DNA of 64,000 nucleotides from assembly GCA_030390025.1 (NCBI GenBank), contig JASTWF010000033.1, forward strand, positions 2,730,001 through 2,794,000, read 5' to 3'. The position numbers were made by a program, and so were the translations under genes. The number at the start of each line of letters is the position of its first letter. Positions within the stretch are counted from its first letter, which is position 1. Source of the stretch: Squalus acanthias (Eukaryota). The notes below the pieces were generated by a model, which ran no database searches, was not told the origin of the DNA, and worked only from the letters and a program-made list of their open reading frames with translations. Positions 1-64,000 of this stretch are shown in pieces.

Positions 1-451
1 TGTAGTAGCAGCGGTGAGGTTGCTGTTTTGTTAATTTAGCAACCCCGCCATCTAACGCTGCACTTTATAATTACAGGAGAAGGGACTTCATACATTGTAA
101 GGACTGTCTGGCAGAGACATTCGATTCTGCTTATTGTATGCAATGCAAATCAATGTAGGTGAACAGGTGGAGACTTGTGTGATCTGTAGGAACAATAAAC
201 TATTCACAGAGACGTCAGCATTGAACACAATGACTCTCAAAATGCAATCATTGAACACGGGGATAGTGAACAGAAAGCAGGCGCAGCATGTTAGGATTAA
301 ATGAAAAAAAGCCATTGAGGAAGACATTGGAGACTCGCGGGAGAGCTAGAGAGGAGCGATCGAGAAAGAGTCTGAGAAGTAAAACTAGAGGGAGGGGTGA
401 GGAAAGAGAGAGAGTGTTCGAGAGAGAGAGAGAGAGATTACAAAGGAAGCC

Positions 452-555
452 ATAAGATATACGGCACAGAAAAATGCCATTCGGCCCAACCAGTTCATGC
501 TGGCATTTATGCTCGACTCGAGCCTCCTCCCGTCTTTACTCATCTAACTCTATCA
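452..555 (-). mobile_element. CR1 LINE 3' end fragment
   Basis: cataagatatacggcacagaaaaatgccattcggccc resembles the reverse-complemented CR1 3' ends elsewhere in the window (e.g. 44990, 33960). Confidence 0.5.
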
Positions 556-1059
556 GCTCCTGACTCTCCTCCAGCTGCCATATTTCCTTTTTCTTCTCCC
601 ACTCCAAATCTCACTCACTGGCCCGACCTCCAGCTGCCTCCTCCCGTTAAGTGCCAGCCCCTGTCGGCTCTCTTAACCCAGAGCAAAAACCACCTTCACA
701 TCACGTCTGTACCCAAACCCCGCCTGCCTTCACTCTGGAGCCCAAATCCGGTTTTATTACATTGGATTCTGACTCCCCAAAGCCCTGCTCCCTTCCACAC
801 CGGCACTGCGCCGTCACTCCGCCCTTCCAGTGCATCCGGTGCTCACTTTATTCACTGTCTGTATCGAACTCCCAATTCATTCTCCATAAATGTGTTGCAA
901 ACATTTCTCTGCCCGAAAGCGCTGCCCAGGTCCAGGAATCAGTTACCACCGTTCGATGCAGCAACAAAGCTGGAAATTTCAGCCCAGATGCTGTCAAACT
1001 GTTGACTTGGCTCCAGGTCTGATCACTAATTTCTCAGCTTCCCTTTTTCTCTCTTACAG

Positions 1060-2816
1060 TTAACTTGGTGGCGATTGTGATCCTGTCCCGAGGAAAGTGC
1101 GGTCTCTCCAAATGCATCACTCGCTACCTGGTGGGAATGGCAGCAGCCGATCTCCTGGTCGTCATGACTGATCCCATATTGAGGTCGTCTACCTGATATA
1201 TTTCCCAGATTCATTCCTGAACATTACTCCGCTGTATACTCTCACACTCTTCCTGATTTTTGCTACAACGATGGTTTATGTCTGGTTCATAGAAACATCG
1301 AAGATAGGAGCAGGAGTAGGCCATTTGGCCCCACGAGCCTGCTCCGCATTTAATGAGATCATGGCTGATCATCCAAATTCAGTACCCTGTCACTGTTTTC
1401 TCCCCATATTCCTTGATCCCTTTAGCCTTAAGAAATATATCTAACTCCTTCTTGAATATATTTAATGAATTGGCCTCAACTGCCTTCTGTGAAAGAGAAT
1501 TCCACAGGTTCAGCACTCTCTGGGTGAAGAAATTCCGCCTCATCTCAGTCCTAAATGGCTTAACACTTATCCTTAGACTGTGACCCCTGGTTCTGGACAC
1601 CCCCGCCATGGGAAACATCCTTCAAGCATCTAGTCTGTCTAGCCCAGTTAGAATTTTAAAAGTTTCAATGAGATCCCCTCTCATTCTTCTAAACTCCAGC
1701 GAATATAAGCCTAATCGACCTAAACTCTCCTCATACGTCATTCCTGCCATCCCAGGTATCAGCCTTGTGAATCTTCGCTGTACTCTCTACATGGCAAGAA
1801 CATCCTTCGTCAGATAAGTTGACCAAAACTTCACACAATACTCAAGCTGTAGTCTGACCAAGGCGCTGTACAACTGCAGCAAGACATTCTTGCACCTGTA
1901 CTCGAATCCTCTCGCTATGAAGGCCAACATACTATTTGCCTTCTTAACCGCCTGCTGCACCTGCATGCTTACCTTCAGCGAATGCTGCGCAAGGACACCA
2001 TGGTCTCGTTGCACTTCCCCTTTTCCCAATCTATTGCCGTTCAGTTAATAATCTGTGTTCCTGTTTTTGCCACCGAAGTCTATAACCTCGCATTTACCCA
2101 CATTATACTGCATCTGCCATGCATCTGCCCAATCACCGAACAAGTCCGTCGCTTTCACCTTTGATCGATTTGTGGCCATTTGTTGTGAGAATCTGAAAGC
2201 AAGATATTGCACCGAGAAAACGGCGGCTGTGGTTATCGGAACAGTGAGTGTGCTGGGCTGTTTAGAGTCTGTCCCCTGGTTCTTTATACCTGAACCTTAC
2301 TAAATAATTGATAATGTGCCCTGGTATTGTGTCACTAAACCGAGCTTCTTGACTTCCCCCGCTTGGGCCGCATTTGACTTGTTTCACCGCATTTTAACCC
2401 CTTATACCCCGTTCTTTCTGATTTTGCTGCTCAATTCTCTGACGGTCAGACGTATTTTAGTGTCCAGTAGAGTCCGCAGGGGACTCCGGGGCCGCAACGA
2501 TGGAGAGGATCACAAGGACGCATAGATGGAGAACCGAAAGAAATCCATCGTTTTACTCTTCAGTATAACCGTCAGTTTTATATTGTTCTGGGCGAGACAG
2601 GTTGTATTTTACATCTTTCAGCGAATTACTAAGAGTTATCCTTCCTCCGTCACTGACCCTCTTCATATCACAGGACAAACAGCAGGAATGCTTCAGGTTC
2701 TCAGTTCCTGCACTAACACGTGTATTTACTTAGTGACCCAGACTAAATTCAGAGAGGAGCTGAAGACCGCGATGAAATACCCACTCAATCTAATTGTTAA
2801 ATTAGTTAAATCATAG
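1060..2816 (+). pseudogene. GPR139/GPR142-like class A GPCR, exon 2 (TM1 end to TM7), disrupted
   Basis: Polypyrimidine tract + ag at 1058-1059, then (V)NLVAIVILSRGKCGLSKCITRYLVGMAAADLLVV. AFTFDRFVAICC (DRY-like), TM5-7 and NTCIY (NPxxY-like) follow. Frameshift near 1185-1196, CR1 insertion 1290-2145, in-frame stops at 2301-2303 and 2523-2525. Confidence 0.9.
1290..2145 (-). mobile_element. 5'-truncated CR1 LINE inserted into GPCR TM3
   Basis: RT C-terminal ORFs (FFTQRVLNLWNSL; LEYCVKFWS) and ATAGAAAC tail; removing it rejoins TGGTTCA|CCGTCGCT = W-F-T-V-A. Confidence 0.93.
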
Positions 2817-3132
2817 AAAGAGCTGGAGGGTTTGAGGCACAAGAACTACATCCCATTTCACCCTCTATCTCCTGCACTCCCCACTGGAAGGACAGTACTT
2901 TTTACATTCGCAGCACCGAGCCCTGAGAGGATCTGAAAACTGATTTGGATGCAATATTTTATTAAATATCCGTCCGACTGAGGCGGGTCTCCTTTGCAGA
3001 CGACAAATGGATTGTTTTACCAAAGGGCGGCGCTAAAGAGCTCAGCAGGACTTCAACTGAAGAAGCTGCCAATCAAAGTAGCTGCTGCTGGCCCTCTGAC
3101 AGAATGACACAGATTGATAGAAAGCTAGATCG

Positions 3133-3575
3133 TCTTGCATTTATATAGCGCCTTTCACGACCACCTGGTGTCCCAAAGCGCTTTACAGCCAATGAAGTAC
3201 TTTTTGAAGTGTAGTCACTGTTGTAATGTAGGATGCAAGGCAATCAATTTGCGCAAAGCAAGCTTCCACAAACAGCAATTTGATAATGAACAGAGTGTTG
3301 AGTGAGGGAAAAATACTTGCCAGGACACCGGGGATAACTTCCCTGCACTTCTTAGAAAGAGTGTCATCGAATCTTTTGGGTGCAACTGAGAGAGAAGACG
3401 GGTCCTCGGTTTGACATCTCATCCGAAAGTCGGCACTTCCGACAGTGAAGCGCTCCCTCAGCACTCTACTGGAGTTTCAGCCTGGATTTCTGAACTCAAG
3501 TCTCTGGAGTGGGACAATGAACACACAACCGTCTGACTCAGATTCGAGGGTGCTACCAACTGAGCCACCGCTGAT
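3133..3575 (-). mobile_element. tRNA-derived DeuSINE (SacSINE1/AmnSINE1-like)
   Basis: Minus strand: A-box GGTGGCTCAGTTGGTAGCA, Deu-domain-like GAGGGAGCGCTTCACTGTCGGAAGTGCCGACTTTCGGATGAGA, and L2-type tail GGCGCTATATAAATGCAAG. Confidence 0.8.
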
Positions 3576-3579
3576 AATG

Positions 3580-4715
3580 TAGGAACATAAATTGAAAGGT
3601 AGGCAGATGTAAGGAGAGATGATAAAATAATAGATAGAGAGAAATTATGGACACATAGATAGATGGAGAGGGAAACACACAGCGAGTAACAGAGAGGTGG
3701 AGAAGCAGGAAATAAAAATAATGGTGAGAGTTGGAATCAGATAAAGCAACAGATAGAGAGACAGAGAAAAAGGGCAATTTTCAAAAAGCGAGATGGAAAC
3801 AGGAGCAGAGAGAGAAACTCAGGCACAGGAAGAAAAATTAACAGAGGGAGATCGAAAAAAAGGGATGGAAACACAAAAAGGGAGATAGAGAGAAGAGGAG
3901 AGAGGCAGAATAGCGTGAAACAGAGAGATAGACAAACACAGAGTAGAAAAATAAAGATATAGAGAGATACAGAACTACGATAAACAGCGAAAACGGAGCG
4001 TTCGATCGAAACAAAACAAGGAGAAATATAGACAAACAGAGAGAGAGAGGGGGCAATTAATCCTTTGTAACTCAAGGTGTAGAACCTCTGCCGGTAGCAC
4101 TCACTACAGCTGCTCTTGGGAAGTGAAAATGAGAGAGAGAATCGAGAAAGAGTGAGGCAAGGAAAGAATGATACAAACAGAGAGAGACAGACACACGGCA
4201 AGGTGCAGACAGAAAGGGGTAAAGATGGAGCACGCGACAGCAATCAGAGAGAGAGACAGAATAATTCTGGAAGAGATAAGAGACTGGAAATATAGGAAGT
4301 CAGAGAGAGAGTAATGCAAAAAATCGGAGACAGTAGCTCAATAGCGAAAAGGAGCAGAGAGTAACGATAGAAATTAGAAGGTGAAGAGGCACACAAACGT
4401 GAAAACCGAATAGAAACACAAAGAAGCAGAGATTGAAACATGTAGAGGGGGAATCAGGCAGAGACAGTCATGAAGCAAAAATGAATAGAAAGGAAGAACT
4501 GGATAGAATTAAAGAACAAATGAACAGCGAGAATGAAGGAAAGAAGGAAAGAAAGAAAATATTCCGGGGGACGAGAATATGTAAGTATTAAGAACAGGTA
4601 CCGAAAATCAATAAATCAGCTAGTAGAAAGCGAGGGAGAGAGAGAGTTGAGAGGGGTAGACAGATGGAGAAAGTAACTGAGGGGCACAGATAAAGTTATA
4701 TAGAGGGAGAGGGAA
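3580..4715. repeat. GA-rich low-complexity tract
   Basis: Strong purine bias; overlapping minus-strand S/L/F-rich ORFs are compositional. Confidence 0.85.
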
Positions 4716-4982
4716 GTGATCCACAATTGGCGGCGTGCCTTCAGCTGCCTGGGCGCTAAGCTCTGGAATTACCTCCCTAAACCTTTCAGTCTCTCTACCT
4801 CTCTCTCCTCCTTTAAGATGCTCCTTCAAACATACGTCCGTAACCAAGCTTTTGGTCATCTGTCCAGATATCTGCGCCTGTGGCTCGGTGTCAAAAGTGA
4901 TTTTATTGATATCACTCTTGTTAAGCGCCTTATGGACGTTTTGCTGTGTTAAATGCGCTACATAAATGTAAGTTGTTGTTTT
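4716..4982 (+). mobile_element. L2-type LINE 3' end
   Basis: RAFSCLGAKLWNYLP...FKMLLQTY C-terminus, then GCGCTACATAAATGTAAGTTGTTGTT tail. Confidence 0.75.
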
Positions 4983-5051
4983 ATGAAAGACGGGAACATA
5001 TACACAGCGAAACCCAGTAAGAGGTTGAAAACTTTTGGTGCACAATACAAT

Positions 5052-5810
5052 GGCCTAGAAATTCGGGTGGCCGGCTTGCCGCGGGGGTAAGGATCGCGCG
5101 TGCTCTTACCTACTGCGCCTGCCGTTGTGTTTCGGGCCCAAAGGAACTTCGGGTCCTCGGCCTCTCCCTAGTGCCGATGCGCAGAGCTTGCGTGTCTCAG
5201 GGGCGCAGTTCGTGCTATGCGATCCCTGGGATCACGTGGGCCATGGAGAGCCAATGGCAGCAGACCATCTTTCATTCATAGATTTGACAGGAGACCTGTC
5301 AAATCTGTGAATTGAAATCGGCACTTAAAGAACAGCTAAACCTCAAATAAATAAAAAAAAATCACATTAATGAAATAACTATAGTTAAATAAATTAAACA
5401 CTTTAAACAAAAATTTAAATTTTTGAAAAAATTTAAATTCTTTTTAAAAGTTACAAAAATAAACTTACCTTTCTTTAAAGTCTCTAAAAAAGATAAACCT
5501 GTTGAAAAAAAATTAAAATTATATTTAATTAACTACTTACCTTGTTCAAAGGGGGTCTTACGCCTCCTTTTTACTTGTGTAGAATCTACCATACTTACCC
5601 TCGCGTTGAAACCTGAAAAAAATCCTAAGTGTGCTGCATGCGTGCAGCCTCTAGCGCACACGCGGTTCACTTCGGAACCGCCCCCTTCGTCATACCGGAA
5701 GTGCCGGTTTCCCGCGCATGCGCAGTGCATGCAGGAATCCGGCACTTCGGGAACGAATACGGCTGAGTACGCAGCGGGTACTCTCCCGTATTCGGCCGAA
5801 TTTTTGGGCC
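5052..5810. mobile_element. MITE family A copy 1 (PIF/Harbinger-like non-autonomous DNA transposon)
   Basis: TIRs GGCCTAGAAATTC / GAATTTTTGGGCC, AAT duplicated on both sides; homologous to four other copies in the window. Confidence 0.88.
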
Positions 5811-5992
5811 AATGTTTTCTTTAAGATGCATTTATACAGCTTCTTTTACATCTACACATCGCAATACACTTTATACAAAGAAATACCTCTGAAGTCTGGA
5901 GCCTGTTATGTCGCTAATGTGTTAATGAATATAACTGTGTGATGTGTCTGAACAAATGAATGTTACAGGTTCATTTCCAATGCATTACTATG

Positions 5993-8900
5993 GGCCGGTG
6001 TCGGGAGCGGAGAGAGCGATGGTTCAGTGAGCATCTGAACTCACTTTTGCGGGCTTTCTTTGCAGAGGCCGGTGTCGGGAGTGAGGAGAGCGACGGTTCA
6101 GTGATTATTTAAACACACTTTCGCAGGCTTTTTTACAGAGGCTTACCAATCTCACAGACCGGCGGCGGCGTTCCAGAGGCACGTCACGATTCAAAAAGTG
6201 ACGCGGGCAAGAGGAAGCAGCTGATTGGGTGAGTACGGCCAGGTGAGTATTTATACTACTCTATAGTTTGAAAGTTAAGGTTAATATTTATAAAGTTTAG
6301 AAGGTCTTAATTTTGAGGTTTTAGTTGTTAAAGTCTCTGTTGTGTAGCGGGGAGTGCTGATAAACAAGGGCCCTCGACTATTCATTTAATTGTAGTGTAA
6401 TTTGTGTTCTTGATTTGATTAATTTAATTTAAATTAGTTAAAGGGTAATTCATGTCAGCAGAGCTCGGCCCCGTGGCATGCTCCTCCTGCACTATGTGGG
6501 AAATCAGGGACACTTCCTGTGTCCCTGACAACCATGTGTGCGGGAAGTGTATCCAGCTGCAGCTACCGGCAGACCGCATTGCGGCTTTGGAGCTGCGGAT
6601 AGATACATACTGGAGCATTCGCAATGCTGAGAGCTCGTGGATAGAACGTTTAATGAGTTGGTCACGCCGCAGGTAAAGGCTGCACAGTCAGCAAGGGAAT
6701 GGGGGACCGCCAGGCAGAGTAGCAGGCGCAGGCAGGTAGTGCAGGGGTCCCCTGTGGCCATCCCCCTCTCAAACAGATATTCCGCTTTGGATATTGTTGA
6801 GGAGGATGGCTTTTCGGAGGAAGGCAGCAGCAACCAACTGCTGCACAGGACGGGAGGAAAAAGAGTGGGAGAGCTATAGTGATAGGGGATTCTATTGTAA
6901 GGGGAATAGATAGGCGTTTCTGCGGCCGCAAACGAGACTCCAGGATGGTGTGTTGCCTCCCTGGTGCAAGGGTCAAGGATGTCTCGGAGCGACTGCAAGG
7001 TAATCTGGAGGGGGAAGTTGAACAGCCAGTTGCAGTGTTGCATATAGGTACCGACGACATAGGTAAAACACGGGATGAGGTCCTAAAAGCTGAATATAGA
7101 GAGTTAGGAGGTAAATTTAAAGATTGGACCTCAAAGGTAGTAATCTCAGGATTGCTACCAGTGCCACGTACTAGTCAGAGTACAAATAGAAGGATATTTC
7201 AGAATAATACGTGGCTAGAAGAATGGTGCAAAGGGGAGAGATTCAAATTCCTGAGACAATGGAACCGGTTCTGGGGGAGGTGGGACCAGTACAAACTGAA
7301 CGGTTTGCACCTGGGCAGGACCGGGACCGATGTCCTAGGGGGAGTGCTTGCTAGTGCTGTTGGGGAGGGTTTAAACTTAAATGGCAGGGGTTTCGGAACC
7401 TGTGAAGAGAGTCAGAGGAAAAAGAAGCAAGGATAGAAGTAAAAGACAGGAAGGTGAAAAGCAAAAGTGGAAGGCAGAGAAATCAAGTGTGTAAATCAAA
7501 CATGGCCACAGTAAACAATAATTCCACAAGTTCTTAGAGTGTTAAAGAAACAAGCCTGAAGGCATTCGTAATAAGGAGGATGAATTAGCTGTGCAAATAG
7601 ACGTAACTGGATATGATATATTTGGGATTACGGAGACATGGCTCCAGGGTGACCAAGGCTGGGAATTCAACATCCAGGGGTATTCCATATTCTGTAAGGA
7701 CAGGCAAAAAGGAAAATGAGGTGGGGTAGCATTGCTGGTTAAAGAGGAGATTAACGAAATAGTAAGGAACGATATTAGCTGTGATGATGTGGAATCTGTA
7801 TGGGTAGAGCTGAGCAATACGAAGGGGCTGAAAACATTAGTGGGAGTTGTATATAGACCCCCAAACAATAATGCTGAAATTGGGGATGGCATTAAACGGG
7901 AAATTAGAGATGCGTGCATTAAGGGCACAGCAGTTATCATGGGTGACTTTAATCTACATATAGATTGGGCTAACCAAATCAGTAGCAATACTGTGGAAGA
8001 GGAATTCCTAGAGTGTATACGGGATGGTTTCCTGGACGAATATGTCGAGAAACCAACAAGAGATCAGGCCATCTTAGACTGGGTATTATAAAATGAGAGA
8101 GCATTAATTAGCAATCTTGTTGTGCGAGGCCCCTTGGGGAGGAGCGATCATAATATGTTGGAATTCTTCATTAAGATGGAGAGTGAAGTAGTTGTTGACT
8201 CAGTGATTGGGGCTGGATTTTGTCTTAGGGTCGGATTGGGGTCGTGTTACCCACATTTCGTGTTGCCCCCCGCCCCCCACTCCAGATTAATGTGGATGAA
8301 TGATGCAATTTTCACTTAATTGGGTAATTGAGTTCCAGCATGTGGGAACCCATGAACCAATTAGTGGTTTCAGTCTGAAAGTCTCCTCTGAGGTTGTCAT
8401 CATTGCAGGTCAGAGACTGCCTGCCTGGTCTCAGAGATTGCCTTACTTTTGGTGTGAGAGGACCTGGATGCAAAATGAGCAGCAGCTCTAAGGACAGAGA
8501 GAGAGAGAGAGAGAGAGAGAATTTTTCTTGCATCCAGGTCCTCTCAAAGTAAAGGCCAGCCAGTTTCTGAAGATATTCAATGCAGCAGCATCAAAGGCGA
8601 CTTTCAGACTTACTACAACTACTACCTTCATCACATCTCCATTGTAATAGTGGATCTGCAGCTGATAGATAGCCATCCAGTTGTGCTCCCGCCAGGTTTC
8701 ACTGGTGTGTTTCACATCAGGCGTACTTCATGTCGGAAAAGGGTTAAACTAGTTAAACGTTTCAAAATGGCATTACAGAGCCAATTTAGGGATATTTAAG
8801 AGTGTTAATGGCCTCTCGCGCCTCTTGGAGGTGGGACGGAGACGGGAACACCGCGACCCATTTAGTCAAAATTGCGTGGAGGCGTGTTGAAGTCGGGATG

Positions 8901-11211
8901 GGGTCGGGACCCCCGCATCTGCTACTTTAACCCCCCACACGCCTCTAAACCCGACTCCACGGGTCATTCAAAATCCAGCCCTAGGGTACTGAACTTAAAT
9001 AAAGGAAACTACGATGGTATGAGGCGCGAGTTGGCTAGGATGGATTGGGGAATGTTACTTAAAGAGTTGACGGTGGATAGGCAATGGCAAACATTTAAAG
9101 ATCGCATGGATGAACTACAGAATTTGTTCATCACTGTTTGGCATGAAAATAAAACAAAAAAGGTGACTCAAGCGTGGCTAACAAGGGAAATTAGGGATAG
9201 CATAAGATCCAAGGAGAGGGGCTATAAATTGGCCAGAAAAAGCAGCAAACCTGAGAATTGGGAGCAGTTCAGGATTCAGCAAAGGTGGACAAAGGGATTA
9301 ATTAAGAGCGGGAAAATGGAGTATGAGAGTAAGCTTGCAAGGAACATAAAAACTGACTGTAAAAGCTTCTATAGATATGTGAAGAGAAAAAGATTGTTGA
9401 AGTCAAGCGTAGGGCCCTTGCAGTCAGAATCAGGGGAATTTATAATAGGGAACAAAGAAATGGCAGAACAATTAAATACATACTTTGGTTCTGTCTTCAG
9501 AAAGGAGAACACAAATAAACTCCCATAGATGTTGGGGAACATAGGGTCTAATGGGAGGGAGGAATTGAATGAAATCAGTATTTGTAGGGAAATGGTGTTA
9601 GGGAAATTGACGATATTGAAGGCCGATAATTCCCCAGGGCCTGATAATCTTCATCCCAGGGTAATTAAGGAAGTGGCTCTAGAAATAGTAGATGCATTGT
9701 TGGACATCTTCCAAAATTCTATAGACTCTCGAAACGTTCCTATGGATTGGAGGGTAGCTATTGCAAACACACTATTAAAAAAAAGGTGGTAGAGAGAAAA
9801 CGGGGAATTATAGACCGGTAAGCCTGACATCCGTAGTGGGGAAAATGCTAGAGTCCATTATAAAAAGTGTAATAGCAGAGCACTGGGAAAACAGTGACAG
9901 GATCGGACAAAGTCAACATGGATTTACAAAAGGTATATAATGCTTGACTAATGTACTGGAATTTTTTGCGGATGTAACTGGTAGAATAGATAAGGGAGAA
10001 CCAGATGATGTGGTGTATTTGGACTTTCAGAAGGCTTTCGATAAGGTGCCGCATAAGAGATTAGCGTGCAAAGTTAAAGCACATGGGATTGGGGGTGAGG
10101 TACTGACTTGGATAGAAAACTGTTTGGCAGACAGGAAGCAAAGAGTTGGAATAAACGGGTCTTTTTCCAAGTGGCAGGCAGTGACTAGTGGGGTACCGCA
10201 GGGATCGGTGCTAGGACCCCAGTTATTCACAATATATATTAATGATCTAGATGAGGGAACGAGATGTAATATCTTCAAGTTTGCAGGCGACACAAAGCTG
10301 GGTGTGCGTGTGTGCTGTGAGGAGGATGCAGAGAAACTCCAGTATGATTTGGACAGGTTGACTGATTGGGCAGATGCATGGCAGATGCAGCATAATGTGA
10401 ATAAATGCGAGGTTATCCATCTGGTGTCAAAAAAAGGAAGGCAGATTATTATCTGAACGGCAATAGATTGGGAAAAGGGGAAGTGCAACGAGACCTGGGT
10501 GTCCTTGTGCACCAGTCCCCCTAGGTAAGCATGCAGGTGCAGTAGGCGGTTAAGAAGGCGAATGGTATGCTGGCCTTCATAGTGAGAGGATTCGAGTACA
10601 GGTGCAGGAATGTCTTGCTGCAGTTGTAAAGTGCCTTGGTGAGACCATACCTTGAGTATTGTGTGCAGTTTTGGTCGCCTTATCTGAGGAAGGATGTTCT
10701 TGCCATGGAGGGAGTGCAGCGAAGATTCACCAGACTGATACCTGGAATGGCAGGAATGACGTATGAAGAGAGATTGGGTCGATTAGGCTTATATTCGCCA
10801 GAGTTTAGAAGAATGAGATGGGATCTCATTGAAACTTATAAAATTCTAACAGTACTAGACAGACTAGATGCAGGAAAGCTGTTCCTGATGGCGGGGGGAG
10901 TCCAGAACCAGAGGTCACAGTCTGAGGATAAGGGCTAGCCGTTTAGGAATGAGACCAGGAGGAATTTCTTCATCCAGAGAGTGTTGAACCTGTGGAATTC
11001 TCTACCACAGCAGGCAGTTGAGACCAATTCATTAAATATATTCAAGAAGAAGTTTGATATGTTTCTTAAGGCTAAAGGGATCAAGGGATATGGGGAGAAA
11101 TCAGGGACAGGGTACTGAGTTTGGATGATCAGCCATGATCGCATTGAATGGCGGAGCAGTCTCGAGGAGACGAATGGTCTACTCCTGCTCTTATCTTCTA
11201 TGTTTCTATGT
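5993..11211 (+). mobile_element. Near full-length CR1 LINE (5' monomers, ORF1 Zn finger + SGNH esterase, ORF2 APE-RT), decayed
   Basis: CSSC...CGKC at 6452; GDSIVRG esterase 6879-7436; APE motifs GDFN and SDH; RT SGVPQGSVLGP and FAGD; TTCTATGT tail ending 11211; several stops and frameshifts. Confidence 0.93.
8210..8981. mobile_element. MITE family B inserted in CR1 ORF2
   Basis: TIRs GGGCTGGATTTT / AAAATCCAGCCC; the CR1 frame (ESEVVVDS..|..RVLNLNKGNY) resumes after it. Confidence 0.82.
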
Positions 11212-11790
11212 AATACAAACGCAGATTGGGTGATTGCTTTGCAGAACACCTTCGTTCAGTCCACAAGTTGAAACTGAGCTTCCGGTCGCCTGTCAATTTA
11301 ATTCGCTTTCCTACTCTGACCTCTCAGTCCTCGGCCTCCTACACTGAAGCTCAACTTAACCTCGAGGAACAGCACCTCGTCTTTCGATTTGGCACTTTAC
11401 AGCCTTCTGGACTCAACATCCGGTTCAACAATTTTAGATCATAACCTCTGCCCCTATTTTTTCGACAGCAGCTGCTGATGATTCTGCCATTCCCATTTAC
11501 ACCACTTCTAGACCCATATTTTGTTTCTTTGCTCGTCCCATTACCATCTCCATTTTGCCTCGCACCATCATCACTTTTGTCATTCAATGTCTCCTGCCGT
11601 CCACCCTATCAGATCTTCCCTTTTGTTCTTCCCTCCCATCCCCCCTTTCACTGCCCCTACACTTGCTTAAAATCTGTTACTCCTTCCATCTCTGATGATA
11701 GTTCATCGACCTGAAACGTTAACTTTGTTTCCCTCTCCAGAGATGCTGCCTGAACTGCTGAGTGTTTGCAGCATTGTCTGCTTATATTTC
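11212..11790 (+). mobile_element. Penelope-like element 3' fragment (GIY-YIG C-terminus and pseudo-LTR)
   Basis: LGDCFAEHLRSV...LEEQHLVFRFGTLQPSGLN; matches 41800-42450. Confidence 0.85.
11686..11724 (+). ncRNA. Minimal type I hammerhead ribozyme motif (degenerate)
   Basis: CTGATGA - helix II - GAAACGTTAACT at the end of a Penelope-like element. Confidence 0.6.
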
Positions 11791-11919
11791 ATAATTATCA
11801 TGTTACCTTTGTTTTCTTATGTATAAAACATAATATTCCCATAATGTCTAAAAATATTAATAAATCTATACAGTCTGTACACACTGGAACTAAAGTTTAT
11901 TATTAATTGTTTAATCGAA

Positions 11920-12545
11920 AGAAAGAGTCCGGGAAGACAAAGATAAAAAATTTAGAACATTAGAGAGAGAAGGCAGAGAGAAAGTCAGGGAATGACAAAC
12001 AGAGAGAGACAGATGTAACAAAGGGATAAAGGAATGGAGACAACTTTACTAATATAGTGAATGAGAAATACAAAAACAGGAACTGAATGATAGTCCAACA
12101 CTATGATAGAGAAAGACAGAGATATAAATGTAAATAGAAATAAACAGAAAGTGACAATAAGAGAAAAGGATAAATGCAGAGAAACTGAGGCTCAGAAAGA
12201 AACAAAGGCTGACAGAAGTAGAAAGAGAAATCAGTATCGCAGACGTTGAGTGAGATGGAGAGTGTGGCTGATGGAGAGAGGAGCAAAAGGCGGCAGAGAC
12301 AACCAGAGGCAGACAGACAGTAGGAGAGAGAGAGAGAGAGAGAGAGGCTGGCAGAAAAAACGGAAGAGTTACAGATGGGAAAAGATAGAGACAGCAATAG
12401 AGAGGCAGAAAGTAACAGACGTGGAAATAACAAGACAGAAAAACACACAGAAAGGAGACCGAGGAAGAGAAATATACACAGAGGGACAGAGACAACAAGA
12501 GGCAGGCAGAGGTAAAAGGAGAGATGGAGGTAGAGTCAGAGAGTG
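11920..12545. repeat. GA-rich low-complexity tract with (GA)n
   Basis: Purine-biased composition, (GA)n at ~12324-12345. Confidence 0.8.
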
Positions 12546-13962
12546 AGTTTAACACAGAGTGCCCAAAACACAAATGTATTTAATTATAATTAACTCTTGT
12601 ATAATTATTCTTTATACAAAGGAACACCTTATAATGAGCCTGGTCTATCAGAAAATCAGCAGATGAAGCAGGCGAGCCATTAATGCCAGTTCCGGGGTAA
12701 TACACATTTAGCGTTAATTCTAGGGGTGATGCCTGCAAGCTGCACAATACTGTCACTCAGTCTTGTGTAACTGACCCTGCCCATCACTTACTGCAGGACT
12801 TTTCCCAGCTGCTCTGTACAATGTGTAACTTTCCCCAGTGACCTGCTGAAATCTGTAGTAAATCAGGATGAAATGTTAACCCTTCTCCCGTGTTCCTGAA
12901 CTGGACAGGGTCCCGCAGCACTGTCCTGCTCTCTGTTGTGGCTGCACAATCAATTTTATTTCAGATTAATAAAAACTGGTGAATAAAGAGATAAAAATTA
13001 AACACTGGATCAGAAGAACTCTCAGAAGCAATCCAGTTTTATGTCTAACGTTTGAAATAAAAGCTAGAATTGCATACTCTACACAAAATGCCTTCTACAT
13101 GCGCATTACTTCAAAATAACAAACTTCAGTCCTTTTAACTTGTAAAGAAGTTCATATTTAAGGGAATAATTGACTGTCTTCACTGCATTCTCAGTGTTAA
13201 AATCTAGCCTGTCCATTTTTAGCACAGTTTGTAAACCCGATTAAATTAATCATTTTTATTTAGTCCCAGCAATGATTTACGTGGAACAGCAAATTAAGCC
13301 TCTCCGTGTCCCTCTCCATAACAAGCTCTTACCGGCATGACCTCTTCGCCGAGACATAACAGCCCGTCCTATCTTATACGTTACATCTACTGACAAGTGG
13401 GACTAACAGACTGTACCACACTCACATAGGAGTCTGATGGTCAAAGGTCCATGTCTGTCACCCTTGGATGGACTCGAGGGAAAAAAATTGGGACGGGAGA
13501 AAGGCATTGGGATACAGATATCAATTGTCCCATCAAACATTCGTAGGGCAGGTACAGCCTTTTTGTTTAAAGCTGCCTGTGAGTGCTTCTTAAAAGCATT
13601 AGGACTGCCTTCAGCATTCAGTGCTTGTTTCGGATCTGTTCACTGAGTCTATCTATGATCTGGACCCAGGGATTGAGCGCCTGCTGTGGAAATTTGTAGA
13701 TGATTCCAAATAGGTGGTCCAGTGAATTCTATAGAAGACCAAAGGGAACCACAATAGGATATTGATTAGATGGGGAGTGTGGCAGATTAAATTCAATGTC
13801 AGTAATTCAATGTCACCTGGCATGCTCCCAGTTCATTCCCCACTTCCAGCTTTCCCCCGCCGGACCATGTCCCCCGCCACTCACAGGTTCAGGGGATGCA
13901 ATCAGTGGCTTTATAAATCTTACAAAAAAGGAAAGTGAAAGCTTGCATTTCCCGACTGTCCC

Positions 13963-14182
13963 TAGAATAATATAATCATACAGCACAGAAGGAGTCCATT
14001 GAGCCCATCATGCCTGTGGCAGATCTTTGAAAGAGCTATCCAGTTATTCCCGCTCACCTTCTCATTCCCCATCGCCCTGCACTTTTAACCCCATCAGTTA
14101 TTTATCAAATTACGTTTTGAAAGTTAATATTGAATCTGCTTCCACCGCCCTTTCAGGCAGCACATTCCAGATCACAAGAACT
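13963..14182 (-). mobile_element. Old CR1 3' end fragment
   Basis: Homologous to 33950-34165. Confidence 0.65.
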
Positions 14183-15414
14183 AGTAGAATAGAAAAGTGA
14201 GAACCAGTGGATGTGGTGTATTCGGACTTTCAGAAGGCTTTCGATTAGGTCCCGTATAAGAGATTAGCCGTGCAAAGTTAATGCACATTGGATTGGGGGT
14301 GAGGTACTGGCTTGGATAGATAACTGGTTGGCAGTCAGGAAGCAAAGAGTTGGAATAAACGGGTCTTTTTCCGAGTGGCAGGCAGTGACTAGTGGGGTAC
14401 CGCAGGGAACGGTGCTAGGACCCCAGCTATTCACAATATATATTAATGATCTAGACGAGTATACTAGATGTAATATCTCCAAGTTTACAGACGACACAAA
14501 GCTGGGTGGGCGCGTGTGTTGTGAGGTGGATGCAGAAAAACTCCAGTATGATTTAGACAGGTTGGGTGATTGGGCAGACGCATGGCAAATGCAGTATAAT
14601 GTGGATAAATGCAAGGTTATCCACATCGGTATCAAAAACAGGAAGGCAGATTATTATCTGAACGGCAATAGATTGGGGAAAGGGGAAGTGCAACGGGACC
14701 TGGGTGTCCTTGTGCACCAGTCGCTTAAGGTAAGCATGCAGGTGCAGCAGGTGGTTAAGAAGGCAAATGGTATGTTGGCCTTCATAGCGAGAGGAATCGA
14801 ATAGAGGAGCAAGGATGTTTTCCGGCAGTTGCACAGGGCCTTGGTGAGACCACACCTTGAGTATTGTGTGCAGTTTTGTTCGCCTTATCTGAGGAAGAAT
14901 GTTTTTGCCATGGAGGGAGTGCAGCGAAGATTCACCAGACTGATACCTGGGATGGTAGGAATGACGAATGAAGAGAGATTGGGTCGATTAGGCTTATATT
15001 CGGTAGAGTTCAGAAGAATGAGAGGGGATCTCATTGAAACTTATAAAATTCTAACAGCACTAGACAGACTAGATGGAGGAAGGATGTTCGCAATGGCGTG
15101 GGAGTCCAGAACCAGGGATCACAGTCTAAGGATAAGGGGTAAGCCATTTTGGACTGAGATGAGGAGGAATTTCTTCACCCAGAGTGTGGGGAACCTGTGG
15201 AATTCTCTACCAAAGAAGGCAGTTGAGGCCAATTCATTAAATATATTCAAGAAAGAGATAGATATATTTCTTAAGGCTAAAGGGATCAAGGGATATGGGG
15301 AGAAAGCAGGGCAGAGTATTGAATTTGGATGATCAGCCATGATCTCATTAAATGGCGGAACAGGCTCGAGGGGCCGAATGGCCTACTCCTGCTCCTATCT
15401 TCTATGTTTCTATG
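14183..15414 (+). mobile_element. 5'-truncated CR1 LINE
   Basis: RT ORFs 14328-14804 (FTDD) and 14829-15332; TTCTATGT tail. Confidence 0.92.
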
Positions 15415-16085
15415 TGTGGTGATGGTACTCCCATAGTGCTGTTAGGTAGGGAGTTACAGGATTTTGACCCAGCAACGATGAAGGATCGGCGATATTCATC
15501 TAAGTCAGGATGGTCTGTGAATTGGAGGGGAACTTGGAGGTGGTGGTTTTCCCATGCGCCTGCGGCCCTAGTCCTTCTAGGTGGCAGAGGTAGCGGGATT
15601 GGGAAGTGCTGCCGAAGAAGCCTTGGCGAGTTGTAGATTGTACACACTGCAGCCACGGTAACCCGGTGGTGGAGGGAGTGAATGTTTAAAGTGGTGGATG
15701 GGGTGCCAATCAAGCGGGCTGCTTTGTCTTGGATGGTGTCGGGCTTCTTGAGTGTTGTTGGAGCTGCACTCATCCAGGCAAGTGGAGAGTATTCCATCAC
15801 ACTCCTTACTTGTGCCTTGTTGATAGTGGAAAGGTTTTGGGGAGTCAGGAGATGTGACACTCGCCGCAGAATACCTAGCCTCTGACCTGCTAATGTTGTC
15901 ACAATATTTATGTGGCTGGTCCAGTTATGTTTCTGGTTACTCGTGGCCCCCAGGATGTTGAGAGTGGGGGAATCGGCGATGGTAATGCCATTGAATATCA
16001 AGGGGAGGTGATCAGACTGTCGCTTGTTTTAGATAGTCTTCGCCTGGCACTTCTGTGGCGCGAATGTTACCTGCCACTTTTCAGC
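15415..16085 (-). mobile_element. Non-LTR retrotransposon fragment (RT C-terminus, second LINE family), ending at the ERV LTR
   Basis: WTSHIN...GQRLGILRR...VRSVMEYSPLAW; same family as 30584-31897. Confidence 0.8.
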
Positions 16086-17645
16086 TGCAGCTTCCAAAAG
16101 CTCTTATAATAATTTGTCCGTGACTACACAAACCATTCAGGGTCCAGGTATATTGTGTATCAGTAAAACAGGTTTATTAGCATTAAACATCCAGTACAAA
16201 GAAGTAATACTTAACAAGGAGATAGTCACAGTCGTGTTCGTTTGAGCCTCGGCGTTCCTTCCGAGTGACTGTGGTGCGGTCTCTTTCTTCTCTTGCTGTT
16301 TTCGCTTGACAGCAGATCGCTTCTCTGGTTTCTTGCTGTGTTCTGTCGACTGAAGCTTCTTCAACTCTGGTTCGCGCTGCCTTCAATGTTCAAAATCCGT
16401 ATCTTTATACACCTTTTTTCCTCTTCCTACGTGACTGTAACAGCTATCAAACACCTGGTAAATGTTTTACGACATTGTTCATCCTACTCGGACTCGCTTT
16501 GGGCCCTTTTAACTTTAGATATTCTCTTTCCAAAGACCATTTCCCAAGAGGTTGTCTAAACAAACTGTCCATTTTATAATAGTTATCACTGATAGGTGCT
16601 TCTCTTATTTATCTCCCTCTTCTCCAACTCTTATCTCTTTTCTATCACATTACTGAATACCACCTCCCTGATAGTCCCCATAAACTTAGCATTACATTCC
16701 GTTACTTCAGAAATTGAAAACAGAGCGAGTTTCAGTCAGGTTGGCATAATTTCCCATCCTGCTTTTCTCTCAGCAATTTGACATTTTATACAGTCTTTTA
16801 GGCTTTTAACATACAATTTCAAATATTGGCCCGAAAATTAGAACTAATACGGGAGATTACGCACTGTGTACTCTCGCGTATTAGGTCCCGAAGTTCCGGT
16901 TTCCTGCATGCACTGTGCATGCGCGGGAAACCGGCACTTCGGGTATTGCGAAGGGGGCGCTCCCTAAGTGAACCGCGTGCGCACTACAGGTTGTGCGCAC
17001 GCAGCGCAATTAGTTTTTTTTTCAGGTTTGAACGCGCAGGTAAGTGTTGAAGATTTTACACATAAAGAAAGCAGGCGTAAGACCCCCTTTTAACAAGGTA
17101 AGTAGTTAATGAAGTATTATTTAAAAAAATTTCAACAGGTTTATCTTTTTAGAGACTTTAAAGAAAGGTAAGTTTATTTTTATAACCTTTAAAAAGAAAT
17201 TAAATTTTTTCAAAAATTTTAATTTTTGTTTAAAGTGGTTATTTTATTTAACTATAGTTATTTTATTAATGTGCTGGCTTTTTTTTAAATTTAATTGAGG
17301 TTTAGCTGTTCTTTTGCGGGCTTGTTGTATTCATAGTTTTGACAGCTCTTCCTGTCAAAACTATGAATGAAAGATGGTGTGCTGCCATTGGCTCTAACTG
17401 GCCCACGTGATCCCAGAGGTAGCATCGAACTAACTGCGCCTCTGGGATACGCACACACTGCGCGCCGGCACCAGGGAGAGGCCCAGGAACTGAAGGTCGT
17501 GTGGGCCAAAACTATAAAGGTAGGCGCGGAGTGCGATATCGCGGGGGATCCTTACCCCCGCGGCAACCATCGAAATCCAATTTCTGGGCCATTATAGTTA
17601 GACAAAAATGTTTCACTAAATCAAACAAATACACCATATCCTACG
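16086..17645 (-). repeat. 3' LTR (interrupted by MITE 16828-17590)
   Basis: Aligns end to end with 29733-30479; minus-strand TATAAA at 16404-16409 and AATAAA at 16173-16178. Confidence 0.92.
16828..17590. mobile_element. MITE family A copy 2
   Basis: TIRs GGCCCGAAAATT / AATTTCTGGGCC, ATT TSD; the other LTR has a single ATT at the empty site (~30426). Confidence 0.92.
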
Positions 17646-17658
17646 AATCCCTATCTTG
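17646..17658 (-). other. Putative polypurine tract
   Basis: Minus strand AAGATAGGGATT abutting the 3' LTR; short and imperfect. Confidence 0.5.
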
Positions 17659-17687
17659 AGGGCGATGCATTTGCAGACCCCGCAAAA

Positions 17688-20600
17688 CTAAACTCTTACA
17701 TATGGATTAGTTTCTTTTCGTTTGTGTAACTCTAAGTTATTTTGGGCTGTGATCATATTTAAAAGTGATTGCGTATTACACATCGGGTGTTTCAGGTAGC
17801 AGGTGTATAGTAGTAAGCATATTAGTACTGTGAGTTGGGCTACGACCAGTACATGTGAAATTATTCTAATCCAAGGAGAAATATCAATATTTGTTCCTTT
17901 ATCCCACCAGTGGCTCTGAATCTCGATGTCTGGAATTTCCTCGGCTATATCTTTACTTCCTTGCACCAACGTATAATAATGGCGTTGAGAGGTGCTCACT
18001 TGACTTATTAGCTCGGTTAATGCTTCAGGTAACTCAGAGATGTCATATCCGAATCTTGTGACATAATCTTCTAGATTTATTTTTAAATCATCAACTACTT
18101 GTAGTACGTTTTGGCCATTTGAGGCTATAACAAGGAGAATTCTTCGTCCTATTACCGTAGTCTTTGTAGGGGTCATTCAGTAGGTCCCTAGGGTTATTGA
18201 ACATTCACGTGTTCCATGACTATAGGAGTTCTTTAAATTGGTAAAATAATACCCCCCTTCTCGTAAGTAGGCTGTTCCAATTCTTACATCTGCGGGGCCT
18301 GTAACTTCCATGGTACAGTTTAACCTTTCTTCATTCCAACCATATCCACAGGTATCCTTTGAATGTTCCCATAAACTGTATGGATAGACAAAGGCATCCT
18401 CATTTGTATTGCATCTCTGGAGGTTTGGTTCAATCCATGTTAGTTTTCCTAATTGTACTAACCATTGTGGTGCCATGAGAAATCGGGTAATAGTATTCCC
18501 TTGTACTACTCCTATATTTCTATCCTAAATAAGGGGTTGGGCCCAGTTCGATTAATTAGACTAGGTATTTGTAGTATTAGTCCCATCAACCTTTGACTCC
18601 CTACCTCGTGGCATTCGGGTTTGACAGGGTGGATCCTAATCAAACTCCTGATCTTACATAGTTCTGCATCATCGTAATAATTGGATAGCCCTGATAAGTG
18701 TTTATTAGTGACCCAAGTGGGGAGACGTCCCTGATTGATGGTCTGAAGGTTTTCCCTAGTTTGTTCAATTAGCCAATTCCCGTACATAATGCATACATCA
18801 TTATGGGCTTCTTGATCAGAAGCATTTCTGTTTTCTCTAATCTGATCATTAATTGTTTTGGCACGATCCTCTATTTCATGTATGATGTCCCGTAGGTGTA
18901 TGGTCATTACCTGATCCTCCCTTAGCTCCTCACTTACTATGTTGTTTTCCCTACTAAGTTTCTCTTTCAACGTTTCCCTTACCGTTTGTAATTACATAAG
19001 AACATAAGAACATAAGAAATATGAGCAGGAGTAGGCCAATCAGCCCCTCGAGCCTGCTCCGCCATTCAATAAGATCATGGCTGATCTGATCCTAACCTCA
19101 AATCTAAAGAACACAAGAAGTAGGAGCAGGACCTGGCCACTCAGCCCCTGGGCACGCTCCGCCACCCACAGGGCCCTGACCGATCCGAACTCAGCCTCAT
19201 GTCCAATTTCCTGCCCGCTCCCCGTAACCCCTAATACCCTTTACCTCTAGGAAACTGTCTATTTCTGTTTTGAATTTATTTAATGATGATGTAGCTTCCA
19301 CAGCTTCCTTGGGTAGCAAATTCCACAGACCTACTAGCCTCTGAGTGAAGAAGTTTCTCCTCATCTCAGTTTTCAAAGAGCAGCCCCTTATTCTAAGATT
19401 ATGCCCCCTAGTTCTAGTTTCACCCATCCTTGGGAACATCCTTACCGCATCCACCCGATCAAGCCCCTTCACAATCTTATATGTTTCAATAAGATCGCCT
19501 CTCATTCTTCTGAAATCCAATGAGTAGAGTCCCAATCTAGTCAACCTCCCCTCATATGTCCACCCCCTCATCCCCGGGATTAACCGAGTGAACCTTCTTT
19601 GTACTGCCTCGAGAGCAAGTATGTCTTTTCTTAAGTATGGACAACAAAACTGTACGCAGTATTCCAGGTGCGGTCTCACCAATATCTTATATAACTGCAG
19701 CAATACCTCCCTGTTTTTATAATCTATCACCCTAGCAATAAAAGCCAACATTCCGTTGGCCTTCTTGATCATCTGCTGCACCTGCAAACTAACTTTTTGA
19801 TTTTCTTGCACTAGGAACCCCAGATCCCTTTGTACTGCAGTACTTTCCAGTTTCTCGCCATTAAGATAATAACTTGCTCTCTGAATTTTCCTGCCAAAGT
19901 GCATAACCCCACATTTTCCAACATTGAATTGCATCTGCCAAATCTCCGCCCACTCACCCAGCCTGTCTATATCCCCTTGTAGGTTTTTTATGTTCTCCTC
20001 ACTTTCTACTTTCCCTCCCATCTTTGTATCAACTGCAAACTTTGATATGTTACACTCGGTCCCCTCCTCCAAATCGTTAATATAGATTGTAAAGAGTTGG
20101 GGACCCAGCACCGACCCCTGCGGAACACCACTGGCTACTGGTTGCCAGTCCAAAAATGAACCATTTATCCCAACTCTCTGCTTCCTTTTAGATAACCAAT
20201 CCTCCACCCATGCCAGAATATTTCCCCCAATCCAGTGATTTTTTATCTTGAGCAATAATCTTTTATGTGGCACCTTGTCGAATGCCTTCTGGAAGTCTAA
20301 ATACACTACGTCCACTGGTTCCCCTTTATCCACCCTGTACGTTATGTCCTCAAAGAACTCAAGCAAATTATGTTTATCTAAATGTTCCGTTACTGTCTCC
20401 TTAATAATAGACTCCAAAATTTTACCCACCACAGATATTAGGCTAACTGGTCTATAATTTCCAGCCTTCTGCCTACTACCCTTTTTAAATAAGGGTGTTA
20501 CATTAGCAGTTTTCCAATCTGCCGGGACCTTTGCTGAGTCCAGGGAATTTTTGAAAATTATTACCAAAGCATCCACAATCCCTACTGCCACTTCCCTCAA

Positions 20601-22776
20601 GACCCTACGATGTAAGCCATCAGGTCCTGTGGATTTATCCGCCTTGAGTCCCATTATTTTACTGAGTACCAATTCCTTCGTGATTTTAATCGTATTTAGC
20701 TCCTCCAAACCTAGAGCCCCCTGTTTGTCCAGTGTTGGGATATTCTTCTTGTCCTCTACCGTAAAGACTGAAACAAAATATTTGTTCAGCATTTTTGCCA
20801 TCTCCATGTTTCCCACCATTAATTTCCCGGTCTCATCCTCTAAGGTACCTACGTTTGCCTTAGCCATCCTTTTTCTTTTTATATAACTATAGAAACTCTT
20901 GCTATCTGTTTTTATATTTTTTGCTAATTTATTTTCATAATCTATCTTCCCTTTCTTAATCAATCATTTAGTTATTTTTTGCTGTCTTTTGAACACTTCC
21001 CAATCTTCTATCCTCCCACTAAGTTTGGCTACCTTATATGTCCTTGTTTTTAGTCGGATACTATCCTTAATTTCTTTACTTAGCCACGGATGGCTGTCAT
21101 TTCTTTTACACCCTTTTTTCCTCAGTGGAATATATTTATTTTGAAAGTTGTAAAATAACTTCTTAAATGAACACCACTGCTCATGTACCGTCTTACCCTT
21201 TAATCTATTTTCCCAGTCCACTTTAATCAATTCCGCTCTCATACCATCATAGTCTCCTTTATTGAAGCTCAGTACGCTTCTTTGAGAACCAACCTTCTCA
21301 CCCTCTAATTGGATATGGAATTCAACCATGTTATGGTCACTCATTCCAAGGGGATCCTTAACTAGGATATTATTAATTAATCCTGACTCATTACACAGGA
21401 CCAGGTCCAAGGTTGCTTGTCCCCTTGTAGGATCAGTTACATACTGCTCAAGAAATCCATCCATAATACACTCAATAAACTCTTCCTCAAGGCTGCCCTA
21501 CCCAATTTGATTTGTCCAGTTAATATGATAGTTAAAATCCCCCATAATTATAGCTGTTTCCCTTATTACATGCCCCAACTATTTCCTGATTAATACTTCT
21601 TCCATTGTTTTTGTAAATCTGCAGAACCATTGAGTTAATTACCGATGTTACTGTGTTGAAACCTGTGAGTCCAGCGTTTATCAATCCTCTTTTCGGTCTA
21701 CTCTTTACCTGGCTGCTCTCTTTGGTGGTTCTAAACTCGTGACGGATGGTCCCTTCTGTTTTCTCTACACTTATAGGTAAGGGCGCCTTTTCCCAGTACG
21801 GATTAAAAACTTGCTGCAGCATTCTCTGAGTTAGTTGTGCTGTTTTGGGCAGCACTTTGGTAGTATTAGTTCTGTTAAATTTAGGATAACTGGTGGGTAT
21901 AATTACAACACCGTTCCCAGGTGCTGGTGTTAGTTGGGGTCATTATTCCTCGGGTAGACCTTCTCGTGATTCTGAATGACTTGCTTTCTCATCGGGTGTA
22001 AGCTTAACACTATAGACATACCCATCGTCCCTTACACATCCAGTTTTTGCATTTTCGAATTCTATTATGCTATTATATTTATTCTCAAATCCCTATAATT
22101 TCCCCAATTTTTAAAGTCATCATAAAGGGTTTCTGTTCTGCCGCGGTGACCTCTATATCGTCTCTGGGAATCTCATATCCTGCTGAGGTAATCTTTACAT
22201 CATATTCGGGAATAGGAGGCCTATCATCATCCTGATTTTTAAAGCCCATGGTAATATTCGACCCAACACAAGAATACTGGCCGGTATGTTTCTTCCACCA
22301 CCGAGGCCAGCATAATTGTATATTTCCCTTACTTTCCGAAGCTACTGGTCCCCGATTTGCGTCTTGTACCTGTTCCCAGATTCCATTATTTTTCTTCAGG
22401 AATTTCCACACATGTGGGCCTTTCCTGTTCCTTATCCCACACCTGATACACACACCATATCCTTCTTTTATTTCCCAATTATACACCTTTTCTTTTAATG
22501 TACACAACCCGTTATGTATGGTGTTGTTATATTATATGTTGTACTATTTCTGATCCAAACAGGAACATCCCCCTAATACGTCTCGGATGATCCGTTATAG
22601 TTCTTTGATTGTTTATGTCCGCCAACAATTCGAGGTTCTATTCCATAGATGGGGAGTAGGGCGCATTCGCCTCCTTCGTCCAGTGTACAGATGTTAATGG
22701 TAAAGTCAAAAGTTTGTGTTTCCTCCGGAGAGCTCACTGCACATCCAATTATCAGTATCAGCCTACAGAGCCACAT
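17688..22776 (-). pseudogene. env: Retroviral env (signal peptide, Ig-like SU, furin site, long TM), split by CR1
   Basis: MWLCRLILIIGCAVSS signal peptide; RPKR|GLINAGLTGFNTVTSVINS at 21699-21630; heptad-like and Cys-rich segments 18177-18970; TM helix IISHVLVVAQLTVLICLLLY; YVRV tail; frameshifts and stops. Confidence 0.85.
18992..21609 (-). mobile_element. Young 5'-truncated CR1 LINE inserted in env
   Basis: 588-aa RT ORF 19197-20963 plus APE ORF 20964-21464; (CATAAGAA)n tail; candidate TSD TTTGTAA at 18985-18991 and 21610-21616. Confidence 0.93.
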
Positions 22777-22783
22777 CTTTAAA

Positions 22784-22800
22784 CTGTGGGTAAACCAAAA
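22784..22800 (-). promoter_or_regulatory. Putative env splice acceptor
   Basis: Minus strand TTTTGGTTTACCCACAG, 7 nt upstream of the env ATG and just after the pol stop (22810-22812). Confidence 0.6.
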
Positions 22801-22809
22801 TGTTACATT

Positions 22810-25800
22810 TTAATTCTGAACAGTTTTCATCTGATTGATATGGAACCATTTCAGTTTAGATTCTCCCTTCGGACCATATGGGGTATTCAGTAGATACACA
22901 GCTGGATTTAATTTATCTACTATAGTATGAGGGCCCTTCCATTTTATCTCGAATGAGTGTTTTTTTCGGAGAGAAATGTTGTAACATTACTCGGTCTCCA
23001 GCATCATACTCAAATAGTTGTACCCTCTTATCATAATATCGCTTGATTTGTTCACGCGATTTGCCTATGTTAATGGCCACCAGCTTGCTTACCTTGTCCA
23101 TATGATCTATCGAGGTTTGTAACCATTTTTGGCTACATGGTTGTAGTTTTAATGGTGTGTTATTTCCCAATGTTACATGTCCTGGTATCTGCATTTGTCT
23201 CCCAGTCATAGCCTCATATGGACTTACCCTCGTAGTCCCGTGTGGGGTAGAGCGTATTGCCATTAGACATAAAGGCAACATGTCAGTCCACTGAGTGGGG
23301 TTTTCTATACACAACTTCTGCAACATTGGCCCAAAAATTATTCCCAGTCCGCGAGAGTACGCACTGTGTACTCTCGCGTATTCTGTCTCCAATTGCCGGT
23401 TTTCTGCATGCACTGCGCATGTGCTGAAAACCAGCACTTGGTGAACTCAAAAGGGGGCGGTTCCTAAGTGAACCGCGTGCGCGCTACAGGCTGCGTGCAC
23501 GCAGTGCAATTAGTGCGTTGAACGCTCAGGTAAGCATGGAAGATTTTGCACATAAAGAAAGGAGGCGTAAGACCCTCTTTGAACAAGGTAAGTAGTTAAT
23601 TAAGTATTATTTTAAATTTTTTTCAACAGGTTTATCTTTTTTAGAGACTTTAAAGAAAGGTAAGTTTATTTTTATAACTTTTAAAAAGATTATAAATTTT
23701 TTCAAAAATTTAATTTTTTGTTTAAAGTGGTTAATTTATTTAACTATACTTATTTTATTAATGTGATGGTTCTTTTTTTAAATTTAATTGAGGTTTAGCT
23801 GTTCTTTTGGGGGGTTTTGATTCATAGCTTTGACAGCCCTTGCTGTCAAAACTATGAATGAAAGATGGTGTGCTGCCATTGGCTCAAACTTAATCACGTG
23901 ATCCCACAGCTCGCACGAATTAACTGCGTCTGTGGGATGCGCACACACTGCACAGCTGCAGCCTTGAAACTAAAGTTCGTGTGAGCTCGGAAGGAAAAGG
24001 CAGGCGCGCAGTGAGATATTGCGGGGAAGCCTTACCCCCGCAGGAAGGCTCCGTCTTTAATTTCTGGGCCATTGTCTTTAAAAGTTCGATTTCCCCTCTC
24101 CGCAATCCCTGATGATTGTTGATTGTGCGCAATGTACAATTTATGTTTTATCTGTAACATTTCTTGCAGAGTTATGTAAACTGCCTCCGTAAAGTGTGGA
24201 CCCTGATCGCTATCCACTTGTAATGGCAATCCCCACCTGCAGAACACCTCACTCAGGAGAATTCGAGCTGCGGTGCGCGCTGTGTTATTTCTCGTGGGAA
24301 AAGCCTCGATCCATTTGGTGAAGTGATCGATTATCACAAGTGCGTACTCATAGTTTCCCTTGGATTTTGTTAGTGGACCAATAAAGTCAATCTGTAAGTG
24401 TGTCCATGGTCCCTCAGGAGGGGGTTCTGACCGAAGTAAAGCGCGATTTGAACATGAAGGGGGGTTTGTCTGCCGGTATGGCAGGCAGCGATTAACATAT
24501 TGTTCCACATACTGTTCCATTCCAGCCCACCAGCAAACAGGTAATAACTTTTGTAGTGTAGAGGCCGCTGAGTAATGTCCCGCCGCCGGGTGAGAATGAA
24601 AGAGAGCTAGAATTTCTTCCTTCAACTGAGGATTAATACAAACTACTAGATCTCCCTCTTTATTCCAGATCATTAGTAGGGGAGGGGTTTTATCTACACC
24701 TTGTTGCATTACAGTGGTGTCTGCCCATAGGGTGGGTGCTAGTAGCGGGCATCCCTGTTGATGTCAGGCTATTACCTGTGCATATGCATCCTGTAGGGCC
24801 AAAAGATCAATGGTTTTAGTCTCAGGCTCCGTCCCCACTACGGGTGTCTGAGTACCATTCATCACCCACCAAGGTAGTAACTTTCCATTCTCCGCCACCT
24901 CCTTAGCAAAGCGATCGGCCATTTGATTACATCGGGAATGGGGGGATGAATCTTTCTGATGGGCTGCTACCTTACCCACGTGAAGAGGGGCGACTCGTTC
25001 CTGGAGCACTTTCCATAGCTTACGGAGGAGACCAGAATGTAATAAAGATTTACCATCTGATGAGCAAAACTCATTTGTATTATAGAGGGGAAGAGCCATA
25101 ACTGTGTTACAAACGTAACTGCTGTCGGACCAGATATTTGATTCATCCATAGTCGTGTAATGTACGGCTAGAATTGCAGCAATCAGTTCTGCCTGTTGGG
25201 AGGAGTGGAAGGGAACTTGAAATTCCTCTGACCAATCGTGAGCGTCGATATCAATAAGGGCTCATCCAGTTCTAGGATGGCCGTCTACATAGTATGATGA
25301 CCAGTCAACGTACACATTTCGATCTCCGGGTATGGCGTTAGCCTTTACTGGATTTGGTTCCATATCTAGCACTGGTAATGGACACCGGTGTGGGCTTCCC
25401 TCATAGGCGAACATAAGGGGTAACAGCGTGGTTCGTTTAGGCGTAATGTCCTGGTCCCGCTGTAACAATTCGAGTGTCCATTTACTTATTCGCTGAGAGG
25501 ATACCTTGGTCTCACTTGGTTTTAACAGCAGATTAAGGGGCGTTTGTGGTGAATGCAGAATGACTTTCTGCAGTCTGGTAATGTAGGTGAAATGATTGAC
25601 TGCCCAAAATGTGGCAAATAGATGACGTTCACACGCTGAGATTGCACTTTCCACCCCTCGTAGTAGACGTGATGCATACGCGATAGGGCGTAGTGTCTCG
25701 CTGATTGCCTGTTTCTGATTCAAAACGGCAGTTAGTCTGGTAGGGGTGGAGCCTACTTCAAGGTGAAAGGGCTGACCGTGATCCGGGTAATGAGAGCAGC

Positions 25801-26996
25801 TGCCTGTGTCGTGGCTTGTTTCAAAGCACTAATCGCAGCAGTAGGTTGGACACCCCATACGGGTTGTATCTCCCTTTAAAAGATCATACAAATGTTTAGC
25901 CAAGACTGCAAAATACGGAATAAAATTTCGCTGGTATTCGAGCAAACCTAAAAAGGATCGCAATGCAGTCTTTGAAACTGGTAATGGGAGTCGCTGAATA
26001 GTCTCTATCTTCTTGTGGTCCGGACTAAGGCCAGTCGCTGAAATTTTTACTCCCAGAAAGGTAACCTCATCTTTTGCCAGCTGACCCTTTTTTGGATTTA
26101 TTTTCAGCCCTGCCTTTTGTACTAATCCTATCAGCTCATCTAGGAGTTCTAGGTCTTCTTCCATTGTTTCAGTAGCCAAAAGTAGATCATCAACATCCTG
26201 TAGAAGGGCTGAAGGTTTAGAAAAGTATTTAGCTGCTCGTGCCGTATACTGATGAAAGATCGATGGCGAGATATGAAACCCTTGCGGTCGTCACGTAAAT
26301 GTGTAGCCCTGCCCTTCAAACGTGAAAGCAAATTTGTACTGGTCCTCCTGAGCAACTGGAATACTCCAAAAACCACTCACTCTGTCTAAGATGGAGAAGA
26401 CAGTGGCCTTGGGGGGTATGGATTGTAGTAGTGAAGGGGCTTGACTAACAGTCGGGATTTGACGTGGGGAAGCTTTATTTAAGGCACGGTAATCAATAAT
26501 AAACCTCCAAGATTCATCCGGCATCCTAACTGGCCATGCAGTGGAATTGCTATTTAATTAACATTTGCGCAGTACTCCTTGTTCTTCCAATGAGGCAATG
26601 ACTGTTCGCAAATACGGATTACTTTCTCGGCGAATCTGATATTGTTTACATGCGCGATGGGATGGCCCATTAATTCGCGTCACCCTTTCCATCCTTTCGA
26701 AGTCGTGTTTAGATTTAGCAAAGGCTTCTGCATGTTTGGTCACGAAAGAGTTAACAGCAGGCAGAGAATGTGTCAGAGTGCTATCTGCTCAGGCTTCTTT
26801 ACAGCAAATAACGAGCGAGCGTCTGAGATTTGAACTACATCCCCCGGTTTAGACTCAACCCATAAACAATTCTGATTGTAATCTATAATGGCTGTCATTC
26901 CCCTTAGGGTATATTTCCCAAGTAGCCCATTCTGTATGTCATACACATGTACAATGGATCGGTAATTTTTACGGGGAATTCCTCGAGGGAAATATT
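22810..26996 (-). pseudogene. pol: Retroviral pro-pol (protease remnant, RT, tether, RNase H, integrase)
   Basis: NGLLG..L...AIID protease C-terminus; WRFIIDYRALN; LDRVSGFWSIP; LQDVDDLLL (YVDD position, ~26190); RPIAYASR tether; VYVD..S, QQAEL, WSDSSY, NQMAD RNase H; HSH..AGH, QIDFIGPL, SDQGPHF, SSGIAER integrase; ends WFHINQMK. Confidence 0.92.
23328..24070. mobile_element. MITE family A copy 3 in integrase
   Basis: TIRs GGCCCAAAAATT / AATTTCTGGGCC; ATT TSD; integrase continues on both sides (ERGNRT..|MLQKLC). Confidence 0.92.
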
Positions 26997-27725
26997 GGGC
27001 CAGAAATTCGGGTCTCCACGGATGAGTACGCGCAGGGTACTCACCCGCAGATTCAACGAAAGTGTCGGTTTCGCGCATGCACTGTGCATGCGCTGGAAAC
27101 CGGAACTTCCGTTCCCCTGAAGGAAGGGGTTCAGAGATCGAACGCGTGCGCCGGCGAGGCAGCGCATAGACCTCGAACTTCGTTTTTTTTTCAGGTTTCT
27201 CCATAAGGGTAAGTACGGAGAAGCTGTGCGGGGAAAAAGGAGGCGCAAGGCCTGCTTTTAACAAGGTAAGTGGTGAATTACGTACAATTTAAACATTTTT
27301 TCAACAGGTTTATCTTTTTTACATACTTTAAATAAAGGTAAGTTTATTTTTAGCACCGTTAAAAAGTGTAATAAATTTTTTCAAAAATTAAAATTTTTGT
27401 TTATAGTAGTTAATTTATGTAAATTATAGTTTTTTTAAAAATCTGTTGATTTTTTTTTAATTTATTTTAAGTTTTAGTGAGGTTTTGGGGCCGATCTCTA
27501 TTCATAGATTTGACTGGTCCGATTGGCTCTCCATGGCCCACGTGATCCCAGGGGACGCTTCGAACTAACTGCGCCCCTGGGATACACAAGCACTCCGCGC
27601 CGGCAGCTGGAGGAGGCCCAGGAGCCGAATTCCACGCGTGCCCGAAGCACAACGGCAGCCGCGGTATGCAAGTACGTGCGCGATTCTTGCACCCGCGGAA
27701 AGCCGGAGAGCCGAATTTTTGGCCC
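26997..27725. mobile_element. MITE family A copy 4 at the gag/pro junction
   Basis: TIRs GGGCCAGAAATTCGG / CCGAATTTTTGGCCC; flanks ATT and AAT. Confidence 0.9.
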
Positions 27726-29560
27726 AATACGTGTCTGCATCATACATGACATTCTTTCAAAACGTGAGTCCATGGCGTCCAGCCTGCTATCCACTGGATG
27801 AAGTGAACGGGACGGTCCATATCTCGGGTAATAAAAGTTATTCCTCCCACCTCCCGAGCCTGTTTGTCTAGGACTTAGGCAATCTTTTGCAAAGTGTCCC
27901 ATCTTGCCGCAGTTGTAACACATCAACGATTGCCTACGGGGGTTTGATACTAGAGAAGCCTGGGGTCCCTCAAATATACTTACTGGCGTTTCTGTTGTTG
28001 ATGCCTGGACCTGAATTTTAGCTTAGTCCCATGGAGAAGTAGCTTCTCTTAGAAGGGCTGTCCATTGCATGTTGTGGCTGACCGTGCGCCTAAAGCTGCT
28101 CGCAGTGAGTCTGAATATTCTTCAAATATATTTTCTTAAATGCAGCTTAATCCTTCCCGTTCAAAACATCAACTTTGGAGCGTGCTTGCATCATTTCATA
28201 AATACTGTACAACCGATCTCTGAAAGCAGCAGGGTTCTCATGAGGCCCTTTTTGGGTTTGGTTTAATTTCTGAACCAAATCAATAGTATCCAAGCCTAAG
28301 CTGTTAGTATATATGTGATTAAGACATTCAGTGTGTTCCCCACATTAAAGGCCAAGAAGGGGCGACTAGTCCGTATGTCCAGAGTGAGAGCAGACAGTGC
28401 AACATTCTTCATGTCATTGTCCTCAAAATTAGGATGGTAATTCCAGAATGCAACTATACATTGCCTTAGCTCTATAGGGCATCTTTGTGGATTAACTGGT
28501 CCGAATTGTTGGACACATGCCTGTAGTTCTGCATAGTTTAGGGGCTGGGATCTTTCATAATTACCTGCCCACAGTATCCTTCGAGCTGCCGTTGGTTGTA
28601 CTCCTCCTTGTGGCTGCACCCCCTCAAAAGCTGGTGGCGCGTTAGGAATCATTGGGTACGAGTCAGGACATTAACCGGAGCTCTAACGGGCGCAAGTTCG
28701 TCCGCTGAGGTTTCGATTATATTTTTATTAGCATAGGCTGGAGGTCTTTCAGCCAGGTCGATTGTGTCATATGGGACGGGGACCTTACGGGAAGGAAATA
28801 TCAAGGGAGATTATAGCTCCCCGCTTAACCCCTCGCGTTCTTTATCATAACTTTTGGGTGGGTCTACTCCCGTGACTGCGGCTATTACAGCCCATTGTTT
28901 ACCCAACTGATTTTCTAACTGTTGTATTGTATTCTGACATTGCTTGTGGTCTAACTCCCTGTGGGGGCGCTGAAGAGCCTCTCTCGGGGCCCCTCGTGAA
29001 TAATTTAATTGGCTGATCTAACAGTCATTATCTTTTGTTAAGAAGGCTACTTGGCTTTTACCCTCCTCAAGATTCTGTATTGCAGCGTCTGCATGAACTG
29101 CAGTAATACTCTGCTGTTGTATTATTGCTGTTGCAGCACCGATTAGTCCTTGAAGGACTTCTTGTGTATTGTTTAATTATACAGTTTCTTTTTCCCATTT
29201 TAATTTCTCACCCTGTAGCTTTAGATTCTCTTCTATAAGCTGTTCCAATTTTGACTTTTTACCCTGTAACGTTAGATTCTCTTCTATAAGCCGTAGTTTG
29301 TATTTTTCTAATTTATCCTGCTCATCTTCCATCTCTAGGAATGTTTATTTATCTTGTTTTACACAACACACAGCGGCATAGGCCATTAGCTGCGCTGCCC
29401 AATCCGGTTTCCGTTTCTTTTCCTTAACTTGACTTTCAATGAACGCCACAACGTCCACGAAAAGTACCTTCGCATCCTTTGTTAGACATTCTACTAACAT
29501 CTGTAACTGTGCCTCATCGCACTTCTTCATTAACTTCGCTTAATAGTCTCCAAGAAAATT
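27726..29560 (-). pseudogene. gag: Retroviral gag (N-terminal coiled coil, PPxY, capsid-like region, CCHC knuckle)
   Basis: CYNCGKMGHFAKDC knuckle at ~27880-27920; PPAY at 28733-28744; E/K/L/Q-rich helical region 28900-29400; start codon uncertain. Confidence 0.82.
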
Positions 29561-29711
29561 CTCACTCGAAATTCTGCTGTACGTTAAAGAGACACTGTCT
29601 GTTAGAAAACCAGACTTTCCACGAGGATCCTCGTTGATCAGAGGAAAATCCAAGTGAAAATCCAAACGCCTGCTTTCTGCACAATAGACCTGGTTTCAGT
29701 TAATAGTCACA

Positions 29712-29729
29712 GTCCCTGTCCGGGCGCCA
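29712..29729 (-). promoter_or_regulatory. Primer binding site, tRNA-Lys3
   Basis: TGGCGCCCGGACAGGGAC, 17/18 match to the canonical Lys3 PBS TGGCGCCCGAACAGGGAC, 3 nt from the LTR end. Confidence 0.92.
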
Positions 29730-29732
29730 AAT

Positions 29733-30479
29733 TGTAGCTTCCAAAGGCTGTTATAATAATTTGGCCGTGACTACAAAAATCACTCTGGGTACAGGTATAT
29801 TGTGTAGAAGTTAAATAGGTTTATTAAGCATTAAACATCCAGGACAAGGAAGTAATACTTAACAAGGAGATAGTCACAGTCTTGTTCCATTGAGGAACGC
29901 TGTTCCTTCCGAGCGACTGTGGTGCGGTCTCTTTATTCTCTTGCTGTTTTCTCTTGACTGAAGCTCCTTCAACTCGGATTGTGGGTTCGTGCTGCCTTCA
30001 GTGTTCAATATCCATATGTTTATACACTTTCCCTTTCTTTGCATACGTGACTGCAATCAGCTATCTGACACCTGGCACCTGCTTTTGACCTTGTTGATCC
30101 CACTAGATCTCGCTTTGTGCATAGGAAAGGGCCCATTATCTTTACATGTTCTCTTTCCAAAGACCATTTCCCAAGATGTTATCTAAACATCACTGAGGGG
30201 TGCCTTTAATTTTTCTGTCTGATCTCTTCTCTTCTCTCTTTTCCATCACATTACTGAATACCACGTTCCTGACAGTCTCCATAAACTTAGCATTCCATTC
30301 CATTACTTCAGTCATTGAAAACACAGCGAGTTTCATTCAGTTTGGCATAATTTCCCATCCTGCTTTTCTCTCAGCCATTCGCCATTATATACAGGCTTTT
30401 AGGCTTTTACTATACAATTTCACATATTAGAGTTATACAAAAAATGTTTACTAATCGTACAAATACACCCTATCCTACA
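29733..30479 (-). repeat. 5' LTR
   Basis: TGTAG...CTACA termini; minus-strand TATAAA at 30019-30024 and AATAAA at 29820-29825; adjacent PBS. Confidence 0.93.
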
Positions 30480-30583
30480 ACTCCATTTATAATTGTACCG
30501 TTTATTTCATATTGCCTCTCCATATTTTCATCCCAGATTTATACTTCGAAATAAACTGCATTGAATTTCATCTGTCATTTTTT

Positions 30584-31897
30584 TCAATTTTTATTCATTA
30601 ATGGGATGTGGGCGTCGCTGGCATGGCCAGCATTTATAGCCCATCCATAATTGCCCTTTAGAAGGTGGTGGTGAGCCTTCCTGAATCGCTGCATTCCGTG
30701 TGGTGAAGGTACTCCCACAGTGCTGTTAGGGAGGGAATTCCAGGAATTTGACCCAGCGTTAATGAAGGAACGACGATATACTTCTAAGTAAGGATGATAT
30801 GTGACTTGGAGGGGAACTTGGAGGTGGTGGTGTTCCCGTGCGCTTGCTACCCTTGTCCTTCTAGATGGTAGAGGTCGTGGGTTTGGGAGGTGCTGCCGAA
30901 GAAGCCTTGGCGAGTTGCTGTAGTTGGTACGCACTGCAGCCACGGTACGCCGGTGGTTGAGGGAGTGACTGGTTAAGGTGGTGGATGTGGTGCCAATCAA
31001 GTGTGCTGCTTTGTTCGGGATGATGTCGAACTTCTTGAGTGTTGTTTGAGCTGCACTCATCCAGAAAAGTTTAGAGTATTCCTTCACACACCTGACTTGT
31101 GCCTTATAAATGGTGGAAAAGGCTTTTGCGATTCAGGAGGTGAGACACTCGCCGGAGGATACCCAGCCTTTGACCTGCTCTTGTAGCCACAGTATTTATG
31201 TGGCTGGTCCAGTTAATTTTCTGATCAATGGTGACAGCCAGGACATTGATGGTGGGGGATTTGGCGATGATAATCCCACTGAATGTCAATGTTACGTGGC
31301 TCTTGTTGGAGATAATCATGACCTGGCACTTGTGTGGCGCGAATGTTACTTGCCACTTATCAGGCCAAGCCTGTAAATCGCCCAGGTTTTGCTGCATGCG
31401 GGCATGCACTGCTTCATTATCTAAGCAGTTGCGAATGGAAGTGAACAATGTGAAATCTTCAATGAACATCCCCACTTCTGACATTATGATGGAGGGAAGG
31501 TCATTGATGAAGCAGCTGAAGATGGTTCGGCATAGGACTCAGCTCTGCAGTGATGTCCTGGGGATTAGATTATTGAACTTCTACAACCATATCCTTCTTC
31601 CTTTGTACTCGGTATGACTCCAGCCAGTGTAGAGTTTCCCTCCTGATTCCCATTGACTTCAGTTTTACTCGGGCTCCTTGATGCCAGACTGGGTCAAATG
31701 TTACCTTGATGTCAACAGCAGTCACTCACCTCACCTCTGGAATTCAGCTCCTTTGGCCTTGTTTGGACCGAGGCTGTAAAGAGTTCTGGAGCCGAGTGGT
31801 CGCGGCGGAACCTGAACTGAGCGCCAGTGAGCAGGTTATTGGTGAGTAAGTGCCGATTGATAGCACTGTTGATGACAGCTTTCATCACTTTGCTCAT
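30584..31897 (-). mobile_element. Non-LTR retrotransposon fragment (same family as 15415-16085)
   Basis: RT ORFs 31104-31484, 31712-31897 and 30584-31087; T-rich tail at ~30577-30600. Confidence 0.82.
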
Positions 31898-31999
31898 TTC
31901 ACCTGTCTGTCTATGTCCTCCTGATGCCTACTACTATCCTGCTCAGTCTTTATTACATTTCTGAGTTTCCTGTTATCTTCAAACATTCAAATGATGCCC

Positions 32000-32070
32000 T
32001 TATATATATATATATATATATAAATATATATATGTATAAATATAGATATATCAATATCATTAATATATAT
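32000..32070. repeat. (TA)n microsatellite
   Basis: Direct reading. Confidence 0.9.
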
Positions 32071-32694
32071 CAAAAAGAGCAGTGGTCCGAATAGCGACCC
32101 CTGGGGGACACCACTGTAAACTTCCCTGCAGTCTGAACAACCACGTTAACCACTATACTCTGTTTTCTGTCGCTTAGCCAACGTCAGATCCCCACTGCCA
32201 CTGCCCCTTTGGTCCTAACAAGGCTATTCAATGGCACTTTATCAAATGCATTTTGAAAGTCTATACACACAACATCAACCGCACTCCGCTCATCAAACCT
32301 CTTTGTTACTTCATCAAATAACTCAATCAATTTTGGCAGTGAACCTTTGCCGTTAGCATATCCGTGCTGTTTGTAATTTATTAATCTACGTTTTTCCAAG
32401 TGAGAGGTAATTTTCTCTGGGAATATGGCCTCTAGAAGTTTCCTCACCAGCAACATTAAGCTGACTGGCCTGCAGTAACAGGGTTTATCCCTCTCTCCTT
32501 TTTTAAGCAGGGTGTAACATTTACAACCCTCCAGCCCTCTGGCACCACTCCCATATTCAAGGAGGCTTGAAATATTATGGCCAATGCCTGCGATATTTCC
32601 AACATTCCTTCATCAGCAACGCTCATAAATCACATCCGGACCGGGTAAATCTCCTACTTTATTGTGGTACAAAAAGAGCTGGATTGAAAGGGGT

Positions 32695-32796
32695 TAACTG
32701 AAGCTGTTTGTTTAGTGACTGTAATTAATGTCAGTCTCCACGGGCTAACTGAAGATGTTTGTTCAGTGACTGTAATTAATGTCAGTCTTCATGGAC
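32695..32796. repeat. 51-bp tandem duplication upstream of GPCR exon 1
   Basis: taactgaag.tgtttgtt.agtgactgtaattaatgtcagtct occurs twice (32695, 32746). Confidence 0.85.
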
Positions 32797-32897
32797 TCTA
32801 ATTGTATCAGTGCAGGGTTTCCCTCTTCTATTAATAAGACACTCCTTTCAATGTGTTATCCCATAGTGTCAATGAGAGTATTACCTCCAGCACTAAC

Positions 32898-33105
32898 ATG
32901 GATCAGCGCGCTGCTTTACAGAGAGTGAGTCGGAAGCTGAGAACAGAAGATTGGAATGTTACAACAATGGGCAGGAGTTTCTCCTGGGCGTTTGATTTTC
33001 TTTCTGCATATTATGATTATCTAGGATTAGACACGCAGATCTATTATTCATTTGTGATTATTCAATACTTTTACTACCCCCTCCTTGCTGCTGTTGGTGT
33101 TCCTG
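32898..33105 (+). CDS. GPR139-like GPCR exon 1 (N-terminus and first half of TM1); exon 2 not seen in the window
   Basis: ATG...WNVTTM...IQYFYYPLLAAVGVP-G|GTAAGT; phase-1 donor complementary to the paralogous acceptor at 1060 (G|TT AAC = VN); NVT sequon; alternative ATG at 32967. Confidence 0.8.
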
Positions 33106-33269
33106 GTAAGTCTCTGTATCCATCTATTAAGTGCAAAATGTTGCTAACTCTATTACTGTTCACGTTAGTTACTCTCTCATCTTTGTTGCTCTTAGTGTCT
33201 TTGGTAAGGCTCTATATCCAGCAATTAGATCTGTAAATAACGTTTCACTGTATTACTGTTTTTGTCATT

Positions 33270-33730
33270 TAGATCTTGGGAAGAGGAAAGCCATTGTGTT
33301 CGGTCCGCGTCACAAACTCCTTTCTCTATCTATCGACTCAGTCCCCCTCCCTCTTCAATGTCTGAGGCTCAACCAGACTGTTCTTAACCCCAGCAGTCTC
33401 GTTGATCCTGAGCTGAGTTCCGACTTCACATTCTCTGAATCACCAGGGTTACCTACTACCACCTCCATAATATCGTCAGTCTCCACCCCGCATTAGCCCT
33501 TCCGCTTTATTGAACCCTCTTCCGTACCTTTGTTAAATCCAACTCGATTATTCCAATACTCTCCTGGCTGAACACCCAGTTACAAGCCTCCATAAAATAG
33601 AACTCAGCCAAAACTCTGCTGCTCATATCCGAACACCCATCAAGACCCGTTCACCCATCACCCCTGTGCTCGCTGACCACCATTTCCTCCCGATCTGGCA
33701 ACACCTCGATATTAATATTCCCCTCCTTAA
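33270..33730 (+). mobile_element. L2-type LINE fragment
   Basis: Homologous (reverse) to 59480-59890. Confidence 0.7.
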
Positions 33731-33949
33731 GATCAAATCCAACCATGGCTTCACCCTTCCAATTAGTCCCGTTCTTGTGCGCTTTTCCCATAGTTCTTGA
33801 AAATTGTTCCGCTTCAAGTATTTATCCAAATCCCCTTTTTAAGTAAATTTCTCTCCTCCTGTAACTCTCCCAGTCATTCTGCTTCTATTTTTATTTCTTC
33901 CCTTCTCTCAGTCTCTCTACCTCTCTCTTCTCTCTCTCTGACTCTTGCT

Positions 33950-35345
33950 CATAGAATCATAGAGTGATACAACACAGCAGGAGGCCATTCGAACCACCAT
34001 GACCGTGTCGTCTCTTTGAAAGAGCTGACTAATTAGTCCTGCTCTTTAGCTAGAGCCCTGTAAAAATGTCCCGTTCTACTAATTATCCAATTCCCTTTCG
34101 AAAGTTACTGTTGAATCTGCTTCCATCACGTTCTCAGAAAGTGCATTCCAGATCACAACAATTCACTGCGTAAAGAAAGTTTTCCTCATCTCTCCTCTGG
34201 TTCTTTTGCCGATTACTTTAAATCTGTGACCTCTGGTTACCCAACTTTCTGCCACTGGAAATAGTTTCGACTTACTTTCTCTAGCAAAACCCTTCATGAT
34301 TTTAAACATCTATATTAAATCTCCCTTTATGGAAAAGGACAAAGATAGACCAGGTGCAAAATTGTTCTCAATTGGAGAAAGTTCAATTTTACTAAGCTGA
34401 GATGTGATTTAGCAAAAGTGGACTGGAAGCAGCTACTTGAAGCAAAAGCAGTGTCAGAGCAGTGGGAGATTTTATTCCAGATATATTTAATTAACTTGGT
34501 TTCTGTCTGTTGTCTTTTAGTCTTTAACTTAGGGCAGAGTGGTATACTAATTCGATAATTCGATAATTCTATCTTCCTTAACTTTCGCTAATCTAAAAAG
34601 AACAATCCCACCTTCTCCAGTCTCTCCACATAACTGAAATCCCAGATCCGTGGTATCATTCTGGTAAATCTCCTCTACACCTTCTCTAATCCTTGACATG
34701 CTTGCCAAAGTGTGGTGCTCAGAATTGGACAGAATTCTCCAGCTGCGGGCTGGCCAGTGATTTATAAAATGTTAGCCTTTCTTCCTGGATTTTGTTATTC
34801 TGTGTCTCTGTTTGTAAAGCCAAGGACTCCGTATTCTTTATCAACATCCACCGCAACTTGTCCTGCCAACTTCAAAGATTTCTGTAAGTAAACCCCAGGT
34901 GTCTCTGATCGTGCACCCGCTTTAAAATTGTACCGTTCAGTTTATATTGCCTCTGCTTTACTTCCTAACAAAATGTATCATTTCGCCCTTCTCTGTGTTA
35001 AATTGTATCTGCCATGCGTCTGCCCTTTTCACCAGTCTGTCTGTGTCCTCTTGAAGTCTGATACTATCATTCTCACTGTTTATTAACATTTCCGAGTTTC
35101 CTGTCATCTGCAAACTTTGAATTTATGCGCTGTATACCCAAGTCCACGGCATTGATGTACATGGAAATAGCAATGGTCCCAACACCGACCCCTGGGGAAC
35201 TCCACTATATACTTCATCCAGTCTGAAAAACAACCGTTGATCATTGCTCTCTGCTTTCTGTCTCGTAGCCCATTTCCGAGCCATGTTGCTACTGCCCCTT
35301 TAATCCCACGGGCTTCAATTTTGGTATCATGTGGTACTTTATCAA
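33950..35345 (-). mobile_element. Old CR1 3' fragment with a small internal insertion (~34330-34570)
   Basis: CATAGAAT tail; FDKVPH...DRKQRAMINGCFSDW RT remnant. Confidence 0.7.
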
Positions 35346-35856
35346 ACAACAACAACAACTTGCATTTATATGGCCCCTTTAACGTAGTAAAACGTCCAAA
35401 GGCGCTGCACAGGAGTATTTTCAGACAAAACATTTGACACCGATCCACATAAGGTAAGTTAGGCCAGGTGTCTAAAAGCTTGCTCAAAGAGGTAGGTTTT
35501 AAGGAGCGTCCTAAAGGAGGAAAGGGAGGTAACGAGACGGACAAGCTTAGGTAGGGCATTCCAGAGCTTAGGGCCGAGGCAACAGTAGGCACGGCCACCA
35601 AAGGTTGAGCGATTATAATCAGGGATGCTCAAGAGGGCAGAATTAGAGGAGCGCAGATATCGCCGGGTGTTGTGGGGCTGAATGAGATTACAGATATAGG
35701 AACGGGCGAGGCCGTGGAGAGATTTGAAAACAAGGATGGGAATTTTGAAATCGAGACGCTGCTTAACCGGGAACCAATGTAGGTCAGCGAGCACAGGTGT
35801 GATGGGCGTACGGGACTTGGTGCGACTTAAGACACGGGCAGCCGAGTTTTGGATGT
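35346..35856 (-). mobile_element. L2-type LINE 3' end
   Basis: IQNSAARVL...HWFPVKQRLDFKI...FGGRAY; (AAC)n tail. Confidence 0.85.
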
Positions 35857-35994
35857 CCTCATCCAACCCCTTTTGAAGGGATAGGGAAATTGGGAAATTG
35901 CCTTAATCTTGAGCTGCTGCAGTCCTTGTGTTGTAGGTGCTCCCACAATAATTTTACGGAAGGAATTTCAGGCTTTTGACCCAGTGACGGTGAA

Positions 35995-38730
35995 GACACT
36001 CTGTGTTTTTCCTCACAGCTTACTGTCCCACCTAACTTTGTTTCATCAGCAAACTTGGGTACATTACACTCGGTCCCTTCATCTAGGTCCTTAATATAGA
36101 TTGAATATAGCTGAGGCGCCAACATTGAAACTTGCAGCACCCCACTAGTTACAGCCTGGCAACCTGAACACGATCCGTTTATCACTACCTCTGTTTACTG
36201 TCCGTTAACCAATCATGAATCCATGCTACTATATTACCGCCAACCTCATGATCTCTAATCTTGTGTAATAACCTTTGATGTGGAAACTTATCGAATATCC
36301 TTTTCCAAATCGCAATATATTACATCCACTGGATCCCCTTTATCGACACTGCTAGTTACATCCTTAAAAAACTCTAATAAATTTGTCAAACACGATTTCC
36401 CTTTCATAAAACCATGTTGACTCAGACTAAACATGTTATGATTTTCTAAGTGCCATGATACAACTTCCTTTTCAATCGATTCCAATATTTTCCCAACGAC
36501 TGTTGTCAGTCTAACTTGCCTGCAGTTCCCTGTTTTTTATCTCCCTCCTTTCTTGAATAGCGGTCTTACGTTTGCGACCTTCCAATTCAGTGGGACCATT
36601 TCAGAATCTAGAGAATTTTGGAAGATCAAAAGCAATGCATCCTCTATCTCTTCAGCCATCTCTTTTAGAATCCTAGGATGTAGGCCTTTTTATCCAGGGG
36701 ATTTGTCTGCTTTGAGTCCCATGAGTTTATCGAGTACTTTTTCTCTATGTATATTAATTACCTTAAGTTCCTTACACTCATTAGACCATTGGTTCCGCAG
36801 ATTTTTGGTTTGCTTTTTGTGTCTTCTACTGTGAAACAGATACAAAATATTTGTTTATCCTTTCCGCCATTTCCTTATTCCTCATAATAATTTCTTCTGT
36901 CTCAGATTCTACGGGACCAACGTTTACTTTTGCTACTCTCTTCCTTTTTAGATACTTGTAGAAGCTCTTACAATTCGCTTTTATATTTCTTGCTAGTTTT
37001 ATCTCATATTTTTTTTTCCCTTTTCATCAATGTTTTGGCCAATCTTTGCTTGTTTCTGAAACTCTCCTAATCCTCAGGCTTATATTATTCTTTGCAACGG
37101 TATAACATTATAAGCTTCTTCTTTCAATCTAATGCTATCCTTAACTTCTTTATTTAGCCACGGTTGGATCACTTTTCCCGTGGAATTTCTTTTCTCAATA
37201 GAATGTATTTTTGTTGGGAATTATGAAATATTTCTTTAAATGCTATCTACTGCTCATCTACCACCATAACTTTTAATCTATTTTTTCCAATCTACCTTTG
37301 CAAACTCGCCCACCATACCTATGTAATTGGCTTCATTTAAGTTTAAGTCTCCAGTTTCGGACTGGGGCAAGTCACTCTCAAAATTAAGGTCAAATTCTAT
37401 CAAATTATGATCACTCCGCTCCAGAGGATCCTTTACTAAGAGATTGCTAATGAACCCTGTCTCATTTCAGAATACAAGATCTAAAATAACCTATTACCTG
37501 GTTGGTTCCATGAAATATTGTTCTAGGAAACTGTCGCGAATGCATTCCGTGAACTCATACTGCAGCCTACCTTTGACAATTTGATTTGTCCAGTCTATTT
37601 GAAGATTAAAGTCCCCCAAGATTATTGCATTACCTTTGTTGCAAGCTCCTACTAATTCTTGATTAATATTCTGTCCAACGGTGTAGCTATTGTAAGGGGG
37701 CATCTATACTACTCCTACCAGTGTTTTCTGTCCATTGTTATTCCTTATCTCCACCCATACTGATTCTACATCCTGATCTTCCGAGCCGAGATCCTTTCTC
37801 GCTATTGTCCTTATCATCATTTATTATCAGGTCTACTCCCACTCCTTTTCCATTCTGCCTGTCTTTTCGAAACGTCAAGTACCCTGGAACATTTAGTTCC
37901 CAGCCTTGGCCAACTCTGTAATGGCTATTAGATCAAACCCATGTATCTCTATTTGTGCCATTGGTTCATCTCTCTTGTTACGAATGCTTCGTGCATTCAG
38001 ATAACAAGCCATTAATGTAATGCTTTAAACATTATCCCCTGCTTTGACCTTATTCTTTGCTGAAATGTTACCGTTAAAATCACTGTCCATTCCTGTCACA
38101 CTCTGCTTATTTGTATCCAAATCGCTGCACTGCTCTATTGCCTTTACCTTTCTTTTTAGATTTCTAAATTTCCTCTCACCTGACCCCCCCCCCCCCGTTT
38201 TTTAATTCGTAGTTCTACCTATGTCGTTGGTTCCTACATAGTTCACGTCAACTAGATACTACCCCTGCAAATTCTTCTCCAGCCGCGAGGAGATATCCTT
38301 ATCCCTGGCACCGGGCAGGCAGAACAGTCTTCGGGACTCTCTTTCACGGCTGCAGAGAAGAGTATCTAACCCCCTGAGTATACTGGCCCCCTACTACTAC
38401 CACAGTCCTTCCTTCTCCCCCCACTTGTATGGCCCCCTGTATCACAGTGCCGTGGTCCGTTTGCCGATCCTCCCTGCAGTCCTTTTCCTGATCCACACAT
38501 GTAGAAAGTACCTCGTACCTGTTGGACAAGGACCAGGGCTGAGGCTCCTCCATCACTAAATGCTGGGTCGCCATCCATTCCTGACTTGCAGTCACACCGT
38601 CCTGTCCCTGACCTCTGACGAACTCTAAAGTACTAAAGGGTGTGACTGCCTCCTGGAACAAAGTGTCCACTTAATTCTCCCCCTTCCTAATGCATCGCAA
38701 AATCTGCAGCTCGCACTCCAGCTCAACAAT
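35995..38730 (-). mobile_element. Decayed CR1 (ORF1 remnant, APE, RT)
   Basis: LSNRYEVLS ORF1 motif; GDFN; QHGFMKGKSCLTNLLEFF. Confidence 0.85.
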
Positions 38731-38740
38731 TGTTCCTTAA

Positions 38741-40531
38741 GTGGATGAGAATGGGGAATTAATAATGGGGAACGGGGAAACGGCAGAGATTCTGAACAAA
38801 TATTTTGTATCTGTCTTCACGCTAGAAGACACTAACAACATCCCAATAATGGATAATCAAGGGGCCACAGGGAGGGGGGATCTAAAGACAATCACTATCA
38901 CGAAGGAAAAAGTACCTGGTAAAATAATAGGACTAAAAGACGACAAGACCCCTGGACCAGATGGCCTGCATCCCAAGGTCTTAAAAGAAGTGACTGCAGA
39001 GATAGCGGATGCATAGCTTGCAATTGCAATATACCAAAATTTCCTGGACTCTGGAGAGGTCCCAGCGGATTGGAAAACCGCAATGTAACACCCCTATTTA
39101 AGAAAGGAGGGAGGCAGAAAGCAGGATACTATAGACCAGTTAGCCTATAATCTGTCGTTGGGAAAATGCTGGAGTCCATCATTAAGGAAGCAGTAGCAGG
39201 GCATTTGGAAAATCATAATGCAGTCAAGCAGAGCCAGCATCGTTTTATGAAAGGGAAATCATGTTTAACAAATTTGCTGGAGTGCTTTCAGGATGTAACG
39301 AGCAGGGTGGACAAGGGTGAGCAGGTGGATGTGGTGTAATTGGATTTCCAGAAGGAAATCGATAAGGTGCCACATAAAAGGTTACTGTATAAGATAAGAG
39401 CTCACGGAGTATGGGGTAATATATTAGCATGGATAGAGAATTGGCTAACTAACAGAAAGCAGAGAGTTGGGATAAATGGGTAATTTTCCGGTTGGCAAAC
39501 GGTAACTAGTGGGATGCCACAGGGTTTGGTGCTGGGGCGTCATCTATTTGCAATCTACATTAATGACTTCTATGAAGAGACCGAGTGTAATGAAGCAAAG
39601 TTTGCGGAAGATACAAAGATAGGTGGGAAAGCAAGTTGTGCAGAGGACTCAAATAATCTGCAAAGGGATATAGACAGGCTAAGTAAGTGGACAAACATTT
39701 GGCAGATGGAGTATAATGTGGGAAGGTGCGAGGTTATCCTCTTTGTCGGGAAAAATAAAAAAGCCAATTATTGAAATGGAGATAGATTACAAAATGCTAC
39801 AGTTCAGAGGGACCTGGGGGTCCTTGTGCATGAAACACATACATTTGCATGCAGGTACAGCAAGTAATCAAAAAGAAAAAATGGAGCATTGGCCTTTATT
39901 ACAAGAGGGTTGGAATATAAAAGCAGGGAAGACCTGCTCCATCTTTACAGGGTATTGGTGAGACCACAGCTTGAGTACTGCGTACACTTTGGTCTCCATA
40001 TTTAAGGAAGGATATGCTTGCATTGGAGACAGTTCAGAGACAATTGACACGGTTGATTCCGGAGAAGAGGGGTTTGACGTATGAAGAAATTTTGAGCAGG
40101 CTGGGCCTATACTCATTGGAATTTAGAAGAATGAAATGTGATCTTATTGAAACATATAAGATACCGAGGGGGCTCGACAAGATAGATGCAGAGTGGATGT
40201 TTCCCCCCGTGTGGAAAATTAGAACGCGGGGGCAAATTCGCAGAATAAAGGGTCGCCCTTTCAGAACTGAGATGAGGAGGAATTTCTTCTCTCAGAGGGT
40301 TGTAAATCAGTGGAATTCTCTGCCCCAGAGAGCCGTGGAGGCTGGGAAATTAAATACATTTAAGGTGGAGATAGACACATTTTTGCAAGATAAGGGAGTG
40401 TAGGGTTATGGGGAGCGGGCAGAGAAGTGGCTTTGAGTCCAAGATCAGCCATGATCTAATTGAATGGTGGAGCAGGATCGAGGGGACAAGTGGCCTATTC
40501 CTGCTCCTATTTCTTATGTTTTGTTCTTATG
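38741..40531 (+). mobile_element. 5'-truncated CR1 LINE
   Basis: KTPGPDGLHPKVLKE; FAED; FFSQRVVNQWNSL; TTCTTATG tail. Confidence 0.9.
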
Positions 40532-40537
40532 TTAAAC

Positions 40538-41203
40538 TGACAGGACCAGTCACAGAGGCTTTGCAAAGAGACAGCACCAGTCACATAGGCTTTTTAAAAA
40601 TGCTCGACCAGACACACAGGCTTTCTAAAGAGACAGAACCAGTCACACAGGCTTTGTAAAGAGACAGGCTCATTCACGTAGCCTTTTTAAAGAGACAGGA
40701 CCAGTCACATAGGCTTTTTCAAGAGACAGGACCAGACACACAGGCTTTTTAAAGGTACAGGACCAGTCACATACGCTTTATCAATGGACAGGTCCAGCCA
40801 GACAGGCTTTATAAAGAGACAGGACCAGCCAGACAGGCTTTATAAAGAGACAGGACCAGCCAGACAGGCTTTATAAAGAGACAGGACCAGCCAGACAGGC
40901 TTTATAAAGAGACAGGACCAGCCAGACAGGCTTTATAAAGAGACAGGACCAGTCACACAGGTTGTCTAAAGAGACAGGACCAGCCAGACAGGCATTATAA
41001 AGATACAGGGACAGGCACACAGTGTTTGTAATAGACAGGGCCAGTTACACAGGCTTTTTAAAGAGACAGGACCAGTCACACAGGCTTTATAGAGAGACAG
41101 GACCAGACAGATAGGCTTTTTAAAGTGACAGGACCATTCACATAGGCTTTTTAAAGAGACAGAACTAGTCACACTGGCTTTTTAAAGAGAGCAGGCCAGA
41201 CAC
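40538..41203. repeat. 30-31-bp satellite, block 1
   Basis: Unit GACAGGACCAGTCACACAGGCTTTNTAAAGA. Confidence 0.95.
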
Positions 41204-41206
41204 TTA

Positions 41207-42457
41207 GATTTCTATGTAAGGACTCTATTCCATTCTCCCAGTTTCTCTGTCTCCGCCGCATATGCTCTGACGATGCCACCTTCCATACCAGTGCTTCCGA
41301 CATGTCTTCCTTTTTCCTCAAACGAGGATTCCCCACTACTGTGGTTGACACGGCCCTCGACCGTGTCCATTCTATCTCCCGCACTTCTGCCCTAACCCCT
41401 GCCCCTCCCTCCCGGAACCACGATAAAGTTCCCCTTGTCCTCACCTTTCACCCCACCAGCCTTCACATTCAACGGATCATCCTCCGCCATTTCCGAAACT
41501 TCTAGAGATCCCAACACCAAACGCATCTTCCCCTCACCTCCCCTTTCAGCATTCCGCAGGGACCGCTCCCTCCGCGACACCCTAGTCCACTCCTCTATCA
41601 CCCCCAGCACCCCTTCCCCTTCGCCCGGCACCTTCACGTGCAAGCGCAGGCTATGCAACACATGCCCTTATACCTCCCCTCTTCCCACTGTCCAGGGCCC
41701 CAAACACCACTTCCAGGTGAAACAGCGATTTACTTGTACTTCCTGCAATTTAGTATACTGTATTCGCTGCTCACGATGTGGTCTCCTCTACACTGGGGAG
41801 ACCAAACGCAGATTGGGTGACAGCTTTGCGGAACACCTCCATTCAGTCCGTGAGGGGGACCCCGAGCTCCCGGTGGCCTGTCAATTTAATTCTCCGCTCC
41901 ACTCCCACTCTGACCTCACCGACCTCGGCCTCTTGCATTGTTCCACAGAAGTTCAGCGTAAGCTCGAGGAACAGCACCTCCTCTTTCGTATAGGCTCCCT
42001 AAAGCCATCTGGACTCAACATCGAGTTCAACAATTTCAGATCATAACCTCTGTCCCTATCACATTTATATGTTTTTATTTTATTTTTTCATCCACCCTTT
42101 TGTTTGCCATTTCTTTCCCTCCCAGAAGCTGCCAGCTGTCCTTCATTCTGCCAGCGCATCTCACACTTATTCTAGCCTCAACCTCTCACATTAACACCTC
42201 CTCTTGCCTTGATTATCTCTTAATGTCACTCAATGTCTCTTAATCTCTCCTGCTTTATATCCCAGCACTGACCTTCCCTTTTGTTCTTTCTTCCCCTCCC
42301 CCTTTTCCCAGCTTTATCCTTGCTTTCAATCTATTTCATTTCCTGCTTTTTTCCAGTACTGACGAAAGGACTTCGACCTGAAACGTTAACTCTGTTTCTC
42401 TCTCCACGGTTGCGGCCTGGCCTGCTGAATTTTTCCAGCGTTTTCTGTTGTTATTTA
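41207..42457 (+). mobile_element. Penelope-like element 3' part with GIY-YIG endonuclease
   Basis: TCKRRLCNTC...VYCIRCSRCGLLYTGETKRRL..F.EH in ORF 41435-42046. Confidence 0.92.
42355..42391 (+). ncRNA. Minimal type I hammerhead ribozyme motif
   Basis: AGTA-CTGACGA-AAGGACTTCGACCT-GAAA-CGTT-AACT; both core boxes intact. Confidence 0.68.
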
Positions 42458-44130
42458 GGCTTTCTAATGGACAGGAGAAGTCACACAGGCTTTCTAATAG
42501 ACAGGACCAGACACATAGGCTTTCTAACTGACAGGACCAATCACACAGGCTTTCTAATAGACAGGACGAGACACACATGCTTTCTAATAGGCAGGACCAG
42601 TCAAACAGGCTTTATAAAGAGACACGGCGAGTCACACAGGCTTTACAAAAAGTCAGGACCAGGTATACAGGTTTTCCAATAGACAGGGTCAGTCACATAG
42701 ACTTTCTAATAGACAGGACCAGTCACATAGGATTTTTAAAGAGACTGGACCATTCACACAGGGTTGAGAAAGAGACAGGGTCAGTCACACAGGCTTTCTA
42801 ATAGACAGGGCAGGACACATAAGCTTTCTAATAGGCAGGACCAGTAACACAGACTTTCTAATAGACAGGACCAGACACACAGGCTTTCTAATAGACAGGA
42901 CCAGTCACACAGGCTTTATAAAGAGACACGACGAGTCACACAGGCTTTAGAAAGAGACAGGACCAGGTACACAGGCTTTCTAAAGACACAGGACCAGTCA
43001 CACAGGCTTTCTAAAGAGACAGAACCAGACACACAGGCTTTCTAAAGAGACAGGGCCAGACATAGAGACTTTTTAAAGAGACAGCACCAGTCACACAGGC
43101 TTTCTAAAGAGACAGGACAAGTCACACAGTCTTTCAATTAGACAGGATCAGACAAACAGCCTTTCTAAAGAGACAGGATCAGTCACACAGGCTTTTTAAA
43201 GAGACAGGACCAGTCACATACGCTTTCTAAAGAGACAGGACCAGCCACACAGGCTTTTTAAAGAGACAGGACCAGTCACACATGCTTTATAAAGAGACAG
43301 GGCCAGTCACGCAGGCTTTCTAAAGAGACAGGACCAGTCACACAGGCTGTCTAAAGAGACAGGACCAGTCACACAGGCTTATTAATGAGACAGGACCCGT
43401 CACACAGGCTTTTTAAAGCGACAGGACCAGTCACACAGGCTTTCTAAAGAGACCGGATCAGTCACACAGGCTTTCTAAAGAGACCGGATCAGTCACAGAG
43501 GCTTTTTAAAGAGACAGGACCAGTCACATAGGCTTTCTAAAGAGACAGGATCAGTCACACAGGCTTTTTAAAGAGACTGGACCCTCACATAGGCTTTCTA
43601 AGAGATAGGACCAGTCACACAGGCTTTTTAAAGAGACATGACCAGTCACACAGGCTTTCTAAAGAGACAGGATCAGTCACACAGGCTTTTTAAAGAGACA
43701 GGACCAGTCACATAGGCTTTCTAAAGAGACAGGACCAGTCACACAGGCTTTTTAAAGAGACAGGACGAGTCACACAGGCTTTATAAAGAGACAGGACCAG
43801 TCACACAGGCTTTTTAAAGAGACAGGACCATTCACACATGCTTTCTAAAGAGACAGGACCAGTCTCATAGGCTTTCTAAAGAGACAGGACCAGTCACACA
43901 GGCTTTTTAAAGAGACAGGACGAGTCACACAGACTTTATAAAGAGACAGGACCAGACAAATAGACTTTCTAAAGAGACAGGACTAGACTCGTAGGCTTTT
44001 TAAAGAGACAGGACCAGTCACACTGGCTTTATATAGAGACAGGACCTGTCACACAAACTTTAAAAAGAGACAGGATCAGACACTTTGGTTTGAAAAAGAG
44101 ACAGGATCAGTCAGATAGGCTTTATAAAGA
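42458..44130. repeat. 30-31-bp satellite, block 2
   Basis: Same unit as block 1. Confidence 0.95.
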
Positions 44131-44141
44131 GGTAGCACCAA

Positions 44142-46586
44142 AGAAACATAAAAACATAGAAGATAGGAGCAGGAGTAGGCCATTCGGCCCCTCGAGCCTG
44201 CTCCGCCATTCGATGAGATCATGGCTGATCATCCAAACTCAGTACCCTGTACCTGCCTTCTCCCCATATCCCTTGATACGTTTAGCTTTATTAAATATAT
44301 CTAACTCATTCTTGAATATATTTAATGACTTGGCCTCAACTAACTTCTGTGGTAGATAATTCCACAGGTTCACCACTCTCTGGGTGAAGAAATTCTTCCT
44401 CATTTCTGTCCTAAATGACTTACCCCTTATCCTTAGATTATGACCCCTGGTTCTGGACTCTCCGACCACCGGGAACATTCTTCCTGCATCTAGTTAGTCC
44501 AGACCTTGTCAGAATTTTATATGTTTCGATTAGATCCCCTCTCAAACTTCTTTACTCCAGCGTGTATAAGCCCAAACGACCCAATCTCTCCTCATATGTC
44601 ATTCCTGCCATCCCAGGTATCATCCTTGTGAATCTTCGCTGAACTCCTTGCATGGCAAGAACATCCTTCCTCGGATAAGGCGACCAAAACTGCACACAGT
44701 AATCAAGGTGTGGTCTCACCAAGGCCCTGTACAACTGCAGCAGGACATCCCTGTTCCTATACTCAAACCCTTTCGCTATGAAGGCCAACATACCATTTGC
44801 CTTCTTCACCGCCTGCTGCACATGCATGCTTACTTTCAGCGACTGGTGCACAAGGACACCCAGGTCTCGTTGCACTTCCCCTTCTCCCAATCTATTGCCA
44901 TTCTGATAATAGTCTGCCTTTGTGTTTTTGATACCAAAGTGGATAACCTCGATTTTATCCACGTTATAGAACATAGAACATAGAACATAGAACAGTACAG
45001 CACAGTGCAGGCCCTTCGGCCCTCGATGTTGTGCCGAGCATTGTCCGAAACCAAGATCAAGCTATCCCACTCCCTATCATTCAGGTGTGCTCCATGTGCT
45101 TATCCAATAACCGCTTGAAAGTTCCTAAAGTGTCCGACTCCACTATCACAGCAGGCAGTCCATTCCACACCCCAACCACTCTCTGAGTAAAGAATCTACC
45201 TCGGACGTCCCTTCTATATCTCCCCCCATGCACCTTATAGTTATGCCCACTTCTAACAGCTACATCCACCCGAGGAAATAGTCTCTAAACATCCACTCTA
45301 TCTATCCCCCTCATCATCTTATAAACCTCTATTAAGTCGCCTCTCATCCTCCTCCGCTCTAAAGAGAAAAGCTCTAGCTCACTCAATCTTTCCTCATAAG
45401 ACCTCCCCCCCAAACCAGGCAGCATCCTGGTAAATCTCCTTTGCACTCTTTCCAATGCTTCCACGTCCTTCCTATAGTGAGGTGACCAGAACTGCACACA
45501 ATATTCCAAATGTGGTCTCACCAAGGTCCTGTACAGTTGCAGCATAACCTCACGGTTCTTAAACTCAAACCCCTTGTTAATAAACGCTAACACACTATAG
45601 GCCTTCTTTACTGCTCTATCCACTTGAGTGGCAACCTTCAAAGATCTGTGGATATGAACCCCCAGATCCCTCTGTTCCTCCACGTTCCTCAGAAACCTGC
45701 CGTTGACCCTGTAATCCTTATTCAAATTTGCCCTACCAAAATGAATCACCTCGCACTTATCCGGGTTAAATTCCATCTGCCATTTTTCGGCCCAGCTCTG
45801 CATCCTATCAATGTCTCTTTGCAGCCTACAACAGCCCTCCACCTCATCCACTACTCCACCAATCTTGGTGTCATCAGCAAATTTACTGATCCACCCTTCA
45901 GTCCCCTCCTCCAAGTCATTGATAAAAATCACAAACAGCAGAGGACCCAGCATCGACCCCTGTGGCACACCGCTGGTAACTGGTCTCCAGTCCGAAAATT
46001 TTCCATCCACCACCACCCTCTGCCTTCTATGAGATAGCCAGTTACTTATCCAATCGGCCAAATTTCCCTCTATCCCACAACTCCTTACTTTCTTCATGAG
46101 CCGATCTTGGGGAACCTTATCAAACGCCTTACTAAAATCCATGTATACGACATCAACTGCTCTACCTTCATCTTGCATCTGCCACGCTTCTGCCCACTCA
46201 CCCAACCTGTCCAAATCATCCTGGAGTTTCTCGGTATCCTCCTCGCAGCACACACGCCCACCCAGCTTTGTGTCATCTGCAAACTTGGAGATATTACATT
46301 TAGTTCCCTTATCCAGATCATTAATGTATATTGTGAATAGCTGGGGTCCAACGACCGATCCCTGCGGTACCTCTCTAGTCACTGCCTGCCACTCGGAAAA
46401 AGACCCACCTATATACGGGTACCAATGAATTGGCCCCGCCCTCTGACTTTGAAAAAAGCCCGCGAAGCTCCTCCCCCGCTGCCGACCGCTCTGTGGAAGA
46501 AAGAAAGGCTTCTCCTCCGCCGCTGTCGACGCTGGTGTGAGGCCTACCTGAGCCTCGGGGCTCCCTTTATCGACTCGCCGCCGCTC
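44142..46586 (-). mobile_element. CR1 LINE with a nested CR1 and a GC-rich 5' segment
   Basis: RT 3' part 44142-44968 continues at 46173 (ccacgttata|ttgcatctgcc, as at 52050). Confidence 0.88.
44969..46172 (-). mobile_element. Nested CR1 of another subfamily
   Basis: (CATAGAA)n tail; RT MDFSKAFDKVP...FADD...DLIEVYK. Confidence 0.9.
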
Positions 46587-49500
46587 CCATAGGCTTTCTG
46601 AAGAGACAGGACCAGACAAACAGGCTTTTTAAAGAGACAGGAACAAACACGTAGGCTTTCTAAAGAGACAGGACCGGACACGCAGGCTTTCTAAAGATAC
46701 AGGACCAGAAACACAGGCTTTCTAAAGATACAGGACCAGAAACACAGGCTTTCTAAAGAGACAGGACCAGTCACACAGGCTTTATAAAGAGACAGGACCA
46801 GTCACAAAGGCTTTATAAAGAGACAGGACCGGACACGCAGGCTTTCTAATAGACAGGACCGGACACACAGGCTTTCTAATAGACAGGACCGGACACACAG
46901 GCTTTCTAAAGATACAGGACCAGAAACACAGGCTTTATAAAGAGACAGGACCAGTCACAAAGGCTTTATAAAGAGACAGGACCGGACACGCAGGCTTTCT
47001 AATAGACAGGACCGGACACACAGGCTTTCTAAAGAGACAGGACCAGTCACACAGGCTTTATAAAGAGACAGGACCATTCACAAAGGCTTTATAAAGAGAC
47101 AGGACCAGTCACAAAGGCTTTATAAAGAGACAGGACCAGTCACAAAGGCTTTATAAAGAGACAGGACCGGACACACAGGCTTTCTAATAGACAGAACCGG
47201 ACAGACAGGCTTTCTAATAGACAGGACCGGACACAGAGGCTTTCTAAAAGACAGGACCAGTGACATAGTATTTATAAAGAGACAGGACCAGTCACACAGG
47301 CTTTATAAAGAGACACAACCAGTCGCAGAGGCCTTATAAAGAGACAGGACCAGTCACACAAGCTTTATAAAGCGACAGGACCAGTAACATAGGTTTTTTT
47401 TAAAGAGACATACCAGTCACACAGGCTTTATAAAGGGACAGGACCAGTAACATAGGGTTTTTAAAGAGACAGGACCAGTCACACAGGCTTTATAAAGGGA
47501 CAGGACCAGAAACATAGGGTTTTTAAAGAGACAGGACCAGTCACACAGGCTTTCTAATAGACAGGATCAGTCACATAGCCTTTTAAAGAGACAGGACCAG
47601 ACACATAGACATTCTAATAGACAGGACATGTCACATAGGCTTTCTGAAGAGACAGGACCAGACAAACAGGCTTTTTAAAGAGACAGGAACAAACACGTAG
47701 GTTTTCTAAAGAGACAGGACCAGTCACACAGGCTTTATAAAGAGACAGGACCAGTCACACAGGCTTTTTAAAGATACAAGATCAGACACACAAGCTTTTT
47801 AAAGAGGCAGGACCAGTCACACAGCCTTTTTAAAGAGACAGGAACAGTCACACAGGCTTTCTACAGAGACAGGTCCAGTCACACAGTCTTATTAAAGAGA
47901 CAGGACCACTCACTCAGGCTTTCTAAAGAGACAGGAGCAGTCGCATAGGCTTTCAAATAGACAGGACCAGTCACACAGGCTTTCAAATAGACGTCCAGTC
48001 ACACAGGCTTTCTAATGAGACAGGACCAGTCACGCGGGTTTTTGAAGAGACAGGGCCAGTCACACAGGCTTTTCAAATAGACAAGACCAGACACATAGGC
48101 TGTATAAAGAGACAGGACCAGTCACACAGTCATTCTAAAGAGACAGGACCAGTCACACAGTCTTTTTAAAGAGACAGGAACAGACACAGGCTTTTTAAAG
48201 ATACAAGATCAGACACACAAGCTTTTTAAAGAGGCAGGACCAGTCACACAGCCTTTTTAAAGAGACAGGAACAGTCACACAGGCTTTCTACAGAGACAGG
48301 TCCAGTCACACAGTCTTATTAAAGAGACAGGACCACTCACTCAGGCTTTCTAAAGAGACAGGAGCAGTCGCATAGGCTTTCAAATAGACAGGACCAGTCA
48401 CACAGGCTTTCAAATAGACGTCCAGTCACACAGGCTTTCTAATGAGACAGGACCAGTCACGCGGGTTTTTGAAGAGACAGGGCCAGTCACACAGGCTTTT
48501 CAAATAGACAAGACCAGACACATAGGCTGTATAAAGAGACAGGACCAGTCACACAGTCATTCTAAAGAGACAGGACCAGTCACACAGTCTTTTTAAAGAG
48601 ACAGGAACAGACACACAGAATTTATAAAGAGACAGGACCAGACACACAGGCTTTTTAAAGAAACAGGACCAGGCACACAGGTTTTCTAAAGTGACAGGAT
48701 CAGTCACACATACGCTTTCTAAAGAGACAGGTCCAGTTACACAGTCTTATTAAAGTGACAGGATCAGTAACACAGTCTTTCTAAAGAGACAGGACCAGAC
48801 AGACAGTCTTTCTAATAGACAGGACCAGTCACACAGGATTTATAAAGAGACAGGACCAGTTATTCCAGCTTTAGAAAGAGACAGGAACAGTCTCACAGCC
48901 TTTCTAAAGAGACAGGATCAGACACATAGGCTTTCTAAAGAGACAGGATCAGACACATAGGCTTTCTAACGAGACAGGAGCAGTCACACAGGCTTTTTAA
49001 AGAGACAAGACCAGACACATATGCAATATAATGAGACAGGATCAGACACACAGACTTTCTAAAGAGACAGGATCAGTCACACAGGTTTTTTAAAGAGACA
49101 GGACCAGTCACACGGGTTTTTTTAAGAGACAAGATCAGTCACACAAGCTTTTTAAAGAGACAGGACCAGACACATAGGCTTTATATAGAGACAGGTCCAG
49201 TCACACAGGCTATTTAAAGAGACAGGACCAGTCACACAGGCTTTGTAAAGAGACAGGAGAAGACACACAGGCATTCTAATAGACAGAACCAGAAACACAG
49301 ACTTTCTAAAGAGACAGGACCAGATACATACACTTTATAATAGACAGGACCAGTCACACAGGATTTTAAATAGACAGGACCAGATACATATACTTTATAA
49401 TAGACAGGACCAGTCACACAGGCGTTCTAATACACAGGACCAGACACAAAGGCTTTCTAATAGACATGACAAGTCACACAGGAACAGACACATAGGCTTT

Positions 49501-50550
49501 CTAATAGACAGGACCAGACACACAGGCTTTCTATTAGACACGACCAGACACACAGGCCTTCTAATAGACAGGACCATTCACACAAGCTTTCTAATTGACA
49601 GGACTAGTCACACAGGCTTTCAAATAGACAGGACCAGATACATATACTTTATAATAGACAGGACCAGTCACACAGGCGTTCTAATAGACAGGACCAGACA
49701 CAAAGGCTTTCTAATAGACATGACAAGTCACACAGGAACAGACACATAGGCTTTCTAATAGACAGGACCAGACACACAGTCCTTCTAATAGACAGGACCA
49801 TTCACACAAGCTTTCTAATTGACAGGACCAGTCACACAGACTTTCTAATGGACAGGATCAGTCATATCGGCTTTATAAAAGACAGGAACATTCACACAGG
49901 CTTTATAAAAAGACAGGACTTGTCTCACAGGCTTTATAAAGAGACAGGACCATTCACACAGGCTTTTTAAAGAGACAGGAACGGTCACACAGGCTATTTA
50001 AAGAGACATGACCAGTTACTCAGGCTTTTAAAGAGACAGGACTAGTCACACAGGCATTTAAAGCGACAGGACCAATCACACAGGCTTTATAAAGAGGCAG
50101 GACCAGTCACACAGGCTTTCAAAAGAGACAGGACCAGGCACACCGGCTTTCTAAAGAGACAGGACCAGTCACACAGGCTTTATAAAGAGGCAGGACCAGT
50201 CACACAGGCTTTCAAAAGAGACAGGACCAGACACACAGGCTTTTGAAAGAGACAAGACCAGTCAACACAGTATTTTTAAAGAGACAGGTTCAATCACACA
50301 GGCTTTTTAAAGAGACAAGACAAGACACATAGGCTTTATAAAGAGACAGGACCAGTCACACAGTCTTTTTTAAGAGACAGGACCAGTCACTCAGGCTTTC
50401 TAAAGAGACAGGAGCAGTTACTGAGGCTTTCTAATAGACAGGAGCAGTCACACAGGCTTCCTAAAGAGACAGGAGCAGTCACGCAGGCGTTTTTTTTAAA
50501 GAGACAGGAAATGTCACACCGGCTTTTTAAGAAGCGAAAACCAGTCACCA
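46587..50550. repeat. 30-31-bp satellite, block 3 (largest)
   Basis: Same unit, with higher-order duplications. Confidence 0.95.
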
Positions 50551-51238
50551 ACCGTTACCTTTTCACTATGGACGTCCAATCATTGCACAACTCCATCCCC
50601 CACCAGGATGGCCTGAGGGCGCTAAGCTTGTTCCTTGAACAGAGGCCCAACCAGTCTCCCCATTCAACACCACCCTCCTCCGCCTGACTGAACTTGTTCT
50701 CACATTGAACAACCTCTCCTTTGACTCCACTCACTTCCTCCAAATTAAAGGTGTTGCTATGGGAACCCGCATGGTCCCAAGCTATGCCTGCCTTTTCGTG
50801 GGATATGTGCAACATTCTTTGTTGCAGTCCTACCCTGGTGCCCTCCGTCACCTCTTTTTCCGGTACCTTGATGACTGTATTGGTTTCGTTTTCTGCTCTC
50901 GCCCTGAACTAAAAAATTTCATTCACATTGCTTCCAATTTTCACCCTTCGCTCAACATCACATGGTCCATCTCTGACACTTCTCTTCCCTTCCGCGACTT
51001 CTCTGTCTCCATTTCTGGGGATAGGCTATCAACAAACATGCACTACAAGCCCACTGACCCCCACAGCTACCTGGAATACACTTCCTTCCAAACCCGCTTC
51101 CTGTACGGGCTCTATTCCATTCTCCCAGTTTCTCCGTTTCCACCGCATCTGTTTTGACGATACCACCTTCCATACCAGTGCTTGCAACATGTCTACATAT
51201 TCCCTCATTCGAGGATTCCCCTCTACCGTGGTCAATAC

Positions 51239-54200
51239 ATAGAAACATAGAAGATAGGAGCAGGAGTAGGCCATTCAGCCCCTCGAGCCTGCTCTGCCAT
51301 TCGATGAGATCATGGCTGATCATCCAAACTCAGTACCCTGTACCTGCCTTCTCCTCATATCCCATGATACCTTTAGCTTTAAGAAATATGTCTAACTCAT
51401 TCTTGAAAATATTTAATGACTTTGCCTCAACTACCTTCTGTGGTAGAGAATTCCACAGGTTCACCACTCTTTGGGTGAAGAAATTCTTCCTCATTTCTGT
51501 CCTAAATGGCTTACCCGTTATCCTTAGATTATGACCCCTGGTTCTGGACTCTCCGACCATCAGGAACATTCTTCCTGCATCTAGTTTGTCCAGACCTGTC
51601 AGAATTTTATATGTTTCGATGAGATCCCCTCTCATTCTTCTATACTCCAGCGAGTATAAGCCCAATCGACCCAATCTCTCCTCATATGTCATTCCTGCCA
51701 TCCCAGGTATCAGCCTTGTGAATCTTCGCTGAACTCCTTCCATGGCAAGAACATCCTTCCTCAGATAAGGCGACCAAAACTGCACACAGTACTCAAGGTG
51801 TGGTCTCACCAAGGCCCTGTACAACTGCAGCAGGACATCCCTGTTCCTATACTCAAACCCTTTCGCTATGAAGGCCAACATACAATTTGCCATCTTCACC
51901 GCCTGCTGCACCTGCATGCTTACTTTCAGCGAATGGTGCACAAGGACACCTAGGTCTCGTTGCACTTCCCCTTCTCCCAATCTATTGCAATTCAGATAAT
52001 AGTCTGCCTTTCTGTTTTTGACACAAAAGTGGATAACCTCGCACTTATCCACGTTATATTGCATCTGCCACGCTTCTGCCCACTCACCCAACCTGTCTAA
52101 ATCATCCTGGAGTTTCTCGGTATCCTCCTCGCAGCACACACTCCCACCCAGCTTTGTGTCATCTGCAAACTTGGAGATATTACATTTAGTTACCTTATCT
52201 AGATGATTAATGTATATTGTGAATAGCTGGAGTCCAAGGACCGATCCCTGCGGTACCCCACTAGTCACTGCTTGCCACTCGGAAAAAGACCCATTAATTC
52301 CTACTCTCTGGTTTCTGTCCGCCAACCAGTTCTCTATCCAAGTCAATACCTTGCCCCCAATTCCAAGTGCCTTAACTTTACACGCTAATCTCTTATGCGG
52401 GACCTTATCTAAAGCCTTTTGAAAGTCCAAATACACCACATCTACTGGTTCTCCCTCATCTATTTTCCCAGTTACATCCTCAAAAAATTCCAGTAGATTA
52501 GTCAAGCACGATTTACCTTTTGTAAATCCATGTTGACTTTGTCCGATCCTGTCACTGTTATTCAAGTGCTCAGCTATCACATCCTTTATAATGGACTCTA
52601 GCATTTTCCCCACTACCGATGTCAGGCTTACCGGTCTGTAATTCCCCGCTTTCTCTCTACCACCCTTTTTGAATAGTGGGGTAACATTGGCTACCCTCCA
52701 ATCCATGGGTTCAGTTCCAGATTCCATCGAATGTTGGAAGATGATCAGCAATGCATCTACTATTTCTAGGGCCACTTCCTTAAGTACCCTAGGATGTAGA
52801 TTATCAGGCCCTGGGTATTTATCGGCCTTCAATCCCGTCAATTTCCCTAACACCATTTCCCTGCAAATACTGATTTCTTTCAATTCCTCCCTTTCATCAG
52901 ACCGTATGTTCTCCAACATCTCTGGGAGGTTATTTGTGTCCTCCTTTGTGAAGACAGAACCCAAATATGCATTTAATTGGTCTGCCATTTCTTTGTTCCC
53001 CATTATAACTTCCCCCGCTTCTGACGGCAAGGGACCTACACTTGATTTCACTAATCTTTTTCTCTTCACGTATCTATAAAAGCTCTTACAGTCAGTTTTT
53101 ATGTTCCCAGAAAGCTTACTTTCATATTCTATTTCCCCCTTCTTAATTAATCCCTTTGTCCTCCTTTGTTGAATCCTAAACTGCTCCCAATCCTCAGGGT
53201 TACCGCTTTTTCTGGCCAATTTATATGCCCTCTCCTTGGATCTTATGCTATCCCTAATTTCCCTTGTTAGCCATGGTTGAGTCACCCTTTTTGTTTTATT
53301 CTTATGCCACACTGGGATGAACAAATTCTGTAGTTCATCCATGCAGTCTTTGAATGTTTGACATTGCCTATCCACCGTCAACCCCTTGAGTGACATTCCC
53401 CAATCAATCCTACCCAATTCGCGCCTAATACGATCGTAGTTTCCTTTACTTAAATTCAGGACCCTAGTCTCTGATTCAACGACATCACTCTCCATCCTAA
53501 TGAAGAATTCTATCATATTATGATCACTCTGATCCAAGGGGCCTCGTACAAAAAGATTGCTAATTAATCCTTTCTCGTTACATAATACCCAGTCTCTGTT
53601 TGGTTCCTCGACATAATGGCCCAAAAATTCGTGAGGAAGCCTTCGTGCGAGGGTAAGGCTTCTACGCGATCTCTCACTGCGCGTTGGCTTTTTCAGTTCC
53701 AGCTCGCACAAACTTGATGTTCTGGACAGCTGCTGTGCTGGGCTTGCGTATCCCACCGGCGTAGTTAATTCGTGCGAGCTGTGGGATCACGTGACTCAGT
53801 TAGAGCCAATGGCAGCACACCATCTTCCATTCATAACTTTCACATAAGTGCTGTGAAAGTTATGAATACTATAGCCCCCCAAAAGAACCGCTAAACCTCA
53901 ATTAAATTAAAAAAAACCATCACATTAATAAAATAAATATAGTTAAATAAATTAACCATTTTAAATAAAAAATTAAATTTTTGAAAAAAATTAAAATCTT
54001 TTAAAAAGTTATAAAAATAAACTTACCTGTCTTTAAAGTCTCTAAAAAAGATATACCTGTTAAAAAAAATCAAAATAATACTTAATTCACTACTTACCTT
54101 GTTAAAAGTGGGTCTTACTCCTCCTTTTTTTATGTGTAGAATCTTCCGTACTTACCTGTGCGTTGAAACCACTAAGTGCACAGCGTGCGCGCAGCCTGTA

Positions 54201-55417
54201 GCGCGCACGCGGTTCACCTAGGACCCGCCCCCTTTTCCATTCACTAAGTGCCGGTTTTCAGCGCATGCGCAGTGCATGCAGAAAACCGGCAATTGGAGAC
54301 AGAATACGCGAGAGTACGCAGTGCGTACTCTCGCGTAGCGGCACTAATTTTTGGGCCATTGTTCCAGAAAACCATCTCGTAAACATTCTAGGAATTCCTC
54401 CTCCACAGTATTTTTACTAATTTGGTTAGCCCAATCTATATGTAAATTAAATTCACCCATGATGACTGCTGTGCCCTTACTGCATGCTTCTCTAATTTCC
54501 CTTTTAATGCCATCCCCAACCTCCGTATTACTGTTTGGAGGTCTATATACCACTCCCACTAACGTTTTCTGCCCCTTGTTATTTCTCAGTTCTACCAATA
54601 CAGATTCCACATCATCAGAGCTAATATCCTTCCTTTCAATTGTGTTAATCCCCTCTTTAACCAGCAATGCTACCCCACCTCACTTTCTTTTTTGCCTATC
54701 TTTCCTAAATATTGAATAACCCTGGATGTTGAGTTCCCAGCCTTGGCCACCCTGGAGCCATGTTTCTGTAATCCCAATCAAATCGTATTCATTTACCTCT
54801 ATTTGCGCAGCTAATTCATCCACCTTGTTCCGAATGCTCCTTGCATGAAGACACAAAGCATTCGGGCTTGTTTTTTTAACCCTCTCAGACCGATATGAAT
54901 TATTATTTACTGTGACCATGTTTGATTTAAACCGTTGAGTTCTTTGCCTTCTACTTTTGTTTTTCTCCTTCCTGTCTTTAGCTTTTATCCTTGTTTCCCT
55001 TTCCTCTGTCTCCCTGCTCATCTTCCCAATCCCCTGCCACTTTAGTTTAAACCCTCCCCAACAGCACTAGCAAACACTCCCCCTAGGACATCGGTCCCGG
55101 CCCTGCCCAGGTGCAGACCGTTCCGTTTGTACTGGTCCCACCTCCCCCAGAACCGGTTCCAATGTCCAAGGAATATGAATCCCTCCCCCTCTGCACCATT
55201 CCTCTAGCCACGTATTCATTTGAAATATCCTACTATTTCTACACTGACTAGCACGTGGCACTGGTAGCAATCCTGAGATTACTACCTTTGAGGTAATCTT
55301 TTTTAATTTAACTCCTAACTCCCTATATTCTGCTTTTAGGACCTCATCCCGTTTTTTACCAATATCGTTGATGCCTATGTGCACCACGACAACTGGCTGC
55401 TCGCCCTCCCCCTCCAA
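51239..55417 (-). mobile_element. Young CR1 LINE, truncated in ORF1 esterase, near-intact ORF2
   Basis: Open RT frame 51330-53617 with FADD; APE 54358-54850; esterase 55067-55417; candidate TSD AATAC at 51234-51238 and 55418-55422. Confidence 0.95.
53618..54357. mobile_element. MITE family A copy 5 in CR1 endonuclease
   Basis: TIRs GGCCCAAAAATT / AATTTTTGGGCC; flanks AAT and ATT; CR1 DGFLEQ|YVEEP resumes. Confidence 0.92.
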
Positions 55418-56283
55418 AATACGGCCCTTGAACGTCTCCGTTCCATTTCCCGCACTTCTGCTCTCACTCATTCCTCTCCCTCCCAAAACTCTCCCCTTTT
55501 CCTCAACTTTCACCCCACCAGCCTCCACATTCAATGGATCATCATATGCCATTTTCGCCGCCTCCAGCGTGATCCCACCAACAAATGCTTCTTCACCTCC
55601 CCTCCACTTCCAGCATTCCGAAGGGACCGCACCCTCTGTGACACCCTGTTCAACTCCTCAATCACCCCCAACAGCATTCCCCTTTGCCCGGCACCTTCCC
55701 GTGCATGCGCAGGAGAGGCAACACCTGCGCTTTTACCTCCTCCCTTCCCACTGTCCAGGGCCCCAAACACTCCTTCCAGGTAAAACAGCGATTTACTTGT
55801 ACTTCTTGCAATTTATACCACTCTATTCGCTGTTCACGATGTGGTCTGCTCTATATTGAAGAGACCAAAGGCAGATTAGGTGACTACTTTGTGGAAACCT
55901 CCGGTCATACCGTACAGGGTACCTCGAGATACCTGTCACCTGTCACTTTAATTCTCCGCTCCACTCCCACTCTGAACTCTCTGTCCACGGCCTCTTTCAC
56001 TGTTCCAAAGAAGCGCAACATAAGCTCGAGTAACAGCACCTCATCTTCCGATTAGGCACTTTAGAGCCTACTGGACTCAACATTGATTTTAACAATTTCA
56101 GCCAATACCCTCTGCCTCTATTTCTTCACATGGCAGCTGTTGATGATTCTGCCATCCACATTTGCAACATTTAGTCACTACTGCATTCCCCCTACCACAG
56201 ACCGTCCCTTTAGTTATTTCCTCCCCTTCCTCTTTCCCAGCCTCTGCACCTGCTTAAAACATGTTACATCTCTCACTTTTTCC

Positions 56284-56319
56284 AGTTCTGATGTAGGGCA
56301 CAGACCTGAAACGTTAACT
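56284..56319 (+). ncRNA. Minimal hammerhead motif with core mutation
   Basis: AGTT-CTGATGT-AGGGCACAGACCT-GAAA-CGTT-AACT; last A of CTGANGA replaced by T. Confidence 0.55.
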
Positions 56320-56429
56320 CTGTTTCTCTCTCCACGGATGCTGCCTGACCTGGTGAGTATTTCCAGCATTTTCTGTTCTTATTTCAGATTTCCAGCAACG
56401 GCAGTATTTTGCTAACTTATAATCATTTT

Positions 56430-57572
56430 AAACAGACAGGAGCAGTCACACAGGCAATTTAAAGAGAGACGAACAGAAAAGCTGTTCTTTCAAAAAGACG
56501 GGAGCAGTCACACAGGCTTTTAAAAGAAACAGGAACAGACACACGGGCTTTTGAAATAGATAAGACCAGTTACAGATGCTTTTTAAAGTGAATGAAACAG
56601 TCACACAGGATTTTTAAAGAGACAGAACCAGACATACAGACTTTTTAAATATAGAAAAAGACAAAAATAGGAGCAGGGGTGGGCATTCGACCCTTCGAAC
56701 ATGTTTTGCCATTCAATATGATCATGGCTGATCCTTGATCGCAATGCCATATTCCCGGTCTCTCCCCATAACCCTTGATAACTTTTATGTCTAGAAATCT
56801 ATCTATCTCCTTCTTAAATATATTCAATGACTTGGCATCTACAGCCTTCTGTGGTAGAGAATTCCACAGGTTCACCACCCTCCGAGTGAAGATATTCTTC
56901 ACATCTCAGTCCTAAATATCCTACCCTGTAGCGTGAGACTGAGACCCCTCGTTCTAGATCCCCCACCCCCGCCCCCGCAGACAGAGGAAACATCCTTCCT
57001 GCATCCAGTCTGTCTAGCCCTGTCAGAATTGTGTACGTTTCAATGAGATCCCCTCTCATTCTTTTTAAAGAGACAAGACCAGTCACACAGGCTTTATAAA
57101 GAGAAAGGTCCAGTCAAACTGGCATTTTAAAGAGACAGGACCATTCACACAGGCTTTTAAAGATAAAGGACCAGTAACATTGGCATTTTAAAGAGACAGG
57201 ACCCATCAAGAATGCTTTTTTCAAGAGACAGATTCTGTCACAAAGGTTTTTAAAGAGACAGGACCAGACACACAGGGTATTTAACGAGACAGAACCAGTC
57301 AGACAGTCTTTTTACGGACACAGGACCAGACACACAGGCTTTGAAAGAGACAGAACCAGTCACAGAGTCTTTGTGGAGACAGGGCCAGTCACACAGGCTT
57401 CTTAAAGAGACAGGACCAATCACACAGACTTTTTAAAGAGTGAGGCCCAGTCACACAGGCTTTCTAGAGATACAGGACCAGTCACACAGAATTTTAAAGA
57501 GACAGGTCGTATTACACAGGCTTTTTAAAGAGATAGGAGCAGTCACACAGGCATTTTGAACGAGACAGGAGC
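56430..57572. repeat. Diverged satellite blocks, interrupted by a minus-strand CR1 3' fragment (~56649-57060)
   Basis: Degenerate 30-31-bp units either side of RMRGDLIETY...RVVNLWNSL. Confidence 0.85.
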
Positions 57573-57579
57573 ACATTAC

Positions 57580-59020
57580 AGGAAGGCATGTGATCTCACT
57601 GGAGGTGTTGCAGAGAAGAATTAACAGAATGTTGCCTTGGCTGGGGAATTTTAGCTATGAGGAAATATTGGATAGGCTGTGGTAGTTTTCTTTGTAACAG
57701 AGGACGATGAGGGGAGACCTAATTGAGGTGTATAAAATTATGAGGGGCATAGATAGAGTGGATAGGTAGGAGCTATTTCCCATAGCAGAAGGGTCAATAA
57801 CCGGGTGTCCTAGATTTCAAGTAATTGGGCAGAGGTTTAGTGGGGAGTTGAGGAGAAAGCTTTTCACCTAGAGGGAGGTGGGGGTCTGGAACTCACTGCC
57901 TGAAAGGGTGGTAGATGCAGAGATCCTCATCACATTTAAAAAGTACTTGAATATGCACTTGACATGCCATAATCTACAAGGCTACGGAACAATTGCAGGA
58001 AATTGGGATTAGGATTGATAGCTCTTTGTGGGAGGGTCTGGGTGGGAGTGTGTGAGGAGGAAGCCGAGATACTCCAGTATGATTTGGACAGATTGGGTGA
58101 TTGGGCAGAATCATGGCCGATGCAATATAATGTGGATAAATGCGAAGTTATCCACTTTGGTGTCAAAAAGAGGAAGGCAGATTATTACCTGAATGGCAAT
58201 AGATTGGGAGAAGGGGAAGTGCAACGAGACCTGGGTGTCCTTGTGCACCAGTCGCTGAAGGTAAGCATGCAGGTGCAGCAGGCGGTTAAGAAGGCAAATG
58301 GTATATTGGCCTACGTAGCGAAAGGGTTCGAGTACAGGAACAAGGATGTCTTGCTACAGTTGTACAGGGCCTTGGTGAGACCACATCTTGAGTATTGTGT
58401 GCAGTTTTGGTCGCCTTATCTGAGGAAGGATGTTCTTGCCATGGAGGGAGTGCAGCGAAGATGCACCAGGCTGATACCTGGGATGGCAGGAATGACATAT
58501 GATGAGAGATTGGGTCGATTGGGCTTATACTCGCTGGAGTTTAGAAGAATGAGAGGGGATCTCATTGAAACTTATACAATTCTAACAGGACTAGACAGAC
58601 TAGATGCAGGAAGGATGTTCCCGATGGCCGGGGAGTCCAGAACCAGGGGTCACAGTCTAAGGATAAGAGGTAAGCCATTTAGGACTGAGATGAGGAGGAA
58701 TTTCTTCACCCAGAGAGTGGTGAACCTGTGGAATTCTCTACCACAGAAGGCAGTTGAGGCCAATTCATTAAATATATTCAAGATGTAGTTAGATATATTT
58801 CTTAAAGCTGAAGGGATCAAGGGATATGGGGTGAACGCAGGGACAGGGTACTGAATTTGGATGATCAGCCAATATCTCATTGAATGGCGGAGCAGGCTCG
58901 AGGGGCCGAATGTCCTACTCCTGCTCCTATCTTCTATGTTTCTATGTTTCTATGTCAGCCGGCATGGACAAGAGGTGTGGAATGGCCTCCTTCTGTGCTA
59001 TAAATTTCTATGAATCTGTG
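57580..59020 (+). mobile_element. Older CR1 3' end with a younger CR1 (~58046-58954) nested in its 3' UTR
   Basis: ORF 58003-58788 RT C-terminus; TTCTATGT tail at 58932-58954; the older tail resumes and ends TTCTATGAATCTGTGA. Confidence 0.82.
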
Positions 59021-59057
59021 ACCTGCATTTTAAATCCCAGTCACACGTTATTTTTAA

Positions 59058-60405
59058 CAACAACAACATCGATGTCTATTTATAGAGCGCTTTTAACGTA
59101 GTAAAATGTCCCAAGGTGCTGCACAGGAGTATCTTAAGACAAAAAAATTGACACCGATCCACATAAGGATAAATTAGGGCAGGTGACCAAAAGCTTGGTC
59201 AAAGAGGTGGGCTTAAAGGAACGTCTTAAAGGAGGAGAGAGATGTAGCGAGTTGGAGGGACTTAGGGAGGGAATTCCAGAGCTTAGGGTCCAGGCAACAG
59301 AAGGCACGGCCAGCAATGGTTGAGCGATTATAATCAGGGATGCTCAAGTGGGCAGAATTAGAGGAGCACAGATATCTCGGGGGGTTTTGGGGCTAAAGGA
59401 GATTACAGAGATAGGGAGGGGCGAGGCCGTGGAGGGATTTGAAAACAAAGATGAGAAATCTGAACGCGAGGTGCTACTTCACCGAGAGCCAGTGTAGGTC
59501 AGCGAGCACAGGGGTGATGGGCGAACGGGAATTGGAGCGAGTTAGGACACAGGCAGCCGAGTTTTGGATGACTTCAAGTTTACGTAGGGTGGAATGTGGG
59601 AGGCCAGCCAGGTGTGCGTTGGAATAGTCAAGTCTAGAGGTAACAACGGCATGGATGAGGTTTTCAGCAGCGGATGAGCTGAGGCAAGTTCGGAGACGGG
59701 CGATGTTATGCGGGTGGAAGTAGGCGGTCTTTGTTATGCTGCGGATATGTGGTCGGAAGCTCATTTCCGGGTCAAATATGACACCAAGGTTGCGAACAGT
59801 GTAGTTCAGCCTCAGACAGATGTTAGGGAGTGGGATGGAGTCAGTGGCTAGTGAACGGAGTTTGTGGCGGGGAATGAAAACAATGTTTTCGATCTTCCAA
59901 TATTTAATTGGAGAACATTTTTGCTCATCCAGAACTGGAAAAGCGGTCTGACAATTTAGAGACCGTGGAGGGGTCGAGAGAAGAGGTGGTGAGTGAGAGC
60001 TCGGTGTCGTCAGAGTACATGTGGAAACTGTAGCTGTGTTTTCGGCTGATGTCACCAAGGGGCAATATGTAGATGAGAAATAGGAGGGGCCAAGGATAGA
60101 TCCTTGGGAGACATCAGAGGTAACGATGCGCGAGCGGGAAGAGAAGCCGTTGCAGGTGATTATCTGGCTATGATTAGATAGATAAGAAAGGAACCAGGCG
60201 AGTGCAGTCTCACCCAGTTGGACGACAGAGGAGAGGTGTTGGAGAAGGATGGAGTGGTCAACCGTGTCAAAGGCTGCAGACAAGTCAAGAAGGAGGAGGA
60301 AGGATAGTTTACCTATGTCACAGTCACAAAGGAGGTCATTTGTGGCTTTGATGAGAGCCGTTTCGGTCCTGTGGGAAGTTCAGAAACCTGATTGGAGGGA
60401 TTCGA
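59058..60405 (-). mobile_element. L2-type LINE 3' part
   Basis: LDLSAAFDTVDH, QGSILGP, VRNLGVIFD, SRLDYSN, HWL; (AAC)n tail. Confidence 0.9.
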
Positions 60406-60407
60406 AC

Positions 60408-61046
60408 AGGCATTTTAAAGAGGCAGAACCAGTCACACAGGCATTTTAAAGTGACAGAAGCAGACACACGGGCTTTTGAAAGAGATAGGACCAGTCACAC
60501 AGGCATTTTAAAGAGACAGGGCCAGTCATACATGCTTTTTGACGAGACAGAACCAGTCACACAGGCATTTTAAAGAGACAGGGCCAGTCATACATGTTTT
60601 TTAAAGAGACAGAATCATTCACACAGGCATTTTAAAGAGACATTTCCTGAAAGGGTGATAGAGGCAGGAATCCTCACAACATTTAAGAAGCATTTAGATG
60701 TGCACTTCAAAGGCCATAGCATACAAGGCTACGGACCAAGTACTGGAAAATGGGATTAGAATAGACAGGGCTTGATGGCCGCCGCGGACACGATGGGCCG
60801 AAAGGCCTCTTTCTGTGCTGTATAACTCTATGACTCTATGACATGAACAGTCAGACAGGCATTTTAAGAGACAGGACCAGTGACATAGGCATTTCAAAGA
60901 GACAGAGCCAGTCATACAGGCATCTTAAGAGACAGGACCAGTCACACAGGCATTTTAAAGTGACAGAAGCAGACACACGGCTTTTTAAAGAGTCAGGGCC
61001 AGTCACACGTTATTTTTGAAGAGACAGGACCATTCAGACAGGCTTT
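60408..61046. repeat. Diverged satellite blocks, interrupted by a plus-strand CR1 3' tail (~60645-60840)
   Basis: Degenerate units; CTATGACT tail. Confidence 0.85.
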
Positions 61047-61049
61047 TAT

Positions 61050-64000
61050 AATAACAAAAGATATAGGAGCCATTCGAGCCTTTTAAGCCATTCAATAAGA
61101 TCATGGCTGATGTTCTACCTCATCTCCACTTTCATGAACAATCACCACAACCCTTTATTCCCTTAATATTCAAAAATCTATTGATCTCTGCCTTGAATAT
61201 ACGCAACGACTGAGCAACCACAGCCCACTGGGTTAGAGATTTCCAAAGATTCACCAAACCTCTGAGTGAAGAAATTTCTCCTCATCTCAGTCCTAAATGG
61301 CCGTTCCCTTATTCTGATATTCTGAACCCTGGTTCTTGACTCCACAGCCAGGGGAAACATCCACCTTGCATCTACCCTGTCAAGCACTTTAAGAATATTG
61401 TATGTTTCAATGAGATTACCTCTCATTCTTCAAAAATTTAGAGAATATAGGCCTAGTCTACTCAATCTGTGATCATAGGACAATCCCCGCATCCCAGTAA
61501 CCAGCCTGGTGAACCTTCGTTGCACTCCCTCTATGGCAAATATATCCTTCCTTAGGTAAGGAGACCAAAACTGTACACAATACTCCAGGTGTGGTCTCAC
61601 GAGAGCCCTATATAATTGCAGTAAGACGTATTTACTCCAATGCTCAAATCCTATTTTCATAAAGGCCAACATACAATATGCTTTCCTAATTGCTCGCTCT
61701 ACCTGCATGTTAACTTAAGTGATTCATGTACAAAGACACCCAGGTCCCTCTGAACACCAACATTTCCCAATCACTCACCATTTAAAAAATACTCTGCTTT
61801 TCTATTTTGCCGAGAAAAGTGGATAACATTTCTCCGCATTATATTCAATTTGCCATGTTCTTGCCCAGTCACTTAGCCTGTCTATATTCCCTTGAAGCCT
61901 CCTTGCATCCTCCTCACAACTTACATTCCCACCCCACTTTGTATCATCGATACAAAGCGGGGTGGGAATATTTAATATATTATATTTGGTCCCCTCATCC
62001 AAATCATCGATGTAGAATGTGAATTGCTGAGGCCCAAGCACTGATCCTTGCGGTACCCCAGCATTTACAACCCGTTAATTACCCGTTTATTCCTACTTTC
62101 TGTTATCTGTCCGTTAACCAATCCTCAATCCATGCTATTATATTACCCCCAATTCTATGAGCCCTAATTTTGTTTAATAACCTCTTGTGTAGCACCTTAT
62201 CGAATGCCTTCTGAAAATCCAAATACACCACATCCATACGTTCCCATTGGTTCCCCTTATCTATTAACAAACTCAAAGAACTCTTAACAGATTTGTCAAA
62301 CATGATTTCCATTTCATAAATCAGTGTTGACTCTGCCCAATCGTTTTATTATTTTCTAAGTGCCCTGTTACCACGTCCTTAATAATATATTCTAGCATTT
62401 TAGCTACTACTGATGTCAGGCTAACTGGTATTCAGTTCCCTGTTTACTCTCTCCCTCCTATCTTAACAACCAATGCATCAACTATTTATATAGTCAATTC
62501 TTTCAAAACCCTAGGATGTAGGCTAACAGTTACAGGGGATTTATCGGCTTTCAGTCACGTTATTTTTTCCAGTACTACTTTTTTACTGATACTAATATCT
62601 TTTAGTTCCTCATTCTCGCTAGTCCCATGGTTGTCCATCATTTCTGGGAAGTTTTTTGCGTCTTCTTCCGTGAAGACAGACACAAAGTACTTTTTTAATT
62701 TCTCTGTTATTTCCTTAATCCCCATTATAATTTCTCCTGTCTCAGACTGTAAGGGACACACATCAACTTTCGCTAATCTTTTCCTTTTTACATACCTATA
62801 GAAGTTTTTACAATCTGTTTTTATGTCTCTCGCTGGATTACTCTCATATTCTTTTTTCAATTTCTGTATCAATCTCTTGGTCCTCCTTTTCTGAATTCTA
62901 AAATCGGCCCAATCCTCAAGCTTACACTCTTCGTGGCAACATTATAAGCCTCTTCCTTTGATCTAATACTATGTTTAACTTCTCTTGTTATCCACGTTGG
63001 ACCACTTTTCCTTTTGTTTTTTTTGCCTTAAAGGTATGTATATTTCTTGTAAATTATGTGTTAATTATTTTAATGCTAGCCATTGCTTGATCACTGTCAT
63101 ACCTTTTAATGTAGTTTCCCAAACTACATTAGCCAACTCGCCTCTCATATCTAAGTAGTTTGCTTTGTTTAGATTTAAGACCCTAGTTTCGGATTTAAAT
63201 AAGTCACTTTCAAACTCAATATAAAATTATATCTTATTGTGGTCACTCTCCCCTAAAGGCCCCTTTACTACAAGGTTATTAATTAACCTTTTCTCGTTGC
63301 ACAATAGTAGATCTGAAATAGCCTGTCCCGTAGTTAATTCCTCAACATACTGATCTAGAAAACTATCTTGAATGCATTGCATGAATTCGTCCTCCACACT
63401 ATTACGGGAAATTTGGCTTGCCCAGTCTATTAGATTACTATATTACCCTTGCTCCATGCGCCTCTAATTGCCTGATGTATACTTTGCCCTACATTACAAC
63501 TACTGTTTGGGGGCTTATAAACAACTCCCACCAATATTTTGCCCCTTGCTCTTTCTTAGCTCCAACCGAAGTGATTCTACTTCTTGATTTTCATGCTAAG
63601 ATCCTTTCTCTCTCCTGTCTTTATCCCACCTTTATTATCAGGGCGACCCCTCCTCCTTTTCCATTTTGCCTATCCCTTCTGAAAGTTATGTATCTTAGAA
63701 TATTTAGTTGCCAACTTTGGCCACTTTGCAATTACGTCTCGGTAATGGCTCGTAGATCAAAACTGTTCATTTCTATATTGCGTTATTATTTCATTCAATT
63801 TTATTGAGAACGCTTCGCGCATTCAGATATAGTGCCGTTAGCTTTCACTTATTTCTCTTTTTCCCTGATGTCACCCTAGTCACTGATGCCTTATTACCTT
63901 TGTTACTCTCTCTGTCCCGTACTGATCCGCTCTTCTGATTTTTACCCAAAACTCTACTCTGCTCTCGAGCCTTGACATTTCTATCATTGCTTTTAAATTT
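61050..64000 (-). mobile_element. Decayed CR1 ORF2
   Basis: RT and APE remnants (LEYCVQFWSP, DFQKAFDKV, IKTDCKNFYRY). Confidence 0.88.

Follow-up and report, generated by a model that had tools for sequence, protein, structure and literature searches.

Positions 16086–30479 of the window (the whole 64,000-nucleotide stretch of Squalus acanthias DNA that was analyzed) contain a provirus on the minus strand, with the order LTR-PBS-gag-pro-pol-env-LTR. The element is a long-dead, heavily damaged retrovirus copy. It is probably an ancient germ-line insertion, now inactive, from a deep retroviral clade, here termed Group A, which branches after the lokiretroviruses (Loki) and is placed as the sister group of all canonical Retroviridae or, alternatively, as basal on the foamy-like branch. 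The original prediction had placed a provirus here, and its existence and coordinates are borne out by LTRs, a primer binding site (PBS) and Pfam domains; the proposed assignment to a loki-like lineage is not. The features, in the direction of transcription, are the following.

29733..30479, minus strand: 5′ LTR, TG...CA, with a TATA-like sequence GTGTATAAA and an AATAAA signal within
29712..29729, minus strand: PBS TGGCGCCCGGACAGGGAC, 3 nt past the LTR
27740..29539, minus strand: gag remnant, with charged N-terminal region, capsid-like pieces and nucleocapsid
27879..27920, minus strand: single CCHC zinc knuckle CYNCGKMGHFAKDC (Pfam zf-CCHC, E 1.4e-6)
26993..27729, plus strand: nested MITE-like copy 3, with 25-nt terminal inverted repeats, interrupting the gag-pro junction
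26776..26992, minus strand: protease, C-terminal portion (phmmer matches in the protease of P0258, E 2.3e-8, and in that of P0002)
25832..26557, minus strand: reverse transcriptase (RT), Pfam RVT_1 in two pieces, box DVDD, one in-frame stop
25265..25828, minus strand: tether with gypsy-type RNase H fold (Pfam RT_RNaseH, 61.5 bits)
24767..25261, minus strand: second (acquired) RNase H (Pfam RNase_H, 47.3 bits, E 3.1e-12)
24071..24763, minus strand: integrase (IN) zinc-binding region and catalytic core (Pfam Integrase_H2C2 and rve; IN tree)
23328..24070, plus strand: nested MITE-like copy 2, inside the integrase
22813..23327, minus strand: integrase C-terminal region in two frames (phmmer to P0002 residues 1017–1183, E 3.9e-43 and 2e-15)
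21610..22809, minus strand: env surface subunit pieces, with signal-like segment, weak Ig_3 match (E 0.013), furin site SRPKR and fusion peptide GLINAGLTGF...
18992..21609, minus strand: nested 5′-truncated LINE, with endonuclease, a 588-aa RT frame and a TTCTTATG-repeat tail
17691..18991, minus strand: env transmembrane (TM) subunit, with heptad region, Cys-rich core, second helical region, membrane anchor and tail
16086..17645, minus strand: 3′ LTR, split by MITE-like copy 1 and preceded by a purine run AAGATAGGGA
16828-17590: nested MITE-like copy 1, inside the 3′ LTR

Three MITE-like elements and one LINE interrupt the provirus, which also has many stops and frameshifts; without the insertions it is ~9.5 kb long. 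The four nested insertions that had been proposed are confirmed. A ~740-bp element bounded by 25-nt terminal inverted repeats accounts for three of them, the arms of copy 3 (26993–27017 and 27705–27729) being 92% complementary, and the fourth is the truncated LINE, which is inserted in the first heptad region of env.

The expected LTRs are present as a pair with 87.0% identity over 724 aligned positions (K2P 0.143). Both terminate in CA; the 5′ copy begins with TG and the 3′ copy with CG. A target-site duplication was looked for at both provirus ends and none was found (GGAGT versus GCTGA), nor are the flanks two halves of one LINE copy. Thus the two LTRs may derive from different proviruses, which weakens LTR-based dating. 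The PBS, previously read as Lys3, can pair at 17 of its 18 positions with the 3′ terminus (+CCA) of the host tRNA-Lys(UUU). The T-arm/acceptor pattern occurs 263 times in the genome; of three loci checked, ARAGORN calls tRNA-Lys(ttt) at two. Host tRNA-Lys(UUU) would accordingly be the primer for reverse transcription, judging from the parts present.

Gag appears to have begun with a charged N-terminal region, followed by capsid and by a nucleocapsid with one CCHC knuckle. The N-terminal region is in one frame with four stops and has a 51-bp tandem duplication at 29192–29293; the capsid-like pieces are in two other frames. The single knuckle was correctly predicted. The long coiled coil ascribed to Gag was not recovered, as no Pfam coiled-coil family matches and a crude heptad scan identified no segment. 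A domain like that of SMC proteins, taken as a loki trait, is likewise not seen: the 296-residue read-through of the gag N-terminal region has no match to SMC or coiled-coil Pfam families. A coiled-coil region with one CCHC knuckle is also found in Gag of snakehead retrovirus (SnRV; locus L001, recognized by an RT text matching the SnRV row), and these Gag traits therefore do not indicate a lokiretrovirus. The gag remnant itself weakly matches SnRV Gag (E 0.004).

The predicted order of the Pro-Pol product is protease-RT-tether-RNase H-integrase. Pol positions 26788–24035 are in a single frame with five stops. The anticipated xVDD box of RT is DVDD in this copy and YVDD in relatives. The tether has lost three of the four catalytic residues that gypsy RNase H retains, as judged by alignment, and is followed by the second RNase H; both this arrangement and the integrase had been foreseen. 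The closest relative of the window Pol is P0002 from Xenopus tropicalis, with 49% identity over 98% of the query. Identity is 46–48% to Latimeria proteins, 37–38% to frog proteins, 32% to SnRV and 27–28% to gamma-like Pols.

Group A Pols include P0002 (named in UniRef “Gypsy retrotransposon integrase-like protein 1”), frog “NYNRIN-like” proteins P0003, P0004 and P0259, and Latimeria P0006–8, P0097 and P0104. They are colinear with the window Pol from protease to integrase (37–49% identity over 97–98% of the query) and share the motifs LPQG and YEG..H.C. These are database gene predictions, compared by Pol alone, for which a published virus description was not found.

The RT tree was obtained by a careful search from 68 rows and 274 columns, with 37 canonical, 14 Group A, 3 Loki and 14 gypsy rows. 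The Loki rows (P0102, P0106 and P0155) are natural Pols nearly the same in sequence as the Loki rows published for fish and lamprey; the Loki consensus rows published for amphibians and coelacanth are outside the sample, as are XtrFLERV, CmiFLERV, fish FLERVs (foamy-like ERVs) and ERV-L. The window and P0002 pair at 99/92 within Group A (97/83), a clade comprising the window and Pol proteins from X. tropicalis, three other frogs, coelacanth, sea turtle and three further assemblies. The window is separated from the gypsy rows at 100/99; together with the dual RNase H and the env gene, this identifies the element as retroviral rather than Ty3/gypsy, as predicted.

The canonical retroviruses form a clade at 97/91 that has foamy viruses and SnRV within it and Group A outside. 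Group A and the canonical clade are united at 100/99, and the three Loki rows, themselves a clade at 100/99, fall outside. The RT phylogeny thus agrees with the expected position away from Ty3 and outside the orthoretroviruses and does not give the loki grouping. Forcing Group A together with Loki costs 20.4 lnL in an AU test (p = 0.0255, a modest value; the Group A constraint was named after the tree was seen). Forcing Group A together with foamy viruses gives a delta lnL of 2.35 and no rejection (p = 0.41). A position outside the crown of sampled retroviruses holds in the free tree, but because of this last result a placement as sister to all canonical retroviruses is not secure.

Quick trees of two short domains were also constructed. 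The integrase tree has the same order as the RT tree, with the window and P0002 paired at 100 and the window between Loki and the canonical retroviruses. In the RNase H tree (53 rows, 156 columns) the window and Group A fall together with SnRV and gamma/epsilon-like sequences in a clade of 34 rows (SH-aLRT 96). Loki is separate (99), and foamy RNase H is also not grouped with the window.

Lokiretroviruses (Wang and Han 2020, PMC7947760) resemble the window and Group A in being deep-branching, with a dual RNase H, an H2C2-type integrase and an env that is not of the gamma type and has a furin site and a long TM subunit, and their hosts are fishes, amphibians, coelacanth and turtles. The traits taken as diagnostic of Loki are an RT in the Loki clade, a Loki/foamy-group RNase H, a PF00523-like Env, an integrase nearest CGIN1/NYNRIN and, in some members, an smc-like gene. 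The window Pol scores slightly higher with Loki Pols (404 and 371 bits) than with SnRV (343 bits), its integrase C-terminus matches Loki proteins, after those of Group A, and the NCBI name “NYNRIN-like” is common to Group A and Loki proteins. However, the RT and integrase of the window are nearer the canonical type, its RNase H is of another type, no smc-like gene or PF00523 match was found in it, and its RT motif is LPQG where Loki displays RCPFGY (PFGY). Only one of 12 Group A peptides, the generic WRLTVD (Loki-Bpe), occurs in the sequence supplement of the lokiretrovirus paper, and none of the six cartilaginous-fish genomes screened there was positive (PMC7947760, supplement Fig. S1). With the trees also placing Loki apart, a true lokiretrovirus in this shark is highly improbable. 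Such a finding would have extended the host range of lokiretroviruses to cartilaginous fishes; the evidence favors a deep clade distinct from them, which this genome shares with frogs, coelacanth and a turtle.

The first 53 RT residues of the window are, by eye, about half identical to those of SnRV, and chimaera ERVs have been reported to cluster with SnRV (Han 2015). Together with the RNase H type and the charged or coiled Gag region with its single knuckle, this would suit an SnRV-like orthoretrovirus equivalent to CmiERV lineage I of that paper. This is very unlikely, as SnRV is within the canonical clade that excludes Group A, Pol is 32% identical to SnRV versus 49% to P0002, and the extra frames that SnRV has past env are absent from the window provirus. 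The Env proteins are also dissimilar (BLASTP E >0.6, hhalign probability 0.3%).

A basal foamy-like ERV, of the same group as frog XtrFLERV and chimaera CmiFLERV, is a less likely possibility. Aiewsakun and Katzourakis (2017; PMC5512871) report that the frog FLERV groups with those of sharks on a long branch, basal in the foamy-like clade, which fits the pairing of Xenopus with the window. That paper and PMC10699275 give frog, chimaera and catshark among FLERV hosts, and foamy viruses and FLERVs (XtrFLERV, CmiFLERV, ERV-Spuma.0-Sca) resemble the window in basal position, long Env TM subunit and genome length. The catshark element ERV-Spuma.0-Sca is 9,220 nt (PMC10699275), compared with ~9.5 kb for the provirus without insertions. 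The AU result for foamy viruses is compatible with this interpretation, whereas the free RT tree and the RNase H tree both part Group A from them. The PBS types reported for foamy viruses and FLERVs, among them those in PMC5512871, are Lys1,2 or Asn, which differ from the Lys(UUU) site of the window. The window provirus has no bel-like genes, nothing is encoded after env, and a Pfam search matched no Spuma-specific family. Its Gag has a CCHC knuckle, which foamy Gag is not known to have. The layout would leave no space for accessory genes after env.

A separate env gene, as proposed, is represented by pieces from 22809 to 17691, with the signal-like segment, furin site, fusion peptide and membrane anchor; the TM piece has sustained one frameshift and one stop. 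By its parts, Env belongs with the class I-type glycoproteins; its TM subunit, of ~465 residues, is unusually long and presumably released by furin cleavage. Sister copies agree with this: four of six Env frames examined display RxKR or RRRR followed by GLIN(D/A)G, and a natural sister TM-subunit frame has 467 aa. PF00523 (Fusion_gly) has no match in the window env pieces at E up to 10, in any of the 23 Envs searched with a limit of E 1, or in a genome scan with a strict filter, and a PDB profile search of Env found nothing. Language-model neighbors of one sister Env, however, include Fusion_gly (F0) clusters in 10 of 30 matches (score 0.94), a resemblance that would suit Loki, and also Baculo_F clusters at 0.94, with low recognition. 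Two AlphaFold Env models have a mean pLDDT of about 35 each and are unusable. From the language-model lead, Env is possibly of the F/foamy type. An F-like Env would not separate Loki from foamy viruses, since foamy Env, like that of the window long in its TM subunit, is also structurally F-like according to PMC11468914.

The preferred reading, a copy of deep Group A, allows that Group A may be the same as XtrFLERV/CmiFLERV or the SnRV-like CmiERV of earlier papers. It is unlikely, though conceivable, that Group A is a major and so far unrecognized lineage, sister to all canonical Retroviridae; such a lineage would branch after Loki, and its hosts would include cartilaginous fishes, frogs, coelacanth and turtles. 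Deep retroviral history is known from few fossil lineages, and Group A combines a canonical-type RT and RNase H with an envelope unlike the gamma type or that of SnRV. If its Env is of the paramyxovirus-F/foamy type, then Loki, Group A and foamy viruses would be three deep branches with a common fusogen; the F-type envelope would then be ancestral in retroviruses, with gamma-type Env having replaced it later. Confirmation with published reference sets would provide a new branch point between lokiretroviruses and canonical retroviruses, and many natural copies with which to ask what the early retroviral envelope was.

The particular copy in the window has no special value of its own, as it is a badly decayed member of a large family. 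Amplification to more than 100 copies would have come first, and the window copy would have gained its four transposon insertions, stops and frameshifts afterwards. The sister copies sought in the genome are abundant: env has at least 141 matches and the capsid piece 28299–28670 at least 150, at 37–87% identity, and the family has thus grown to well over a hundred copies in the host genome.

A provirus is present on the minus strand of the window and is bounded by two direct repeats. The original prediction, which listed LTRs, a primer-binding site (PBS), retroviral domains, env and insertions, is sound in these respects, and all four of the nested insertions that it named are real. The features, in window positions, are:

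30479 to 16086, minus strand: provirus, bounded by the two direct repeats
29733-30479, minus strand: 5′ LTR (direct repeat)
29712-29729, minus strand: PBS TGGCGCCCGGACAGGGAC, three bases past the 5′ LTR
16086-17645, minus strand: 3′ LTR (direct repeat), split by a 763-bp insertion at 16828-17590
16828-17590: MITE-like copy 1, in the 3′ LTR, from repeat comparison
23328-24070: MITE-like copy 2, from repeat comparison
26993-27729: MITE-like copy 3, which keeps 25-nt terminal inverted repeats TATTGGGCCAGAAATTCGGGTCTCC, 92% complementary
18992-21609: LINE, 5′-truncated; its RT frame has 588 residues and its tail consists of TTCTTATG repeats

The three MITE-like copies represent one ~740-bp non-coding element, are in the same orientation and are 62-91% alike. 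In form it resembles a DNA transposon of the MITE type that struck this one provirus three times. The length of the provirus minus its insertions is ~9.5 kb.

Each segment of the split 3′ LTR was aligned with the 5′ LTR on its own. Over 724 aligned positions the LTR pair is 87.0% identical, at a Kimura distance of 0.143, with several indels in addition. The LTRs start with TG (CG in the 3′ copy), end with CA and contain a TATA-like box and AATAAA. A tRNA T-arm/acceptor pattern with the GTCCCTGTTCGGGCG end has 263 matches in the genome, many of them in ~1.78-kb tandem arrays, and ARAGORN calls tRNA-Lys(ttt) at two of three loci checked. Hence 17 of 18 PBS positions are complementary to tRNA-Lys(UUU)+CCA, with a possible G-U pair at the remaining one. 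On contigs C29, C2208, C1484 and others (loci L105-L112), the tRNA-Lys(UUU) genes of this genome form long tandem arrays that repeat every ~1.78 kb.

Pfam analysis of the provirus shows zf-CCHC (CYNCGKMGHFAKDC), RVT_1, RT_RNaseH (61.5 bits), RNase_H, Integrase_H2C2 and rve domains. The zf-CCHC domain is found once, i.e. the single knuckle expected in Gag. Pol is in a single frame from 26788 to 24035 with five stops, and of the protease the C-terminal part alone is recognisable. The RT box, predicted as xVDD, is DVDD in the window and YVDD in relatives. The expected degenerate tether and second RNase H correspond to the RT_RNaseH and RNase_H domains; when aligned to the RNase H domains of six gypsy elements, the tether has lost three of the four catalytic residues, and the same loss is found in the Loki, SnRV (snakehead retrovirus), MuLV and foamy rows of that alignment.

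Gag is spread over at least three frames, and its first 296 residues are in one frame with four stops. A 51-bp tandem duplication at 29192-29293 doubles 17 residues (LIEENL.LQG.K.K.E.) in the charged N-terminal part of gag. A second, separate 51-bp tandem duplication is at window positions 32691-32792.

The best match to the Pol read-through in a set of 5.8 billion proteins is the Xenopus tropicalis Pol P0002, which is 49% identical across 98% of the query. Other matches in this set are to frog ‘NYNRIN-like’ proteins (37-38%), Latimeria proteins (46-48%) and gamma-like ERVs (27-28%). An exhaustive search of cluster representatives gives the same order, i.e. P0002 at 882 bits and the frog protein P0004 at 591, then Latimeria and Xenopus proteins. 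These belong to what is termed here Group A, an RT clade of 14 rows that contains the window and Pol proteins of frogs, coelacanth, turtle and others. Following Group A by bits are the lokiretroviral Pols P0102 (404) and P0106 (371), then SnRV (P0111, 343). The name ‘NYNRIN-like’ is used by NCBI for Group A and lokiretroviral Pols alike (P0003, P0004, P0106, P0259), which fits the published link between the Loki integrase and CGIN1.

Natural reference viruses were taken from IMG/VR and were identified by comparing their RT text with named rows in the supplement of the Loki paper (Wang and Han 2020, PMC7947760). SnRV (L001), Xen-1 (L002), MuLV, KoRV, FLV and REV were identified in this way, and foamy, class II and lentiviral records were also used. 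P0102, P0106 (Labeo rohita) and P0155 closely resemble the fish and lamprey Loki rows in the supplement and carry the RCPFGY motif of that set.

The RT tree (LG+C20, 274 columns) was constructed from 68 hand-picked rows: the window, 13 Group A proteins, three Loki, SnRV, Xen-1, 14 other dual-RNase-H ERV proteins, 8 of 13 foamy loci, five gamma, five class II, three lentiviruses and 14 gypsy. Gypsy (100/99), Loki (100/99) and all remaining rows (100/99) form separate clades. The remainder consists of Group A (14 rows, 97/83) and the canonical retroviruses, i.e. the sampled Retroviridae other than Loki and Group A (37 rows, 97/91), and the canonical clade takes in SnRV, foamy, epsilon, gamma and class II. 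Thus the window does not group with gypsy and is in Group A beside the canonical clade, where it forms a pair with P0002 (99/92). A quick integrase tree of 63 rows preserves this order; Group A forms a grade in it, and the window pairs with P0002 at 100. In a quick RNase H tree of 53 rows, Group A joins SnRV and gamma/epsilon-like rows (SH-aLRT 96), and Loki (99), the foamy viruses and the lentiviruses all fall elsewhere.

The original prediction assigned the provirus to a loki-like lineage. This assignment is not upheld, as the RT tree sets its three Loki rows outside the clade of Group A and canonical retroviruses (100/99) and the RNase H domain is also apart from Loki. A tree constrained to unite Group A and Loki is worse by 20.4 lnL (AU p = 0.0255, for a group named post hoc from the tree). 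The corresponding loss when Group A is united with the foamy viruses is 2.35 lnL (p = 0.41). As judged from these sequence trees, this copy is a member of a deep clade adjoining the canonical retroviruses. The candidates for a formal name of the clade are basal foamy-like, SnRV-like or new.

The Gag traits that had been taken as Loki-like are also displayed by SnRV. The SnRV Gag (L001, 316-2193) has a long charged helical region with weak matches to several coiled-coil Pfam families, and one CCHC knuckle. A crude heptad scan of the Gag in the window found no coiled-coil segment, and a phmmer comparison of eight gag pieces with 322 proteins gave matches to the zinc-knuckle piece only.

Twelve peptides from seven Group A proteins were sought in the Loki supplement and 11 were absent; the sole match, WRLTVD, is in Loki-Bpe and is generic. 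The Loki paper detected Loki in none of the six chondrichthyan genomes that it screened (supplement Fig. S1, PMC7947760). Aiewsakun and Katzourakis (2017, PMC5512871) report a frog FLERV that groups with FLERVs of the chimaera in a basal position within the foamy-like clade; in the chimaera they found pol alone. Han (2015) reports chimaera ERVs that group with SnRV, and Song et al. (2023, PMC10699275) report a 9,220-nt catshark element, ‘ERV-Spuma.0-Sca’. Going by these descriptions, any of them may be a differently named Group A.

Env extends from ~22809 to 17691 on the minus strand in several frames. In order, it has a signal-like segment, SRPKR then GLINAGLTGFNTVTSVINSM, a region rich in heptads, a cysteine-rich core, a further helical region and a membrane anchor, and it closes with a short tail. 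Env ends 45 bases ahead of the 3′ LTR, thus there is no space for accessory genes. A surface-subunit piece at 22088-22531 (minus strand) has a weak Pfam match to Ig_3 (E = 0.013). No link of Env to anything known was found by Pfam, PDB profile search, comparison with the SnRV Env or protein collections. A search for Env homologues among longer proteins of the 5.8-billion set gave no match at E ≤ 0.01 in 1015 candidates, and six env pieces compared with 322 proteins by phmmer matched only P0096, the window's own read-through. The Env alignment profile had chance-level matches to PDB sequences (best E = 0.072) and a probability of 0.3% with the SnRV Env by hhalign. A whole-genome scan with PF00523 gave no match, but the filter was strict and the controls were likewise silent.

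AlphaFold2 models of a natural sister frame of the Env transmembrane (TM) subunit have a mean pLDDT of 35.6 with 23 natural sequences and 35.5 with 70, a level at which fold matches would carry no meaning. The nearest ESM Atlas neighbours of this frame are a rotifer cluster, gypsy/Baculo_F clusters and Fusion_gly F0 clusters, with scores of 0.94-0.95 and ~200 features in common. Because the recognition value is low, a putative F-type Env is only a lead. As reported in PMC11468914, the foamy Env has a core in common with paramyxovirus F, therefore an F-type Env alone would not mark a lokiretrovirus.

A target-site duplication was sought at both flanks and was not found (GGAGT upstream vs GCTGA downstream). 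Both flanks, at 15414-16084 and 30698-31363, carry copies of one and the same LINE RT segment (~79-90% alike), and the downstream copy ends exactly at the 3′ LTR. Its missing half is absent upstream of the 5′ LTR. As there is no target-site duplication and the LINE fragment is not continued upstream, the two LTRs may come from more than one integration; the pattern suggests inter-provirus recombination or a later rearrangement. The Kimura distance corresponds to ~140 to 325 million years at the rates assumed for cartilaginous fish by Song et al. (2023, PMC10699275; 0.5e-9) and Han (2015; 2.2e-10). Since the target-site duplication is missing and the rates are uncertain, the insertion age is read only as ‘very old’.

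The search for sister proviruses in the 3.7-Gb assembly was productive. The TM-subunit piece has at least 141 matches (37-87% identity) and the capsid piece at least 150 (38-84% identity), and many of these have long open frames.

Follow-up and report, generated by a model that had tools for sequence, protein, structure and literature searches.

A broken endogenous retroviral env in Squalus acanthias with a probable F-type (class Ib) fusion subunit

The window analysed here is the whole of a 64,000-nucleotide stretch of Squalus acanthias DNA. We consider it likely that its positions 17688 to 21699 hold the fusion subunit of a broken env gene from an old endogenous retrovirus (ERV), probably of the snakehead-retrovirus (SnRV) group, and that the intact protein would have been a class Ib (F-type) fusogen. 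The proviral layout is still recognisable; the env has a cleavage site, a long fusion subunit and a membrane anchor, lacks gamma-type motifs and is broken. All features described below lie on the minus strand.

Proviral layout and polymerase

The element is a decayed provirus at 16086-30479 with the order LTR-gag-pol-env-LTR. Its 5' LTR (29733..30479, TG...CA ends) pairs with a 3' LTR at 16086..17645 that is split by a repeat of ~770 nt at 16822-17593. Immediately after the 5' LTR is a putative primer-binding site (29712..29729), which we take to be of tRNA-Lys type. No target-site duplication was found at either provirus end. Only 43 nt separate the env stop from the start of the 3' LTR, so an accessory ORF has no space there. 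The LTRs are 85% identical over 682 aligned sites (K2P 0.169), which as a loose estimate gives an age of ~38 My with a mammalian rate, and one ten times greater with the shark rate in the excerpted text of PMC4422223.

Across four sequencing runs compared over the env region, three contained many contigs ~90% alike, which would fit a family present in many copies in related organisms. One single-cell RNA run had an env depth of ~1 or less; it possibly comes from another species and is therefore uninformative on expression. No RNA sequencing run carrying the sequence was found among the run listings. Judged from the DNA, the locus is a dead copy whose protein cannot be made, given its LINE insertion, frameshifts and stops.

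The gag remnant (27730..29600, limits approximate) has many stops, an N-terminal part that looks coiled-coil-like by eye, and a CCHC knuckle at 27920-27879 (Pfam zf-CCHC, E 1.9e-6). The pol remnant at 22825..26925, interrupted by a repeat at 23316-24078, comprises the C-terminal part of the protease, the reverse transcriptase (RT), a tether, RNase H and integrase, with a dual RNase H arrangement and Pfam matches to RVT_1, RT_RNaseH, RNase_H, Integrase_H2C2 and rve. The N-terminal part of the protease was not found in this remnant. Identity to the closest Pol relative, Xenopus tropicalis P0001, is 49%; this relative has an RVP-type protease, and Pol relatives are annotated as NYNRIN/GIN-like.

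In the RT tree, the sequence falls in a nine-row retroviral clade with support of 100/98, apart from the Ty3/gypsy-type rows. An errantivirus or Ty3/gypsy element with an F-type env was ruled out by this clade together with the tether and RNase H. The tree holds no named SnRV, lokiretrovirus or foamy sequence, and the SnRV assignment was made by eye: several RT motifs are best matched by SnRV. The provirus is probably a class III element of clade Huo, the group of snakehead retrovirus. The consulted parts of the literature place chondrichthyan ERVs in this clade (PMC6001957, PMC12193657, PMC8922424, PMC4422223), describe SnRV-like ERVs in a chimaera (PMC4422223) and class SnRV within Orthoretrovirinae (PMC12193657).

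Two other retroviral placements were weighed. It is extremely unlikely that the provirus is a lokiretrovirus (lokiortervirus), a published lineage with F-like Env that would be new for cartilaginous fish. The F-like Env with RxKR, the dual RNase H, the coiled-coil N-terminal gag and the NYNRIN/GIN-like Pol relatives would all suit that lineage, as would a Cys pattern and a helix-to-core junction resembling Loki-Xtr Env by eye. However, the RT has PQG (26290-26276), which was also present in 15/15 canonical retroviral RTs, whereas 24/24 lokiretrovirus RTs have PFG (a motif comparison only), and in PDB matches it is nearer foamy and MLV RT than Ty3. Loki-Xtr Env also has ~115 residues before its cleavage site against ~363 codons here, and 0/6 chondrichthyan genomes were positive in the portion of PMC7947760 consulted (Fig. 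S1).

We also regard it as unlikely that the provirus is a clade Tu (foamy-like) ERV of cartilaginous fish, in which case the long F-like TM would simply be the foamy Env type already known. In the PDB, the RT matches foamy Pol best (E 5e-43), but its motifs are unlike all eight foamy and foamy-like RTs compared, SnRV being closer by eye. The CCHC knuckle in gag argues against this placement, as foamy Gag is not known to carry one. Foamy viruses have a spuma protease; the closest Pol relative has the RVP type, and no foamy-specific Pfam family was present in any env, gag or pol piece. Foamy viruses also carry accessory genes before the 3' LTR, for which there is no space here. Foamy Env ranks first for one modelled relative (see below), yet here the extra module is N-terminal and the F2-like part abuts the cleavage site, whereas the foamy RBD sits between the subunits. 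Endogenous foamy viruses of cartilaginous fish are referenced in the sections of PMC11468914 that we consulted.

Env features, damage and relatives

The env is taken to start with a signal-peptide-like hydrophobic stretch at 22732..22776 (hydropathy 2.08 over 15 residues). A probable Ig-like module follows at 22256..22471, with weak matches to the Ig beta-sandwich, a fold defined by a C-W-C core: Pfam Ig_3 at E 0.013, below the cut-off, an MLCK Ig domain at E 0.14, and Atlas top clusters that are Ig families at 0.92, sharing only 160-168 features. The surface subunit ends in an F2 equivalent at 21700..21939, 29% identical to the skate relative P0040; the corresponding part of relative P0052 aligns with NDV F from residue 54 onward. 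An N-terminal Ig-like module probably stands ahead of the F2-like part.

The earlier note had described a paramyxovirus/pneumovirus F1-like subunit beginning after RPKR and a G/A/T-rich fusion peptide, and both were located from 21699 downward. The furin-type RPKR occupies 21688..21699, with RxKR/RxRR-type basic sites at the equivalent place in relatives. The G/A/T/S-rich, fusion-peptide-like start at 21604..21687 is conserved in P0040, P0050 and P0053 and shows no more than mild hydrophobicity (a Kyte-Doolittle mean of 0.99 in its best 19-residue stretch). The env is then interrupted at ~18994..21604 by a 5'-truncated CR1-type LINE, a non-viral insertion with further LINE copies of matching sequence in the window and an RT frame of its own (Pfam RVT_1, E 3.6e-22). 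Outside the CR1, the fusion subunit amounts to 28+155+278 = 461 codons, in line with the more than 400 that had been claimed, of which ~403 precede the anchor.

Beyond the LINE, a long N-terminal helix (HRA) with a domain-III-like core spans 18525..18991 (35% to P0053), followed by a Cys-containing, beta-rich core equivalent to domains I and II at 18045..18524 (33% to P0053), for which strands were predicted in the relatives. The heptad-like stretch held up in part: both modelled relatives have HRA predicted as a single long helix, but its periodicity in the window was not significant in a single-register test (165/2000 shuffles). A multi-Cys region had also been proposed, and the ectodomain pieces do retain 7 Cys (3+4), fewer than in the relatives. 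The membrane-proximal helix (HRB, 17916..18044) was borne out by a strong heptad pattern, equalled in 1/2000 shuffles of a segment picked by eye. The transmembrane anchor at 17808..17864 (hydropathy 2.59) and a cytoplasmic tail of ~39 residues at 17688..17807 were likewise found, the tail ending in YVRV (YxxPhi) and a stop at 17702-17688; YVRV is also present in P0040. The subunit is further disrupted by a shift of reading frame near 18520 and, at 18179-18177, by a stop codon in frame.

CX6CC and the CKS17-type motif L[QE]N[RH]xxLD, both said to be missing, were indeed absent from the three window pieces and from 4/4 intact relatives tested. A gamma-type Env was rejected on the lack of an immunosuppressive domain (ISD) and CX6CC, the long ectodomain and the lack of a TLV_coat match. 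The proposed Pfam comparison of Fusion_gly with TLV_coat decided neither way, as neither family was matched. Fusion_gly (PF00523) had no match up to E 10 in the env pieces and P0052-P0054, or up to E 1 or 0.5 in other relatives. TLV_coat, Foamy Env and Baculo_F gave nothing above the cut-off in env pieces or relatives, with Baculo_F at E 0.0011 in P0046 only, and GP41 reached E 0.041 in only 1/16 members.

A chance pattern is excluded, since intact relatives align to the env pieces in the same order, with E values of 4e-41 and 6e-36. There were 15 matches at E<=0.001, and 11 of the 14 relatives looked up come from Heptranchias, Pristiophorus, Heterodontus, Chiloscyllium, Rhinoraja or Xenopus; by these sequence matches, the Env is homologous to shark, skate and frog Env. 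More distant searches returned little. A profile of the relatives had a single long match, hPIV3 F residues 271-477 at E ~1, and profile A3 against the PDB gave coiled coils and chance matches only. The C-terminal env piece had no match among PDB sequences and 0/1013 candidates in a word-indexed search among longer proteins. Atlas placed P0039 in a chordate cluster at 0.82, which serves as a lead only.

Separately, one intact relative of 739-754 aa, represented by P0039, P0052 and P0055, was observed at 85-88% identity across three shark orders, making it a candidate captured host gene.

Fold predictions from relatives

The fold was approached through proxies, and models were made of two relatives rather than of the window copy itself: P0053 (33-35% identical to the window env) for the fusion subunit and P0052 (about 25%) for the full-length protein, the two being 28% identical to each other. 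Both are low-confidence models, with mean pLDDT of 52 and 49 and pTM of 0.25 and 0.35. Using Foldseek, the P0053 model matched hMPV F first (E 7e-4), with foamy Env at E 7.5e-3, and hMPV and RSV F filled every listed row down to rank 13. For the P0052 model, the matches at E<=0.001 numbered 107 PDB chains, with foamy Env at rank 1 (8e-6) ahead of RSV F (2e-5) and hPIV3 F (2.8e-5), and 39 of the 40 listed PDB rows were titled paramyxovirus/pneumovirus F or foamy Env. The Foldseek alignments were 280-540 columns long, with TM-scores of 0.28 or less.

In a non-Foldseek search, NDV F, foamy Env, hPIV3, measles and RSV F occupied rows 1-5 of 48,161 chains. The NDV F match, covering F2 and domain III, had Z 7.8 and rmsd 3.9 with 129 aligned; all VIA Z values are below 8 and so inside the tool's stated background. 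Residues 81-173 of P0053 align to hMPV F 177-279 at Z 5.0. With the P0053 model, the wide VIA search returned generic helices only, with HIV gp41 at Z 7.3, and a second VIA search gave Z of at most 5.4. Likeness over domains I and II was seen with Foldseek only, on the relatives' models.

The low pLDDT, the low TM-scores and the Z values under 8 could mean that the resemblance to F arises artificially from poor models with many long helices. We judge this very improbable: so many chains from one listed protein class, aligned over such lengths, speak against it, as do the agreement on class between models of two divergent proteins and the inclusion of the F2 and domain III core, beyond the coiled coil, in the best VIA matches.

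The predicted fold is therefore the one common to paramyxovirus/pneumovirus F and foamy Env. The structure comparison with RSV-type F that had been suggested, run on the relatives, did give a pneumovirus/paramyxovirus signal, and these searches support the F1-like class I layout. Foamy Env had been set up as an alternative to an F-like fold, a division that did not survive, the F core being common to both and foamy Env ranking first for P0052. The statement that orthoretroviral TM ectodomains are much shorter holds for gamma- and beta-type Env, but the RT here looks closest to SnRV, itself placed in Orthoretrovirinae, and the F-type matches include models of walleye epsilonretrovirus Env.

A further possibility is that this env does not descend from a retroviral ancestor but was acquired on its own from a Mononegavirales-type F or G gene, such as that of a fish filovirus or paramyxovirus. 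Pneumovirus F leads for the P0053 model, in BFVD the glycoprotein of a fish filovirus (Wenling thamnaconus, E 1.5e-9) ranks highest, and env-pol recombination is described for anamniote ERVs in the available text of 10.1101/2021.11.23.469661. However, foamy Env, walleye epsilonretrovirus Env, baculovirus F and several insect-virus glycoproteins lie in a similar BFVD score range, and no donor stands out; SnRV Env was not named among the best 50 BFVD rows. Since foamy Env ties with F, the fold result indicates family likeness (class Ib) and identifies no Mononegavirales donor. The sequence relatives, where named, are all from vertebrate genomes, and Xenopus is a source of both the closest Pol sequence and one of the Env relatives, which suggests that pol and env may have travelled together. 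We consider such a capture rather unlikely.

Meaning and comparison with known systems

For an intact F-type Env of this provirus, a mechanism can be sketched by analogy with F and foamy Env function. The signal peptide would bring Env into the ER, where it would trimerise, and furin would cut at RPKR. The surface subunit would remain attached, contributing to the core a strand and a helix like those of F2, and its N-terminal Ig-like module would probably bind the receptor. Upon triggering, HRA would extend and insert the fusion peptide, and HRB would fold back into a six-helix bundle to merge the membranes. YVRV would probably serve sorting or endocytosis.

Retroviral Envs of F-like type are not new in themselves, having been described for lokiretroviruses and foamy viruses. 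Published accounts treat orthoretroviral Env as class Ia and regard an F-like Env as a peculiarity of foamy viruses (PMC11468914, in the sections consulted) and lokiretroviruses; for the latter, the part of PMC9040795 consulted argues that it was gained independently. We tentatively put forward a broader scenario, while leaning slightly against it: F-type (class Ib) Env may be the ancestral retroviral Env, kept in lokiretroviruses, foamy viruses, the SnRV clade and walleye epsilonretroviruses, with the short gamma, beta and lentiviral TM a later replacement or reduction. In the shark lineage, an Ig-like receptor head would have been added at the N-terminus, and one such env would have been captured by galeomorph sharks as a conserved host gene, a class Ib counterpart of the syncytins. 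If true, F-type Env on an SnRV-like RT, together with the walleye matches, would break the class division and favour an F-type ancestor; the F-type fusion design would be wider among retroviruses than the literature searched describes, and the origin of retroviral Env would become testable with structure-based trees. We found no F-type Env described for SnRV-clade or epsilon retroviruses, nor an Ig-headed one in sharks, in a search not covering Calcraft 2024, the J Virol 2023 cartilaginous-fish foamy paper, the 2020 co-option survey and bioRxiv supplements, which may bear on novelty.

Among known systems, the gamma-type Env of anamniote ERVs (10.1101/2021.11.23.469661, in part) shares hosts and SU/TM cleavage logic with this Env, whereas the ectodomain here is much longer, without an immunosuppressive domain, CX6CC or a TLV_coat match. 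Lokiretrovirus Env, as presented in the consulted part of Wang and Han (PMC7947760), is similar in being an F-like protein of a vertebrate provirus with RxKR and a similar Cys pattern by eye, but has a minimal N-subunit and is linked to an RT with PFG in place of PQG. Foamy virus Env (8rm0, 8rm1, 8ozh) is likewise a retroviral Env with an F core (PMC11468914, in part) and is rank 1 for the P0052 model, while the present element differs in a short signal-peptide-like start, a CCHC gag, non-foamy RT motifs and an extra module placed N-terminally, as in a spike, instead of between the subunits. SnRV offers the best match of RT motifs by eye; the element differs from SnRV in lacking an accessory ORF at the 3' end and in its shorter tail, ~39 residues versus 136. 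Unlike paramyxovirus/pneumovirus F (3rrr, 7m0i, 1ztm, 3maw), this protein is retrovirus-encoded, has no significant sequence similarity to F and carries ~250 additional residues, including the probable Ig-like module, before its F2-like part. It resembles F in its basic cleavage site, fusion peptide, HRA, Cys- and beta-rich core, HRB and anchor, in a fusion subunit of ~460 residues, and in the top fold matches of its modelled relatives.

Layout and decay of the env fusion subunit

The env gene of the minus-strand provirus starts at 22776, and its fusion subunit runs from an RPKR cleavage site (21699-21688) to the stop codon (17690-17688), the two points on which the interval in the earlier note ends exactly. 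With a 5'-truncated CR1-type LINE (about 18994-21604) removed, 461 codons remain, summed over pieces, and ~403 precede the membrane anchor (17864-17808, minus), in agreement with the more than 400 codons described before. The anchor and YxxV tail were likewise recovered, the ~39-residue cytoplasmic tail closing on YVRV, and the reported lack of a CX6CC-type motif was confirmed, as neither CX6CC nor the immunosuppressive motif was found in three window fusion-subunit pieces or four intact relatives. As for the heptad-like stretches, the membrane-proximal helix is clear (1 of 2000 shuffles as good, for a segment chosen by eye), while the N-terminal one is weak (165 of 2000 in a single-register test). 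Two further breaks lie in the subunit, a frameshift near 18520 and, at 18179-18177, an in-frame stop; more frameshifts and stops occur in the surface subunit, and this env gene is dead. A look-up by sequence with its middle piece gave no similar copy, and it may stem from an older lineage.

The provirus around env, all on the minus strand, is bounded by a 5' LTR (30479-29733) and a 3' LTR (17645-16086); between the 5' LTR and env come a primer-binding site (29729-29712), a gag that has a CCHC knuckle, and pol (RT, tether, RNase H, integrase). The insertion is old, since the LTRs are only 85% identical (682 aligned sites, K2P 0.169). Later insertions into the provirus are the LINE and a 770 nt repeat, the latter in three copies. 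This repeat of ~770 nt is non-coding, with short internal palindromes, and its five window copies (5026-5817, 16822-17593, 23316-24078, 26990-27726, and 53615-54369) are 70-86% alike; the three within the provirus sit in the 3' LTR, in the integrase, and at the gag-pol junction, beside which the N-part of the protease is missing. The same LINE-like 3' part flanks the provirus on both sides in the same orientation (15414-16084 and 30698-31363, 82% alike), and no target-site duplication was found at the provirus ends. Arrays of a ~31 nt unit (>100 copies) occur among LINE fragments at 40460-50520, with scattered copies up to about 61000. The N-part of gag (29200-29540, minus) holds a repeated, heptad-like LIEENL stretch that by eye resembles the coiled-coil extension described for lokiretrovirus gag.

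Sequence relatives and predicted fold

Eleven of the 14 Env matches looked up are named, from five shark and skate genera or Xenopus, relatives that suggest a cartilaginous fish as the host; a fifteenth, a 19-residue repeat match, was left out of the count. Two long window env pieces are 35% and 33% identical to P0053, a fusion subunit, and the window env is about 25% identical to P0052, a full-length Env. The earlier note had likened the subunit to paramyxovirus and pneumovirus F1 and proposed a profile check, in which Pfam was silent on the env pieces and their relatives, so no sequence signal to Mononegavirales emerged. A profile of the relatives reached hPIV3 F (residues 271-477) at E about 1 only, and with a second profile hPIV3 F was not among the matches listed. 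Four gene models from shark, skate, and frog annotations (P0041, P0046, P0006, P0040) fuse env-family pieces with exons of host or virus origin (cadherin-related 5, fbxo15, Pol), a pattern that could reflect either annotation artefacts or genuine exonisation.

Because sequence searches gave no Mononegavirales link, two intact natural relatives, P0053 and P0052, were folded as stand-ins for the window copy, yielding models of low confidence (pLDDT 52 and 49). For P0053, every Foldseek row listed down to rank 13 is hMPV or RSV F (best E 7e-4), and foamy Env follows (E 7.5e-3); a wide structure search gave generic helices only, gp41 among them, and a second one Z 5.4 at most. For P0052, Foldseek matched 107 chains at E 0.001 or better; paramyxovirus or pneumovirus F and foamy Env account, by title, for 39 of the 40 rows listed, and a designed class I fusion protein for the other. 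In a non-Foldseek search of 48,161 chains with P0052, rows 1-5 were NDV F, foamy Env, and the F proteins of hPIV3, measles virus, and RSV, the NDV F match (Z 7.8, rmsd 3.9, 129 aligned) spanning the F2-like part and domain III. P0053 and P0052 are only 28% identical, yet fall in the same fold class in Foldseek. Given this agreement between two such divergent models and two programs, the models suggest that the window fusion subunit likely belongs to class Ib (F-type), which falls short of proof.

A search of the viral library BFVD with model m4527b473d4a9 gave 35 matches at E<=0.001. They take in retroviral Envs (foamy and walleye epsilonretrovirus), F of paramyxoviruses and baculoviruses, and a fish filovirus glycoprotein, a spread that shows a broad F-type family with no single donor. 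The Wenling thamnaconus filovirus glycoprotein scored E 1.5e-9, and the Envs of walleye dermal sarcoma virus and WEHV-1 3.3e-7 and 5.7e-6. The F1-like reading held, as a likeness to class Ib as a whole; RSV F was among the top matches of both models, as the proposed structure check had sought, but TM-scores were 0.28 or less, with all Z under 8. Fold likeness does not establish capture from Mononegavirales.

Intact Env-family ORFs were also found in three shark orders: P0039 (Chiloscyllium punctatum, 739 aa), P0052 (Scyliorhinus torazame, 754 aa), and P0055 (Heterodontus francisci, 754 aa). They are 85-88% identical to one another and 26-28% to other relatives, and on this sequence pattern may represent a host-captured F-type env, the best side lead of the analysis.

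Retroviral lineage of the provirus

F-like retroviral Env is already published for lokiretroviruses and foamy viruses. The RT speaks against the former, our first reading (PMC7947760): in Dataset S2 of that paper, PFG occurs in 24 of 24 lokiretrovirus RTs and PQG in the 15 of 15 canonical retroviral RTs shown, and the window RT carries PQG at that position. Several more of its motifs are, by eye, nearer snakehead retrovirus (SnRV) than gamma, epsilon, or foamy RTs. In a tree of the window RT and 31 of 36 Pol matches (five short alignments excluded; no named SnRV, lokiretrovirus, or foamy reference among the rows), it falls in a nine-row retroviral clade (100/98) beside Xenopus and coelacanth Pols, apart from Ty3/gypsy-type rows. 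The best PDB match of the window RT is foamy Pol. Foamy Gag is not known to carry CCHC, nor foamy protease to be RVP-type. Several features speak against a foamy virus: the window gag has CCHC, the nearest Pol relative has an RVP-type protease, the provirus leaves no room for accessory genes, and its Env carries the extra module N-terminally. The elephant shark is known to carry SnRV-like ERVs (PMC4422223), and the SnRV-related class III clade Huo was reported in all major vertebrate groups (PMC6001957).

Published accounts, as far as their available text goes, place orthoretroviral Env in class Ia (PMC11468914) and prefer independent env gains (PMC9040795). Our literature search turned up no description of F-type Env for the SnRV clade or for walleye epsilonretroviruses, which Calcraft 2024 or supplements may cover; passages from PMC12583693, 10.1101/2023.10.26.564294, PMC11521997, 10.1101/2024.03.17.585361, PMC13709493, PMC8922424, and PMC12456133 contained nothing relevant.

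Probable Ig-like module and proposed working order

Ahead of the F2-like part, the window env has ~250 extra residues, with a probable Ig-like module near the front (22256-22471, minus) judged from sequence matches (Ig_3 E 0.013; Ig structure E 0.14; Atlas Ig clusters 0.92). Retroviruses are not known to have a separate attachment protein, and for this reason the extra part with its module would be the likeliest receptor binder. The env-like tail of Xenopus P0006 has a weak Ig_3 match (E 0.062), and P0039 is named 'Ig-like domain-containing' in UniRef.

We infer every functional step of this Env from F and foamy Env, whose working order, as outlined in PMC11468914, served as the model. A signal peptide would lead to an Env trimer, furin would cleave at RPKR, and the surface subunit would contribute its F2-like element to the core; the fusion peptide would then insert, and HRA and HRB, the N-terminal and membrane-proximal heptad helices, would collapse into a six-helix bundle. 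The extra part of the window Env shares its N-terminal placement with the receptor-binding part of coronavirus spike, unlike foamy Env, in which the extra part lies between the subunits.

Follow-up and report, generated by a model that had tools for sequence, protein, structure and literature searches.

A diverged immunoglobulin-superfamily domain as candidate membrane-distal head of an F-type retroviral Env in Squalus acanthias

The provirus in the window and its polymerase

The window, i.e. the whole stretch of 64,000 nucleotides of Squalus acanthias DNA that was analysed, contains a provirus on the reverse strand with the following features, in their 5' to 3' order on that strand:

29733–30484 (−): 5' LTR, about 750 bp
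29712–29729 (−): primer-binding site, immediately downstream of the 5' LTR and presumably of the tRNA-Lys type
27498–29539 (−): broken gag with coiled-coil-rich N-terminal pieces (by eye) and a CCHC zinc knuckle
22913–27290 (−): broken pol with protease remnant (by eye), RT, tether (RNase H-like), RNase H and integrase
22504–22776 (−): Env start with Met at 22776, a hydrophobic signal peptide (by eye) and about 75 residues to the Ig domain; placed by tblastn of sister Env
22250–22500 (−): predicted IgSF (I/V-set-like) domain, N-terminal arm of Env; from motif, Pfam, profile searches and AlphaFold model
21940–22249 (−): variable linker, about 90 aa, from the Ig domain to the fusion core; frame break near 22089–22109
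21628–21939 (−): F2-like core with P-x-P-G-N-G motif (21927), RPKR (21699–21688) and the start of the fusion peptide
18992–21627 (−): LINE retroposon in env just past the fusion peptide; RT ORF at 19197–20963
17691–18991 (−): F1-like remainder with heptad region, Cys-rich domains, transmembrane helix (about 17796–17864, by eye) and short tail; frame break near 18518–18536
16086–17650 (−): 3' LTR, split by a 780-bp repeat at 16821–17600

With gaps counted, the two LTRs share 77% identity, indicating an old insertion. Sister Env proteins map on the window copy in five pieces, and a frame break near 22504–22510 separates the Env start from the Ig piece. With three frameshifts and the LINE insertion, the Env copy in the window is dead.

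A non-coding repeat of about 780 bp occurs in five copies that are 69–83% alike (16821–17600, 23322–24073, 27060–27701, 5046–5817 and 53745–54358), three of them inside the provirus, in the 3' LTR, the integrase and the gag-pol junction; similar insertions also split the integrase in the sister loci L008 and L024. Two pieces of a repeat of about 670 bp, 82% identical and in the same orientation, lie one on each side of the provirus (15414–16084 and 30698–31363). The coiled-coil-rich 5' part of gag contains a 51-nt tandem duplication (29192–29293) that, by eye, recalls the 'smc' region of loki. Elsewhere in the window, a 31-bp satellite forms long arrays of up to 128 copies with LINE pieces between them (40532–50530, 57061–57570 and 60406–61048), and a GDSL/SGNH esterase-like ORF on the forward strand (6801–7436, Pfam E 3.6e-7) is presumably a LINE ORF1.

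Like lokiretroviruses, the provirus combines a dual RNase H pol with env and LTRs, and tether and integrase are also similar by eye to those in the available loki material. The RT motifs P-Q-G-F and L-L-Q-Y-V-D-D resemble those of SnRV, whose published RT is matched by P0034, and of other retroviruses, whereas the two loki RTs from the accessible material that were compared contain P-F-G-Y and I-Y-V-D-D. The nearest named RTs, from frog and coelacanth elements, are 52–58% identical, and the best score against the PDB was obtained for foamy RT. SnRV RT is 40% identical and did not group with the window RT in a quick tree made without loki and foamy rows, in which forks were open and the SnRV branch was long. 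Judged by sequence, the RT seems to resemble snakehead-retrovirus-like elements more than loki. In the accessible part of their study, Wang and Han list no lokiretroviruses for three Chondrichthyes genomes (PMC7947760).

Motif and fold of the Ig-like segment

The Ig segment is carried by a stop-free frame of 148 aa (22088–22531, minus strand). The first-pass annotation had read the right frame, but its length of 140 aa was counted from a TTG that is no real start; the first Met is residue 95 of the fragment. The motif is located where it had been claimed, with EGYG from 22465, the canonical strand-B Cys at 22441, a Trp at 22408 (+11) and the strand-F Cys at 22270, 57 residues after the strand-B Cys and thus within the 55–75 residues that, together with a strand-C Trp, mark V/I-set domains. 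Its position between the Env start with the signal peptide (22776) and the furin site RPKR (21699) was likewise borne out. An H/Q-x-G-x-Y-x-C variant precedes strand F, with the Gly in 15/15 and E-G at A'-B in at least 90% of cases, and the frame contains two extra Cys, at 22450 and 22312. In its strict form, the motif pattern was found in 1/100,000 residue shuffles of the ORF, in its loose form in 64/100,000, and 0/300 codon shuffles of the 12.6-kb provirus gave either pattern; these statistics are generous because the patterns were drawn up after the sequence had been seen.

By itself, the window sequence scores weakly. Pfam Ig_3 matched with E 0.013 and 16.4 bits, and the curated Pfam Ig cut-off of 30 bits exceeds all scores of the window sequence (16.4–17.6 bits) and that of lineage C (20.3 bits), while the sole PDB match was the MLCK Ig domain at E 0.14. 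Significance therefore rests on family profiles. The module is present in eight divergent Env lineages (A–H) of the genome, from which a profile (A4) was built, with sequences 16–42% identical to the lineage of the window copy. Against the PDB, A4 found 348 sequences at E ≤ 2, and among the matches listed 60/60 were IgSF chains or antibody/TCR domains. The best E of 3.1e-10 is summed over three domains; single domains reached 3.7e-4 (MLCK Ig) and 6.2e-4 (CD8-alpha). DIP/IgLON, contactin, MDGA, JAM and CD8 were the top matches, which as sequence matches are too weak for naming a donor. With hhalign, all lineages together scored 91.6% against 24 host Ig domains and lineage A by itself 89%, compared with at most 1.4% for shuffled and 0.3% for reversed controls, and lineages D–H scored 93% against A–C (shuffles at most 0.5%). 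Pfam Ig_3 matched 12/22 family members (best E 8.4e-6), and the first match in the ESM Atlas was V-set at 0.93. The single AlphaFold model, of low confidence (pLDDT 54), is all-beta with the Ig strand order A'-B-C-C'-D-E-helix-F, and the rows listed by Foldseek and VIA with this model were Ig-fold proteins or antibody complexes. The Ig fold claimed by the first-pass annotation has thus held up in HHpred-type profile searches, in hhalign with controls and in the strand order of the model, and we consider it highly probable.

Across the lineages, the framework of the module is conserved and its middle varies freely in length and sequence. The B-F Cys and the Trp are kept in A, B and C, whereas canonical Cys or Trp are partly lost in D–H. 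Both extra Cys are present in A, B and C and both are absent at those positions in D–H, as expected for a disulfide. The proposed link between strands B and E is consistent with this pattern, and we treat the pair as a putative B-E disulfide.

The segment as part of an Env with a probable F-type core

The 3.7-Gb genome contains at least 150 relatives of the Ig-segment ORF (150 of 4718 candidates were scored and 150/150 matched). Sister copies show the order signal peptide, about 75 aa, Ig domain, linker, F2-like core, R-x-K/R-R and F1-like core, with about 285 residues ahead of the core start (285 in L044). The first-pass annotation had proposed a check of the frame in sister proviruses. In 11 of 29 fetched family-A sister loci, the signal peptide and the Ig segment share a stop-free frame; this frame includes the core start in 7/29 and reaches through the cleavage site in 3/29, plus L004, which the search pattern missed. 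Lineage C likewise has the Ig segment in a single frame with signal peptide and core, e.g. in L073 and L079. In four pairs compared with L045, dN/dS was 0.11–0.29 for the Ig segment, 0.15–0.29 for F2 and 0.33–0.47 for the linker, and 0.14–0.16 for F1, which was covered by three of these pairs. At the level of codon comparisons, purifying selection on the Ig segment is shown, and we are nearly certain that the segment is part of Env.

The F-type features of the core (signal peptide, furin site, fusion peptide, heptad region and transmembrane anchor) were read from the sequences by eye. When a core profile of 13 rows was searched against the PDB, the top six matches were all Fusion glycoprotein F0 chains (E 0.0013–0.043, with the Cys-rich stretch aligned), followed by coiled coils, in agreement with the F-like core described earlier. 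PF00523 was matched by 1/13 core members (E 0.005), and in the Atlas the core gave Baculo_F and Fusion_gly at 0.90–0.92 with low recognition. The sequences thus weakly but consistently indicate a paramyxovirus-F-like core. In lineages D–G (L112, L090, L120 and L126), the fusion peptide is Gly/Trp/Ala-rich, unlike that of A–C, and the remaining core aligns. Domain II of paramyxovirus and pneumovirus F is likewise Ig-folded but belongs to the core, according to the available text of PMC11468914; the module did not resemble the core of its own Env (hhalign 0.2%), and its derivation by copying of that core's Ig-fold domain was dismissed.

Compared by eye with the accessible supplement of PMC7947760, the core start of the window copy as well as the cleavage site and later motifs resemble loki Envs, which share the signal peptide, a P-G-P-x-x-G core start, R-x-K-R and an F-like F1. 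In that material, however, the loki core directly follows the signal peptide in 22/22 N-termini (23 Envs are listed), in contrast to the approximately 285 intervening residues in the window family. Foamy Env also combines an F-type core with its own RBD in SU, but the available text describes this RBD as inserted within the core via two linkers (PMC11468914).

Proposed function and origin of the Ig head

F-type fusogens usually rely either on a second protein for attachment or on an inserted RBD, and paramyxoviruses attach by a separate H, HN or G protein. With a probability of roughly 0.55, we propose that the segment is a diverged IgSF domain that forms the membrane-distal head of SU in an F-type (class I) retroviral Env. 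Furin cleavage of Env would yield SU and TM, the trimer would display three distal Ig heads binding a host surface molecule, and the F core would then fuse the membranes, so that attachment would be supplied in the same chain as the fusogen. By analogy, we lean towards this attachment role. An F-type retroviral Env with an IgSF head would represent a third solution for attachment, in this case in an Env found with an RT that does not look like that of loki.

The statement of the first-pass annotation that Ig domains are not typical of retroviral SU was too strong. As far as the available text of a preprint goes (Hotzel 2024, 10.1101/2024.03.17.585361), modified N-terminal IgV domains are widespread as RBDs across gamma-type Env, and canonical IgV domains derived from SIRP occur in mammalian alpha-like Env. 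Ig heads on Env and their capture from hosts are therefore already known from this source, and the depth across lineages is new. The SIRP-like domains of Env-Dbi and Env-Per share with the window family an N-terminal canonical Ig domain in SU with a B-F disulfide, an extra non-canonical disulfide (putative in the window family) and a proposed RBD function, but in the accessible description they are combined with a gamma-type fusogen and their mammalian donor can still be aligned, whereas the window family has an F-type core and no recognisable donor. The RBD-C of gamma-type Env (MLV, FeLV, Env-Pb1 and ZFERV), likened here by its available description only, also has an N-terminal Ig-like framework with variable loops, but has no B-F disulfide and is combined with a gamma-type TM. 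As far as the text of the literature searched was available, an F-type Env with an Ig head was not described in it, including PMC7947760, PMC9040795, 10.1101/2023.10.26.564294, PMC13709493, PMC12583693, PMC3758190, PMC12193657, PMC4977317 and PMC4131045.

The Ig domain probably has a cellular origin, for which we propose a single ancient capture from an I-set, adhesion-type IgSF gene before the lineages split. Besides the mammalian SIRP case, this would be a second and far older capture of an Ig domain by Env. The search for the closest host IgSF protein, suggested by the first-pass annotation, revealed no recognisable donor among 1.84 billion representatives, where a profile of lineages A and B had 10 matches, 9 of which were multi-Ig proteins. 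The missing donor would also be compatible with a transfer of the domain from another virus or retroelement that already had an Ig-like RBD, and RBD exchange among retroviruses is described as frequent in the available text of 10.1101/2024.03.17.585361. We regard this origin as rather unlikely, since no viral relative of the module was detected at E ≤ 0.001 in BFVD, the 1.84 billion representatives or IMG/VR, and since the module has kept the canonical B-F Cys pair and the E-F motif G-x-Y-x-C, both of which are absent from RBD-C as described there.

With respect to function, the Ig domain might instead be a structural cap for prefusion trimer stability or folding, with adjoining variable segments as the binding site. 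Constraint on the Ig segment that equals that on the F2 core, the fastest change in the linker and the extra disulfide-type Cys in A–C would suit such a cap. However, the domain middle differs between lineages on a fixed framework, which is the pattern of the RBD-C variable regions in their accessible description, and a purely structural role appears unlikely. Slightly less credible still is an immune mimic, decoy or shield that binds an inhibitory receptor or masks the core while core or linker attaches. Loki Envs, according to the accessible material, function with the same kind of core without the arm, indicating that an F-type Env can do without the arm; the A4 matches include CD8-alpha, CRTAM and JAM-A, and viral Ig-fold immune modulators exist (BFVD rows, all non-significant). 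Against this, the module was kept across eight lineages despite the loss of canonical Cys or Trp in D–H, and if it mimicked one host protein, it would be expected to remain similar to that model, of which none is recognisable. That the segment is a separate accessory ORF, as the first-pass annotation had allowed, or a chance Cys/Trp pattern has a negligible likelihood and the former was rejected because, despite the two frameshifts that frame the segment in the window copy and the weak single-sequence scores, sister copies hold signal peptide, Ig segment and core in one frame, profile statistics point to IgSF, and the fragment has such a late first Met.

On the preferred reading of an attachment head of cellular origin, the eight lineages would form a natural series from near-canonical to eroded, showing the conversion of a host Ig domain to a viral RBD, and the series is relevant to the origin of the Ig-like RBD in gammaretroviruses. 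It is conceivable, but highly doubtful, that the IgSF capture took place at the root of a basal radiation of retroviruses with F-type Env and was also ancestral to the gamma-type RBD-C. If so, D–H with their lost canonical Cys or Trp would represent intermediate steps, and one host-derived head would link the F-type and orthoretroviral entry machines.

Further observations concern the surroundings of env in sister elements. An abundant group (G000: L080, L081, L084, L087 and L089), with RTs 61–63% identical to that of the window family, showed no convincing env match after the integrase, and L084 has a gag-like ORF within about 1.4 kb after the integrase; the sequences suggest that this group consists of env-less, tandem elements. 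Harbinger-like DDE transposase ORFs (by eye) lie in or beside sister proviruses (L044:7751–8868 and L049:6271–7500). In lineage C, the integrase frame of L047:5409–7172 (minus strand) runs about 190 residues beyond the usual end, with a low-complexity, basic tail.
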